The position numbers were made by a program, and so were the translations under genes. A stretch of DNA of 58,382 bases, filler included, from Sandaracinaceae bacterium (GTDB lineage Bacteria; Myxococcota_A; Polyangia; Polyangiales; JADJQN01): NCBI GenBank assembly GCA_947483975.1. It is 4 parts of 4 records of this genome, joined end to end, with 100 filler letters (N's around TTAATTAATTAA, not from the genome) between each part and the next. Parts side by side here need not be neighbours in the genome. Positions count along the whole stretch, not along the records: positions 29,473 to 43,931 come from CANKOL010000110.1; 3 more parts are not named here. One strand, 5' to 3'. Positions 1 through 58,382 of this stretch are shown here, piece after piece. Below the pieces are notes generated by a model. It saw only the letters and a program-made list of their open reading frames with translations, was not told where the DNA came from and did not search any database. Position 1 is the first letter of the stretch, and each line of letters opens with the position of its first letter.

Positions 1-113
1 CCGGATTCCCGGCCACGCGACGGCCGCCAGCGGCGTGCGTCCAACGAATCGCGCGGTCTGCGGGCGACCGCGCGGCGCGGTGACGCGGCACGCGCCTTGC
101 GACACGTCAGCGC

Positions 114-677
114 ATGACGACCCCACGCGCCCTCCGCCGCACGACCTCCTTCGCGGAGGTGAGCGTCGAGCGCGGAGGCAGCGCGGCGTCGGTGCGCTCT
201 CCGTTCGAGGCGCTCGATCTCGAGAACGCGCGCCGGATGCTGCTCGGGCGAGCGCTGCGCTACGTCGAGCGCTCGGTCGCCGAGGACCTCGTGCAGGCGA
301 CGTTCATCGCCGCGCTCGAGAGCGCCGACGCCTTCGAGGGGCGCGCGAAGCCGACGACGTGGCTCGTCGGCATCCTCTCGCGGAAGGTCGCGGATCACTA
401 CCGCGAGGGCGGTCGTCGACGGCGCTTGCTCGACTCCGCCGCGACGCTCGAGCCGAGCCGACCGCTGGAGGTGGGTGACGTCATCGACCTGGAGCGACAC
501 CGCGCGCGCTTGCTGCGCGGGCTCTCGACGCTGACGCCGCGCGAGCGCGACGTCGTGCTCTGCGGCGGCATCGAAGAGGCCGCGCGCGCCGAAGCGTCAG
601 CGCGCCTCGGCGTCAGCCGCAGCCACCTGCGCGTCCTGTGGCACCGCGCGGCGACGAAGCTGCGCGCGGTGCCCTGA
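114..677 (+). CDS. ECF-type RNA polymerase sigma-70 factor
   Basis: Region 2 (AEDLVQATFIAAL...FEGRAKPTTWLVGIL..K..DHYR) and region 4 (L..LTPRERDV...LGVS...LRVLWHRA..KLR); about 187 aa. Confidence 0.85.
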   Translation: MTTPRALRRTTSFAEVSVERGGSAASVRSPFEALDLENARRMLLGRALRYVERSVAEDLVQATFIAALESADAFEGRAKPTTWLVGILSRKVADHYREGGRRRRLLDSAATLEPSRPLEVGDVIDLERHRARLLRGLSTLTPRERDVVLCGGIEEAARAEASARLGVSRSHLRVLWHRAATKLRAVP

Positions 678-686
678 CGCGCCGAC

Positions 687-3386
687 TCAGCTCTTCTTCT
701 GACGCAGCGTCGCCTGCGCCGCCGCGAGGCGGGCGACGGGCACGCGGAAGGGCGAGCAGCTGATGTACGCGAGCCCGACCTCCTCGAAGAACGCGATGGA
801 GTACGGGTCGCCGCCGTGCTCGCCGCAGATGCCGAGCTTGATGTCCGCGCGCGTGCTCCGACCGCGCTCGCACGCCATGCGCACCATGGCGCCGACGCCG
901 TCGCGGTCGATGCTCGCGAACGGATCGCGCTCGAGCACGCGCAGCCCTTCGCCGAGATAATCGGGGAGGAAGTGCCCCGCATCGTCGCGGCTGACGCCGA
1001 GCGTCGTCTGCGTGAGGTCGTTGGTGCCGAACGAGAAGAACTCGGCCGTCTCCGCGATCTCGCCGGCGACGACGCAAGCGCGCGGGAGCTCGATCATCGT
1101 GCCGAAGAGGTACGGCACGCGCAGCTTGCACTCGGCGAAGACCGCCTCGGCGGCGGCGCGCACCGTCGCCTGGATGCGCGTGAGCTCCCCCGCGAGGGCG
1201 ACGACGGGGATCATGATCTCGGGCTGCACGTCGACGCCCTCGGCGGAGACGATGCACGCCGCCTCGAGGATCGCGCGCGCCTGCGTGCCGTAGATGTCCG
1301 GGTGCGTGAGCCCGAGGCGGGCGCCGCGGTGCCCGAGCATCGGGTTGATCTCGTGAAGCTGCTCGGCGCGACGCGTGATGACGTCGACCGACTCCCCGAG
1401 CGCGGCGGCGATCTGCGCCATCTCCGCGGGCTCGCGCGGCATGAACTCGTGCAGCGGCCAGTCGAGCAGGCGGATCGTGACGGGCAGCCCCGCCATCGCG
1501 CGGAAGATCTCGACGAAGTCCTGTCGCTGCATCGGCTCGATCTTCGCGAGCCACTGCTTGCGGACCTCCGGCGTGCCCGCGAGGACGACGCAGCGCACGG
1601 CCGAGAGCCGGTCGGCGGCGAAGAACATGTGCTCGGTGCGACAGAGCCCGATGCCCTCCGCGCCGAACGCGCGCGCATCGCGTGCGCCCTTCGGCGTATC
1701 GGCGTTGGCGCGGACGCGCATCCGTCGCGCGCCGTCGACCCACGACATCAGGCGATCGAAGCCCGGGACGCTGGTCGCCGGCTCGACGGGCACCTCGCCC
1801 GAGTAGATCTTGCCGTGGGTGCCGTCGAGCGTGAGCACATCGCCCCGCACGAACGTGCGCTCTGCGGTGCCCCCGTGCGCGCGGACGACGAGCTTGCCGG
1901 CGCGAACGTCGACGTGCATGTCGCTGACGCCCGCGACGCAGCACTTGCCCATGCCGCGCGCGACGACCGCCGCGTGCGAGGTCATGCCGCCCATCGCGGT
2001 CAGAATCCCCTGCGCAGCCTTCATCCCGTGGATGTCCTCCGGGCTCGTCTCGCCGCGCACGAGGACGACCTTCGTGCCGTCCTTGGCCGTGCGCTCGGCA
2101 TCGTCCGCGTCGAACACGATGATGCCCGTCGCCGCGCCAGGGCTCGCCGGTAGGCCCGACGCCAGCGGGAAGATCCCCTCCTTCGCGAGGCGCTCCGGCT
2201 CCGGCACGCGCGGGTGCAGGAGCTGCTCAGCGAGCGTCGGATCGACGCGCAGCACCGCCTCGTCGGTCGTGATCAGCCCCTCGTCGACCATCTCGACGGC
2301 GATGCGGACGGCGGCGCGCCCGGTGCGCTTGCCGTTGCGCGTCTGCAGCAGCCAGAGCTTGTTGCGCTGGATCGTGAACTCGATGTCCTGCACGTCCCGG
2401 AAGTGCTTCTCGAGGCGCGCCGCGACGGCGACGAACTGCGCGTAGACCTCGGGCAGCGCGCGCTCGAGCGACTCAGCCTCGCGTCCGCGCGGCGAAGACA
2501 CCGCGGCGATCGCCTTCGGCGTGCGAATCCCCGCGACGACGTCCTCGCCCTGCGCGTTGAGCAGGTACTCGCCGTAGAGCATCCGCTCGCCGGTCGACGG
2601 ATTGCGCGTGAACGCGACGCCGGTGCCGCAGTCATCGCCCATGTTTCCGAAGACCATCGACTGCACGCTGACCGCCGTGCCCCAGTCGTCGGAGTAGTTG
2701 TACATGCGGCGATAGGTCAGCGCGCGCTTGCTGTTCCAGCTCTCGAAGACGGCGGCGACGGCGCCCCAGAGCTGGTCGTGCGGGTCCTCGGGGAACGGCT
2801 TGCCCGTCTCCTTCAAGACCAGCGCCTTGAGGCTCTTGACGAGCTGCTCGAGCGCCGCGACGGGCACCTCGTGGTCGTGCATCACCGGGTTGCCGAGCGA
2901 CCGCTTGAGGTCGTTGAGCAGCGCCTCGAAGAGGTGCCGATCGACGTCGAGCACGACGCCGCCATACATCATCACGAAGCGGCGATAGGCGTCGAAGGCG
3001 AAGCGTCGGTCGTTCGTGCGAGCGGCGAGCGCCTCGACCGTCGCGTCGTTGAGCCCGACGTTGAGGATCGTGTCCATCATGCCGGGCATCGAGACCCGCG
3101 CGCCCGAGCGCACCGACACGAGCAGCGGCTGCGTCGTGTCGCCGAACTTCGCGCCGACGCCTTCCTCGACGACGGCGAGCGCCGCGAGGACCTCGGCGCG
3201 CAACGTCTCGGGCCAAGCGCCGCCGTTCGCGTAGACGGCGCGGCAAGCCTCGGTGGTGATGGTCAACCCGGGCGGAACTGGGATGCCGAGCCGCGTCATC
3301 TCCGCGAGCCCGGCGCCCTTGCCGCCGAGGAGTTCTTTGACCTGCGTCGTGGGCGGATCCGAGAAAAGATGGACGTAGCGTGTCAT
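687..3386 (-). CDS. ppdK: Pyruvate, phosphate dikinase
   Basis: LGGKGAGLAEM, PLLVSVRSGARVSMPGMMDT, phospho-His motif GGMTSHAAVVARG, EGIGLCRTEHMF, FSFGTNDLTQ, GICGEHGG. ATG at 3386 chosen as start. Confidence 0.97.
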   Translation of the reverse strand: MTRYVHLFSDPPTTQVKELLGGKGAGLAEMTRLGIPVPPGLTITTEACRAVYANGGAWPETLRAEVLAALAVVEEGVGAKFGDTTQPLLVSVRSGARVSMPGMMDTILNVGLNDATVEALAARTNDRRFAFDAYRRFVMMYGGVVLDVDRHLFEALLNDLKRSLGNPVMHDHEVPVAALEQLVKSLKALVLKETGKPFPEDPHDQLWGAVAAVFESWNSKRALTYRRMYNYSDDWGTAVSVQSMVFGNMGDDCGTGVAFTRNPSTGERMLYGEYLLNAQGEDVVAGIRTPKAIAAVSSPRGREAESLERALPEVYAQFVAVAARLEKHFRDVQDIEFTIQRNKLWLLQTRNGKRTGRAAVRIAVEMVDEGLITTDEAVLRVDPTLAEQLLHPRVPEPERLAKEGIFPLASGLPASPGAATGIIVFDADDAERTAKDGTKVVLVRGETSPEDIHGMKAAQGILTAMGGMTSHAAVVARGMGKCCVAGVSDMHVDVRAGKLVVRAHGGTAERTFVRGDVLTLDGTHGKIYSGEVPVEPATSVPGFDRLMSWVDGARRMRVRANADTPKGARDARAFGAEGIGLCRTEHMFFAADRLSAVRCVVLAGTPEVRKQWLAKIEPMQRQDFVEIFRAMAGLPVTIRLLDWPLHEFMPREPAEMAQIAAALGESVDVITRRAEQLHEINPMLGHRGARLGLTHPDIYGTQARAILEAACIVSAEGVDVQPEIMIPVVALAGELTRIQATVRAAAEAVFAECKLRVPYLFGTMIELPRACVVAGEIAETAEFFSFGTNDLTQTTLGVSRDDAGHFLPDYLGEGLRVLERDPFASIDRDGVGAMVRMACERGRSTRADIKLGICGEHGGDPYSIAFFEEVGLAYISCSPFRVPVARLAAAQATLRQKKS

Positions 3387-3477
3387 GGCAAAGCGCACGC
3401 TAGCAGAGCGTCGGCGCGTCGGGCAACGCGCCGATCAATCGACTCAGCCCGGATACAGAAGGGTCGTCGGCGGGCGC

Positions 3478-5541
3478 TCAGCCCGGGCCGATCGGGACCT
3501 CGATGTGCGGCGGCACGAGGAAGAAGATGTCGCGGGTATCGAGCGGCGTGAAGCCGTCGCCGAGCACCTGGAGGTTCGCGCGGAAGACCTGGGGAGAGGT
3601 CGTCGGCATCACCGTGTCGTTCTGCTTCACGATGATGTCGAAGCAGACGGGAGTGCCCGGGCGGACGCCCTGGAAGGTGTCCGCGTAGCCGTCGCCGTTC
3701 GTATCGACGGCGGGCACCGCGTCGCAGCGCCCGGGGACGCCGACGGTGTTCGCCTCGATGTGATCGACGAAGGAAGCGTACGTGTCGACGCTGTCGCTCG
3801 CGTCGTCCTGGAAGACGACGGAGATGTCGATCGGCGTCTGGTTCGCGAGCGTCTGGATCATCGTGACGACGTCGTCACCGATCGGCGAGCCGACCGACCA
3901 GTCGCTGACGAGCGCGGTGCCTGCCGCGTCGACCGCGCCGGTCGCCCGCGCCATCGACTCGAGGTGCGGACGTCCGCCGCCGTTGACTGCGATGCCGATC
4001 GCGCGGATGCGCGAGGCCGTGGCTGCACCGACGACCTCGGCGTACGTCGGACCGCTGCCGCCACCCGTGAAGGAGTAGGTGTCCTCGCCGACAGGACCGT
4101 TGTGCGAGCTGATGTCCGTGATCGTGACGACGATCGGCACGGCGGAGTTGCGGAAGCAGGGCCAGCCGATCGACGCCGAGGCCGGACACGCCGCGAAGGG
4201 CGCCGGAGCCGACGCGCGCGAGCTCGGCCAGCCGCTCGGGCCGGCGAGGCCGAGGCCCGAAGAGACCGCGTACAGCGCGGGATAGCTCGCCTCGGGGCCG
4301 TCTCCGCCGTAGTGCGTCGTGAGGCGATTGACCGAGGCCTGCGCCGTCGGGATGTCGCTCGTCAGGTCTTGCAGGTGGTAGTAGGCCATGTCGCCCGAGG
4401 TCGCGTAGCCGTACGGCGACTGCTGATAGTCGTCGAAGCCGCCGACGCCGAACCACACGTCTGGGATGACCGCGCGCACGCGGTCGATGAGGCCCGTCAC
4501 CGGCGTCGAGAGACCGGACTTGAGCGACGCGATCGCGCCGCCCATCGAGCCGGTCGTGTCCATCAAGACGTAGACGTCGGCGATGCGCAGATCCGTCGCG
4601 AAGGAGAGCGTGTCGCGGAGCGGGTCCGGCGCTGCCATGTAGGGCTCGAAGAAGACGAAGTCACCGCGCGTGCGCGGGCTCGAGGCCGGGTCCGTCGCGT
4701 CAGTCGCGCAGCTCGGATCGCCGACGGGGCAGGCGCCGACCTCGACCAGGTCGGTGACGCCGTCGCCATCGGTGTCGGCGAGCAGCGGGTCGGTGCCGCG
4801 CGCGAGTTCGTCGGCGTCCGAGAGGCCGTCGTTGTCGGAGTCCGGATCGCGGTAATTCGGGACGCTGTCCAGGTCGGTGTCGATCGCGGGCGTGAGCACG
4901 TCGGCGTCGCCAGCCTCGACGCTGTCCGGGATGCCGTCGTTGTCGGAGTCGAGGTCGAGGCGGTCCGGGATGCCATCGCTGTCGGTGTCGTCGGGGACGA
5001 AGGCCTCTTCGAGGTCGCGGATCGTGTCGCCGTCGCTGTCGATGTCGAGGTAGTCCGGCGTGCCGTCGCCATCGCTGTCGGCGGGCACGTCCGGGTTCGC
5101 GCCGATCTCGACGACGTCGCTGACGTTGTCGCCGTCGTTGTCGAGGTCGCGCGAGTTGGGCTGACGGTCGCCGTCGAGATCGTCGCCGCCCTCGAGGGAG
5201 TCGGGCACGCCGTTGGCATCGCTGTCGGTGTCGCGGAAGTCGTAGACGCCGTCGGCATCGGAGTCGAGCGGCTCACCGCCGTCGGCCACGCCGCCTTCGA
5301 CGGAGTCCGGCACGCCGTCGTTGTCGCTGTCCGAGTCGAGGTAGTCGGGCGTCCCATCGGCGTCGGTGTCGATGCTGTCGGCGCTGCCCTCGAAGGAGTC
5401 GGGGATACCGTCGCCGTCAGCGTCAGGGACGCCGATGGGCCCGCCATCGCGGGGAGTCGGGCGAGACGGTCGGGCCGAGTCGGAACACGCCGACGCTGAC
5501 GCGAGGAGCAGAATGCACAGAACGAGACCACTGAAACGCAT
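3478..5541 (-). CDS. Lipoprotein with thrombospondin type-3-like Ca-binding repeats and a beta-integrin-like VWA domain (CglD-like)
   Basis: Signal peptide with ASAC lipobox; about 14 DxDxDG-type repeats; VWA MIDAS-like DVYVLMDTTGSM, FGVGGFDDY, GGDGPEA, PIVVTITD; GGAGG SD upstream. Confidence 0.8.
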   Translation of the reverse strand: MRFSGLVLCILLLASASACSDSARPSRPTPRDGGPIGVPDADGDGIPDSFEGSADSIDTDADGTPDYLDSDSDNDGVPDSVEGGVADGGEPLDSDADGVYDFRDTDSDANGVPDSLEGGDDLDGDRQPNSRDLDNDGDNVSDVVEIGANPDVPADSDGDGTPDYLDIDSDGDTIRDLEEAFVPDDTDSDGIPDRLDLDSDNDGIPDSVEAGDADVLTPAIDTDLDSVPNYRDPDSDNDGLSDADELARGTDPLLADTDGDGVTDLVEVGACPVGDPSCATDATDPASSPRTRGDFVFFEPYMAAPDPLRDTLSFATDLRIADVYVLMDTTGSMGGAIASLKSGLSTPVTGLIDRVRAVIPDVWFGVGGFDDYQQSPYGYATSGDMAYYHLQDLTSDIPTAQASVNRLTTHYGGDGPEASYPALYAVSSGLGLAGPSGWPSSRASAPAPFAACPASASIGWPCFRNSAVPIVVTITDISSHNGPVGEDTYSFTGGGSGPTYAEVVGAATASRIRAIGIAVNGGGRPHLESMARATGAVDAAGTALVSDWSVGSPIGDDVVTMIQTLANQTPIDISVVFQDDASDSVDTYASFVDHIEANTVGVPGRCDAVPAVDTNGDGYADTFQGVRPGTPVCFDIIVKQNDTVMPTTSPQVFRANLQVLGDGFTPLDTRDIFFLVPPHIEVPIGPG

Positions 5542-5631
5542 GCGAAGCCTCCATCGAGTGATGCCCGAATCGATGAGCTTAGCGGTTACGCCCCGTGGAC
5601 GGAAGCCCTGATGCGTGGGTCGCGCCAGACG

Positions 5632-6723
5632 TCAGCGCTCGCGCACGTCGAGGATGCGGCCGCGGCGCACGCTCGGACTGCGCGGATAGACCGTCAAAGT
5701 GAGGTCATCACGCGCACCCGAGGCGAGGCGCTGCGCACCCGCGTAGGCGATCATCGCGGCGTTGTCGGTGCACGACGCGAGAGACGGAACGAACAGCCCT
5801 ATTCGTTCGCGTGCGCACACTTCGGCGGCGCGCGCGCGCAGGCCGCGGTTGGCGGCGACTCCGCCCGAGAGCACGAGGCGCGGGAGGTCGAGCGCGCGAC
5901 AGGCGAGCACGCTCTTGCGCACGAGGGTCTCGACGATCACGCCTTGAAACGAAGCGCAGAGGTCCGCGAGCGCGCGCTCATCCCGCGGTGCGCCCTGCTT
6001 GGCGACGTGCTGCGCGACGGCGGTCTTGAGGCCGCTGAAGCTGAACTCGAGGGAGTCCCGCCCGCCGACGTTGGGACGCGGGAGCACGACCGCGCGCGCA
6101 TCGCCCTGCGCCGCGAGTTGGTCGACGCGCGGACCGCCCGGATAGCCGAGCCCGAGCAGCTTCGCGACCTTGTCGAAGGCCTCGCCCGCCGCGTCGTCGC
6201 GCGTCTGCCCGAGCAGCACCTGCTCCGTTCCCGAGCGCACCTCGTAGAGCGCGGTGTGTCCGCCGCTCGCGAGCAGCGCGATGTAGGGATACGCGGGCTC
6301 GCGCGCGCGCTCCTCGAGCGCTCCGGCATCACGCCGCAGGTGCACGGCGAGGAGGTGCGCGACGAGGTGATCGACGCCGACGATCGGCAGCCCGCGCGAG
6401 AACGCCAGGGCCTTCGCGAACTGCACGCCGACGAGCAGCGCGCCGACGAGCCCGGGCCCGTTCGTCACGGCGATCGCGTCGACGTCCGCGAGCCCATCGG
6501 GCAAAGCCCCTAGCGCAGCCTCGACGACCGCGGTGATGCTGCCGAGGTGCGCGCGCGACGCGACCTCCGGGACGATGCCGCCATACGGCGCGTGAATGGC
6601 GATCTGACTCGCGATGATGTCGGAGTGCACGACGCCGTCCGCGCTGACGACCGCCGCGGCCGTCTCGTCGCACGAGCTCTCGATCCCGAGCACCCGGAGC
6701 GGCCCGGGCCTCCTCGCGCTCAC
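5632..6723 (-). CDS. tsaD: tRNA N6-adenosine threonylcarbamoyltransferase TsaD
   Basis: VLGIESSCDETAAA, GGIVPEVASRAH, GPGLVGAL, DHLVAH, SGGHT, TRDDAAGEAFDKVAK, FSFSGLKTA, CTDNAAMIA. The GTG start overlaps the upstream stop (GTGA). Confidence 0.96.
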   Translation of the reverse strand: MSARRPGPLRVLGIESSCDETAAAVVSADGVVHSDIIASQIAIHAPYGGIVPEVASRAHLGSITAVVEAALGALPDGLADVDAIAVTNGPGLVGALLVGVQFAKALAFSRGLPIVGVDHLVAHLLAVHLRRDAGALEERAREPAYPYIALLASGGHTALYEVRSGTEQVLLGQTRDDAAGEAFDKVAKLLGLGYPGGPRVDQLAAQGDARAVVLPRPNVGGRDSLEFSFSGLKTAVAQHVAKQGAPRDERALADLCASFQGVIVETLVRKSVLACRALDLPRLVLSGGVAANRGLRARAAEVCARERIGLFVPSLASCTDNAAMIAYAGAQRLASGARDDLTLTVYPRSPSVRRGRILDVRER

Positions 6724-7358
6724 TGCGTGCATGCGAGCCGGAAGAGGCCGAAGAGGTCGCGCCCCGTGCTGTGGTCCGCCGTCGCTGCGCCGCAGCGCTC
6801 GCCCGTGCTCGAGCTGCCTGCGCCCCCGAGGAGGCGGGCCTCGACGCCCCCGCCATCGAGGAAGGAGACGAAGAGCGTGGCGTCCTGCCCGCACGCGGCC
6901 TCGGCGTCGAACTGCTCGGGCGCGAGCTCGCTGCACAAGCGCACGGAGCCATCGTCGGGGCCGCGAGTGCGGCGCACCGTATAGATCTTGTTCTCGAGCC
7001 GCGTCTCACCGGGGAAATCGTAGCGACCGAGCAGGTCTTGCTCGACCGGCCCGACGATGCGCACGGGCGCGCACTCGAAGGCGCCATCGCTCGTCGTCAG
7101 CAGCGCCTCGAAGGTCGTGTCGCCGAGGGGCAAGCCGCGGCAGTGCTCCGGCACGAGCGGTCGAAACGCCAGCTCGAGGGTGACGCTCTCGCAGAAGCCA
7201 CGCCGTATGAAGGCGGCGTCGCTCGTGCCGACGACGGGCCCGCCGCAGAGCCGCCCAGAGCCCGCGCCGATGGAGCCGATGTCCGTGCAGCCGCTCACGA
7301 CGCCGAGGAGCGCCGCGAGCAGCGCGAGACCGGCGGAAGGAGCGACAGGCCGCGACAC
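6720..7358 (-). CDS. Hypothetical Cys-containing lipoprotein
   Basis: Hydrophobic leader with VSGC lipobox; host-like codon use; stop is coupled to the tsaD start; TATGCT lies 6 nt upstream of the GTG. Confidence 0.65.
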   Translation of the reverse strand: MSRPVAPSAGLALLAALLGVVSGCTDIGSIGAGSGRLCGGPVVGTSDAAFIRRGFCESVTLELAFRPLVPEHCRGLPLGDTTFEALLTTSDGAFECAPVRIVGPVEQDLLGRYDFPGETRLENKIYTVRRTRGPDDGSVRLCSELAPEQFDAEAACGQDATLFVSFLDGGGVEARLLGGAGSSSTGERCGAATADHSTGRDLFGLFRLACTQ

Positions 7359-7443
7359 CGGGCGAGCATAGCGGCGCGTCTCGCCCGCGGCCACAGCAGC
7401 CGGGTCCTTCGTCGGCGAGCGTTTGCTCGAGTGCGCGCGGCGC

Positions 7444-9312
7444 TCAGCGGCGCCGAGCACGCCGCCGACCCAGCGCGAACAACACGAGCGTCAGCGACGC
7501 TGCGAGCACGCCGTTCGCGCCTCGCGAGCCCGACGCGACGCGACAGCCGCAGCCGCTCGCGCGCGGAGTGACCGCCGCAGTCGGCGCGAGACAGATCCCC
7601 GCCGTGCCGTCCCCGATGCGCACGCAGGCGTTGCCTGGCCCGCACGGGCTGTCGAAGTCGCAGAAGCGCGTGCACACATGGCTGCCGAATTCGCAGAGCC
7701 CCGTGGCGCAGTCTTCGTTCGCAGCGCAGTGGTCGCCGATCAGGCCGAGCACGGGCGCGCAGACGTTCGCGCCGCCCGCCGCCTCACAGTGGAAGCCCGT
7801 CGGGCACTCGGTATCCGTCGCGCAGGTCACCGTGCACCAGCGCTCGCTGCCGCGCACCGCACACGCGCCAGGCGCGATGCAGTTCTCGTCGGTGCGGCAG
7901 GGCCCGCCCGTCGCCTCCGCGGCGCCCCGATGGCAGAGGCCATCGGCGAGGCAGCGATATCCCGCGCCGCACGCGGCGTCGTCGGCGCAGGTGCGTGAGC
8001 AGTACGAGAGGCCCGCGTCGGTGAGACAGCGCGCCGAGAGGCACTCCGGATCCGTCGTGCAGGGCTCCCCGAGGCCGCGCGTGCTCGCGACGATCTCGGC
8101 CGGGACGCAGGCTCCGCAGGCCCCCGCGCCAGCGGCGCACGCCTCGCCCGTCACACACTCACCCGCATCACCGCGGCAGGGCGCGAGACAGCGACGATTG
8201 CCGTCGCCTGGATCGACGCAGAGCAGAGTGCCGCAGTCGGTGTCGGTCGTGCAGGGCGCGTCGTAGGCCGTCGTCCCAGCCGTGCCGGGCACACAGCGCC
8301 CCTCGCAGCCGGTCGCACCCGAGCAATAGAGCCCGGGAGGACAGCCGAGATAGGGAGTCACGGAATCACACGCTTGCGTGCAGATCTGCCCTGCGACGGT
8401 CGTCTCGCAGCGCCCGCCGACGCAAGTGTCGCTCGTCGTGCAGGCCCCGCCGAGCGCGGTGCAACCCTCGTCGACGCTGCCATTGCAGTCGTTGTCTCGC
8501 CCGTCGCAGACCTCTGCGCCCGAGGGCACGCAAGTGCCACTGTCCATGATCGCTTGATCGATGAGATCGAGATAAGGATAGATGGCCGAATACGCACCAG
8601 GGGCGGTCCCGCAGCGCGGCGACGACGTCCCATCGGGGCTGTAGATGAACGACGCGACACCGTGGATCGCGCCCGTCGAGTCGAGCAGCGGTCCGCCCGA
8701 GTCGCCCGAGCACACCGAGGGATCGACGAACACGAAGTTGTTCATCGTGTACTCGACGACGGTGTTCACGCGGTACTTCGTGCCGCTCGAACCGTCCGGC
8801 AATTCACCATAGCCGATCGCGGTGATCGTCGCGCCCGTGAGGCGATTCGGTCGCTCGCGCGAGTACGGCATCGACGCTTCCGCGGCGGGCGACGAGAGGA
8901 TCAGGAGCGCGATGTCCGAGCCGTCCTCGATGTTCCACGAGCCTGGCGCGGTGATCACCTCGCTCACGGTGTACATCTGCGAGAGCGAGCGAACCGAACT
9001 GCCTACGTAGACCTGGAAGTCGCGCGCGGGCGACGCCGCGTCCGTCGAGCCTGCGCGCACGCAGTGCTTCGCGGTGAGCACGACGCGCGGCGCGATGATC
9101 GACGCGGTGCAGGCAGCGCCCGTCGTGATGTAGAGGAAGACGACGCTCGGATAGCCCGTCTCGACCACCCCGCCCGCGATGGGCGCGCGCGACTCGCCGA
9201 ACGACTCCGGTCCGACGTCGACGGCGCAGCCCGAGAGCAGCAAGGCAGCGATGCACGCGGAGGCGACGAGCGAGGACGCGAGGCGACTCCCGCGTGAAGA
9301 ACAGCGGCTCAT
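7444..9312 (-). CDS. S1 (trypsin-fold) serine protease lipoprotein with Cys-rich repeats and MYXO-CTERM tail (paralog 1)
   Basis: LSGC lipobox; IAGG; catalytic TAKHC / DIALL / GDSGGP; EVCDGRDNDCNGSVDE motif; C-terminal GCGCRV + hydrophobic helix + RRRARRR. Confidence 0.9.
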   Translation of the reverse strand: MSRCSSRGSRLASSLVASACIAALLLSGCAVDVGPESFGESRAPIAGGVVETGYPSVVFLYITTGAACTASIIAPRVVLTAKHCVRAGSTDAASPARDFQVYVGSSVRSLSQMYTVSEVITAPGSWNIEDGSDIALLILSSPAAEASMPYSRERPNRLTGATITAIGYGELPDGSSGTKYRVNTVVEYTMNNFVFVDPSVCSGDSGGPLLDSTGAIHGVASFIYSPDGTSSPRCGTAPGAYSAIYPYLDLIDQAIMDSGTCVPSGAEVCDGRDNDCNGSVDEGCTALGGACTTSDTCVGGRCETTVAGQICTQACDSVTPYLGCPPGLYCSGATGCEGRCVPGTAGTTAYDAPCTTDTDCGTLLCVDPGDGNRRCLAPCRGDAGECVTGEACAAGAGACGACVPAEIVASTRGLGEPCTTDPECLSARCLTDAGLSYCSRTCADDAACGAGYRCLADGLCHRGAAEATGGPCRTDENCIAPGACAVRGSERWCTVTCATDTECPTGFHCEAAGGANVCAPVLGLIGDHCAANEDCATGLCEFGSHVCTRFCDFDSPCGPGNACVRIGDGTAGICLAPTAAVTPRASGCGCRVASGSRGANGVLAASLTLVLFALGRRRARRR

Positions 9313-11183
9313 GACGCCCTCCGACGCAGGCGAATCACGAGCAGCGAGAGCAGCCCCGCGACGAGCGCGAAACCCGCCGACGCCCCGCGCCCACCCTGCG
9401 CGCCTGAGACGCTGCAGCCTCCGCCATCGGGGGTTGAGGCTGCCGCCGGGCGCTCACAGAACGCGTCGGCGCCGCCCGAGGTGCGACGGCACTCCAGCCC
9501 GACGCCGCACGGAGTGTCGACTCCACAGCTGCGCGTACACTCGCCCGCGCGGCAGAGTCCGCTCAAGCACTCGATATCTGCAGCGCACGTCTCGCCGAGC
9601 AGGCGCACGTTGGGCCGACACACTGTCGTGCCGCCGACCTCGACGCAGTCGAAGCCCGTCGGACAGGCGTTCATCGGATCTGCGCAGTTGAGCTGAGTGC
9701 ACCAGCTCCGCCCGGACTCCGACGCGCAGACCATTCCCTCGCTGCAGTCGTCGTTGGCCGCGGGCGCGCAGGTCGTGCCCGTGCCCTCGCGGGCGCCGCG
9801 CACGCACGCATCTCCGCGACAATGGAACGTCGAAGGACACTCGCTGTCGGCGGTGCAGTCGCTGGTGCAGTAGTGCACGCCGACGTCGTCGAAGCAGCGC
9901 CCCGAGGCGCACGCCGCGTCGCTCGTGCAGTTCTCGCCGAGGCCGCGCGGGATCACCAACTGCCGCTGGTCGACGCACACGGCGCAGCCCCCCGCGAGCG
10001 CGGCGCACGCCTCGCCCGCGAGGCACATCCCGGTGTCGCCGCGGCACGGCTCCAAGCAGCGACGGGTCCCGTCCCCGGGGTCCCGACACAGGAGCGAGCC
10101 GCACTCCGTGTCGGCCGCGCACGCGGCGCCGTTTCCCTTCGCGACCGCCGCTGCGGGGCCCGTGCCGGGTACGCAGAAGCCCGTGCAGCCGCCGGCGGGA
10201 TCGCCGGAGCAGTACATCGCCGAGGGACAGCCCGCGTAGGGGCGCAGCGGGTCGCAAGTCTGAGTGCAGATCTGCCCGATCCTCGTCACCGCGCAGTTCG
10301 TGCCCTGACACTGATCGCTCGCGGTGCAGACGGAGCCGAGCGGATTGCAGGTCTCGTCGATCTGCCCGTTGCAGTCGTTGTCTGCGCCGTCGCAGACCTC
10401 GGCGCCGTCGTTCGCGCACACGGACTCGGCGACCGCCGCGTCGATCATCGCGAGCGACCCCGCGAAAGACACCGTGTTGTGCCCGTTGTAGCCGCTGCCG
10501 CAGGCGCCGTTGCCGAACGACGCGACGCCGATCACGCGCCCCATCGAGTCGAACATCGGTCCGCCGGAGTCACCCTGACAGATCGCCGAGCCGGAGTAGA
10601 TGACGTCGCCCGCGAGGCCGGTGACCGTGGTCGTGCCGCGGTACTTGGAGCCGACGCCGCCGGAGGGGATCTGCCCAAAGCCGACGACCGTCACCAACTG
10701 ATCGCGCACATCGCTCGGGCGATCCCGGCGGATCGGATACGGCTCGACGCCCGCGACCGCGCGCTCGAGCGTCAGCACCGCGATGTCGACGCCCATCAGA
10801 TCGCTCAGGTTGTCGCGGTATGAGCCGGGCGTCGTGCGCACGGTGATCACGCGATACGACGCGGCGGGGCGCAGCGCGGATGAGCCGATGCCGACGGAGA
10901 ACGCCTCGGGACCCGCCGGCGCGACGGGCCCGGCCTCTTGCACGCAGTGCTTCGCGGTGAGCACGACGCGCGGCGCGATCAGCGTGCCCGAGCACAGCCC
11001 GCCGAGCGCGCTGTTCAGCACGGAGACGACGCCGTCGTAGCCGGGCTCGAAGGTGCCCCCGGCGATCTCTGCGGACGAGGCGGCGACGGGCTCCTCGAGC
11101 TCCGCGGCGCAGGCGGAGAGTCCGGCTGCGAGCAGGACGACGCCGAGGACGAAGGACGATTGGAAAGCCGCACCGCGCGTCAT
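9309..11183 (-). CDS. S1 serine protease lipoprotein with Cys-rich repeats and MYXO-CTERM tail (paralog 2)
   Basis: AGGAG SD before ATG 11183; LSAC lipobox; IAGG; TAKHC / DIAVL / GDSGGP; GGGCSV + TM + RRRR; stop overlaps the paralog 1 start (ATGA). Confidence 0.9.
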   Translation of the reverse strand: MTRGAAFQSSFVLGVVLLAAGLSACAAELEEPVAASSAEIAGGTFEPGYDGVVSVLNSALGGLCSGTLIAPRVVLTAKHCVQEAGPVAPAGPEAFSVGIGSSALRPAASYRVITVRTTPGSYRDNLSDLMGVDIAVLTLERAVAGVEPYPIRRDRPSDVRDQLVTVVGFGQIPSGGVGSKYRGTTTVTGLAGDVIYSGSAICQGDSGGPMFDSMGRVIGVASFGNGACGSGYNGHNTVSFAGSLAMIDAAVAESVCANDGAEVCDGADNDCNGQIDETCNPLGSVCTASDQCQGTNCAVTRIGQICTQTCDPLRPYAGCPSAMYCSGDPAGGCTGFCVPGTGPAAAVAKGNGAACAADTECGSLLCRDPGDGTRRCLEPCRGDTGMCLAGEACAALAGGCAVCVDQRQLVIPRGLGENCTSDAACASGRCFDDVGVHYCTSDCTADSECPSTFHCRGDACVRGAREGTGTTCAPAANDDCSEGMVCASESGRSWCTQLNCADPMNACPTGFDCVEVGGTTVCRPNVRLLGETCAADIECLSGLCRAGECTRSCGVDTPCGVGLECRRTSGGADAFCERPAAASTPDGGGCSVSGAQGGRGASAGFALVAGLLSLLVIRLRRRAS

Positions 11184-11279
11184 GAGTACATCTCCTACAG
11201 AACGCCGGGCGCCGGCGCGCGGCGACGCTACACCCGCGCAGAGAGCGTCTGCAAGCGCGGGCCAGGTCCGAAACATTGC

Positions 11280-14200
11280 CTACAGCGGCACAGAGACACC
11301 GCTTCGCCGGCGGGCGGTCGCGGCACGCTCCCAGCGGTCACGCGCCTCGGCGTCGCCCGCCTTCGCGGCGAGCAGCGCGGCGTCGCGGTAGCGGGCGGCG
11401 GCCTGAGGCGCGCGCCCGGCGATCTCGTCGATGATCGCGAGCGTGCCCATCGCTTGGGCGACGGTCGCGGGCGCGTTCGCCTCCACCGCGAGCCGCGCGC
11501 CGCGCTCGAGGTGCGCGGTCGCGCCCTCGAGGTCGCCGAGGTCCACGAGCTTCTCTGCGAGCTCGACAGCCACGGCCGCCTGGCGCGCGAGCGGCGCCTT
11601 CGCCTGGGCGAAGAGCTCGACGGCGCGGCGCAGCGCGTTCGCGGCGCCGATCTCGTCGCCCTCGTCGCTGCGCACGCGCGCGATCACGTTGTGCGCCTCG
11701 GCGGCGATGCGCGTTTCCGAGAGGCGCGTCGCGATGTCGACCGCCTCGCCGAGCACGCGGACAGCGTCTCGGTGGCGATGGCGACGCGCCGCCGCGCGAC
11801 CGAGGATGAGCAGCATCCGCGCGCGCTCGATACCTTCGCGCCCGGTGAGGTCGAGCGCCTCCCGCACGACGCCCTCCGCGCCCGCGGCGTCGCCCCCACG
11901 ATCGAGCGCGTCCCCGAGCCTGCGGCTGAACGTCGCGATCGCCCGGTCGAGCCCCATATCGCCGCTCTCGACGAGCTCTCGGCGGGCGAGCTCGAGCCCG
12001 CGGCGGAAGGCCAGCACTGCCGTCGAGTGATCGCCGTGCAGGAGCGCCCCGTCCCCCATGCGCTCGAGCAGCACGAGCGCGCTCACCGGCTCACCGGCGC
12101 GGAACGCGTGCCCTGCCCGTACCTCGAGCGGCGCGTCGGCATCCTGCTCGAGCTCGAGCGCGCGCTCGTGGAGCAGCTTGCGGGCCTCTGCGGGGATCGA
12201 CGCCTCCACGATGTCGCGGATGAAGGGGTGCGCGATCGCGAGCGTGTCGCCGTCGATCTGGACGAGCCCGTCGGCGCGCAGCTTGTCGAGCCCGTGTCGG
12301 TCCTTCTCCTCGACCATCGAGTGCAGCGCGCCGAGCGAGCAGCGCTCGCCGAGCACGGCGGCGGCCTGCAGCAGCCTGCGCGCGGAGACGTCGAGGCGCT
12401 CGAGGCGCTGCGAGACGGTGTCGGCCAGCCGCGTCGGGAGGGAGTCCTCCGCGGTGCCGAGCGTCAAGCCGAGCGCGCGGATCTGCTGGAGATAGAGCGG
12501 GAGATAGCGCTTATCCGAGGTGCCGCCGCTCGCCGGCGGAGGCTGCGACCCGCGCGAAGGGTAGGTGCCGGCGACGAGATCGCTCGCGTCGTAGCCACCG
12601 AGCCCCGTCAGCGCGATCAGCGTGTTGCCGATCGCGAGCTCGGGAGGCGGGTTCTTCTGCGCGGCCGTGACGAACAGCAGCGGGGTGTCCTGCGCGAACT
12701 TCGGCAGCTCGACGAGCACGCTGCGCGTGAGGCCATCGCACGCGAGGAGGTCGTCGACGAGGAGCATCACGCGCCCAGAGGTCGCCCGACCTGCGGCGAC
12801 CCGCGCGGCGGTGGCCAACATCGCGGCGACGGCGCCAGCGCGAGAGCGCCCGTCGGTGCCGGCGAGCCCGGTCGGGGAGAGCAATTCGGCGGCGCCCGCG
12901 AGGGACAGCGCATCGCCGAACACGCCGGCGTCCTTGCTCGTCAGCTGACGCAGCTTGGCGTCGTCGACGCCGAGCAGCGCGCGCACGAGGAGGCGAATCG
13001 GCTCGTAGGCGACGGGCGCTCCGCTCGCGTGCGGACGGCCGACGGCGACGTGATCGCCGGCCGCCGTCGCGATGCCCACCAATTCGGCGAGAAAGCGCGT
13101 CTTGCCGACGCCCGCCTCTCCCTGCACGTGCATCCGGACGAACTCGTTGGCGGCGCGGGCGCGAAGCTCTCCGAACACCGCGAGCTCGCTCTCGCGCCCG
13201 ATGAACGGACGAGCCCCATCGCGCGCCGGCGAGGGCAAGCTCGGCCGCTCAGCGGGCGTCACGCGCGGCGTCGTCAACACGCCGGGCAAGCGCGCGCCGC
13301 ACTCGGCGCAGAAGCGGCTGACCGCCGGGTTCGGATGGGCGCAAGCGGGGCACGGCTGGTCCTTCGCCGCAGCGGCGGCGCCGGCACGCAGCGCGCTCGC
13401 GACCCGGCGCAGCGCCTCGGCCATCTCCTCGGCGTTCTGAAAGCGGTCCTGCGGCGCCTTCGCCATCGCCTTCATCGTCACGTCCGCGAGCGCGTCGGGG
13501 ATGCGACGCCCGGGCGCCGCGACGCGCGGATCCGGCACGGGATCGGTCATGTGCCGGAGCACGACCTTCGTCGGGGTGTCGTCCGTGAAAGGCAGCCGGT
13601 CGGTCAGCAGCTCGAAGAGCACGACGCCCATCGAATAGAGGTCACCGCGGTTGTCGACGTCCTCGCCGCGCCCCTGCTCCGGCGACATATAATCTGGCGT
13701 CCCACAGACCAGCCCGGGCGACGTGATCGAGGTGCTGCGCGAGTTGCCGACGAGCTTCGCGAGGCCGAAGTCCACGACCTTCACGAAGTCGCCGCCGTTG
13801 CGCACGCGCTCGAGGATGACGTTCTCGGGCTTCAGATCGCGGTGCACGATGTCGAGCGAGTGCGCCTCGCCGAGCGCCGCGAGCACGCCGACGACGATCT
13901 CGACGACCCGCGCCAGGGGCAGCGGCCCCTCCTCGTGCATCACCCGCGCGAGGTCCTTGCCGCGCAGATACTCCATGACGAGATACAGAATCCCGTCCTC
14001 CGTGCGACCGAAGTCGATGATGCCGACGGAGTTCGGATGATTGAGTCGGCTCGCCGTGCGCGCCTCGGAGTAGAAGCGCGCCACGGACTGCTCGTCGCCG
14101 AGCAGGTGCGGATGCACGACCTTGATGGCGACGGTACGGCCGAGCATGCTCTGCTCTGCGCGGTACACGCGTCCCATGCCCCCGACCCCTACGAGCTCGA

Positions 14201-14342
14201 GCACGACGTACGCGCCGCCGATCGTTCGCCCGACCAGCGGGTCACGCGCGTGGCCCTCGAGCTCCGGAATGACGAGACCACACCGCGCGCAGAAGCGGTC
14301 GCCCTCGTCCAACGCAGTCCCGCATTGCTTGCACGCTCGCAC
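11280..14342 (-). CDS. Ser/Thr protein kinase with zinc ribbons, STAND/AAA-type ATPase and TPR-like helical repeats
   Basis: N-terminal CxxC..CxxC; GVGGMGRVY, VAIK, HRDLKPEN, DFG, GTPDYMSPE; second CxxC..CxxC; Walker A GEAGVGKT and Walker B LLVDD; Ala/Leu-rich helical C-terminus. Start is GTG 14342 (alternative ATG 14354). Confidence 0.88.
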   Translation of the reverse strand: MRACKQCGTALDEGDRFCARCGLVIPELEGHARDPLVGRTIGGAYVVLELVGVGGMGRVYRAEQSMLGRTVAIKVVHPHLLGDEQSVARFYSEARTASRLNHPNSVGIIDFGRTEDGILYLVMEYLRGKDLARVMHEEGPLPLARVVEIVVGVLAALGEAHSLDIVHRDLKPENVILERVRNGGDFVKVVDFGLAKLVGNSRSTSITSPGLVCGTPDYMSPEQGRGEDVDNRGDLYSMGVVLFELLTDRLPFTDDTPTKVVLRHMTDPVPDPRVAAPGRRIPDALADVTMKAMAKAPQDRFQNAEEMAEALRRVASALRAGAAAAAKDQPCPACAHPNPAVSRFCAECGARLPGVLTTPRVTPAERPSLPSPARDGARPFIGRESELAVFGELRARAANEFVRMHVQGEAGVGKTRFLAELVGIATAAGDHVAVGRPHASGAPVAYEPIRLLVRALLGVDDAKLRQLTSKDAGVFGDALSLAGAAELLSPTGLAGTDGRSRAGAVAAMLATAARVAAGRATSGRVMLLVDDLLACDGLTRSVLVELPKFAQDTPLLFVTAAQKNPPPELAIGNTLIALTGLGGYDASDLVAGTYPSRGSQPPPASGGTSDKRYLPLYLQQIRALGLTLGTAEDSLPTRLADTVSQRLERLDVSARRLLQAAAVLGERCSLGALHSMVEEKDRHGLDKLRADGLVQIDGDTLAIAHPFIRDIVEASIPAEARKLLHERALELEQDADAPLEVRAGHAFRAGEPVSALVLLERMGDGALLHGDHSTAVLAFRRGLELARRELVESGDMGLDRAIATFSRRLGDALDRGGDAAGAEGVVREALDLTGREGIERARMLLILGRAAARRHRHRDAVRVLGEAVDIATRLSETRIAAEAHNVIARVRSDEGDEIGAANALRRAVELFAQAKAPLARQAAVAVELAEKLVDLGDLEGATAHLERGARLAVEANAPATVAQAMGTLAIIDEIAGRAPQAAARYRDAALLAAKAGDAEARDRWERAATARRRSGVSVPL

Positions 14343-14387
14343 GGAGCCGAGCATACGCGAAGATCGAGCCACGAGAACGGGCGCGCG

Positions 14388-14646
14388 ATGACGAAGCGCA
14401 CCGCTTTTTCGGCACAGAGCCAGAGTCAGCGGAATGCTGCGGCGTCACTGAAAGGCGCGGCGACGGCGACGCCGGGCGGCGCTCCGCGGGGGGCCGGTTT
14501 GGACGTCCCGCGGGTCGCCGTGCTCGGCATCAACGCGTGGGCTGTGCTGCTCGCGATCCCGCTCGCGTATGCGCCCGGAGCGCTCGGGTGGGCGCGCGCG
14601 GCGACGCTCGCGCTCCCGCTCGCCGTCCTCACCGCGGGCACCCTCA
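14388..14646 (+). CDS. Hypothetical membrane protein, truncated at the contig end
   Basis: Hydrophobic segments (VAVLGINAWAVLLAIPLAY; ATLALPLAVLTAG) run into the N spacer. Confidence 0.5.
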
Positions 14647-14746
14647 NNNNNNNNNNNNNNNNNNNNNNNNNNNNNNNNNNNNNNNNNNNNTTAATTAATT
14701 AANNNNNNNNNNNNNNNNNNNNNNNNNNNNNNNNNNNNNNNNNNNN
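14647..14746. other. Artificial contig spacer (44 N + TTAATTAATTAA + 44 N)
   Basis: Six-frame-stop linker; the identical 100-bp structure occurs three times. Confidence 0.99.
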
Positions 14747-15164
14747 CCTCGACCTCCGCCAGGCGCACCCGCACGCTGCCCGCGCGAGGCACCACGCGGT
14801 CGAACGCCGTCCAGCACGCGCTTCGCCCCGCCCGCCGCGCCTCGCCGAGCGTAGCCGCGCCCACGGTGAGCACCGCCGCGATCCCCGTCGTGGCGGCCTC
14901 GCTCGGGCTCTCGACGATCACAGGCACCGGCAGCGCCGCCCGCTCGACGTCGTCGGCACAGACCTCGACGAGCACGTGCGCGCCCTCGCCGACGCGCTGC
15001 GCGACCGAAGCCGCGTGCGCTGCGGTCAGCTCTGCCTCGAGGTCCTGCTCCCCCGCCTCCGTGCGCGCGACCGCGACGGCGCCCGCGCAGACGCCGCCCA
15101 ACAGCGCGAGCAGGGAGAGCGCCTCGACGATCTTGCGTGCACGCGCCCGAGGGAAGTCGCCGAT
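14747..15164 (-). CDS. Hypothetical exported/membrane protein, truncated at the contig end; start uncertain
   Basis: Open frame with hydrophobic leader IVEALSLLALLGGVCAGAVAVA. The first canonical start (TTG 15101) falls inside that leader. Confidence 0.45.
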
Positions 15165-15231
15165 GCGCCGACTGTAGCAGCCGCCCCACTTCTCTCTGCC
15201 TTCGCTCCGGGCTCGGCCCTATCCTGATCGC

Positions 15232-16638
15232 ATGAAGCCCCATTCCCTGCTGGACGCGAGCGCGCTCGAGCAAGCCGCCCTCCTTCGCCGTGGTGAGCTC
15301 ACCTCGGTCGAGCTCGCGGAGCTGTACCTCGCGCGGATCGCCGAGCACGATCCGCGGCTGCGCGCGTTCGTCGACGTGCGCCCTGAGCAGACGCTGCGCG
15401 AAGCGCGCCTCGCCGATCGTCGCTTCCCCTCGCGCGATGCGCCGCCGTTCTGGGGCGTGCCCATCGCCGTCAAGGACCTCAACCTCGCGGCGGGCTTTCA
15501 CGCGCGCATGGGGTCGCGCTCGTTCTCGAACCTGTTCGCGCCGAGCGACGACATCACGGTGGCGCGCCTGCGCGCGGCGGGCTTCATCGTGCTCGGCAAG
15601 ACCTCCGTGCCCGAGTTCGGCTCGTTGCCCGTGACCGAGCCCGCGCTGCACGCGCCGACGCGCAACCCGTGGGACCTCGAGGTCACGCCGGGCGGCTCGT
15701 CGGGCGGCGCTGCGGCGGCCGTCGCCGCACGCCTCGCCCCGATCGCGCAGGGCTCGGACGGCGGCGGCTCGATCCGGATCCCGAGCGCCCTCTGCGGGCT
15801 CGTCGGCATCAAGCCCTCGCGCGGGCGCGTCGCCAACCTCCACGGCTTCGCCGACGAGGACATCCTCTACACCGACGGCCCGATCGCCCGCGATCTCGAC
15901 GACGCGTGCGCGCTGCTCGATGTGCTCGCCGGCGTCACCGTCGGAACCCCGCATTGGGCGCCACCGCCCGCGAACACCTTCCTCGCGCTCTCCCAGCAGC
16001 CCCCGGGCAAGCTGCGCATCGGCGTCTGCACGACGTCGCCCCTCGCGTCGACCCGCGACGACGTCGCTGCGACCGTGTCTCGCGTCGCGCGCGCCCTCGA
16101 AGACCGCGGCCATCTCCTCGAGGAGCGCAGCTTCCCGGACATCGACCCCGCGGACTTCATGCTGTTGTGGCGCGACACGATCTCCAAGATCCGCCCGCCT
16201 GACTGGGCGCGCGTCGAGGACGTCAACACGTTCCTCCTCCGCGAGGGCGGTCCGCTCGAGCCGCGAGAGGTCTTCGCCGCGCGTCAGCGCCTCCGCGCGC
16301 AGGTCGCCGCGACCTTCCGCGGGCTCGACCTCCTCGTGACGCCCGTGGTCCCCGAGGGCCCGATCTCGATCGGCGCGTGGGCCGGCCTCTCGCCCCAGGC
16401 GATCCTCCACGACGCGCGCCGCATGGCCGCCTTCACCGCCGGCTTCAACGTCTCGGGTCAGCCCGCCGTGAGCTTGCCGATCGGCACCTCCGACGCCGGG
16501 CACCCCATCGGCGTGCAGCTCGTCGGGGCCGACTTCGGCGAAGCGCAGCTCCTCGCGGTCGCCCGCCAGGTGCTCGAAACGCTGCCGATCAGCCCCGCAT
16601 GGCCCGTGGGCTTCGACCCGCGCCGAGGGGCCCGATAG
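15232..16638 (+). CDS. Amidase (amidase-signature family)
   Basis: GVPIAVKD, GKTSVPEF, TRNPW, GGSSGG, GSDGGGSIRIPS, FNVSGQPAVSLP, PIGVQL. Confidence 0.93.
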   Translation: MKPHSLLDASALEQAALLRRGELTSVELAELYLARIAEHDPRLRAFVDVRPEQTLREARLADRRFPSRDAPPFWGVPIAVKDLNLAAGFHARMGSRSFSNLFAPSDDITVARLRAAGFIVLGKTSVPEFGSLPVTEPALHAPTRNPWDLEVTPGGSSGGAAAAVAARLAPIAQGSDGGGSIRIPSALCGLVGIKPSRGRVANLHGFADEDILYTDGPIARDLDDACALLDVLAGVTVGTPHWAPPPANTFLALSQQPPGKLRIGVCTTSPLASTRDDVAATVSRVARALEDRGHLLEERSFPDIDPADFMLLWRDTISKIRPPDWARVEDVNTFLLREGGPLEPREVFAARQRLRAQVAATFRGLDLLVTPVVPEGPISIGAWAGLSPQAILHDARRMAAFTAGFNVSGQPAVSLPIGTSDAGHPIGVQLVGADFGEAQLLAVARQVLETLPISPAWPVGFDPRRGAR

Positions 16639-16661
16639 CCCTTTCGGATCGCAGGTGATAC

Positions 16662-16735
16662 GAGGCGATCGCCTCATCAATTCAATCATTTACACGGCGA
16701 TCTCCGTAGTGGCCCTATATTTAGTGACCCTACAT
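16662..16735. promoter_or_regulatory. Candidate regulatory sites: palindrome GAGGCGATCGCCTC (16662-16675) and direct repeat TAGTGGCCCTATAT / TAGTGACCCTACAT (16707-16720, 16722-16735)
   Basis: Read directly from an unusually AT-rich intergenic region upstream of a small ORF. Confidence 0.45.
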
Positions 16736-16784
16736 CGCACGTCAGGCGTTGTCGTGGCCGAGATCGCGTGTTAGATCGCCCGAC

Positions 16785-17039
16785 ATGCGCATCAGCAACA
16801 GCTTCTCCGAAGGCGAAATCCAGGTCATGGAGTTCATCGTGCAGACCCTCCTGCGCGGCGGCTCTCCCACGATGGCGACCCGCCACAAGGAGTTCGCCTC
16901 CTTGTGCCGCAAGGTGATGGCCATGCGAAACAAGGTGAACGAGCAGCGCGCCCGCCCGGCGCCGGAGAAGAGCTCCGTCGGCCTGATCGAGGCGCCGTCG
17001 CTCGATCTCGACGAGACCGAGATCCAGAAGGTCGGCTGA
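16785..17039 (+). CDS. Small hypothetical protein (84 aa)
   Basis: Strong GC3-biased codon use and protein-like composition (MRISNSFSEGEIQVMEFIVQTLLRGG...); TG-N-TAGATC lies 7 nt upstream of the ATG. Confidence 0.7.
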   Translation: MRISNSFSEGEIQVMEFIVQTLLRGGSPTMATRHKEFASLCRKVMAMRNKVNEQRARPAPEKSSVGLIEAPSLDLDETEIQKVG

Positions 17040-17229
17040 CGATCGTCTCTCGCGGTCGGCGGGTCCCCGTCGAGGCGCGAGTACGCTGCGTTCCGCTCCT
17101 TCACCGACACCCGCTGCTGGCTCGCTCCGACGCCCCGCTGATGCGCTCAGCTCGGCGGCTCGGGTGCGCGCTGGGGCGGGTGTTCTCACGTCAACGCGGC
17201 GAGCGCGCGAACAGCGCCACGTCTGACCG

Positions 17230-17259
17230 TTGACAGCACGACCTCCCTCAAGCTATCCG
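17230..17259 (+). promoter_or_regulatory. Sigma-70-type promoter for pyrC
   Basis: Perfect TTGACA (17230-17235), 18-nt spacer, TATCCG (17254-17259), then 7 nt to ATG 17267. Confidence 0.55.
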
Positions 17260-17266
17260 CGTGCCC

Positions 17267-18565
17267 ATGCTCGTGCTGCGTAATGGTCGGGTGCTCGACC
17301 CAAGCCGTGGACTCGATGAGGAAGCGGACGTCGTCATCGAGGATGGCCGCATCGCGCGCGTCGGACGCGGGGCGGGCGAAGGGCTCACCGGCGAGCGCGT
17401 CGAAGTGCGCGACGTGAAGGGCTGCTGGGTCGTCCCCGGCCTCGTCGACCTGCACGTGCACTTTCGCGAGCCGGGGCAGGAGTACAAAGAAGACATCACG
17501 AGCGGGCTCCGGGCCGCCGCGGCGGGTGGTTTCACGCAGGTCTGCGCGATGCCGAACACGAAGCCGGTCAACGACAACCGGGCGATCACGGAGGCGATGG
17601 TCGCGCGCGCGGCGAGCGCGAACACCGCGGCGAGGCGCGCCCCTCGGCTGCATCCGTTCGGCGCGATCACGAAGGGCCTGGAGGGCGCGGAGCTGACGGA
17701 GATGGCGGATCTCCAGGCGGCTGGGGCCGTCGGCGTGAGCGACGACGGCAGGTGCGTGATGAACGCCGCCGTCATGCGGCGCGCGCTCGAGTACGCCCGC
17801 ACCTTCGATCTGCTCGTGTCGCAGCACTGCGAGGATCACGACCTCACCGCCGGCGCGCTGATGCACGAGGGCGCCGTCTCGACGAAGCTCGGGCTGCGCG
17901 GCTGGCCGCGCGTCGCGGAGGACGTGATCGTCGCGCGCGACCTGCTCCTCGCAGAGCTGACCGGCGCCCGCTACCACGTCGCGCACCTGAGCTCGAAGGT
18001 CGCCGTCCGCCTGCTGCGCGAGGCGAAGTCGCGGGGCATTCGCGTGAGCGCCGAGGTGACGCCGCATCACCTGACGATGACGCACGAGTCGGTGCTCGGA
18101 TACGACACCGTCTGCAAGGTGAACCCGCCGCTCCGCGAGGACGAGGACGTCGAAGCGCTGCAGGAAGCCCTGCGCGACGGCACCATTGACTGCATCGCGA
18201 CGGACCACGCGCCCCACTCGACGCTCGAGAAGGACTGCGAATTCTCGGCGGCTCTGCCGGGGATGATCGGCGTCGAGACGGTGCTGCCGGCGATGCTCGA
18301 GCTCGTGCGTCGCGGAGTCTTCACGCCCCTGCGCCTGATCGAGGCGCTCTCGACCGCGCCCGTGAAGGTCGCGCGGCTCGAGGGCGGCTCGCTCGTCGTC
18401 GGCGCGCGCGCGGACCTGACGGTGATCGACCCCGAGGCGCGCTGGACGGTCACGAAGAGCACGCTTCACTCGAAGTCGCAGAACACCCCACTCCTCGGTC
18501 GGCAGGTGCAGGGCCGCGTTCGGCTCACGCTCGTCGGCGGCTCGCTGGCACACGAACTCTCATGA
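17267..18565 (+). CDS. pyrC: Dihydroorotase (long, class I type)
   Basis: PGLVDLHVHFREPG, GGFTQVCAMPNTKP, HCED, HVAHLS, EVTPHHL, KVNPPLR, IATDHAPH, SKSQNTP. Confidence 0.95.
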   Translation: MLVLRNGRVLDPSRGLDEEADVVIEDGRIARVGRGAGEGLTGERVEVRDVKGCWVVPGLVDLHVHFREPGQEYKEDITSGLRAAAAGGFTQVCAMPNTKPVNDNRAITEAMVARAASANTAARRAPRLHPFGAITKGLEGAELTEMADLQAAGAVGVSDDGRCVMNAAVMRRALEYARTFDLLVSQHCEDHDLTAGALMHEGAVSTKLGLRGWPRVAEDVIVARDLLLAELTGARYHVAHLSSKVAVRLLREAKSRGIRVSAEVTPHHLTMTHESVLGYDTVCKVNPPLREDEDVEALQEALRDGTIDCIATDHAPHSTLEKDCEFSAALPGMIGVETVLPAMLELVRRGVFTPLRLIEALSTAPVKVARLEGGSLVVGARADLTVIDPEARWTVTKSTLHSKSQNTPLLGRQVQGRVRLTLVGGSLAHELS

Positions 18566-19680
18566 CTACCCCCGCGCATCTCGTGCTCGCAGATGGCACT
18601 GTGTTCTCCGGACGCGCGATCGGCGCGGCGGGCGTCACCGTCGGCGAGGTCGTCTTCACGACCGGCATGACCGGCTACCAAGAGGTCCTGACGGACCCTT
18701 CGTACTGCGGGCAGCTCGTCACGATGACCGCGCCCGAGATCGGCAACACCGGCGTGAACGTCGAGGACGACGAGGCGCGCAAGCCCGCGCTCGCTGGCTT
18801 CATCGTGCACGAGCTGAGTTCGGTCGCGAGCAACTGGCGCACGAGCGAGACGCTCGACGCATACCTGCGCAAGCACGGCATCGTCGGCCTGCAGGGCATC
18901 GACACCCGCACGCTCACGCGGCACATCCGGGACGCGGGCGCGCAAATGGCTGCCATCGGCAGCGAGGACCCGAAGACGCTCCACGACCGCGCGCGGTCTG
19001 CGCCTCCGATGAGCGGCCGTGACCTCACGGGCGAGGTCACGACGAAGGCGCCGTACACCTGGGCGCAGGGCTCGGGCGTGTGGCTCGAGGCGTCGCGCCC
19101 AGCCGCGTCGGCGCGCCCGTACCACGTCGTCGCGATCGACTTCGGGGTCAAGCAGAGCATCCTGCGATGCCTCGTCGACGCGGGCTGTTCCGTGACGGTC
19201 GTGCCCTCGACGAGCACCGCCGAGCAGGTGCTCGCGCTCTCGCCCGATGGCGTGTTTCTCTCCAACGGGCCGGGCGATCCCTCGGCCGTCACGCAGGCGA
19301 TCGAGACGACGCGCGCGCTCCTCGGCAAGAAGCCCCTCTTCGGGATCTGCCTCGGTCATCAGATCCTCGGCCTCGCGCTCGGCGGCACGACCTACAAGCT
19401 GAAGTTCGGGCATCGCGGCCTGAACCAGCCGGTCAAGGACCTGGTCACCGGCAAGATCGAGGTCACCACCCAGAACCACGGCTTCTGCGTCGACATGGAC
19501 AGCCTCGCCGGCAAGTGCGAGGCCACGCACGTGCACCTCAACGACGGCACCGTCGAGGGCCTCGTCCACCACGAGACCGGCGCGTTCAGCGTGCAGTACC
19601 ACCCGGAGTCGAGCGCCGGACCGCACGACGCGCGCTACCTCTTCGACCGCTTCGTGAAGTCGGTCGCCGCTGCACGCTGA
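18562..19680 (+). CDS. carA: Carbamoyl-phosphate synthase small subunit
   Basis: GEVVFTTGMTGYQEVLTDPSY, GIDTR, LSNGPGDP, FGICLGHQ, FGHRG.N.PV, QNHGF, SVQYHPE. Confidence 0.97.
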   Translation: MTTPAHLVLADGTVFSGRAIGAAGVTVGEVVFTTGMTGYQEVLTDPSYCGQLVTMTAPEIGNTGVNVEDDEARKPALAGFIVHELSSVASNWRTSETLDAYLRKHGIVGLQGIDTRTLTRHIRDAGAQMAAIGSEDPKTLHDRARSAPPMSGRDLTGEVTTKAPYTWAQGSGVWLEASRPAASARPYHVVAIDFGVKQSILRCLVDAGCSVTVVPSTSTAEQVLALSPDGVFLSNGPGDPSAVTQAIETTRALLGKKPLFGICLGHQILGLALGGTTYKLKFGHRGLNQPVKDLVTGKIEVTTQNHGFCVDMDSLAGKCEATHVHLNDGTVEGLVHHETGAFSVQYHPESSAGPHDARYLFDRFVKSVAAAR

Positions 19681-19715
19681 GCCACTCGCAGCGCGCCGGC
19701 CCCCCCCGAGGAGTG

Positions 19716-20603
19716 ATGACGAGCCTGCGCGCAGCGACGGACGCCGACGTCGAACATCGGACGATCGAGGTCGGCCCCGACGCTGACGGTCGGTCCATCA
19801 AGCTGCACGTCGCCGTCGCGGGACCAGAGGACGGGCAGCCCATCGTGTTGCTGCACGGCTTCCCCGAGTTCTGGTGGTCCTGGCGCTACCAGATTCTGCC
19901 CCTCGTCGTGGCTGGCTTCCGCGTGATCGCGCCTGATCTGCGGGGCTACAACATCTCTGAGAAGCCCGTCGGCGTCCGGGCGTACCGCCTCGACAACCTC
20001 GTCTCGGACATCGCTGGGCTGGTGCGCGCGCTCGGGTACGCGCGCGTGCACCTCGTGGCGCACGACTGGGGCGGCGTCATCGCGTGGCACGTCGCCGCGT
20101 CGCGCCCCGAGGTCGTCGAGCGCCTCGTCATCTTGAACGCGCCGCACCCGGCGCTGTTCGTCCGCGAGCTACGCAGGTGGTCGCAGCTCAAGCGCAGCTG
20201 GTACGTATTCGCGTTTCAACTCCCGCTCTTCGCGGAGCATCGCCTCGCGAAGCGAACGACGCTCGTCCGCACGTTCCGCGGCTGGTCGCGTCGGCGCGAG
20301 CACTTCGATGACGCGACGATCGACCGTTACCTCGCCGCCGTTCGACGGCCGGGCGCGGCGCGCAGCATGGTGAACTACTACCGCGCGCTCTTCCGTGAGC
20401 GGCCCCGACGCCTCGCGCCGATCTCCGCCAAGACGCTGGTCCTCTGGGGCACCGACGATCGCGCTCTCGGTCCCGAACTCCTCGTCGGGCTCGAGCCACA
20501 CGTCCGCGACCTGCGCATCGAGCGCGTCGAGGACGCGAGTCACTGGGTGGCGCAGGACGCCCCGGAGAAGGTCAACGCGCTGCTCCTCGAGTTCCTGCGC
20601 TGA
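19716..20603 (+). CDS. Alpha/beta hydrolase, epoxide hydrolase-like
   Basis: LLHGFPEFWWSWRYQ, APDLRGYN, nucleophile HDWGG, NYYRA, SHWV; GAGGAG upstream. Confidence 0.9.
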   Translation: MTSLRAATDADVEHRTIEVGPDADGRSIKLHVAVAGPEDGQPIVLLHGFPEFWWSWRYQILPLVVAGFRVIAPDLRGYNISEKPVGVRAYRLDNLVSDIAGLVRALGYARVHLVAHDWGGVIAWHVAASRPEVVERLVILNAPHPALFVRELRRWSQLKRSWYVFAFQLPLFAEHRLAKRTTLVRTFRGWSRRREHFDDATIDRYLAAVRRPGAARSMVNYYRALFRERPRRLAPISAKTLVLWGTDDRALGPELLVGLEPHVRDLRIERVEDASHWVAQDAPEKVNALLLEFLR

Positions 20604-20657
20604 GCGCAGCGCGCTCATAGTTTCGCCGCGCGTCGCGCTCTGCTATAGGGCGCAGCC

Positions 20658-21371
20658 ATGGACAAAGTCGTGGCGAGCGCAGCGCAAGCGGTGGCAGACA
20701 TCGGAGACGGGGCGACCGTGCTCGCCGGCGGCTTCGGGCTCTGTGGGATTCCCGAACTGGCGATCGCGGCGTTGCGCGAGAAGGGCGTGAAGGACCTCAC
20801 GTTCGTCTCGAACAACTGCGGCGTCGACGAATTCGGCCTCGGCATCCTGCTTCAGAACAAGCAGGTCAAGCGGATGGTCTCGAGCTACGTCGGCGAGAAC
20901 AAGGAGTTCGAGCGGCAGTTCCTCTCGGGGGAGCTCGAGGTCGAGCTCGTGCCGCAAGGCACGCTCGCCGAGCGACTGCGCGCGGGCGGCGCCGGCATCC
21001 CGGCGTTCTTCACGCCTGCCGGCTACGGGACGCAGATCGCCGACGGCAAAGAGACGCGCGAGTTCGACGGCCGGATGTACGTGATGGAGCGCGGCATCAC
21101 CGGCGACTTCGCGATCATCAAGGCGTGGAAGGGCGACCGCTACGGGAACCTCGTGTTCCGTCGCACGGCGCGCAACTTCAACCCGCTCTGCGGCATGGCG
21201 GGGCGCATCACGATCGCGGAGGTCGAGGAGCTCGTCGAGGTCGGCTCGATCGACCCGGACGACGTGCACCTGCCAGGCATCTTCGTGCAGCGAGTCGTCG
21301 TCGGGAAACACGAGAAGCGGATCGAGCGGCGTACGGTGCAGAAGCCCGCGCAGAAGAAGGAGAGCGTCTGA
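20658..21371 (+). CDS. scoA: 3-oxoacid CoA-transferase subunit A
   Basis: [53 protein letters not shown]. Confidence 0.92.
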
Positions 21372-22024
21372 TGCTGACGCGTGAACAGATCGCGATGCGC
21401 GCCGCTCAAGAGCTGCGCGATGGCTTCTACGTCAACCTCGGCATCGGCATCCCGACGCTCGTGGCGAACTACGTCCCCGCTGGGATCGAGGTCGTGCTGC
21501 AGAGCGAGAACGGCCTGCTCGGCATCGGGCCCTACCCGGTGTCAGGCGCCGAGGACGCCGACGTGATCAACGCCGGCAAAGAGACGATCACGACGATGCC
21601 CGGGTCGTCCACGTTCGACAGCGCGCTCTCGTTCGCGATGATCCGGGGCGGGCACATCGACCTCGCGATCCTCGGCGCGATGGAGGTCGCGGAGAACGGC
21701 GACCTCGCGAACTGGATGATCCCCGGCAAGATGGTCAAGGGGATGGGCGGCGCCATGGATCTCGTGCACGGCGCCAAGCGCGTCGTCGTGATCATGGAGC
21801 ACACGTCGAAGGACGGTTCGCCCAAGATCCTCAGGTCGTGCGCGCTGCCGCTCACCGGCAAGGGCGTCGTGCATCGCATCATCACGGACCTCGCCGTGAT
21901 CGATGTGACCGCCGAGGGCCTGATGCTGCGCGAGGTCGCGCCGGGCGTCAGCGCGAAGGACGTTCAAGCGAAGACCGAGCCTGTGCTGCACGCCGGGCCG
22001 GACCTGCTCGTGATGAAGTTTTGA
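21371..22024 (+). CDS. scoB: 3-oxoacid CoA-transferase subunit B
   Basis: [14 protein letters not shown], catalytic [36 protein letters not shown] coupling to scoA. Confidence 0.92.
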
Positions 22025-22070
22025 GCAGCAACGAATCGCCCTACCCGCGCCCACACGCCCCGACGGAAGT

Positions 22071-22108
22071 GCGTCCCCCTGGTTTTTCCTGTTCCTGCGG
22101 GGGGACGC
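22071..22108. terminator. Inverted repeat GCGTCCCCC...GGGGGACGC downstream of scoB
   Basis: 9-bp perfect stem with a 20-nt pyrimidine-rich loop; no clear U-tract follows. Confidence 0.35.
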
Positions 22109-22157
22109 GGCACGTTAGGCTGCCGCGGTGGGGCTTCAGACAGTACGGCGAGCGCGG

Positions 22158-22967
22158 ATGAGGACGGAGCAGGGGCATTTCTCAGGCGGTCGGCTGCTGA
22201 GCGCTCTCGTCTGCATCTCGGTCCTCGCGTCGGCCGCCACGGCGCGCGCGGACGGGAGTCACTCGCTCGGCAACGCCTTGCACGGAGCCGCCCGCGGACC
22301 GCTCGCCCTCGCGGCCACGCGCTTGTTCGCTCGGCTCGAGCGTGGGGCGCGGACGGGGCCTCAACTCGAAGCGCCCGGCTTCGCGCACGAGCTGGAGCGC
22401 TCTTGGTCGGTCGCACCGGACGCGGCGCTCAGGTTTGATGGCATGGGCGCTGTCTTCGACCTCGCGTCGGTGCTGAGCGTCGTGCCAGCGCTGCCGCGGC
22501 TCGACGGACGCGCGCGAGTCTGGCTCGCCCAGGACACCGCCTCGTCGGCGATGTCGAGCTCCGCCGCGTGCGCGCACATCGACGCCGCCAAGCCCGAGAC
22601 CACGACCTGCGACCGCTTCGTCGACGCCGCGACGCTCGCCGCCGCCAACCGTGGTGAGGGCAACACTGCACCAGGGGCCGCGTTGAGGGGCGCAGGCTCC
22701 CGCATGCTGCGCTCGTTCGGGCTCGGCTCGATCTCGGGCCAGCCGGTGCTCGTGCTCGACGGCGCGGAGGACCCCGCGGCGGCAGCGCGGAGCGAGCTCG
22801 ACGCGCTCGCGTGGCTGCACTTGCCACCCCGCACCTGGCAGGGCCCGGACGTCGAGGACGACGTCTCGCTGCTCGCCCTGCGCTCGCGCCACGGCCGGGG
22901 CGCGATGGGCGTGACGACCAAGCTGACCATGCGCAGCGCGACCGTCCGCCTCATCGGTACGTTCTAG
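22158..22967 (+). CDS. Hypothetical exported protein
   Basis: Signal peptide LLSALVCISVLASAATARA; ends in a beta-strand-like VRLIGTF. Confidence 0.55.
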   Translation: MRTEQGHFSGGRLLSALVCISVLASAATARADGSHSLGNALHGAARGPLALAATRLFARLERGARTGPQLEAPGFAHELERSWSVAPDAALRFDGMGAVFDLASVLSVVPALPRLDGRARVWLAQDTASSAMSSSAACAHIDAAKPETTTCDRFVDAATLAAANRGEGNTAPGAALRGAGSRMLRSFGLGSISGQPVLVLDGAEDPAAAARSELDALAWLHLPPRTWQGPDVEDDVSLLALRSRHGRGAMGVTTKLTMRSATVRLIGTF

Positions 22968-22971
22968 AGGC

Positions 22972-28500
<5,529 letters not shown>

Positions 28501-28529
28501 GAAGGGCTCGGGTGCTAAGTCGGGCGTGG

Positions 28530-29372
28530 ATGAAGGGGTCTGGCGAGCGCAGGTCGGGGTGCGTGATCGCGGCCCTCGTCGCGGGTGTCTGGGCGTGCGG
28601 GCCGACGGTTATAGGGCTCACGGCGGCACTGTCCAGTCGTGCAGTGGTCCAAGCGCAGGACGCTCCGGTGACGGACGACCGGGCGCTCGAGCGCACGCTG
28701 CTGAACGCCGAGCGGGAGCTCGCGCGACATCGCACCCGGCAAGCGTTGCTGCTCTTGCGTCGAGCGGTGCAGCGCGCCCCGAGCGACGCGCGCGCGCCCC
28801 TGCGTCTGGCCGCGCTGCTGCTGCCGTCCGAGCTGGGCGAGCCATCCGACGCAGCGAGCGTCGCGGGCGCAGCGGAGGTCCGCAGCGCGACGCAGGGCGC
28901 GGCGGGCGCGCCGGGGCAAGACATCCCGACGAGGCTGCGCCTCGAGCGCCTGTCGGCTTGGGCGCAGGCGGTGGGCGGGGACCGAGCCGGCGCGGTGGAA
29001 GCGCTGGCGACTCGCTGCGGGCGGTTGGACGACGACTCCGCGCTGCTCCTGCGCAAGCTGGCCGCGGAGTTCGCGCGGCAGGGGCAACTCGCCGACGCCG
29101 AGGCGGCGCTGACGCACGCGATGCGCTGCGGCGCAGACGTCCTCGCGCCGCTCTCGGAGCTAGGCGCCGTGCGGCTCGCGCGCGGGCGCTCCTCGGAGGC
29201 GGTCGAGACCTTTCACGAGGTCCTGCGGCGGCTCCCGGGCGACGCAGACGCGCAGCGGGATCTCGCGGGCGCGCTCCTCGCCGATGGACGAGCGCGCGAG
29301 GCGCTCACGCTCTTCGCGGCCGTCACGGCAACGTGCCCGAGACAGGCACGTTGTCAGCTCGACCTGGCCCGC
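28530..29372 (+). CDS. Exported tetratricopeptide-repeat protein, truncated at the contig end
   Basis: Hydrophobic leader followed by TPR-like helices ([40 protein letters not shown]). Confidence 0.7.
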
Positions 29373-29472
29373 NNNNNNNNNNNNNNNNNNNNNNNNNNNN
29401 NNNNNNNNNNNNNNNNTTAATTAATTAANNNNNNNNNNNNNNNNNNNNNNNNNNNNNNNNNNNNNNNNNNNN
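29373..29472. other. Artificial contig spacer
   Basis: 44 N + TTAATTAATTAA + 44 N. Confidence 0.99.
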
Positions 29473-29473
29473 C

Positions 29474-29641
29474 CACACCAAGCGCCGACACGACGCCCCG
29501 CGCGACGTGCTCGCGCACGACGTCGCCACGCCCCCGGTCGCCGTGCCGCCTCCGACCCCGCCAGCGCATACGGATACGCCGCCCAGCCACGGCGGACTCG
29601 TCGGCGTCGATGAATTCGACGGCGACGACGGACGTCGCTGA
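29474..29641 (+). CDS. 3' end of a gene truncated by the contig start (Pro-rich tail)
   Basis: Open frame HTKRRHDAPRDVLAHDVATPPVAVPPPTPP...GLVGVDEFDGDDGRR* with host codon use. Confidence 0.45.
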   Translation, partial: HTKRRHDAPRDVLAHDVATPPVAVPPPTPPAHTDTPPSHGGLVGVDEFDGDDGRR

Positions 29642-29702
29642 CGGCGCGCGCTGCGTTCGGCGGTCCCGCTCCGGGAGGCGCCCGTGATAGCGTCTCCCCT
29701 CC

Positions 29703-30965
29703 GTGAGCCGCCCCTCGCACGAGATACCGTCGCCGCCGACGCACTTCGGCCCCTACGAGATCGTCGCGCGCGTCGCGGCCGGCGGGATGGCCGAGGTGTA
29801 CGCGGCGCGCTCGCGGGACCCGCAGGGCATCGACAAGCTCGTCGCGATCAAGCGCCTGCTCGAGCACCTCGTCGACGAGCCCCGCTTCGTCGAGATGTTC
29901 CTCGACGAGGCGCGCATCGCCGCGAACATCCACAGCCCGCACTGCGTCGAGACGCTCGATCTCGGCCGCGCGGACGACGGGATGCCGTACCTCGTGATGG
30001 ACCTCGTCGTCGGCGCGCCGCTCTCTCGCCTCGCCGCGCGCGTCGACGGCCCGTGGCCGCCCGCGATGGTCGGCGTGCTGCTCGCCGAGGCCGCTGACGG
30101 CCTGCACGACGCGCACGAGGCGCGCGACGCGAACGGCATCGAGCTGCACATCGTGCACCGCGACGTCTCGCCGCAGAACGTCCTCGTCGGCATCGACGGG
30201 CGCGTGCGCATCGCGGACTTCGGCGTCGCGCGCGCCGTGATGCGCATCACCAAGACCAAGACCGGGCAGATCAAGGGCAAGCTCGGCTACTTCTCGCCCG
30301 AGCAGGCGATGGGCACCGAGCTCGACCGGCGCTCGGACATCTTCTCGCTCGGCATCGTCGCCTGGGAGCTGCTCGCGGGGCGGCGGCTCTTTCGCTCGAA
30401 GCAGCTCCTCGAGATCTACAAGAAGATCGTGCTCGAGGAGGTGCCGTCGCTCCTCGAGGCGGCGCCGCACGTCCCGCCCGCGCTCGCCGACGCCGTGATG
30501 GTCGCGCTCCGCCGTGACCCCGCCGAGCGCTACCCCGACGCCTCGAGCTTCGCGGATGCGCTGCGCGCCGCCGCGAGCGAGACGGGGCGCCTGCCCAACA
30601 ACGACGAGATCGCCGACTTCGTGTGGCGCTACGGCGGCGAGCAGGTCGGCGCGCTCGTCCGCGCGATCGAGCGCAGCGACACGGGCCTCAACCGCGCCGA
30701 CACGCGCGCGATGCTGCAGCTACCGCCGAGCCGCGACGCGATGATCGACGTGCCGACCGATGAGCAGATGACGCGCATCAACGAGCGCACCGACGGCGGC
30801 AGCGACTCGGCGTCGCAGCCGTCCCTGCCGACGGTGTTGCGTAGCGGCCCCGCGAGCGGCGTCGAGGTCAGCGCGCAGCAGCCGCGGCAACAGCCCGCAG
30901 CGCCCGTGAAGACTGGCGTCTTCGAGCGCTTCTCCGACTGGCTCACGCGGCTGTTCGGCGGTTGA
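29703..30965 (+). CDS. Cytoplasmic Hanks-type Ser/Thr protein kinase
   Basis: AGGMAEVY, VAIKR, MFLDEAR, HRDVSPQN, DFG, KGKLGYFSPEQ, DIFSLG; no transmembrane helix. Confidence 0.92.
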   Translation: MSRPSHEIPSPPTHFGPYEIVARVAAGGMAEVYAARSRDPQGIDKLVAIKRLLEHLVDEPRFVEMFLDEARIAANIHSPHCVETLDLGRADDGMPYLVMDLVVGAPLSRLAARVDGPWPPAMVGVLLAEAADGLHDAHEARDANGIELHIVHRDVSPQNVLVGIDGRVRIADFGVARAVMRITKTKTGQIKGKLGYFSPEQAMGTELDRRSDIFSLGIVAWELLAGRRLFRSKQLLEIYKKIVLEEVPSLLEAAPHVPPALADAVMVALRRDPAERYPDASSFADALRAAASETGRLPNNDEIADFVWRYGGEQVGALVRAIERSDTGLNRADTRAMLQLPPSRDAMIDVPTDEQMTRINERTDGGSDSASQPSLPTVLRSGPASGVEVSAQQPRQQPAAPVKTGVFERFSDWLTRLFGG

Positions 30966-31094
30966 AATGAACGGTGGATTCTCGGCGGAGGCGCGAGCCC
31001 ATACACGCCCGAGAGGAAGTCGTCACCCGTCCTGAGCTGCGCTCGGCGCCCACAGGCTTCTACGAACCATCTATTCAGCCGGGTGAGAGAGTCC

Positions 31095-32246
31095 ATGCGT
31101 ATCCAGCAAGTCGTGATGAAGAAGTTCCCCGCAGACCTCGCCCAGCTGCAGACGCTGCACGACCTCGCGCCGCAGTTGCTCCTGGTGTTCGCCAGCCCGG
31201 TCCACTTCTCCGACGGGCAGCTGACGCAGGCGCTGCTCGAGCGCTTCCCTCAGGCGCAGCTCGTGGGCTGTTCCACCGCGGGCGAGATCTCGCAGCAGGG
31301 CGTTGAAAATGGCAGCGTCGTCGTCACCGCGCTGCACTTCGAGAGCGTGCAGTTTCGGGTCGTGAGCACGGAGCTGACCGCGATGGAGGGCTCGTTCCAG
31401 GCTGGCGCAGCGCTCGCGCAGCAGCTCGCGGGCTGGGAGCCGAAGGCGGCGCTCGTGCTGGGGCAGGGCGTGAACATCAACGGCAGCGCGCTGATCGACG
31501 GCATGGTCAGCTTGCTAGGGTCGGCGCTGCCGATCGTGGGCGGCCTGGCGGGAGACGACGCCGCCTTTCAGAAGACCTTCACGCTGTGCAATCAGGGGGC
31601 GTCGTCCACGCGCGTTCTGGCGCTCGGGCTCAGGGGCGAGGCCCTGCGGTTTGCGCACGGCTGCTTTGGCGGCTGGAAGCCGTTTGGCCCCGTACGCAAG
31701 GTCACGCGCAGCGTGAACAACGTGCTGTACGAGCTCGACGGCAAACCCGCGCTCGAGGTCTACAAGCGCTACCTCGGCGAATACGCCAAGGACCTGCCGG
31801 GCTCGGGGCTGCTGTTCCCCTTCGAGATGCTCAGCGGGGCGCGCGAGCCCTCGGGCCTGATCCGCACCATCCTGGGTGTGAACGAGGCAGACGGCAGCGT
31901 GACGCTGGCCGGCGCCATCAGCCAGGACGGCTATCTCCGCTTGATGCACGCCCAGACCGACGCCCTGCTCGACGGCGCCGAGGAGGCGGCGCGCGCCACC
32001 CTCGCGGGGCTGCAGCAAGACGGCGCGCCGGGCCTGGCGCTGCTGGTCAGCTGCGTCGGACGCAAGCTCGTGATGGGCGGGCGCGTGGATGAGGAGATCG
32101 AGGTCGTGCACGACACTCTGGGGCCGCAGGCGACGCTGGCCGGCTTCTACTCCTATGGCGAGATCAGCCCCGGCAACGGCCTCCAAGAGTGCCAGTTGCA
32201 CAACCAGACGATGACCATCTCCTACCTGGGTGAGTCGGCCGGATGA
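31095..32246 (+). CDS. FIST N/FIST C domain protein (NosP-like sensor)
   Basis: GCSTAGEI, GGLAGD, GGWKPFGP...VT.S..NVLYELDG.PAL, VSCVGRK, GFYSYGEI, LHNQTMT. Confidence 0.9.
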   Translation: MRIQQVVMKKFPADLAQLQTLHDLAPQLLLVFASPVHFSDGQLTQALLERFPQAQLVGCSTAGEISQQGVENGSVVVTALHFESVQFRVVSTELTAMEGSFQAGAALAQQLAGWEPKAALVLGQGVNINGSALIDGMVSLLGSALPIVGGLAGDDAAFQKTFTLCNQGASSTRVLALGLRGEALRFAHGCFGGWKPFGPVRKVTRSVNNVLYELDGKPALEVYKRYLGEYAKDLPGSGLLFPFEMLSGAREPSGLIRTILGVNEADGSVTLAGAISQDGYLRLMHAQTDALLDGAEEAARATLAGLQQDGAPGLALLVSCVGRKLVMGGRVDEEIEVVHDTLGPQATLAGFYSYGEISPGNGLQECQLHNQTMTISYLGESAG

Positions 32247-35200
32247 CCCACAAGCTGCTCCAGCGCCAACTCAAGCGCTCGCTGGGCGTCGCCGACGAAG
32301 CAGAGCTCGCCCTGCTGCTGGCCGAGCTGCAGACGCTGGCTCAGCGCAGCGAGCTGTCGCCTTTGGCGCAGCGCAGCCTGTGCGGGCTCGAGTTCTTTCT
32401 CGTTCAGGTGGACGAGGCCTATGTTCAAGGCGAGCGCGCGCTCGGCTTGAGCACGCGCAGTCTGGAGCTGAGCTCGGACGAATTGAGCCAGGCCAACGAG
32501 GACCTGCGCGAGCAAGCCGCGACGCGCGAGCTCGCGCTCAAGACCTTGAGAGTCACGACGAATCAGCTGTTGGAGCCGCTGGGGCAACACATCGGCGAGG
32601 ACGATCAGAGCCTCGGCCGCCTGACGCAGTTGTTGTCCGGGCTGGTGCGCGACTTCTTGGAGACGCGAAAGAGCGCGGAGTCGTCGTATGCCAAGCTGCA
32701 ACATCAGCAGTTTGCGCTGGACCAGCACGCCATCGTGAGCATTACGGACAAGGCTGGTCGAATCCTGTACGCGAACGAGAAGTTCTGCAGCATCAGCAAG
32801 ATCTCCTACGACGACCTGATCGGCAAGGACCATCGCGTCGTCAACTCCGGGCTGCACAGCAAGGAGTTCTTTCGCGAGATGTGGAGCACCATCTCCAGCG
32901 GCAAGGTCTGGCACGGCGAGATAAGAAACCAGGCCTCAGACGGCACCATTTACTGGGTCTCAGCGACCATCGTGCCTTTTCTGGATAGTCAACAGCAGCC
33001 TTATCAGTACATCTCGCTGCGCACCGACATCACCGCGCAAAAGGCGATGGAAGCCGAGATCGTCTCTCGCGGCCGCATGCTGGAGAACATCATGGACACG
33101 CTGGGGGAAGGCGTCTATCTCCTGGACAGTCAGGGCGTCTGTACCTACGCGAACCGCGAGGCGGAGTCGCTGCTCGGGTGGAGCCGGGAGGAGATGCAGG
33201 GCCAGGTGTTGCACGACCTGATCCACGCCAACCCCGCTGACGGCAGGGCGCTGCCACGAAGCGAATGCGCCATGCAGGTGCGCACCCAGCAGAGTGAGGT
33301 GTACCGCTCCGAAACGGAGGTGTTCACGCGCAAGAGTGGTGGGCAGTTTCCCATCGCGATCGTCGCGGCGCCCATCATCGAGAGCGGGCAGGTCACCGGA
33401 TCGGTCGCCGCGTTCCAGGACATCAGCGCCCGCAAACGCACCGAGGAGGACCTGCGCCAAGCCGACGTCAAGCAGCGCATGTTGATCGACAACGCCGCCG
33501 ACGCCGTGCTCATTCTGGGCAGCCGAGGCGAGCTGATGTACGCGAATGAGCTCGCCATCAAGTTGCTGGGTTACTCGCACGCTGAGCTCCTGGGCGTCTC
33601 GATCTTCAGTCTGCTCCCGGGCTCGTTCCGCGAGCTGTACGACCAGACCCTGAGCCATGAGCTGGGCAAGACGCGACGGCTGCACACCGAGGTCCCGTTC
33701 ACCCACAAGGACGGCCACGAGATCCCCTTGGAGTTGAACGCAGCTGTGCTGCCGGACGGCAATGTCTATGTATCGTGCCGCGACATCACCCTCCGCAAGG
33801 AGGTCGAGAACCAGCTGTTGCGGGCCAAAGAGGCAGCCGAGGCCACGAGCAAGGCCAAGAGCGACTTCCTCGCCACGATGAGCCACGAGATCCGCACGCC
33901 GATGAACGGCATCATCGGCATGACCGATCTCGCGCTCGAGACTCAGCTCGACGCCGACCAGCGCGACTACCTGGGGCTCGTGAAGTCGTCCGCTGATTCG
34001 CTGCTGACCATCATCAACGACATCCTCGATTTCTCGAAGATCGAGTCCGGAAAGCTGGAGCTGGAACAGGTCGAGTTCGACCTGCGCTCGCTGCTGACGG
34101 CGACCACCAAGGTGCTCGCCGTGCACGCCGAGCAAAAGGGCATGACGGCGCTCTACGAGGTCGAGGAAGGCGTCCCCGAGAGCCTGCTGGGTGACCCCGG
34201 ACGGCTGCGCCAGGTGTTGACGAACCTGCTGGGCAACGCGTTCAAGTTCGCTGACCGCGGTGAGGTCTCGGTGCGCGTCAAGACACTCGCGCTCCAGGGG
34301 AGCCGAGTGGTCCTGGGTTTCGAGGTGCAAGACGAGGGCATCGGCATCGCCAGCGACAAGTTGGCCAGCATCTTCGAGGTCTTCACCCAGGCCGACACCT
34401 CGACGACGCGCAAATATGGTGGCACCGGCCTAGGGCTGGCCATCTCCAGCCGACTCGTGGCGGCGATGGGTGGGCGACTCTCGGTCAAGAGCGCGCTTGG
34501 GACTGGCAGCGTATTCAGCTTTGATGCCGTGTTCGCGGTCGCCGAGGCCGGGCAGAGGGGCGCTTCGACGGAGGCGCTCCACGGCCGCGACCTCGGCGTG
34601 CTGAGCCGTCTCCACGAGCCCCTCGATCAGAGGGAGTTGTCCGCTGTCGTGGGCGTCGCCCCGGGCGCGCAGTCGGAGGTCGCGCTGAGCACGCAGGAGA
34701 AGCTCCCGGACGGGCCATCGCAGCAGGCGCTACACATCCTGCTGGCGGAAGACAACGCGGTGAATCAGAAGCTGGCGCTGACGCTGCTCGCCAAGTGGGG
34801 ACACAGGGTCGCCGTGGTGTCGGATGGCCTGCAGGCGGTCGAGCAAGCGCGGCAGCAGCACTACGACGTGATCTTGATGGACCTGCAGATGCGCGAGATG
34901 GGCGGCCTGGAGGCAACGCGGCTGATCCGGGCGCGTGAGGCAGCGTCAGGGCGGCACACGCCGATCGTGGCGCTGACGGCCAACGCGATGAGCGAGGACG
35001 AGCAGCGCTGTCTGGACGCGGGCATGGACGGCTATCTGTCCAAGCCGCTGAGCGCCAAGCGCCTGCGGGAGCTTTTGGCCACCATCCCCGCGAGCGCGCC
35101 GCCCGCGTCCCTGCCGCACAGCGTGCCTGAGGCGCCGTTTGATTATGCCGGGGCGTTGGCCAGCGCCGACCCTTGGGTGGTCGAGACCATCGGCCAAGCC

Positions 35201-35467
35201 TTTCTGGACGACTGCCCGCGGCAACTCACGGAGATCAAGAGCGCGATCGAGGCCTCAGACGCGCCGGCTCTCATGCGCGCGGTCCACACGTTTCGCGGAC
35301 TGGTCGGCAATTTCAACGCCCAGCGCGTCGAGAAGCTGGCGCGCGAGCTCGAGCATCTCGGCCGCGCGGGCGACCTGATCCACGCGCACATCCTCTTCAG
35401 CCAGATGGAAGACGAGATGCAGGCACTCAGCTTGGCGCTCGCTCGGACGCTGGCGGCGCTGCCGTAG
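32243..35467 (+). CDS. Hybrid sensor histidine kinase: 3 PAS, HisKA, HATPase, REC, Hpt
   Basis: H-box [16 protein letters not shown]-box [35 protein letters not shown]...LMDLQM...KP; Hpt AVHTFRG; ATGA coupling to the FIST gene. Confidence 0.93.
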
Positions 35468-35502
35468 GAGGACTGCGCCAAACAGGGGCTATGCCGCTCG
35501 GA

Positions 35503-35540
35503 GTCGGCGGGTCGGCGTGTCGGCGTCGGCGCCCGCCGAC
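35503..35540. terminator. Hairpin between convergent genes (GTCGGCGGG...CCCGCCGAC) containing four GTCGGCG copies
   Basis: 9-bp stem; lies between the kinase stop and the YdeI-like stop. Confidence 0.35.
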
Positions 35541-35541
35541 C

Positions 35542-36120
35542 TCAATCATCCAGCCCGAGGCCCTTCAAGATCCGCGGCGCGTGCTTGTCGATCCGGGCCT
35601 CGCGCGTCTCGGCTCGCTTGGCGCCGGCCACCTGCAGAATGTACGCGCGCTGTCGGCCGGGCGTCAGCGCGGCGAAGGCGTGCTTCAGGGCGGGGTCGCC
35701 GTCGAGCCTCGCCCGGAGCTCGTCGGGCATCGCAAACTCCGAGGTCTTCTTGAGCTCGACCTTCAGGCCCGCCTTCTCCACCTCGATCGCCTCGCGCACA
35801 TAGGTCATCAACGCCTTCTCGAGCTTGGCGATCTCCTTCACCTCGGTGAAGCGGACCTGCCGCGCCGACTGTACGTGCTCGGTCTGCTGCACGAGGATGC
35901 CCGTCGGATCTTTCAAGAGCGCGCCCTTGTGGAAGAGCAGGGCGCAGTAGTCCTTGAAGCCGTGGATCAGCACGACGTTCTTGCCTTCGAACGTGTAGCA
36001 AGGCTTGCCCCACTTCAGCTCCTCGCTGAGGCCGGTGGCGAGGATGAGCTGCCGCAGCGCGCGGTACTCCGCCTGCCACTGTTTCGCGTTGCTGAAGAAG
36101 GCCCCTACATCGTCGTCCAT
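35542..36120 (-). CDS. YdeI/OmpD-associated family protein (DUF1801 + OmdA-like)
   Basis: EELKWGKPCYT, IHGFKDYCALLFHKGALLKDP, QSARQ.RF, FAALTPGRQRAY, RILKGLGLDD; GGAGG SD. Confidence 0.88.
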   Translation of the reverse strand: MDDDVGAFFSNAKQWQAEYRALRQLILATGLSEELKWGKPCYTFEGKNVVLIHGFKDYCALLFHKGALLKDPTGILVQQTEHVQSARQVRFTEVKEIAKLEKALMTYVREAIEVEKAGLKVELKKTSEFAMPDELRARLDGDPALKHAFAALTPGRQRAYILQVAGAKRAETREARIDKHAPRILKGLGLDD

Positions 36121-36188
36121 CGCGCCGACCTCCCAGAAGGAGCCCAAGGGTACGCGCCAATTCCCCGCGGCCAATCGGATCGACGCGC

Positions 36189-36320
36189 TCAGGCGGGGCC
36201 GGAGCGTTGGGCGCCGAGCTCCGGGGACCGGTCCAGCGCGAGCAGGCTGGCCTCGGGAAACGCGCTCGCCAGCGCGGCGGTCGCCGTGCCGGGCCCGCAG
36301 CCGATGTCCGCGATGCGGTG
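36189..36320 (-). pseudogene. Fragment of a class I SAM-dependent methyltransferase
   Basis: Manual translation HRIADIGCGPGTATAALASAFPEASLLALDRSPELGAQRSGPA* shows motifs I and II only, with no in-frame start codon. Confidence 0.65.
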
Positions 36321-36392
36321 GGATGACCGTTTCCCGTGCGCCGACCTAGCACCCTGCGGAGGCCTCGAACGCCAGGCGTAGACAGGGCGGCG

Positions 36393-37154
36393 CTACGGGG
36401 CAGCGAGGCGCGCGAGGGCGAGGGTGCAGGCGAGCGTGACGATCGCGCCGACGACGAACGTCCCGATCAGGACCCGCCTCATGTGCCGACTCAGCGTGCC
36501 GACGAGGCTGAGCGCCTGCTCGCGCTGGGCGACGGCGTAGGTCTCGCGAGCGTACAGCTCGACCGCCTGGCGCGCGTGCTCGACCCGACTGACCAGGTTC
36601 GCCACGCCGCAGTACGCGCAGGGGACGACGGCGCCGACGTCGTGGACGACAGGCGCCAGGCAGACTCGGCAGGTCCAGCCGCCGGTCGTGCCAGGCGCGG
36701 GGCGCGCCGCGAGCAGCCCGCGCACGGTCGCGCGGTAGCGTCGGCGACCGGCGAGGAGCGACGCCGAGAAGCCCGCGGCGATCGTGCCCGGCACCATCAA
36801 GACGAGGAACGCGAGCGGCGCGCTGAAGGACTGGCTGCGCAGCGTCGCGGCGACGACCACGAGCGCGGCGGGCAGCAGGCCGACGCAGCCCCAGAACGTG
36901 AGCACTCGTCGCAGGCCCTCGGGGCCCTCGAAGATCCGCACGTAGCCGAGCTCGGCGGAGCTGACGACCTGCCGCTGTCGGGCCGCGCGCAGCACGCGCG
37001 CGTGGAGCATCGCGAGGCGCTCGGCCGTCGGCTTGGGCAGCGACTCGCTGCGACCGCAGTGGTCGCAGCGCGCGACCATGCCGTCGTCGACCACCATCGG
37101 AGCGCCGCAGTGGTCGCACAGCGCGACGGTCGCCTGTCGCGCCTCGGAGCTCAT
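36393..37154 (-). CDS. Hypothetical membrane protein with two CxxC...CxxC zinc-ribbon motifs
   Basis: CDHCGAP..CDHCG; two TM helices; CRVCLAP..CAYCG; C-terminal TM helix. Confidence 0.7.
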   Translation of the reverse strand: MSSEARQATVALCDHCGAPMVVDDGMVARCDHCGRSESLPKPTAERLAMLHARVLRAARQRQVVSSAELGYVRIFEGPEGLRRVLTFWGCVGLLPAALVVVAATLRSQSFSAPLAFLVLMVPGTIAAGFSASLLAGRRRYRATVRGLLAARPAPGTTGGWTCRVCLAPVVHDVGAVVPCAYCGVANLVSRVEHARQAVELYARETYAVAQREQALSLVGTLSRHMRRVLIGTFVVGAIVTLACTLALARLAAP

Positions 37155-37894
37155 TTGGAGACCGCCGCGGCGGCGACGAGCAGCTCGCGGACGCGCACGT
37201 GCACCGGGATGGCCGCGAGGTACGCGCCCGGGCTCATCCCCGCCGCGAGCCGCCCGGTCAGGCCGCCCTGCGCCGCGCGGAGGTTGCTGTGCTCCGGATC
37301 CGAGAGCACGACGCCCTCCGGGCTGACCACGAGGTCGACCTCCAGCGCCGCGAGGAGCCGCTCGCGGAGCTCCTGATTGCCGAACACGCGCCGCACGTCC
37401 GTGGTCGCCGGCGCGTACACCGCGAAGCGCCTGTCGAGCTCGGCATCACCCGTCGGCACCGGCCCGGGATAGACCTGCTTCCAGCTGCGGCTGCGGCCGG
37501 TGACCGCGGTCGCGAGCGCGCCAGTGAGGCTCGGCAGCAGCGCGCGATCGACGAGCTGCCAGCTCGCGCGGAGCGGCGTCTCGGCGCGCACCGACCACGA
37601 CGACGTAGTGATGCGCTGCCTGCCGACGTGACGCCTCTGGGACTGATAGCGAAGCACGCCCAGCCCGACGATGGGCACGACGAAGTCCTCCTCGTGGAGC
37701 TTCAGGTGGCGATGCGTGAGCTGCGCCTCCAGCCCAGCGTTGGCGACCGCGGGGTATCGGTAGTCCGTCTGCTCGAAGAACGCGCGCCGCGCGGACTCCC
37801 ACGCGGGCGCGTTCGCGCGCGCCCGGACCAGGATCACGACGAACGCGACGACGAAGACCGTCAGGAAGAGTCCGATGATGGCGAGCCACAGCAT
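37151..37894 (-). CDS. Hypothetical protein with an N-terminal membrane anchor
   Basis: MLWLAIIGLFLTVFVVAFVVILV; TGDAELDRRFAVY segment; its stop overlaps the next gene's start. Confidence 0.7.
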   Translation of the reverse strand: MLWLAIIGLFLTVFVVAFVVILVRARANAPAWESARRAFFEQTDYRYPAVANAGLEAQLTHRHLKLHEEDFVVPIVGLGVLRYQSQRRHVGRQRITTSSWSVRAETPLRASWQLVDRALLPSLTGALATAVTGRSRSWKQVYPGPVPTGDAELDRRFAVYAPATTDVRRVFGNQELRERLLAALEVDLVVSPEGVVLSDPEHSNLRAAQGGLTGRLAAGMSPGAYLAAIPVHVRVRELLVAAAAVSK

Positions 37895-38081
37895 GGCGGG
37901 GTCTACGGCGGACGCCGTCAGTCCGCCAGCGTGAGCCACCGCCCGGCCAGGCTCACCATCAGCCGCTGTCCGGTGCGCTCTTGAGCGGTCGTCGCTGTCG
38001 CCGCGCGAATGCTCCTCGCGCTACCATCCGCCGCGCGCGCGAGGTGGTACGGCCCTGCGCAACATCCACGGAGGCACTCTC

Positions 38082-38642
38082 ATGCGGCTCGGACTCGGTC
38101 TCTTGGCGCTCGCGGCCGTGCTCGTCATTGCGCCGCAAGACGCGTTGGCTCGTCGCTGCGGGGGCGTCAGCATGCCGGCCTCTGTGGAGGTCGATGGTCA
38201 GACGCTCGTGCTGAACGGCATGGGCATCCGCGAAGCGACGGTGTTCAGCCTCGACGTCTTCGTGGCCGGGCTCTACCTGCCGGCGACGAGCACCGATGGA
38301 GACGCCATCATCCGCGGGCGCGGGCTCAAGCGGCTAGTGCTGCGCTTCGTGCGAGCTGTGCCGCGCGACGGGCTCGCGAGCGGTCTCAACGACGCCTTTG
38401 GCCCGAGCCTCGCGGGTCAGATCACACGCTTCACCGCCATGCTGCCCGCAGAGCTCACGGAGGGGACCGTCATCACGCTCACCTATCGACCCGACGCGGG
38501 GCTCGAGGTGCAGGTCGGAGGGCGGCTCCGCGGCGTGATCTCAGGCGACGCGTTCGCGGGCGCGTTCTTTCGATTCCTCATCGGGCCCAACCCGCCCAAC
38601 AGAGGACTCAAGCGAGGACTCCTCGGCGGACAGTGCGGCTGA
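38082..38642 (+). CDS. Exported chalcone-isomerase-like protein
   Basis: Signal peptide; GV.MP..V.VDG.TLVLNG.G.R..TVF..DV.V.GLYL pattern; G..P....LK..LLG end; GGAGG SD. Confidence 0.82.
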   Translation: MRLGLGLLALAAVLVIAPQDALARRCGGVSMPASVEVDGQTLVLNGMGIREATVFSLDVFVAGLYLPATSTDGDAIIRGRGLKRLVLRFVRAVPRDGLASGLNDAFGPSLAGQITRFTAMLPAELTEGTVITLTYRPDAGLEVQVGGRLRGVISGDAFAGAFFRFLIGPNPPNRGLKRGLLGGQCG

Positions 38643-38687
38643 CGGCCCCGCATCCGCTCAGCGAACGCACGCCTCAGCGCGCGCCGC

Positions 38688-39575
38688 TCAAGCCCCGCGC
38701 AGCTTGCCGAGCACTTCGTCGAGCCGGCTCGCAGCGACGCTGACGCGCGTCGGCATCCCGCCCTCGATGCCGAGGAGCGCGAGCAGATCGACGCCGCTGT
38801 CGAAGCGCGCCGCCGCCGTCACGCTCGCGTCGTCGTGCACGACGCTGATGCGCGCGCGCTCTTGCCCGAGCATCAAGAGCAGCGTCTTGTCGTAGGACGA
38901 GCCCGCGAGCCCGCGCGTGTCGACGACGGCGAGGCCGTGCTCGACGACGTACTTGCGCGCGAGCTGCCGCGCCTCGTCCTCGAGCGCGCGCACCTCGTCG
39001 GCGATCTTGCGCAGGTCCGCCCAGAGCCCGCCGTCCTCCGCGCCGCCCGCGAGAAAGCGCACGATCAGCCCGCGCAGCCCGTCCTCGCGAGGGCGCGCGC
39101 GGATCGCGCGGTCGATCACCGCGGCGCGCTCGCTCGCCGTGCCGAGGCGCGTGTCGATCGCGTGCGCGTCGGCGTCTGCGCCCGCGTACGGCTCGACGCC
39201 GCCGCGGATCCACTTGGCCGCGCAGCAGAGCCCGTCGAAGTCCGTGTGACAGACGATCGAGTCGATCAGCCCGGTGTCCGCGACGAGCGCCGGCGTGACC
39301 ATCTCGGGGCACGCGCCGTGCTCTGCCTTGGTCGCGAGCACGAAGCGCGGATCGTGCGCGTATTCGGCGTGCAGCACGTGATCGTGGTGATCGACCCAAC
39401 GCGCGAGGCGCGCCCCGAGCCCGTCGATGAACGGCTTGGTCGTCTTCACGAAGCTCGCGCCGCCCGTCCCCGCGGCGAAGGCGATGTCGAGCACCACGAC
39501 GCGACCGGGGACGTCCTTCGCCTTCGGGAGCTTGCGCGGCGAGGCGTAAGCGAGAAACGGAAAGCGCTGCGTCAT
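38688..39575 (-). CDS. Putative DHH-superfamily phosphoesterase with rearranged motif order
   Basis: VVVLDIAF, WVDHHD, CHTDFDG, AIDTR, and a small C-terminal domain containing GG. Confidence 0.65.
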   Translation of the reverse strand: MTQRFPFLAYASPRKLPKAKDVPGRVVVLDIAFAAGTGGASFVKTTKPFIDGLGARLARWVDHHDHVLHAEYAHDPRFVLATKAEHGACPEMVTPALVADTGLIDSIVCHTDFDGLCCAAKWIRGGVEPYAGADADAHAIDTRLGTASERAAVIDRAIRARPREDGLRGLIVRFLAGGAEDGGLWADLRKIADEVRALEDEARQLARKYVVEHGLAVVDTRGLAGSSYDKTLLLMLGQERARISVVHDDASVTAAARFDSGVDLLALLGIEGGMPTRVSVAASRLDEVLGKLRGA

Positions 39576-39680
39576 GCGCGCGTAACGTGCGGATACGAGG
39601 CACCTCGCGCAAGGAGCGCGCGGCCGGAGGCGCGGTGGGGAGTTGACGCGCGCGCACTCGCGAACGACGTTAGGCGCACG

Positions 39681-40451
39681 ATGTGCGGTCGCTTCTCGAC
39701 GAACACGAGCCTCGGCTCGCTGCTGACGCTGCTCGGCGTCGATGGCGCCGCGGTGCCGCTGTCCGACCTGATCGCCGCGCGCGACGATGTCCGCCCGAGC
39801 GAGCCGATCGCCGTCGTCGCCAACCGCGTGACCGACGCGGCGCACCCGCGGCACGTCGAGCTGTTCACCTGGGGCCTCGTGCCGTTCTGGTCACGCGGTC
39901 GGGCCGACGCGCCGCGCCCGATCAACCTCCGCGCTGAGACGCTCCTCGAGCGCCGCTCGTTCCGTAGCCTGCTCGTGCGGCAGCGCGCGCTCGTGCCCGC
40001 GGCGGGCTTCTACGAGTGGAAGAAGCCCGAGAGCGCCGCGAAGAGGGCGAAGAAGACGCCGTACTTCCTGCACCGCGCCGATGGGCAGCCGATGGCGCTC
40101 GCCGCCGTGTGGGAGACGCAGACGGATCCCGACACCGGCGCGCGCACGCAGACCTGCGCCCTGATCACGACGGAGCCGAGCGCCGAGGTGCGCGAGGTGC
40201 ACGACCGGATGCCGGTGCTGCTCGAGCCAGCGCACTTCGAGCGCTGGCTCACCGCGAACGACGCCGAGCCCGAGGCGCTGCGCGCGCTGCTCCGCCCCGC
40301 TCCCGACGGCACGCTCGCGCTCGAGCGTCTCGCCGCTTCTCCCGGTCAGCCTGCGCAACCCGCCTCGCCTGCTGCGCCCGCCGCACAGCTAGGCCTCTTC
40401 GACACCCAATCCTTTACGTCGCGCAAGGGATCGCGATACTCGCGCCCCTGA
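39681..40451 (+). CDS. SOS response-associated peptidase (SRAP/YedK/HMCES family, abasic-site processing)
   Basis: N-terminal MCGRF, WGLVPFW, IN.RAET, GFYEW, HDRMPV. Confidence 0.92.
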   Translation: MCGRFSTNTSLGSLLTLLGVDGAAVPLSDLIAARDDVRPSEPIAVVANRVTDAAHPRHVELFTWGLVPFWSRGRADAPRPINLRAETLLERRSFRSLLVRQRALVPAAGFYEWKKPESAAKRAKKTPYFLHRADGQPMALAAVWETQTDPDTGARTQTCALITTEPSAEVREVHDRMPVLLEPAHFERWLTANDAEPEALRALLRPAPDGTLALERLAASPGQPAQPASPAAPAAQLGLFDTQSFTSRKGSRYSRP

Positions 40452-41644
40452 TGTCCGCGCCAGGCACCCCGGCAGCACGGTCGGCACTGCGCCGCTTCTT
40501 CGCGCTCGACCCGCTCGACAACCGCTATCCGGCGCTCCACGGCGTGCGCTTCTTCGCGATCATCAGCGTCGTGCAGTACCACGTCACCGGCGTCTTCGGC
40601 CGGATGCACGGCCCCGCGATCGCGCCAGAGCACGCGAACGCGTCCACGCGGATCTTCTTCGGGATGGACCTGTTCTTCGTCCTCAGCGGCTTCCTGATCG
40701 GCTCGATCTTGCTCTACGCGCTCGATCAGCACGGTCGGCAGAACGTCCCGCGCTTCTATCTTCGCCGGATGTTCCGGACGTTCCCGCCTTACTACGTCGT
40801 GCTCACGCTCCTCGCGCTCAGCCGGAAGCTGAACGCGGCGGAGCTGCACAATCTGCCCTTCGAGTATGTCTATCTGACCAACTGGACCAAGCTCGCGAGC
40901 AGCGAGCTCGTGATGGGCTGGGGCTGGTCGCTCAGCCTCGAGGAGCAGTTCTACCTCGTCGTGCCGCTGCTCTTCTGGCTGCTCTATCGCCTCCCGAGCG
41001 ACCGCGCGCGCGTCTGGTTCCTCGTCGGGCTCTGGTCCCTCGGCTTCCTGGTCCGGCTCGGCATCTGGTGGTCGCAGCCGACGTGGACGAGCGAGGACTT
41101 CATGCACGCGACGTACTTCCGCACGTACACGCGCTTCGACACGATCGTCTGCGGCATCCTCCTCGCGTTCGTGGAGCTCCGCTACGGCGACGCCATCGGT
41201 CGCTGGCTCACGCACCCCTTTCATCGCGCGCTCCTCGCGCTGCCGGCGCTCGCGTGCCTCTGGGTGCTGCTCAGCCCGACGATGATCGACGGCGAGTACG
41301 CGCTCTTCGCGCGCATCTTCATCTGGGGCTCCGTGCCGAGCGCGATGTACTTCTGCGCGCTCTTGCTCTTGCTGCACAGCGACGGCGCCATCGCGCGCTT
41401 TCTCTCGGCGCCGCTCTTTCGTCGGCTCGCGACGCTCGGCTACGGCGTCTATCTCGTGCACGTGCCGGTGCTCGAGCGGCTGATGCCGCTCGCGAAGGCG
41501 CTCGGCGCGCGGGGCTGGCCAAGCTCCCTCATCTGGTGGCTCGCGCTCGTCGCCGTGATGCTGCTCGCGCTCAGCGTCGGCTACGTCATGCACATCCTGA
41601 TCGAGAAGCCCGCGCTGCGCCTCCGGCAGCGGCTCGCCGGCTGA
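40451..41644 (+). CDS. Acyltransferase family 3 (OafA/YrhL-like) membrane O-acyltransferase
   Basis: LHGVRFFAI..V..YH, GMDLFFVLSGFLI, FYLRR.FR..P.YY, WSLSLEEQFY, YGVYLVH, IEKP; TGATG coupling to the SRAP gene. Confidence 0.9.
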   Translation: MSAPGTPAARSALRRFFALDPLDNRYPALHGVRFFAIISVVQYHVTGVFGRMHGPAIAPEHANASTRIFFGMDLFFVLSGFLIGSILLYALDQHGRQNVPRFYLRRMFRTFPPYYVVLTLLALSRKLNAAELHNLPFEYVYLTNWTKLASSELVMGWGWSLSLEEQFYLVVPLLFWLLYRLPSDRARVWFLVGLWSLGFLVRLGIWWSQPTWTSEDFMHATYFRTYTRFDTIVCGILLAFVELRYGDAIGRWLTHPFHRALLALPALACLWVLLSPTMIDGEYALFARIFIWGSVPSAMYFCALLLLLHSDGAIARFLSAPLFRRLATLGYGVYLVHVPVLERLMPLAKALGARGWPSSLIWWLALVAVMLLALSVGYVMHILIEKPALRLRQRLAG

Positions 41645-41671
41645 GCGCGTCGGCGCGCGGGCGCTGTGGGC

Positions 41672-43483
41672 TCACGGATCGAACGGCATCCCCATGCCCT
41701 CCGCGGGGGGCGGCGCTGGCGTGTACCCGGCGCCCGTCTCGGTGACCCAGGTGAGCGGCGAAGCGTCGAGGTCGTGATCGAACTCGAACTGCATGATGCG
41801 CGGCCGCGTACCCGTCAGCGCGAGGACCGTCCCGCGCGCGTGCGGCAGCGTGAGGACCTCGCCGACGGTGAACTCCCTGCGCATGTCGACGTAAATGTTC
41901 GCCTCGCCGAGCAGGATCAGCGTGTCGTTCTGCGCGGCGATCAGCTCGAGCGTGCGCGGACCCCGGCGGAGCGCGAGCGCGTGGCTAGTCTGCGTGAGCA
42001 CGGAGTAGCTCGCGGGCAGCTCGTGTCGCTCGCGATCGAGCGAGAACGCGAGGTGAAACGGGGCGGCGGGCCCGCCGCGCATCACGACGAGGTCCGTGTC
42101 CGCCATCGCGCCGAGCCGCGCGCGGAGCCCGTCGCGCGCCTTGACCGAGTGCTGCGTCGACGCGTGATAAGCGTGCCCCGTCAGCCAGGCGCTCGTCGGG
42201 CCGTGCACGAGGTGCGTGAAGGCGAGCGCGAGCACGGCGAGGCTGGCGAAGCCGCCGAAGCGCCGCCGCGGCTCCGGCGAGAACCACGCGCGCTCGATGA
42301 CGAGCCCGACGACCGCCGCGATGCCGATGACGGCGACCCCGAGCAGGCGCGCCGAGGGCACGACGGCGAGCATCGGCACCACGCTGAGCGTCGAGCCGAG
42401 CAGCAGCCAGCGCAGGTGCACGCGCGTCGGCGCGTCGAGGTCCGCGTGCGTGGGTCGTACGGCGAGCACGACGAGCAAGAGCCCCCACAGCGCGAAGCCG
42501 ACGAAGAACCACTGCCACAGCGACGCGAAGAACGTCTCGCGGTCGAGCGCGAACCAGCCGTCGAGCAGCAGCGCGACGAAGCGCGACGGCGCGAAGCGCA
42601 GGAACGTAGCCGGGTCGTGGAGCGGATCGGCGTAGAAGCCCGAGCCGCTCGCGCCATAGCCGAGCGCCGTACGGAGCCCGAGGTAAGCGAGCAGCGGCAG
42701 CAAGAACGGCAGCGCCCCGAGCGCGCGCCGACCGAGCGCCTCGCGCCGTCGAAACACCTCGAAGGCGACGACGTAGCCCGTGAACGCGAGCCCATATTCG
42801 CCCGCGGCGAGCGCGCCCGTGAAGAGCAGCGCGGCGAGCGCGCCTTGCCGCGGCGACGCCTCCTCGCGCCAGCGCACGTAGGCGAGCAAGCCCGGCAGCC
42901 CAAAGGCGAGCGACACCAGCGCCTCACGGTTCGCCAGCCAGACGAGCGGGATCGCGTGACACGGCGCGAGCGCGAAGATCACGGTCGCGAGCGCCGCCGC
43001 GCGCCCGGGCAGCAAGCGGCGAAAGAGCGCGCGCGCCCCGAAGGCGAGGGCGAGCCACCAGAGAAACGAGTGCGCGTGCTGCGCGAGCGCCGAGTTCCCG
43101 AAGACCGTGTAGTCGCCCCAGCGCAGCACCGACGCGAGCGGTCGGAAGAAGCGGATCGTCAGCGCGGGGTGGGTCCACCAGGGGAGCACGCCGCGCTCGA
43201 GCAGCGCCGCACGGCTCGTGTCGTCGACGAGGTTGTAGAGGTCGTAGGGCGCGCGATGGGCCGGGTAGGTCCCGTAGACCATCGCCGCGTGGACGTCGTC
43301 GTCGAGCGTGAAGTCCGCCTGGAGCGCCGGCCAGAAGCAGAACAGCCCAGCGAGCGCGAGCAGCGCTGGCCCGGCCCACGACGGGATGCGCCGCGTGAAC
43401 CAGCGGACGACCGGAGACTCGCCTGGACTCGGCTCTTGGGGGGCATCGGGAGAACCCTGCGCCGGGGGCGGGAGAATGTTCAT
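41672..43483 (-). CDS. Polytopic membrane protein, probable GT-C-fold glycosyltransferase (TMTC/PMT-like)
   Basis: First TM followed by DFTLDDD, FFRPL, FAL.P.H...LVW.ANRE and many TM helices, plus a soluble C-terminal domain. Confidence 0.65.
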   Translation of the reverse strand: MNILPPPAQGSPDAPQEPSPGESPVVRWFTRRIPSWAGPALLALAGLFCFWPALQADFTLDDDVHAAMVYGTYPAHRAPYDLYNLVDDTSRAALLERGVLPWWTHPALTIRFFRPLASVLRWGDYTVFGNSALAQHAHSFLWWLALAFGARALFRRLLPGRAAALATVIFALAPCHAIPLVWLANREALVSLAFGLPGLLAYVRWREEASPRQGALAALLFTGALAAGEYGLAFTGYVVAFEVFRRREALGRRALGALPFLLPLLAYLGLRTALGYGASGSGFYADPLHDPATFLRFAPSRFVALLLDGWFALDRETFFASLWQWFFVGFALWGLLLVVLAVRPTHADLDAPTRVHLRWLLLGSTLSVVPMLAVVPSARLLGVAVIGIAAVVGLVIERAWFSPEPRRRFGGFASLAVLALAFTHLVHGPTSAWLTGHAYHASTQHSVKARDGLRARLGAMADTDLVVMRGGPAAPFHLAFSLDRERHELPASYSVLTQTSHALALRRGPRTLELIAAQNDTLILLGEANIYVDMRREFTVGEVLTLPHARGTVLALTGTRPRIMQFEFDHDLDASPLTWVTETGAGYTPAPPPAEGMGMPFDP

Positions 43484-43542
43484 TGAATCGCGTTCAGGGA
43501 CTTGATCGTTTTTACGGCCTGCGGCAGTCTGGCGGAACTGCC

Positions 43543-43931
43543 ATGCAACACGTCAACTTTTCCTTCGCCGTACTTGCGCTCATCGCCCTGCTCGCTGGCT
43601 GCGCTGGTGGCCGTGATGGCCCGCGAACGCCCACGGGCATCGACGGCGGGCCTCGCGATCTCGGGCACGCGGTCGATATGTATGTCCCGGGGCTCGACCT
43701 CGGCGGCGGGATGGTCGATCTCGGCGGAGGGCCGGTCGACCTCGGTCGCGCGGACGCCGGGCGTCGCTGCACGCCGAGCTGCGGGACGGACGCGGATTGC
43801 CAGGCGAGCTGCCCGTCGAACCCGACGCCTTCGCTCCCCGTGTGCTGCGACCGCGGCACCGGCACCTGCTTCAACTCGAGCGTGGCGATGTGCCCGTCGA
43901 GCACGCCGACCGACGGCGGCACGACGATGAG
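43543..43931 (+). CDS. Lipoprotein with DLG low-complexity repeats and a Cys-rich module, truncated at the contig end
   Basis: LAGC lipobox; DLG repeated; CTPSCGTDADCQASC. Confidence 0.65.
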
Positions 43932-44031
43932 NNNNNNNNNNNNNNNNNNNNNNNNNNNNNNNNNNNNNNNNNNNNTTAATTAATTAANNNNNNNNNNNNN
44001 NNNNNNNNNNNNNNNNNNNNNNNNNNNNNNN
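43932..44031. other. Artificial contig spacer
   Basis: 44 N + TTAATTAATTAA + 44 N. Confidence 0.99.
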
Positions 44032-44241
44032 AGCGCGGCGAGCCCGCGCGCCTTGCCGCCGAAGCCCTCCGAGCGGCGGGGAACGATGGTCTCGATGCGC
44101 CTGAGGTGCCGACTCGTCATGAGACGGGGCGAGTCTACTCCGCGCCGGGCCCTGCGCACTCCATCGCCGGCGGGCGCAGATGACTGCGTGCCACAGCCCA
44201 CCAGGCGTTCTATGCTGCGCGACCAGTCCCTCGGGGGTGCG

Positions 44242-45456
44242 ATGCGCCGTTCTCTGTTCGCTCTTCTCGCCTCGATCGTCGCACTCACTGCCTGCGCCAG
44301 CGGCGGCACCCGGCACCCCGCCTACGACGCCGGTGTCTCACGCGACTGGGGCACGCGCGACACGGGCACGCCGCTCGATCTCGGCGGGCGCGACTTCGGC
44401 TCACCAGACTTCGGCTCGCCAGATCTCGGCTCCGACCTCGATCTCGGTCCCGCCTCCCCGGATCTCGGCGCGCTCGACCTCGGCAGCGCAGACCTCGGCA
44501 GCGCAGACCTCGGCAGCGCAGACCTCGGCAGCGCAGACCTCGGTCGAGCGGACCTCGGCACGCCGGACCTCGGCGCGCCAGACCTCGGCCCGCCGACCGG
44601 CTGCACCAGCGCGGCGACCTGTCAGGACGGCCTCGCGTGCAACGGCGTCGAGGGGTGCATCGCGGGCACCTGTCGCCCCGGGACGGCCATCGCCTGCGAC
44701 GACGGGATCGCCTGCACGACGAATTCCTGCACCGAGCCCGGCGGCGCTTGCGCCTTCGCGCGCAACGACTCTGCGTGTCCCGCCGGCTCGACCTGCACCG
44801 CGCCGACCGCCTCCGGCTGCACGAGCACCTCGACCTGCACCGAGTCACCGTGCCGCCTCGTGTCGCCGCAGTGCGGCTGCACGGGCACGCAGGCGTGCGT
44901 CGTCTCGGCCGGGGCGCGCCTCTGTGCGGCCGCAGGTACGGGCGCGACGGGCACCGCCTGCGGCACGGGCACGAGCGGCTGCGCGGCCGGCAACCTCTGC
45001 GTCGGCGTCACCGCAACGGGCACCGGGAGCGCCTGCGAGCACTTCTGCACGACCGACGCCGACTGCACCGGCGCGGGCGCGCTCTGCATCCTGACGCTCA
45101 ACGACGGCGCTGGCGGCACGGTCCCTGGCGCAACGCTCTGCTCGCTCTCGTGCAACCCGCTCAACGGCAGCGGCTGCCCGACCGGCAGCACCTGTCGGGT
45201 CTTCGTCGAGTCCGCCGGCAGCGCGCGCTACCTCACGCACTGCGAGGGCCCAGTGGGCGGAGGCACCGACTTCACGCCGTGCACCACCGACAGCGAGTGC
45301 GCCGCGGGCTACGCGTGCATCGACCTCGGCTTCGGCACCGAGTGCGCCCACTGGTGCAACGCCACGACCGGCACGGGCTGCACCCTCGGCTTGACATGCA
45401 GCACGTTCACCACGCCCGTGCTGATCGGCACGCGCGAATACGGCATCTGCAACTGA
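44242..45456 (+). CDS. Cys-rich lipoprotein with a DLGxx pentapeptide linker
   Basis: LTAC lipobox; DLG repeats; [13 protein letters not shown] and [12 protein letters not shown] modules; more than 30 Cys. Confidence 0.8.
44461..44595 (+). repeat. 15-bp tandem repeat (GACCTCGGCAGCGCA x4 perfect at 44476-44535, flanked by degenerate copies)
   Basis: Read directly; encodes DLGSA. Confidence 0.95.
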
Positions 45457-45535
45457 GCCGGCGCGCACCGGTGGTCCTCGCGCGCGCACACCGTGCCGTC
45501 GACGCTGCGCAACGCGCGGAGTAAAGCTCCGCGCC

Positions 45536-46978
45536 ATGTCGCAGCACGACGACGACCACTTCCACGATCAGTGCGGCGTCTTCGGGGTCTTCGGCGACCC
45601 AGAGGCGGCGAACCTCACCTATCTCGGGCTGCACTCGCTGCAGCACCGCGGGCAAGAAGCCGCAGGCATCGCGTCGACCGACGGGCGGCAGCTGTTCGTG
45701 CACAAGGCGACCGGCCTCGTGCAGGACATCTTCACGACCGACGTCATCGCGCAGCTCGCGGGGACGCGCGCCATCGGTCACGTGCGCTACTCCACGGCGG
45801 GCGGCTCGCACATCAAGAACGCGCAGCCCATCGCGGTCGATTACCGCGACGGCTCCATCGCGGTCAGCCACAACGGCAACCTCACGAACGCCGAGCAGCT
45901 GCGCTCGGAGCTCGAAGAGGCCGGCTCGATCTTCCAGACCTCGAGCGACACGGAGGTCGTCGTTCACCTCATCGCGCGCTCGCAGAAGGCGACGCTCGAG
46001 GAGAAGATCACCGACGCGCTGCGCCGCGTCGAGGGCGCCTATTCGATGCTGTTCCTGACGCCGGACCAGCTGATCGCGGTCCGCGATCCGTGGGGCTTTC
46101 GGCCTCTCTGCCTCGGGACGTGCAAGGACGGCTTCGTGTTCTCGTCGGAGCCTCCCGCGTTCGACCTGATCGCCGCCGAGTACGTGCGCGACGTCGAGCC
46201 GGGCGAGATGGTCGTCATCGACGCGGCGGGGCTGCACACGCTCAAGCCGTTCGCGCCCTGCCCGCCGCGGATGTGCATCTTCGAGTACGTCTACTTCGCG
46301 CGGCCCGACTCGAAGCTCGGCGGAGTCGTCGTCTACGAGGCGCGAAAGCGGCTCGGGCGCGCGCTCGCCGAAGAGCAGGCCGTGGACGCGGACGTCGTGC
46401 TGCCCGTGCCCGACAGCGGCGTCGCGGCGGCGCTCGGCTACGCGGAGCGCTCGGGCATTCCCTTCGAGCTCGGCCTGATCCGGAGCCACTACGTCGGCCG
46501 CACCTTCATCGAGCCGAGCTCGTCCATCCGACACTTCGGCGTGCGCCTGAAGCTGTCTCCCGTGCGCGCGTGCATCGCGGGCAAGCGAGTCGTCGTCGTC
46601 GACGACTCGATCGTTCGCGGCACGACGAGCCGCAAGATCGTCAAGATGCTCCGCGACGCCGGCGCGAAGGAGGTGCACATGCGCATCTCCTCTCCGCCCA
46701 CGCGTTGGCCTTGTTTTTACGGCATCGACACGCCGTCCCGCTCGGAGCTGATCGCGTCGAGCCACACGCCGGACGAGATCGCGAAGTACATCACCAGCGA
46801 CACGCTCGGCTACCTGAGCGTCGAGGGGCTGCATCGCGCGATGCACGGCGGGAAGGCGCCCGAAGCGTCGACCTACTGCGACGCGTGCTTCACCGGGAAG
46901 TACCCAGTGCCGTTCGCCGGCCAGAACGAGAAGAGCACTCCGCCGCCAGGCAGACACCTGCCGATCGTCGGCTTCTGA
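45536..46978 (+). CDS. purF: Amidophosphoribosyltransferase
   Basis: Propeptide followed by [62 protein letters not shown]. Confidence 0.97.
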
Positions 46979-47010
46979 CGCGGGTCGCGGCGACTGCTAC
47001 CCTCAGGGCC

Positions 47011-48000
47011 ATGCGTCCTGCCCTCGCCGCTGCGACGACCCTGCTGGCCGTGCTCTTCGCGCTCGAGGTCGCGCCCGCAGAGGCGCAGGACGCGGGCGTG
47101 TCCGATGCCAGCGTGCCCGATGCGGGCCTGCCTCCGATGGCGGAGCATTTCGACGCTCCGAGCGGGGGCGCCACGCCCTCCGCGGAGAGCGACACCTCCC
47201 CCGTGCGCCGGGAGTCGCGCGAAGCCCGCGAGTCGCGAGAGGACCGCGAGCGCTGGCGTGTTCCATCCGATCTGGTCAACCCGTTCCTCGATGACGCGAG
47301 CGACGACTCGCAGGCCGACGGCCAGCCAGGCGACGATGACGGCGGGCGCCGCGCCCGCGCGTCGGATGCACGCTCGTGGTTCATCGCTCAGGAGGACCTC
47401 GTCGACCCTTGGCGCGCCGGGCGACTCGGTCCGTTCTATGGAGTCCGCTGCGCGGGCGGCTGGTGCCGCCCCGATCGCGCCCGCGAGCTCTACCTCGCGC
47501 CTCGAGCCCCCATGGCGCGCCCGCGCAGAAACCGACGCCCACCGCCGCATCAGATCGAGCTCGCCGCGCTCGTCTCGGCGTCGACCGTCGGCGACTCCGC
47601 GCGCGCGCGCCTCGAGGTGCAGGCCACCGTGCATCGTCGCACCTTCGGGCTGGGGCTCTCGCTCTCGACGAGCGCAGGGGACGCCCGCGTCGACGGCGTG
47701 AAGCTGACGCACCCGCGGCACGCCATCGCCCTCGTGCTCGAGCATCGCTTCACGGACGGCAGCGTGTCGATCGACGTCGGTGCGGCTGCTGGCGTGATGC
47801 TGATGGATCTCGAGGAGGCGCAGGTCGCCCCGCTCGCGCGCGTGATGGCGACGGCGGGCATCTCGCTCGCACGCGGGGTCGACGTGCTCGTGCGCGCCGA
47901 CGCGCTGACGACGTTCATGCGTCCCGGCGAGCCGTCGCGCGACGGCCCGAGCGCGTTCGAGTTCGGCATGGGCCTCGGCCTGCGAATCGCGACGCCCTAG
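47011..48000 (+). CDS. Hypothetical exported protein with a beta-rich C-terminal half (possible outer-membrane protein)
   Basis: Signal peptide ending AEAQ; alternating strands ending FEFGMGLGLRI. Confidence 0.6.
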   Translation: MRPALAAATTLLAVLFALEVAPAEAQDAGVSDASVPDAGLPPMAEHFDAPSGGATPSAESDTSPVRRESREARESREDRERWRVPSDLVNPFLDDASDDSQADGQPGDDDGGRRARASDARSWFIAQEDLVDPWRAGRLGPFYGVRCAGGWCRPDRARELYLAPRAPMARPRRNRRPPPHQIELAALVSASTVGDSARARLEVQATVHRRTFGLGLSLSTSAGDARVDGVKLTHPRHAIALVLEHRFTDGSVSIDVGAAAGVMLMDLEEAQVAPLARVMATAGISLARGVDVLVRADALTTFMRPGEPSRDGPSAFEFGMGLGLRIATP

Positions 48001-48028
48001 CGCCCGTCGGCGCGCTACACCTGCGCCC

Positions 48029-48955
48029 ATGCCCGCGTCGCACTTCCCCGCTGAGCCCACGGTCGCCGACGAGCAGCGCGGTCGAGGGCGCGTCTCGCTA
48101 CGCTACGAGGACATCGCCCAGGACGGTCGCGTCGCCCTCGGCGCGATGCCGCAGGCCATCGGCGAGGCCGTGTGGCGCGCGCTCCTCAGCAAGCACCCCG
48201 CCAACGCGCTGATGCGCGAGCAGGGCGTGCTGCCGATCCTGTCGCGCCTGATCATCCTCGGCGGCGAGGGCCCGTGCTCCGTCGATCAACCACTCGAGGC
48301 GAGCGGCTGCTACGAGGCGTCGTCGTCCGTCAGCGCGAGCGGTGAAGTCGAGCGCCTCTACCTCAACATGTGGGCGAGCCTCGAGGGGCCCCGCGCGAAC
48401 ACCTACGACCCACAGCCGTCGCGGGCGGGTGAGCTTCACCGCGTCGGGCGCGTCTTCGGCGAGCACGTCTTCACGCGCCCATTCGCGCCGCCCGCTGAGC
48501 GCAAGGTCCTGCGCCTTGCCCTGCCCGGTCTGCCCGAACTGCCCGACGCGCGCTACTCGCCGCGCGCGATGCTCGCGCTCCTCACGCCGCCGTCGAGCGC
48601 CGTCCCGCTCGACGCGGAGCCGACGCCCGACACGGCCCCGTGCGTCTTCGGCCTCGCGCACACGGACTCGAACCAGCACGTCAACTCGCTCGTGTACCCG
48701 CGCCTCTTCGAGGAGGCCGTCGTGCGCCGCCTCGCGCTCCGCGGCGTCACGCGCCCCGCCCTCGCGCGCGAGGTCGAGGTCCTCTACCGCAAGCCGAGCT
48801 TCGCGGGCGAGCAGGTGCGCATCGTGCTCCGGACCTTCCGCGACGGGGCGCGCTACCTCGCGACGGGCACCTTCGTGTCCGAGACCGCGCTCGCGACGCC
48901 CGAGACGCTCGCCACGGCCGCGCCGCGCTGCGCCGTGCGCATGGTGCTCGCCTGA
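48029..48955 (+). CDS. Double hot-dog fold thioesterase-like protein
   Basis: LRYEDI.QDG and HTDSNQHVNSLVY, with YRKP.F.GE in the second hot-dog unit. Confidence 0.7.
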   Translation: MPASHFPAEPTVADEQRGRGRVSLRYEDIAQDGRVALGAMPQAIGEAVWRALLSKHPANALMREQGVLPILSRLIILGGEGPCSVDQPLEASGCYEASSSVSASGEVERLYLNMWASLEGPRANTYDPQPSRAGELHRVGRVFGEHVFTRPFAPPAERKVLRLALPGLPELPDARYSPRAMLALLTPPSSAVPLDAEPTPDTAPCVFGLAHTDSNQHVNSLVYPRLFEEAVVRRLALRGVTRPALAREVEVLYRKPSFAGEQVRIVLRTFRDGARYLATGTFVSETALATPETLATAAPRCAVRMVLA

Positions 48956-49013
48956 CCTGAGCCGCCTGCGCGTCGCTTGGGCCGACCTCGCGCGGCGCGT
49001 TATGCTGCCCGCC

Positions 49014-50354
49014 ATGCGCGCCCCCCTCTTCGCTTGCTTGGTGCTCTGGATCTTCGGAGCCACGCCCGTCGCGTTCCGAAGCTGCGGCGACTCGTCGCCC
49101 CCCGACGTGCCGCTCCCGCCCTCCCGCCCCGACGGCGGGACCTCCCCCGTCTGCATCGCGGATGGGGACTGCCCGGGCTTCGGCGTGTGCTCCGACGTGC
49201 GCTGCCTCGCCGGGTCCTGCGTGCTCGTCGCGGCCGCGATCGACCACGATCGCGATGGCGAGGCGATGATCCCCTGCGGAGGCGACTGCGACGACGCTGA
49301 CCGCTTCGTTCATCCAGGCGCGCCCGAGGAGTGCAACGGGCGCGATGACAACTGCGACGGCGCAGTCGACGAGGGCGCGCCGCCCACCCTGACGAACCGC
49401 GTCGTCGCCTCGCTCGACGCCACCTCCTCGCTCGTGCGCGTCGGGGACGGCTTCGTCGCGACGGTCGGCAACGACGCCCGCCTGCTCGATAGCTACGGGC
49501 GCGTCGGCGCGCTCTTCGACGTGCTCGGTGACCGCGTCGTCCGCCGGACGGAGACCGCGACCTCGCCCGACGGACGCGCGCTCGTCGCGTCGGTGATCGA
49601 CGACGGCAGCGCGCTCGCCTTCGCGGTGCTCTCGCCGGGTACGCCGCCGACGGTCTCCGCGGTAGTAGAGCAGCGGGCGTCGGGGACGGTCCTCGATCTC
49701 GCGGTCACGGCCTACCGCGGCTCCTTCGCCGCCGCGTGGACCTGGCAGGATCCCTCCGGCCTGGTGCACCTCACCATCGCCACGGATGTCTCCTCGCCGA
49801 CGCCCTCTCTCGACCTTCCCGTGGACTCCGAGTTCGCCAGCCTCGCGAGCGACGGGACCTCGCTGGCCTTCCCGGAGCGGACGGCGGAGCTCGGCTTTCT
49901 CTCCCCGACGGGCGCGCACAGCACGCGCGCCCTGAGTCACTCGCTCCTGCGGCGCGGCCTCGCGAACGGCGCAGGCTTCGTCGCAGCGCTCACCGCGTCC
50001 GAGGGCTCCTCGCCCGCGTACGTCACGAGCGTCACGAGCGCGGGCGGCGAAGGTCCCTCCCTCCCCGCGTTCGCCGCCCCGGAGGGAGTGTGGCTCGCCG
50101 ACGAGACGCGCCTCGCCCTCGCCGATGGCCGCTACGTCGCGACGCGCGGCAGCCTCAGCGATCTACGCATCGTGCTCTTCGACGCCGCCCTGACGCGCAC
50201 CCCGCAGGAGCTTGCGCCCGTCCCGCGCAGCACGCTGACCTCGGTCTCGATCGCGGCGCTCCCCGGCCTCATCGGCGCGCTCGGCGCCACCCCGACCTCG
50301 TCGCTGACGACCGGCTCCGACCTCGTCCTGATCGCCAACTGCGTCGCCCCCTGA
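49014..50354 (+). CDS. Exported protein with a MopE-related putative metal-binding motif and a beta-rich domain
   Basis: DHDRDG...DCDD....HPGAPEECNGRDDNCDGAVDEG. Confidence 0.7.
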   Translation: MRAPLFACLVLWIFGATPVAFRSCGDSSPPDVPLPPSRPDGGTSPVCIADGDCPGFGVCSDVRCLAGSCVLVAAAIDHDRDGEAMIPCGGDCDDADRFVHPGAPEECNGRDDNCDGAVDEGAPPTLTNRVVASLDATSSLVRVGDGFVATVGNDARLLDSYGRVGALFDVLGDRVVRRTETATSPDGRALVASVIDDGSALAFAVLSPGTPPTVSAVVEQRASGTVLDLAVTAYRGSFAAAWTWQDPSGLVHLTIATDVSSPTPSLDLPVDSEFASLASDGTSLAFPERTAELGFLSPTGAHSTRALSHSLLRRGLANGAGFVAALTASEGSSPAYVTSVTSAGGEGPSLPAFAAPEGVWLADETRLALADGRYVATRGSLSDLRIVLFDAALTRTPQELAPVPRSTLTSVSIAALPGLIGALGATPTSSLTTGSDLVLIANCVAP

Positions 50355-50394
50355 GTCGCGCCGTCGACGGGCCGCGGGCCCTCCCCAAACGCGA

Positions 50395-50453
50395 GAGGCC
50401 CACGCAGTCACCCGCGCGGGCCTCGATCGTCGTCGCCTGAGCCGAAGGCTCAG
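50395..50453. terminator. Two hairpins between convergent genes (50395-50424; CTGAGCC-GAA-GGCTCAG 50437-50453)
   Basis: GAGGCCC/GGGCCTC stem and a 7-bp stem. Confidence 0.5.
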
Positions 50454-50469
50454 CGCGGGTCAGCGCCTC

Positions 50470-51189
50470 TCAGAACGTCGCCGAGAACACCGCGACGCGG
50501 ACTTCCGAGCGCTGCTCGCGGAGCCCGAGGCGCGCCATCTCTTCGAGCGAGTACGCAGGCACCGTGGCGACCGACGGAACGCCGAGGAACACGCCGCCCG
50601 CGTTGAGGCGCACGAGCCCCGTGTCACGAGCGTCGCGCTGCGCGAGGCCGGGCCCGCCATGGCGACGCCCGGTGGGTCCCGGTGCCGCAGGCGCCGGAGG
50701 AGTCGCTGCCGGTGCAGGCGTCGCCCCATCGGTCGCGCCGCCGCCGACCTCGTAGTCCTCCGCTTGCACGGGCCCGCCGGTATCCGCCGCGTCCTCTTCG
50801 ATGACGTCGGCCTCCTCGTTGGGATCGTAGGCGGTCGCCGAGAGCGTGATGACCATCGCCGGGATGACGAGCGCCATCCCGATCGCCAAAGCCGCCACGT
50901 TCAGCTCAGAACTCCCCCCCTCGAGGAGGAAGTACCCGGCGGCCGCACCGCCACCGGCGCCGACGATGGGGAAGACGATGTAGGCCCACGTCTGATCCAT
51001 CCCCGCGAGGGCCGGAATGGAGAAGCCGAGCTCAGCGCCGAACAGGCCGAGCCCGATCACTCCCTTGTAGCCGGAGGTGATCTGCACGGGAGCCGGAACA
51101 GTCTGTGCGCTCGCCATGGCAGGCAAAGCTGCGGGGATTGCGACGAACAGCGCGGCCGCGAAGGCCAAAGACCAGGTGAACCTACGCAC
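50470..51189 (-). CDS. Hypothetical exported/membrane protein
   Basis: GTG start after GGGAGGGAG; signal peptide; three Gly-rich hydrophobic helices; acidic/Pro linker; C-terminal VAVFSATF. Confidence 0.7.
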   Translation of the reverse strand: MRRFTWSLAFAAALFVAIPAALPAMASAQTVPAPVQITSGYKGVIGLGLFGAELGFSIPALAGMDQTWAYIVFPIVGAGGGAAAGYFLLEGGSSELNVAALAIGMALVIPAMVITLSATAYDPNEEADVIEEDAADTGGPVQAEDYEVGGGATDGATPAPAATPPAPAAPGPTGRRHGGPGLAQRDARDTGLVRLNAGGVFLGVPSVATVPAYSLEEMARLGLREQRSEVRVAVFSATF

Positions 51190-51350
51190 AGGCAAGCGCT
51201 CCCTCCCATCGACGTGGGACCTCTCGAAGAGGCCGATCCAGAACGGACCGCGCCAAGTTACACGCACCACCCGGCTACGGCAACCCATCGCGGTCCTGGG
51301 TCGGTTGCCCCACCGGGCCGCTCCATTCGCACTTCCCGGGGCGGCAGCGG

Positions 51351-51401
51351 TGAACAGCCATTCATTCGGCCTTGACGCGCGCCCCTCGCGCTCGCTACAC
51401 C
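51351..51401 (+). promoter_or_regulatory. Candidate operator TGAA-N6-TTCA (51351-51364) plus promoter TTGACG-N18-TACACC
   Basis: Read directly, upstream of the GGAGG SD of the BKACE gene. Confidence 0.45.
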
Positions 51402-51428
51402 GAAGGCCGCTCAACTGGAGGCTGCGTC

Positions 51429-52352
51429 ATGGCATTCGAGGACAAGGTCGTCATCACCTGTGCACTCAGCGGCGTGCTGGCGAACCGCAAGCAATGCGCT
51501 GGCATCCCGTACACGCCGGTCGAGATCGCGGAGGAAGCCAAGCGCGCGTACGACGCGGGCGCCTCGGTCGTGCACCTGCACGCGCGCAACGACGACGGGT
51601 CGCCGACCTACTCGCCGAAGACGTTCGCGGCGATCAAGGACGAGATCCGCAAGCGCTGCCCGATCATCCTCAATTTCTCGACGGGCACGATGCTCGACGA
51701 CGTGAGCGAGCAGAGCGCCTGCGTGCGCGAGTCGCGCCCGGAGATCGCGGCCCTGAACATGGGCTCGATGAACTATTCGAAGTACTCGGAGAAGCGCAAA
51801 GACTTCGTCTTCGACATGATCTTTCCGAACCCGTACGCGAAGATCGTCAAGCTGCTCAAGGTGATGAACGAGGCGGGCGTGAAGCCCGAGCTCGAGTGCT
51901 TCGACACGGGCTTCACCGCGGGCGTCGCGCCGCTGATCGACATGGGCGTGCTGAAGCCGCCGTTCCAGTTCTCGTTCATCGTCGGTGTGCTCGGCGGCAT
52001 CCCGCCGATGGTCGAGGCGCTGCAGCTTCAGACGAAGATCATGCCGGCGGGCTCGCAGTGGGAGGTCATCGGCATCTCGCACGGGCACTGGCGGATGATC
52101 GCGACGGGGCTCGTGCTCGGCGGCAACATCCGCACGGGGCTCGAGGACCATCTCTACCTGCCGAACGGCACGATGGCGCGGAACAACGGCGAGATGACCG
52201 AGGTCGCCGCGCGCTTGACCCGCGACACCGGGCGAGAGCCCGCGACGGTGGACGAGGCGCGGGTGATACTCGCGCTCGATCAGTTCCCCGCAGGGCGCGA
52301 GTGCGCGGCGGACGTCGCGAAGCTGTTCCCGCCCGCGACCGCGCCGAGCTGA
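51429..52352 (+). CDS. Beta-keto acid cleavage enzyme (BKACE/DUF849, Kce-like)
   Basis: ITCALSG, P.TP.EIA, Zn-binding HLHAR, STG, PE.A.LNMGSMN, KPELECFD, GGNIRTGLED. Confidence 0.9.
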   Translation: MAFEDKVVITCALSGVLANRKQCAGIPYTPVEIAEEAKRAYDAGASVVHLHARNDDGSPTYSPKTFAAIKDEIRKRCPIILNFSTGTMLDDVSEQSACVRESRPEIAALNMGSMNYSKYSEKRKDFVFDMIFPNPYAKIVKLLKVMNEAGVKPELECFDTGFTAGVAPLIDMGVLKPPFQFSFIVGVLGGIPPMVEALQLQTKIMPAGSQWEVIGISHGHWRMIATGLVLGGNIRTGLEDHLYLPNGTMARNNGEMTEVAARLTRDTGREPATVDEARVILALDQFPAGRECAADVAKLFPPATAPS

Positions 52353-52359
52353 GCCGACC

Positions 52360-53136
52360 ATGACGCGCGCCTTCCGTACGCTCCTCTACACGGTCGACGC
52401 GCACGTCGCGACGGTCACGATGAACCGCCCCGAGCGCAAGAACGCCATCGGCCCCGAGATGGCGAACGAGCTCGTGTGGGCGCTCGACGACGCGCGGGAC
52501 GACACGAGCGTCCGCGTCGTCGTGCTGACGGGCGCGGGCGACTCGTTCAGCGCTGGCGGCGACCTCGGCGGGATGTCGAGCGGCGGCGAGTCCCTCGCGA
52601 CGAAGGGCGACTTCTCCGATCTGCTCACGCGCCTGACGATGCTCGGCAAGCCCGTCATCGCCCGCGTGCCGGGGCCCGCGATGGGCGGCGGCTGCGGGCT
52701 CGTCGCGTCGTGCACGTTCGCCATCGCGAAGGAGAGCGCCGTGCTCGGCACGCCCGAGATCAGGCGCGGGCTGTTCCCGTTCATGATCCTCGCGCCCCTC
52801 GCGCGCGTCGTGCGCAGGCGCGACCTGCTCGAGCTGATCTTGCTCGGCGAGAAGATCACGGCGAAGCGCGCGCTCGAGCTCGGCATCCTCTCGCACGTCG
52901 TGCCCGACGCGGACCTCGACACTGCCGTCGCGTCGCTCGCGAAGAAGCTCGCGGCGCAGTCCCCGACGGCGATGCGCATGGGGCTGCGCGCGTTCCACAC
53001 CTACGCGGAGGTGCCGCTCGCCGAGGCTGTCCCGAAGCTCCGCGACGAGCTCGCGGCGATCCTCGGCACGGCCGACGCGCGCGAGGGGCTCACGGCCTTC
53101 CTCGAGAAGCGCGAGCCCCACTGGAGCGGGGAGTGA
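52360..53136 (+). CDS. Enoyl-CoA hydratase/isomerase (crotonase) family protein
   Basis: NRPERKNA, FSAGGDL, KPVIA, GGGCGL, PEIRRGL, DAREG..AFLEKR.P.W. Confidence 0.9.
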   Translation: MTRAFRTLLYTVDAHVATVTMNRPERKNAIGPEMANELVWALDDARDDTSVRVVVLTGAGDSFSAGGDLGGMSSGGESLATKGDFSDLLTRLTMLGKPVIARVPGPAMGGGCGLVASCTFAIAKESAVLGTPEIRRGLFPFMILAPLARVVRRRDLLELILLGEKITAKRALELGILSHVVPDADLDTAVASLAKKLAAQSPTAMRMGLRAFHTYAEVPLAEAVPKLRDELAAILGTADAREGLTAFLEKREPHWSGE

Positions 53137-53143
53137 GCGCGCC

Positions 53144-55075
53144 TCAGCGCTGACCGCGACGACGGGCGCCGAGCGCGAGCCCCAACAGCAGGAGCGCCGC
53201 GAGCCAGCCGCGCGACGAGGTCGAGCCGCCCGGCGCGATGCTGCAGCCGCCCTTGGGCGCCGCAGGCACGGTCGGTCGGACGCACGTCGCGCTGAGCCCG
53301 TCCGACGCGCGCGCGCAGGCGAGCCCGGGCGGGCAGGAGGTGCCGCTGCCGCACGAGTCGGTGCAGCGACCGGCGAGGCACGTTCCGACCGAGCAGCCCG
53401 TAGCGGCCGTGCACGGCTCCCCGAGATACGCGTGCGCGGGCGCGCAGATGCGGGCGCCAGCGTCGACGCAGGTGAAGTCGTCTGGGCAGCTCGTGTCGAC
53501 CGAGCACACGGTCGTGCACCAGCTCGTCGTGCCGCGCGTCGCGCAGAACGCGCCGGACGCGCAGTCCCCGTTGTCGACGCAGGCGCCGCCCGCAGGCGAG
53601 CGATCTCCGCGGGCGCAGCGCTCACCCGAGCAGTGGAAGCCAGCGCCGCACACGGCGTCGTCGCCGCTGCACGCGCGCGTGCAGAACGGCACGGCGTCCG
53701 TCGTCACGCACAGCGCGCTGCCGCAGTCGGCGTTCGCCGCGCAGGGCTCGCCGATGCCGCGCGCGCTCGCGACGAGCGCCGCAGGGAGACACGCGCCGCA
53801 CCCGGTCGGCGCCGCGCCGCAGACCTCGCCGAGCGGACATGTGCCGGTGTCTCCGACGCACGCGTCGAGGCAGCGCACGTTGCCGTCGCCCGGATCGACA
53901 CAATGCAGCGACGCGCAATCGGTCGCCGTCGTACACGCGGCGCCGTTCGCGAGCGCCCCGCGCACGACCGGCTGACAGAGGCCCTGACAAGCATCGCCGA
54001 TCACGCAAGACGCGCCAGCCCAAGGCGTCGTCGCGTCGGAGTACGGGTGCGCGATCGTGTCGCAGGCGTCGCCGCCGGGCGTGCAAGGCCTCGTGCAGAT
54101 GCGCCCCGCGGTCGTGTCCGCGCACACCGAGGGATTCGCGATCGGCGTGAGGAACGACGGCAGCTGCCCGAACGCGCACTCGGCGTCCGCCGTGCACGGC
54201 GAGCCGAGCGGCGTGCAGGTCTCGTCGACCTCGCCGTCGCAGTCGTTGTCGAGGCCGTCGCAGACCTCCGCGCCGAGGTCGACGCAATCCCCCGCCTCGA
54301 TCATCGCGCGGTCGATCAGGTCGAGCTCGACGTCGACGCGATTGTGCCCGTCCTGCGGGCTCGGACAGACGTCGCCGGAGCCGAACGAGGCGACGCCGAT
54401 CACGCGACGCACCGGCAGCTCCTCGATCATCGGGCCACCCGAGTCGCCCGAGCAGATCGTCTCGGCGGAGTAGATCACTCGCGCGCGGACCGCGGCGACC
54501 GTGCTCGTCGTCTTGTACTTCACGCCGGACTCACCGGCCGGCGTCTCACCGAAGCCGATCGCCGTGTAGTGCTGCCCCACCATGTCGGTCGGCGCGTCGC
54601 GCCGAATCGGGATCGGCGTGATCTCGAGCTCCGGGTTCGCGAGCACGATGATGCCGATGTCGACACCGACGAGCGCGCCGCCGAGCCCGGTCGTCGCGGA
54701 AGTCGTGTAGACGCCAGGCGTCGTGTAGATGCGCGCCGCGCGCACGATGCGCGTCGCCCCGACACGATTGCCGAAGCCGACGGTGAGCACGCCCGGCGAG
54801 TACGGGCGCTCGACGTCCTCGCCCTGCACGCAGTGCTTCGCGGTGAGGACGACGTGCGGCGAGATCAGCGTGCCCGTGCAACGCCCCGCGCCGCCGTAGA
54901 TCAGCACGAGCACGACGGCGTCTTCGCCGAGCTCGCGCGTGCCGTTGACGATGGCGGCCGTGCTCCCCGCCGGCGGCGAGTCGTCGACTCCCGGTGCTGT
55001 GCACGAGCTCGCGAGGAGAGCGACGACGAGCGACACGGTGAGGACGAGACGGAGCGAAGCGACGGAGTGCTGCAC
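53144..55075 (-). CDS. S1 serine protease lipoprotein with Cys-rich repeats and MYXO-CTERM tail (paralog 3)
   Basis: ASSC lipobox-like motif; IVNG; TAKHC / DIGII / GDSGGP; EVCDGLDNDCDGEVDE; GGCSI + TM + RRR. Confidence 0.9.
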   Translation of the reverse strand: MQHSVASLRLVLTVSLVVALLASSCTAPGVDDSPPAGSTAAIVNGTRELGEDAVVLVLIYGGAGRCTGTLISPHVVLTAKHCVQGEDVERPYSPGVLTVGFGNRVGATRIVRAARIYTTPGVYTTSATTGLGGALVGVDIGIIVLANPELEITPIPIRRDAPTDMVGQHYTAIGFGETPAGESGVKYKTTSTVAAVRARVIYSAETICSGDSGGPMIEELPVRRVIGVASFGSGDVCPSPQDGHNRVDVELDLIDRAMIEAGDCVDLGAEVCDGLDNDCDGEVDETCTPLGSPCTADAECAFGQLPSFLTPIANPSVCADTTAGRICTRPCTPGGDACDTIAHPYSDATTPWAGASCVIGDACQGLCQPVVRGALANGAACTTATDCASLHCVDPGDGNVRCLDACVGDTGTCPLGEVCGAAPTGCGACLPAALVASARGIGEPCAANADCGSALCVTTDAVPFCTRACSGDDAVCGAGFHCSGERCARGDRSPAGGACVDNGDCASGAFCATRGTTSWCTTVCSVDTSCPDDFTCVDAGARICAPAHAYLGEPCTAATGCSVGTCLAGRCTDSCGSGTSCPPGLACARASDGLSATCVRPTVPAAPKGGCSIAPGGSTSSRGWLAALLLLGLALGARRRGQR

Positions 55076-55211
55076 GGGGACGAGTATCTGCGCGGTGCGC
55101 GACCGCGTCTACCGGCTCGAGTGAGCGATCGCGGCGAGAATTCGCACGAGACGACACCTTTCTGTCACACTCAGGAAGCTCGAGTGTCACGTCGGAGGTC
55201 TCTGCGGCAGC

Positions 55212-56846
55212 ATGGCTAGGACGATGAAAGGCCTCGCAAAACTCCCGAAGCGCGGCCCCAAGGCGCTCGTGCTCGGTGTCGTCGATGGCGCGCCGACCGC
55301 GCCGAGCGACTTCGCGAGCCTCGTCGGCGATCTCTCGGCGGGGGACCTGCCGCGCGAACCGGAGTGGCGGATTCACGACCGCACGCACCTCGAGTTCGCC
55401 GTCGACTATCGCGTCGGTCCTCCGAAGCCCGCGCAGCGCACCGTCGGGCGAAGCGAGAAGCAGCGCTTCGAGTGGGACGCGTACTTCTTCGTCCCGGAGA
55501 GCCTGCGGCTCCACGACCAGACCTACGAGAAGAACGAGATCTACGAGGATCTGCAGTCCTACGTGCGCTTCGCCGTGCCGACCGTCGCGTTCGATGCGCT
55601 CGCCGGCGAGGCGATGGAGCGCCTCGGCGCGGCGCTCGGACCAGGCTGCGATCACGAGGTCGCGCTCCGCGAATTACGCCTCTTCGCGTGCCTCGTGCGC
55701 GCCTCGAGCGGCGTCGTGCGCCGCAACATCCTCGCGCTCGTAGGCGAGCTGCCCGAGAGCACGCTCGCCATCACCGAGGCGACGCAGCGCCTCGTGCAGA
55801 GCGCAGCGCGGGTCGCGAACTCTCTGCGCGCCGTCGTGGACGCAGTGCCCTCCGACGACGCGGCGCTACGCGAGGCGTGCTCGTGGATCGACGAGGACGT
55901 GTCGCGCGCGCTCGAGGCGTTGCTCGGCTCGCTCGCGATCGAGCTGCGCAAGGCGCGCCTCGAAGAGCGCATCGTCGCGACGGTCGCGGCGGGCGCCGTA
56001 GACGAGGCGCGCGCGAGGGTCGCCCGCGGGCTCGAGGGCGTCGGGCACGCGCACGCCGACTCGCGCGAGATCGAGCACCTCGAGTTCCGGCGGCACGTGC
56101 TCAAGCGGTTCACTTCATCGGTGCTGTGGCTGTCGCTCGAGGTGCGCGCCGGCGCGCGCTGGACCCTCGAGCTGCTCTACGCGGTCGCCGCGAGCGTCGC
56201 GATGGGCTTCGCCTTCGTGCTCGCCATGCTGAACGGCAGCGCGACGCTGAACCCAGGCACAGCCGGCAATCTCTGGACGGGCGCGCTCCTCGTGATGCTC
56301 GCGTACGCCGCGAAGGATCGCATCAAGGCCACGCTGCAGGGCACGTTCTCGCGCGTCGTGCAGCGGCACTTCCCCGACCGCCGCTGGCGCATCCTCGACC
56401 GCGAGCGCGAGGTGAGCCTCGGCTCCGTGGAGGAGCGCTCCGCGTTCCTGCCGTTCAAGCGGCTGCCTCCTGAGGCGCTCGCGGTGCGCCGCATGACGCG
56501 CACGCACCTCTTCGAGGAGAGCGCGCGCCCCGAGCGTGTGCTGTGGCACCACAAGACGGTGACAGTGCACGGTGACGACGTCGCCGCCGCGGACGCGCGC
56601 TTCACGGCGCTCACCGAGATATTCCGACTCAACCTGCGGCGCTGGCTCGATCACACCGACGACCCCAACCGCAAGATCGTCTTCGCCGATCCGGAAGACC
56701 GCCAGATCTACTCGGCCGTCGCGCCGCGCGTCTACAACATCGCGATCGTCTATCGCCTGCGCGAGCGCGGCGTCGACGCTGCTTGGCACCGCATCCGCGT
56801 CGTCGTCACGCGCAAAGGCATCCAGCGCATCGACCGGATCTGCTGA
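55212..56846 (+). CDS. Hypothetical protein with two transmembrane helices
   Basis: 544-aa ORF with strong host codon bias; TM pair LLYAVAASVAMGFAFVLA / LWTGALLVMLAYA; no family recognised. Confidence 0.75.
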   Translation: MARTMKGLAKLPKRGPKALVLGVVDGAPTAPSDFASLVGDLSAGDLPREPEWRIHDRTHLEFAVDYRVGPPKPAQRTVGRSEKQRFEWDAYFFVPESLRLHDQTYEKNEIYEDLQSYVRFAVPTVAFDALAGEAMERLGAALGPGCDHEVALRELRLFACLVRASSGVVRRNILALVGELPESTLAITEATQRLVQSAARVANSLRAVVDAVPSDDAALREACSWIDEDVSRALEALLGSLAIELRKARLEERIVATVAAGAVDEARARVARGLEGVGHAHADSREIEHLEFRRHVLKRFTSSVLWLSLEVRAGARWTLELLYAVAASVAMGFAFVLAMLNGSATLNPGTAGNLWTGALLVMLAYAAKDRIKATLQGTFSRVVQRHFPDRRWRILDREREVSLGSVEERSAFLPFKRLPPEALAVRRMTRTHLFEESARPERVLWHHKTVTVHGDDVAAADARFTALTEIFRLNLRRWLDHTDDPNRKIVFADPEDRQIYSAVAPRVYNIAIVYRLRERGVDAAWHRIRVVVTRKGIQRIDRIC

Positions 56847-56900
56847 GCGGCGCGCACCTCGCGCCCGCCCCCGCTCGGCACGAGGACACAGACGACGAAC

Positions 56901-58382
56901 TCAGAGGTCCGTGATGCGCAGTTCCACCGCGTCGCCGCCGCGCCAGGTGTCGGGGCGGAGGCTGCCGACGATGTCGATCTGCCCCTGCGCGGCGCCGAGG
57001 CGTCCCGCGAGATCGAAGCCGAACGCCTCGATCGACGTGCGCCCGCAGCGCAGCGAGAGCTTGAGGTGCCGCTCCTGCACGACCGACGCGCGCAGCACCT
57101 TCACGCCCGGCAGCGCGAAGAGCGGCTCCTCGTTGCCACAACCGAGCGGCTCGAGCATCGCGAGCTCGCGCGCAGCCGGCACCGTGAACGTGCTCCCGTC
57201 GAGCGTCACGTCGATCGGCGTCTCCGTCTGCGTCAGCCCGTGCCTCGCCGACACCGCGCGCACGGCGTCGTCGAACGACGCGCGCAGCGCCTCGACCCGC
57301 GACGCGCGCACGGTGAGCCCGGCGGCGGCTTGATGCCCACCGAAGCGCTCGAGCTCCGAGGCGCACGCGCTCACCGCGTCGAACAAGCGAAACCCGTCCG
57401 GCGCGCGACAGCTGCCGTGCCCGATGCCGTCGTCGATGCCGACGACGACGACGGGAACGGCGAAGCGCTCGACGAGCCGCGCCGCCGTGATGCCGACGAC
57501 GCCGCGGTGCCAGCCCTCGCCCGCGACGACGACGCCCGCGCTCGGATGCTCGCCGTAGACCTCGAGCGCCTGCGCGATCGCGGCCTCCGTGACGGCGCGC
57601 TCCACCTGCTTGCGCTCCTCATTGAGCAGGTCGATCTTCGCGGCGAGCGCGCGCGCGAGGGTCGGTGTGCGCGCGCGCAGCAGCTCGAGCGTCACGGTCG
57701 GATCCCCGAGGCGCCCCGCCGCGTTGAGGCGCGGCGCGAGACGAAACGCGACATCGATCGCGCCGAGCGGCGTGCCCGCCCTGACCCGCGCCACCTCCCG
57801 CAGCGCGACGATGCCCGGGCGCGCATCCGGGAGCGCGAGCTGCGCGAGCCCCGCGCGCACGAGCCTGCGATTGTCCCCATCGAGCGGCGCGACGTCCGCG
57901 ATGGTGCCGAGCGCGACGAGGTCGAGCCACGGGCGTAGATCGAGCTTCTTGCCGAGCGCCGCGCGCACCGCCGCCCCGAGCGAGAACGCGAGCCCCGCGC
58001 TCGTCAGATGCTTGTACGCAAAGCCGCACTCGGGACGGTGCGGGTTGAGGAACGCGAGCGCGGGCAAGGGCTCCGCGGGGACGAGGTGATGATCGACGAC
58101 GATGACGTCGAGCCCCTTGGCGCGCGCGGCGGCGATGCGCGGGTGATCGCTCGAGCCGCAATCGCACGTGACGAGGAGCTTCGCGCCGGTGTCGAGCACG
58201 CGCGCGAGCGCCTCCTCCGAGAAGCCGTAACCGCCCGAAAAACGGCTCGCGACGAGCGCACAGACCTCGCCGCCGAGCGCCTCGAGGACGTCCGCGAGGA
58301 TCGCTGCGCTCGTCGTCCCGTCGACGTCGTAGTCGCCGAAGATGGCGATGCGCTCGCCCGCGCGGACGGCGCGCGCGAGGCG
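56901..58382 (-). CDS. recJ: Single-stranded-DNA-specific exonuclease RecJ (5' end lies beyond the window)
   Basis: IFGDYDVDG, EGYG-like GGYGF, TCDCG, VVDHH, NPH, LGTIADV.PL...NR, PRLNAAGR, WH.GVVGI.A.R, FGGH.AAAG. Confidence 0.95.
   Translation of the reverse strand, partial: RLARAVRAGERIAIFGDYDVDGTTSAAILADVLEALGGEVCALVASRFSGGYGFSEEALARVLDTGAKLLVTCDCGSSDHPRIAAARAKGLDVIVVDHHLVPAEPLPALAFLNPHRPECGFAYKHLTSAGLAFSLGAAVRAALGKKLDLRPWLDLVALGTIADVAPLDGDNRRLVRAGLAQLALPDARPGIVALREVARVRAGTPLGAIDVAFRLAPRLNAAGRLGDPTVTLELLRARTPTLARALAAKIDLLNEERKQVERAVTEAAIAQALEVYGEHPSAGVVVAGEGWHRGVVGITAARLVERFAVPVVVVGIDDGIGHGSCRAPDGFRLFDAVSACASELERFGGHQAAAGLTVRASRVEALRASFDDAVRAVSARHGLTQTETPIDVTLDGSTFTVPAARELAMLEPLGCGNEEPLFALPGVKVLRASVVQERHLKLSLRCGRTSIEAFGFDLAGRLGAAQGQIDIVGSLRPDTWRGGDAVELRITDL

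Follow-up and report, generated by a model that had tools for sequence, protein, structure and literature searches.

A DHH/DHHA1-type phosphoesterase family of Polyangia with a predicted mid-protein position of the motif I strand-helix unit

In ordinary DHH proteins the motif I unit is N-terminal and the motifs follow in the order I-II-III-IV. RecJ is a protein of about 570 aa or longer with an OB fold and further domains. NrnA, Pde2, DhhP and Rv2837c are nanoRNases and pApA phosphodiesterases. MtPAPP of Methanothermococcus thermolithotrophicus (structure 8a8k) is a DHH-family PAP phosphatase for which pAp is the proven substrate; H6, D8 and D10 of an N-terminal motif I are metal ligands and residues 181-210 form the interdomain linker (PMC10322725).

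We analyzed a stretch of 58,382 nt (the window) in which parts of 4 records of Sandaracinaceae bacterium GCA_947483975.1 are joined, with N spacers at 14647-14746, 29373-29472 and 43932-44031. The window encodes a protein, P0001, whose motif order is II-III-I-IV in place of the canonical I-II-III-IV. Its ORF (38688-39575, minus strand) looks coding, with a GC3 of 0.88 against 0.51 at codon position 2. The features of P0001, and the RecJ gene of the window, are as follows.

38688-39575, minus strand: coding sequence of the apparently permuted DHH/DHHA1 protein P0001, 295 aa, stop codon included; the alignment of homologues is consistent with translation from M1
39540-39557, minus strand: strand 'a' (residues 7-12), the first strand by DSSP of the model; aligns with the canonical strand after helix 1
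39486-39500, minus strand: motif II VVVLD with the invariant D30, which aligns with the motif II Asp of canonical-order relatives
39384-39392, minus strand: motif III D62-H63-H64, invariant; hhalign pairs residues 61-93 with NrnA 107-133
39201-39269, minus strand: putatively relocated strand-helix unit, residues 103-125, holding motif I; type-N profile positions 10-27 match residues 107-124
39231-39248, minus strand: motif I H110-x-D112-x-D114-G115 (HTDFDG), invariant
39153-39170, minus strand: motif IV region, D136 to D141 (ADAHAID), both Asp invariant
39153-39155, minus strand: D141, equivalent to the motif IV Asp of canonical proteins; DAxAxDTR of the family is paired with AivtDTG of NrnA
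38958-39032, minus strand: long interdomain linker helix, residues 182-206, by DSSP of the model (8a8k linker 181-210)
38691-38957, minus strand: DHHA1-like C-terminal domain, residues 207-295, with VIA matches to C-Ala/DHHA1 and invariant G273
38745-38762, minus strand: GGMPTR in place of GGGH, which stands at the equivalent position in relatives L144 and L148
56901-58382, minus strand: RecJ, with the order GDYDVDG, TCDCG, VVDHH, TIADV, GGHxAAAG

A preliminary description, made from the DNA alone, had reported four DHH-type motifs in the order II-III-I-IV, and the positions it gave for VVVLD, DHH, HTDFDG and the AID ending in D141 hold. RecJ, which it had offered as an internal control, does have the canonical order; because N spacers lie between the two genes, it belongs to a different contig piece from P0001. 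An alignment of 34 sequences, with identity down to 29%, demonstrated that P13, D30, T46, D62, H63, H64, F78, H110, D112, D114, G115, G126, D136, D141 and G273 are invariant (34/34), so that the metal-binding residues of motifs I-IV (D30, D62, H63, H64, H110, D112, D114 and D141) are all present in every sequence. Since they are invariant across the 34 sequences, the motifs are under selection and are not chance strings. HxDxDG lies 45-53 residues C-terminal of DHH in 120/120 of the closest clusters and in 72 of 150 representatives at 50% identity among the matches listed. The other 78 of these listed representatives comprise one with the motif before DHH, 29 with DHH lacking HxDxDG and 48 lacking the W.DHH pattern, these last two groups, 77 in all, being mostly fragments.

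Searches by sequence gave little. P0001 had no Pfam match at E <= 10, and NCBIfam and PDB sequence searches returned nothing usable, in keeping with the earlier statement that this is not a characterized family. A Pfam scan of 34 permuted members matched DHH once (E 0.21, below the gathering cut-off) and DHHA1 in 0/34; it also lent no support to DUF6687, an Atlas lead with a score of 0.88. The best PDB match of family profile A1 was an unrelated exopolyphosphatase (E 0.17). Aligned by hhalign against 30 Myxococcota NrnA sequences, the permuted family gave weak matches (E 0.027 and 0.35), and the two best of these weak pieces paired DHH with DHH and the internal HxDxDG with NrnA motif I.

The structure prediction proposed in the preliminary description yielded an AlphaFold model with a pLDDT of 95.6. 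Foldseek found 24 PDB matches to the full model at E <= 1e-3, and among the matches listed all were DHH/DHHA1 proteins. By VIA the best match was the PAP phosphatase 8a8k (Z 13.1, 243 residues aligned), RecJ, NrnA, GdpP and PggH followed at Z 9.9-11.8, and 19 DHH-superfamily entries at Z 8.3-13.1 spread across model residues 1-295. Model residues 195-295 matched C-Ala and DHHA1 domains (Z 5.4-6.9). The model is wholly covered by DHH, linker and DHHA1 parts; it contains no OB fold, and the RecJ architecture was not found in its 295 aa. On the evidence of the model, P0001 is a member of the DHH phosphoesterase superfamily, with a DHH-domain fold, a linker and a DHHA1 domain. The C-terminus had been taken for a shrunken DHHA1 lid without GGGH: the DHHA1/C-Ala fold stands, as does the absence of GGGH, whose counterpart is GGMPxR, but the domain is hardly shrunken, at 89 aa against 105 aa for MtPAPP.

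The full model and a separate model of a fragment aligned with canonical chains from different starting points. In VIA, the full model aligned to 8a8k residues 23-315, leaving out the chain that carries H6, D8 and D10, and the VIA ranges begin at model residue 1-2 against chain residues beyond motif I, which places strand 'a'. We also modeled residues 100-295 alone, folded without the rest of the sheet (pLDDT 94.7). This fragment aligned to 8a8k residues -1 to 311 (187 aligned, rmsd 3.7, Z 11.3); since the alignment starts at residue -1, the internal unit of the fragment model falls on canonical strand 1. A shift of the same kind is seen with 11 further DHH-superfamily structures, where the aligned chain begins 23 to 37 residues further upstream for the fragment than for the full model (5o1u, 39 to 9; 7d62, 26 to 3; 8iu7, 45 to 14; 2zxo, 98 to 64; 7bhi, 61 to 27; 4py9, 49 to 17; 8y30, 104 to 68; 7ykv, 49 to 21; 4ls9, 65 to 36; 9r7o, 39 to 9; 6cc2, 48 to 11).

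Members of the same family that retain the canonical order, here denoted type N (L138-L155 and P0267), provided a second line of comparison. At 18 of 41 metagenome loci the protein is a distant, type-N relative whose homologous unit, VAHGDLDGIISA, is N-terminal and whose alignment shows a gap where P0001 has the internal unit; at 22 of 41 it is permuted like P0001. An HMM built from 13 canonical-order relatives matched all 11 permuted proteins tested (E 3e-11 to 2e-54; P0001, E 8.6e-39), and in 11/11 the N-terminal positions of the profile landed C-terminal of DHH (module i-E 4e-6 to 0.02). The out-of-order pieces in P0001 were profile positions 57-129 on residues 25-101, 10-27 on 107-124 and 127-287 on 135-293. 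Type N resembles P0001 in whole-length homology and in the QPF strand, the D-I-A-V-N-N motif II, W-x-DHH, DAxAxDTR and GG/SGAPFR; it differs in its N-terminal motif I, the lack of an internal unit and collinear matches to Pfam DHH. These matches were obtained for 12/12 type-N proteins, starting from profile position 1-5 (E 7e-7 to 0.031; one above cut-off). Against NrnA, hhalign aligned type N collinearly across motifs I-IV (E 4e-5, probability 70%), pairing the motif II column of the canonical-order relatives with NrnA motif II. Type-N proteins come from low-GC metagenome contigs (27-39% GC, seven of them listed), their genes adjoin a LigT-like 2H phosphoesterase or SmpB and not adenosine deaminase, and L144 and L148 keep GGGH where P0001 has GGMPTR.

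The internal HxDxDG unit might instead have an independent origin, by convergence or insertion after loss of the N-terminal unit, or might lie outside the canonical slot. The module match is short (18 residues, i-E 9e-4 for P0001), and no intermediate with two intact motif I units was found among the relatives, L145 carrying only a doubtful remnant, VINGDFNCPEMRW. However, the match recurs in 11/11 permuted proteins in the same register and takes in the following helix (SAAKW against ISAVL), the fragment model, compared with 12 DHH-superfamily structures, aligns the unit with their canonical strand 1, and Rossmann-like matches of residues 14/15-125 would fit a strand order d-c-b-e. We regard this alternative, in either form, as very unlikely. 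The structure alignments and the canonical-order relatives together support a true relocation of the strand-helix unit with motif I from the N-terminus to mid-protein in the predicted fold, and the topologically rearranged DHH subfamily suggested earlier is supported. Only one strand-helix unit is rearranged, in effect a circularly permuted alpha/beta core, the remainder being collinear with ordinary DHH proteins. Permutation of a single strand would also explain how this large and conserved myxobacterial family escapes profile HMMs and standard annotation.

In the arrangement we propose, the motif I unit (H110, D112 and D114) would now follow the post-DHH strand-helix and precede the motif IV helix, and its strand would occupy the usual central position in the parallel sheet, beside the D30 strand. 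With the strand in the canonical slot, D30, H63/H64, H110/D112/D114 and D141 should form the usual two-Mn site; the alignment ranges suggest that these ligands converge on one site in the model. This predicted site would face the DHHA1 lid, where GGMPxR would hold the substrate. Cdc45, the DHH-fold protein of eukaryotes, has lost the canonical DHH metal ligands. A comparable non-catalytic scaffold seems highly improbable for P0001: Cdc45/GAN structures are among the structural matches (Z 7.6-9.8), but all seven canonical metal ligands are invariant in 34 sequences with identity down to 29%. P0001 is probably a two-domain permuted DHH/DHHA1 phosphoesterase that keeps all the canonical metal ligands, and within this reading we include a predicted NrnA-like role, namely Mn-dependent phosphoester hydrolysis with nucleotides or short oligonucleotides as substrates.

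The substrate side of this prediction draws on distribution and context. Of 41 genomes sampled across the class Polyangia, 26 have one copy of the family, and in a second sample it is likewise single-copy in 34/34 genomes of the same order and 4/4 others of the same class. Sandaracinus amylolyticus is among the strains that have it. Related loci, collected with a 12-row family alignment as query, have adenosine deaminase directly downstream on the same strand in 30/79 cases and within 6 kb in 45/80. A search for canonical NrnA was negative in 14 of the 26 genomes that encode the family and in 2 of the 15 that do not, counts that are not independent observations, the sampled genomes being mutually related. 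The apparent complementarity is softened by a family-level search, which gave 6 of these 14 'NrnA-less' genomes another, weaker DHH-domain gene in addition to RecJ. The genome of P0001 itself encodes a canonical NrnA (L003:514-1494), and P0001 is therefore not an NrnA orthologue. CysQ-like genes (40/41 genomes) and DAC domains (38-39/41) are near-universal in the sample and were rejected as functional discriminators. From this context, the chances are about even that P0001 has an NrnA-like job on adenine nucleotides or very short oligonucleotides (pAp, pApA, nanoRNA, 3'-nucleotides); the hydrolysis products would feed adenosine deaminase.

Some relatives make up the first 300 aa of type III-D Cas10 proteins (for example L123:5998-8676), and in these fusions the DHH-like domain occupies the usual place of the HD DNase domain. 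The same permuted enzyme could serve second-messenger turnover, as a stand-alone DhhP/Pde2-type phosphodiesterase for c-di-AMP/pApA or, in the Cas10-fused relatives, for cyclic oligoadenylates. The best structural matches include GdpP, PggH, DhhP, TM1595 and Pde2, a DAC domain scores above the cut-off in 38/41 genomes of the class, so that a phosphodiesterase is needed, and the Cas10 fusions and an association with adenosine deaminase that suggests adenine nucleotides also speak for this use. DAC is, however, equally present in genomes without the family, and there is therefore no specific co-occurrence; P0001 also lacks a sensor or membrane domain. We consider this use unlikely, and it overlaps with the NrnA-like role, pApA being a substrate of Pde2 and NrnA enzymes as well. 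Less likely still is a RecJ-like exonuclease on ssDNA or RNA in repair or defense. RecJ cores match at Z 10.6-11.8, the Cas10 fusions hold the domain at the HD DNase position and an SRAP DNA-damage protein is encoded next to P0001 in the window. Against this, P0001 lacks an OB fold and any other extension for binding nucleic acids, and at 295 aa it is NrnA-sized, an SRAP neighbor was seen in 0/80 related loci, and the genome has its own canonical RecJ.

The NrnA-like role also has to be read against the immediate neighborhood of the gene, which in the window is monocistronic: the SRAP gene on one side is divergent from it, and on the other a chalcone-isomerase-like gene converges with it. Adenosine deaminase is not beside it in the window and sits on another contig. 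The SRAP and chalcone-isomerase-like genes, those of unassigned 262-aa and 253-aa proteins and a DUF1801 gene occur at 0/80 related loci, and the acyltransferase and 603-aa protein genes of the window were seen among the related loci in L005 only; the window neighbors, not being kept, were rejected as a functional clue. No RNA family was detected by Rfam anywhere in the window, the promoter scan gave none near the P0001 gene, a single terminator-like site (38547-38566, plus strand) lies within the chalcone-isomerase-like gene, and PADLOC has no model for P0001.

The family comprises more than 5,000 protein clusters, all named 'hypothetical' wherever the source gives a name, and these could be annotated as DHH/DHHA1 phosphoesterases. 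That a one-strand permutation defeats profile HMMs is illustrated by 0/34 permuted members with a meaningful Pfam match against 12/12 canonical-order members that match DHH. With both arrangements within one homologous family, it offers a clean natural system for the rewiring of a buried catalytic strand. In Polyangia genomes with neither Orn nor canonical NrnA it is a candidate for the turnover of nanoRNA, pAp or pApA, and the DHH-like domain heading type III-D Cas10 suggests an effector activity not yet described. In the openly accessible literature, searched largely at the level of titles and abstracts, neither a permuted DHH enzyme nor a Cas10-DHH fusion was found described. Tentatively, and with somewhat less than even likelihood, we picture a permuted DHH lineage that spread, became a fixed single-copy housekeeping enzyme able to replace NrnA in much of Polyangia, took the place of HD as nuclease/phosphodiesterase domain at the N-terminus of type III-D Cas10, and was fused to radical-SAM/SPASM enzymes.

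Among described systems, the RecJ core (that of the window and Thermus 2zxo/1ir6) resembles P0001 in its DHH and DHHA1 core fold (Z 10.6-11.2) and differs in its canonical motif order. The NrnA/Pde2/DhhP/Rv2837c enzymes are alike in size, domain plan and ligands (Z 9.1-10.3), and the distribution of NrnA seems partly complementary to that of the permuted family within the class; P0001 departs from them in the order II-III-I-IV, in GGMPxR against GGGHxxAAG and in having no Pfam DHH/DHHA1 match. The closest structure is that of MtPAPP, the best match of both the full model (Z 13.1) and the fragment (Z 11.3), at a sequence identity of only 12-15%. MtPAPP shares with P0001 a DHH domain of about 180 aa followed by a linker helix and DHHA1, the H-x-D-x-D form of motif I (H6, D8 and D10 against H110, D112 and D114) and a divergence too great for sequence alignment with other DHH proteins. 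In MtPAPP the distance from DHH to motif IV is 50 residues, whereas P0001 has 77 (H64 to D141), a difference consistent with the insertion of a unit of some 23-25 residues in P0001.

The gene of P0001, the protein with rearranged DHH motifs, lies on the third contig piece of the window. The coordinates that the preliminary description gave for the motifs were correct when we re-located them, and RecJ, its internal control, indeed displays the canonical motif order. The features considered here are as follows.

14647-14746, 29373-29472 and 43932-44031: N spacers (paired 44-N) joining the four pieces
29703-30965, plus strand: Ser/Thr kinase, upstream of the FIST gene and on the same strand
31083-32246, plus strand: FIST-domain protein, with a 4-nt overlap with the start of the hybrid histidine kinase
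32243-35467, plus strand: hybrid histidine kinase, 1074 aa, with three PAS domains, receiver and Hpt
38688-39575, minus strand: P0001, 295 residues, third contig piece (G000:C110)
39681-40451, plus strand: SRAP (SOS-response-associated peptidase), divergent from the P0001 gene
56901-58382, minus strand: RecJ, canonical motif order, fourth contig piece, cut by the window end

The GC content of the P0001 ORF at codon positions 1, 2 and 3 (0.78, 0.51 and 0.88, in a genome of 70% GC) is the pattern of a real gene. A longer ORF starting at 39854 is unsupported, because the alignment of homologues starts at the Met of 39575. Since the window is made of four joined contig pieces (the source MAG has 524 contigs and is 81% complete), features on separate pieces, such as RecJ, are not neighbours of the P0001 gene. 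The genes at 31083-35467 form an ordinary myxobacterial signalling cluster. SRAP is absent from the closest related locus; the homologue in L005 has acyltransferase_3 directly upstream instead, so that SRAP looks like a recent insertion in the window genome or a loss in the L005 lineage.

P0001 carries the DHH metal motifs in the order II (D30), III (D62-H63-H64), I (H110-x-D112-x-D114-G115), IV (D141). That observation was confirmed, and its reading as a rearranged DHH protein is supported by four independent lines, namely structural alignment starts, canonical-order relatives, out-of-order profile pieces and a link to Pfam DHH and NrnA, which together indicate that the order is a real REARRANGEMENT.

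The AlphaFold2 model of P0001, built from a 34-sequence alignment (mean pLDDT 95.6, pTM 0.92), has an alpha/beta domain (strands 7-12, 26-29, 57-62, 78-80 and 106-110), a long helix (182-206) and a second alpha/beta domain (207-295). Foldseek against the PDB counted 24 matches at E <= 1e-3, and all those listed are DHH/DHHA1 proteins: PAP phosphatase 8a8k, PggH, GdpP, NrnA/Pde2, Rv2837c, DhhP, family II pyrophosphatases, NrN and RecJ. VIA-align over 48,161 representative chains placed 8a8k on top (Z 13.1, 243 residues aligned, rmsd 4.3), followed by RecJ, GAN, NrnA, GdpP and Cdc45 (Z 7.6-11.8); the next fold classes, below Z 7, were C-Ala/DHHA1 domains (residues 195-295) and Rossmann-like folds (14-125 or beyond). 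The Rossmann-like matches to residues 14/15-125 comprise seven FNR-type domains, HAD, TrkA and a GT-B domain, whose topologies, as we take them to be, fit strand 106-110 beside strand 26-29.

All full-length structural alignments start at model residue 1-3 and, on the target side, well within the chain (in VIA-align at residue 23 of 8a8k, 26 of 7d62, 39 of 5o1u, 45 of 8iu7 and 98 of 2zxo). The ligands published for 8a8k (PMC10322725) are H6, D8, D10 / D57 / H76, H77 / D127; the start at 23 lies past H6, D8 and D10, and hence the full-model alignment leaves the canonical motif-I strand unaligned. We then folded residues 100-295 alone from a 36-row alignment of that stretch from related loci (pLDDT 94.7); because the competing N-terminal strands are removed, a sequential aligner can place the internal unit freely. 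This fragment aligned to 8a8k over 187 residues (model 4-196 to chain residues -1 to 311, Z 11.3, rmsd 3.7), and if its first residues are ungapped, H110, D112 and D114 pair with H6, D8 and D10. The chain start shifted 23-37 residues upstream in 11 further DHH-superfamily entries; the exceptions are 5xsi (GdpP) and 8ioo, in which the alignment spans model 40-196 and 96-196, respectively, without the internal unit. On the frame shared by both models (motif IV helices, linker and DHHA1), the internal unit would take the position that strand 1 and helix 1 have in canonical proteins, judging from alignment ranges of a fragment folded without its sheet partners.

A scan of metagenomes, with an alignment of a subfamily as query, yielded 41 loci, of which 22 are permuted, 18 canonical-order and one truncated. 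In the canonical-order loci VAHGDLDGI(I/V)SA precedes DHH by ~75 residues, and the alignment shows a gap of ~35-45 columns at the site of P0001's internal unit; P0267, found among the family representatives, is a further such case. An HMM of 13 canonical-order sequences matched all 11 permuted proteins tested (full-sequence E 3e-11 to 2e-54), and in every one its N-terminal positions 6-38 landed after the DHH segment. In P0001, profile positions 57-129 match residues 25-101, 10-27 match 107-124 (i-E 9e-4) and 127-287 match 135-293. Pfam DHH matches 12/12 canonical-order relatives from profile position 1-5 (E 6.7e-7 to 0.031), one of them above the gathering score, and hhalign aligned these relatives with a Myxococcota NrnA alignment collinearly across the four motifs (E 4.1e-5, probability 70%, 133 columns). 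The same alignment fixes D141 (AIDTR), previously proposed for motif IV, as its Asp.

The units run I - a - II - III - d - IV - linker - DHHA1 in canonical-order relatives and a - II - III - d - I - IV - linker - DHHA1 in P0001; the REARRANGEMENT is therefore a cyclic rotation of the alpha/beta core by one strand-helix unit, with the rest of the protein unchanged. To our knowledge motif I comes first in all other DHH families, which makes a derived origin of the permuted form most likely. It may have arisen by partial tandem duplication of the core and subsequent loss of redundant parts; among the proteins seen, none has two intact motif-I units. At its internal site, the canonical-order relative L145:351-1403 carries VINGDFNCPEMRW, a doubtful remnant that may reflect either the decay of a second copy of the unit or chance in the alignment.

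By analogy with 8a8k, one Mn2+ would be held by D112, D114, D30 and D141, with H110 nearby, and a second by D114, D30, D141, H63 and H64. The linker helix would let the DHHA1-like domain close over the site, and the GGMPxR loop of that domain may hold the substrate. This position reads GGGH in the relatives at L144 and L148.

P0001 had no match in Pfam or NCBIfam up to E 10 and nothing meaningful among PDB sequences. Among 8000 candidates scored, 5190 clusters (90% identity) reached E 1e-3 or better; those named by source are all "hypothetical", and taxa, where given, are Myxococcota or Sandaracinus. When the 50%-identity representatives were searched exhaustively, 321 reached E <= 1e-3, 216 <= 1e-10 and 75 <= 1e-30. 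In a pattern scan that took a single genome for each species, at least 545 of the 600 stretches examined held a confirmed relative; among the 80 best loci, the titles read Polyangia, Myxococcota or Deltaproteobacteria (the older name) for 77, and Longimicrobiales, Proteobacteria and uncultured bacterium for the other three. The alignment of 34 sequences, with identities as low as 29%, has 15 invariant columns (P13, D30, T46, D62, H63, H64, F78, H110, D112, D114, G115, G126, D136, D141 and G273), and these members gave no credible Pfam match, the single DHH match having E 0.21. In one genome sample the gene was single-copy in 34/34 genomes of the same order and 4/4 others of the class, whereas none of 162 genomes from other Myxococcota classes yielded it. 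A class-wide sample has it in 26/41 genomes (5/5 of its own order, the window's included, and 21/36 others), and thus the family marks a large subclade of the class, not the whole class.

Relatives of P0001 occur in fusions. Proteins of ~870-910 aa at L118-L125 and L127-L133 begin with ~300 residues of permuted DHH/DHHA1, all ligands kept, and continue as Cas10 (Cas10d-like; PADLOC Cas10 E 3e-68 from residue 309; Pfam palm2). Csm3/Cas7 and Cas5-IIID/Csx10 genes come next, as at L123 (fusion 5998-8676, downstream genes 8676-9389 and 10045-11754), and a ParA-like ATPase and a ribbon-helix-helix gene come before. This layout recurs in 16/41 metagenome loci, two of the ORFs being shortened by a contig end. 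Given the Cas10 remainder and these downstream genes, the fusions look like a type III-D CRISPR effector in which permuted DHH/DHHA1 replaces HD, the domain that normally occupies the Cas10 N-terminal place; the literature searched held no description of such a Cas10.

Fusions of ~612-648 aa that join the permuted domain to a C-terminal radical-SAM/SPASM enzyme are found in five representative clusters (P0198, P0211, P0215, P0219 and P0241) and at L135:5989-7890. PADLOC gave a weak, probably generic match to its pVip radical-SAM models (E 6e-9), and at L135 a second radical-SAM gene is close by. Downstream of canonical-order relatives lie ~510-aa proteins with a C-terminal LigT-like 2H phosphoesterase (L144:1860-3374, L148:6846-8372 and L150:3656-5200); SmpB (L151:5649-6110 and L155:4202-4663) adjoins others. 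The relatives with either neighbour are on low-GC contigs, and the neighbours hint at a part in the metabolism of RNA ends or 2',3'-cyclic phosphates. The Cas10, radical-SAM, LigT-like and SmpB contexts all concern nucleic-acid or nucleotide phosphoester chemistry. Separately, P0138 (436 aa) joins ~200 N-terminal family residues to a TIR_2 domain (E 3e-7); the join may be genuine, or else an artefact of assembly or of a frameshift.

As to substrate, we tentatively favour adenine nucleotides or very short oligonucleotides. Of 79 related loci with at least 1.2 kb downstream, 30 have adenosine deaminase (PF00962, E 5e-99) as the immediately following gene in the same orientation, and 45/80 have it within 6 kb; in the window's genome it is on another contig than P0001. 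An ammonium transporter lies within ~330 nt of the family gene in 23/80 loci, upstream and divergent in 21 and immediately downstream in the same orientation in two. In the 41-genome sample, canonical NrnA was found in 13/15 family-negative genomes (exceptions: two genomes, 83% complete and 2.3 Mb) and only 12/26 family-positive ones, seven of which yielded neither NrnA nor Orn. This complementarity is weakened because a family-level DHH search found another DHH gene besides RecJ (35-44 bits) in 6/14 NrnA-less genomes, and because the sampled genomes are mutually related; two NrnA-less genomes, G010 and G226, have only one weak DHH match each. CysQ-like and DAC genes, near-universal in the sample, were uninformative as functional clues. 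Many genomes of the class also hold DHH-domain genes of a third type (open frames of ~390-470 aa that score only 30-44 bits against Pfam DHH; for example G002:C67:12713-13150, G207:C15:209883-210308 and G215:C350:1432-1860), distinct from RecJ, canonical NrnA and the permuted family. That P0001 is an intact DHH/DHHA1 phosphoesterase, though permuted, is very probable, a specific NrnA-like role is a tentative proposal with even or slightly lower chances, and the two taken jointly we rate as likely.

A literature search for a permuted DHH enzyme, DUF6687 or a Cas10-DHH/DHHA1 fusion returned nothing relevant within a coverage that leaves out most subscription journals, where a prior description is possible. 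P0001 descends from the DHH/DHHA1 phosphoesterases and probably works like them. It is not an ordinary member of the DHH superfamily, because it departs from it in two formal membership features, motif order and Pfam score, and GGGH is replaced. Its nearest described enzymes are NrnA and MtPAPP, the PAP phosphatase of Methanothermococcus thermolithotrophicus (8a8k).
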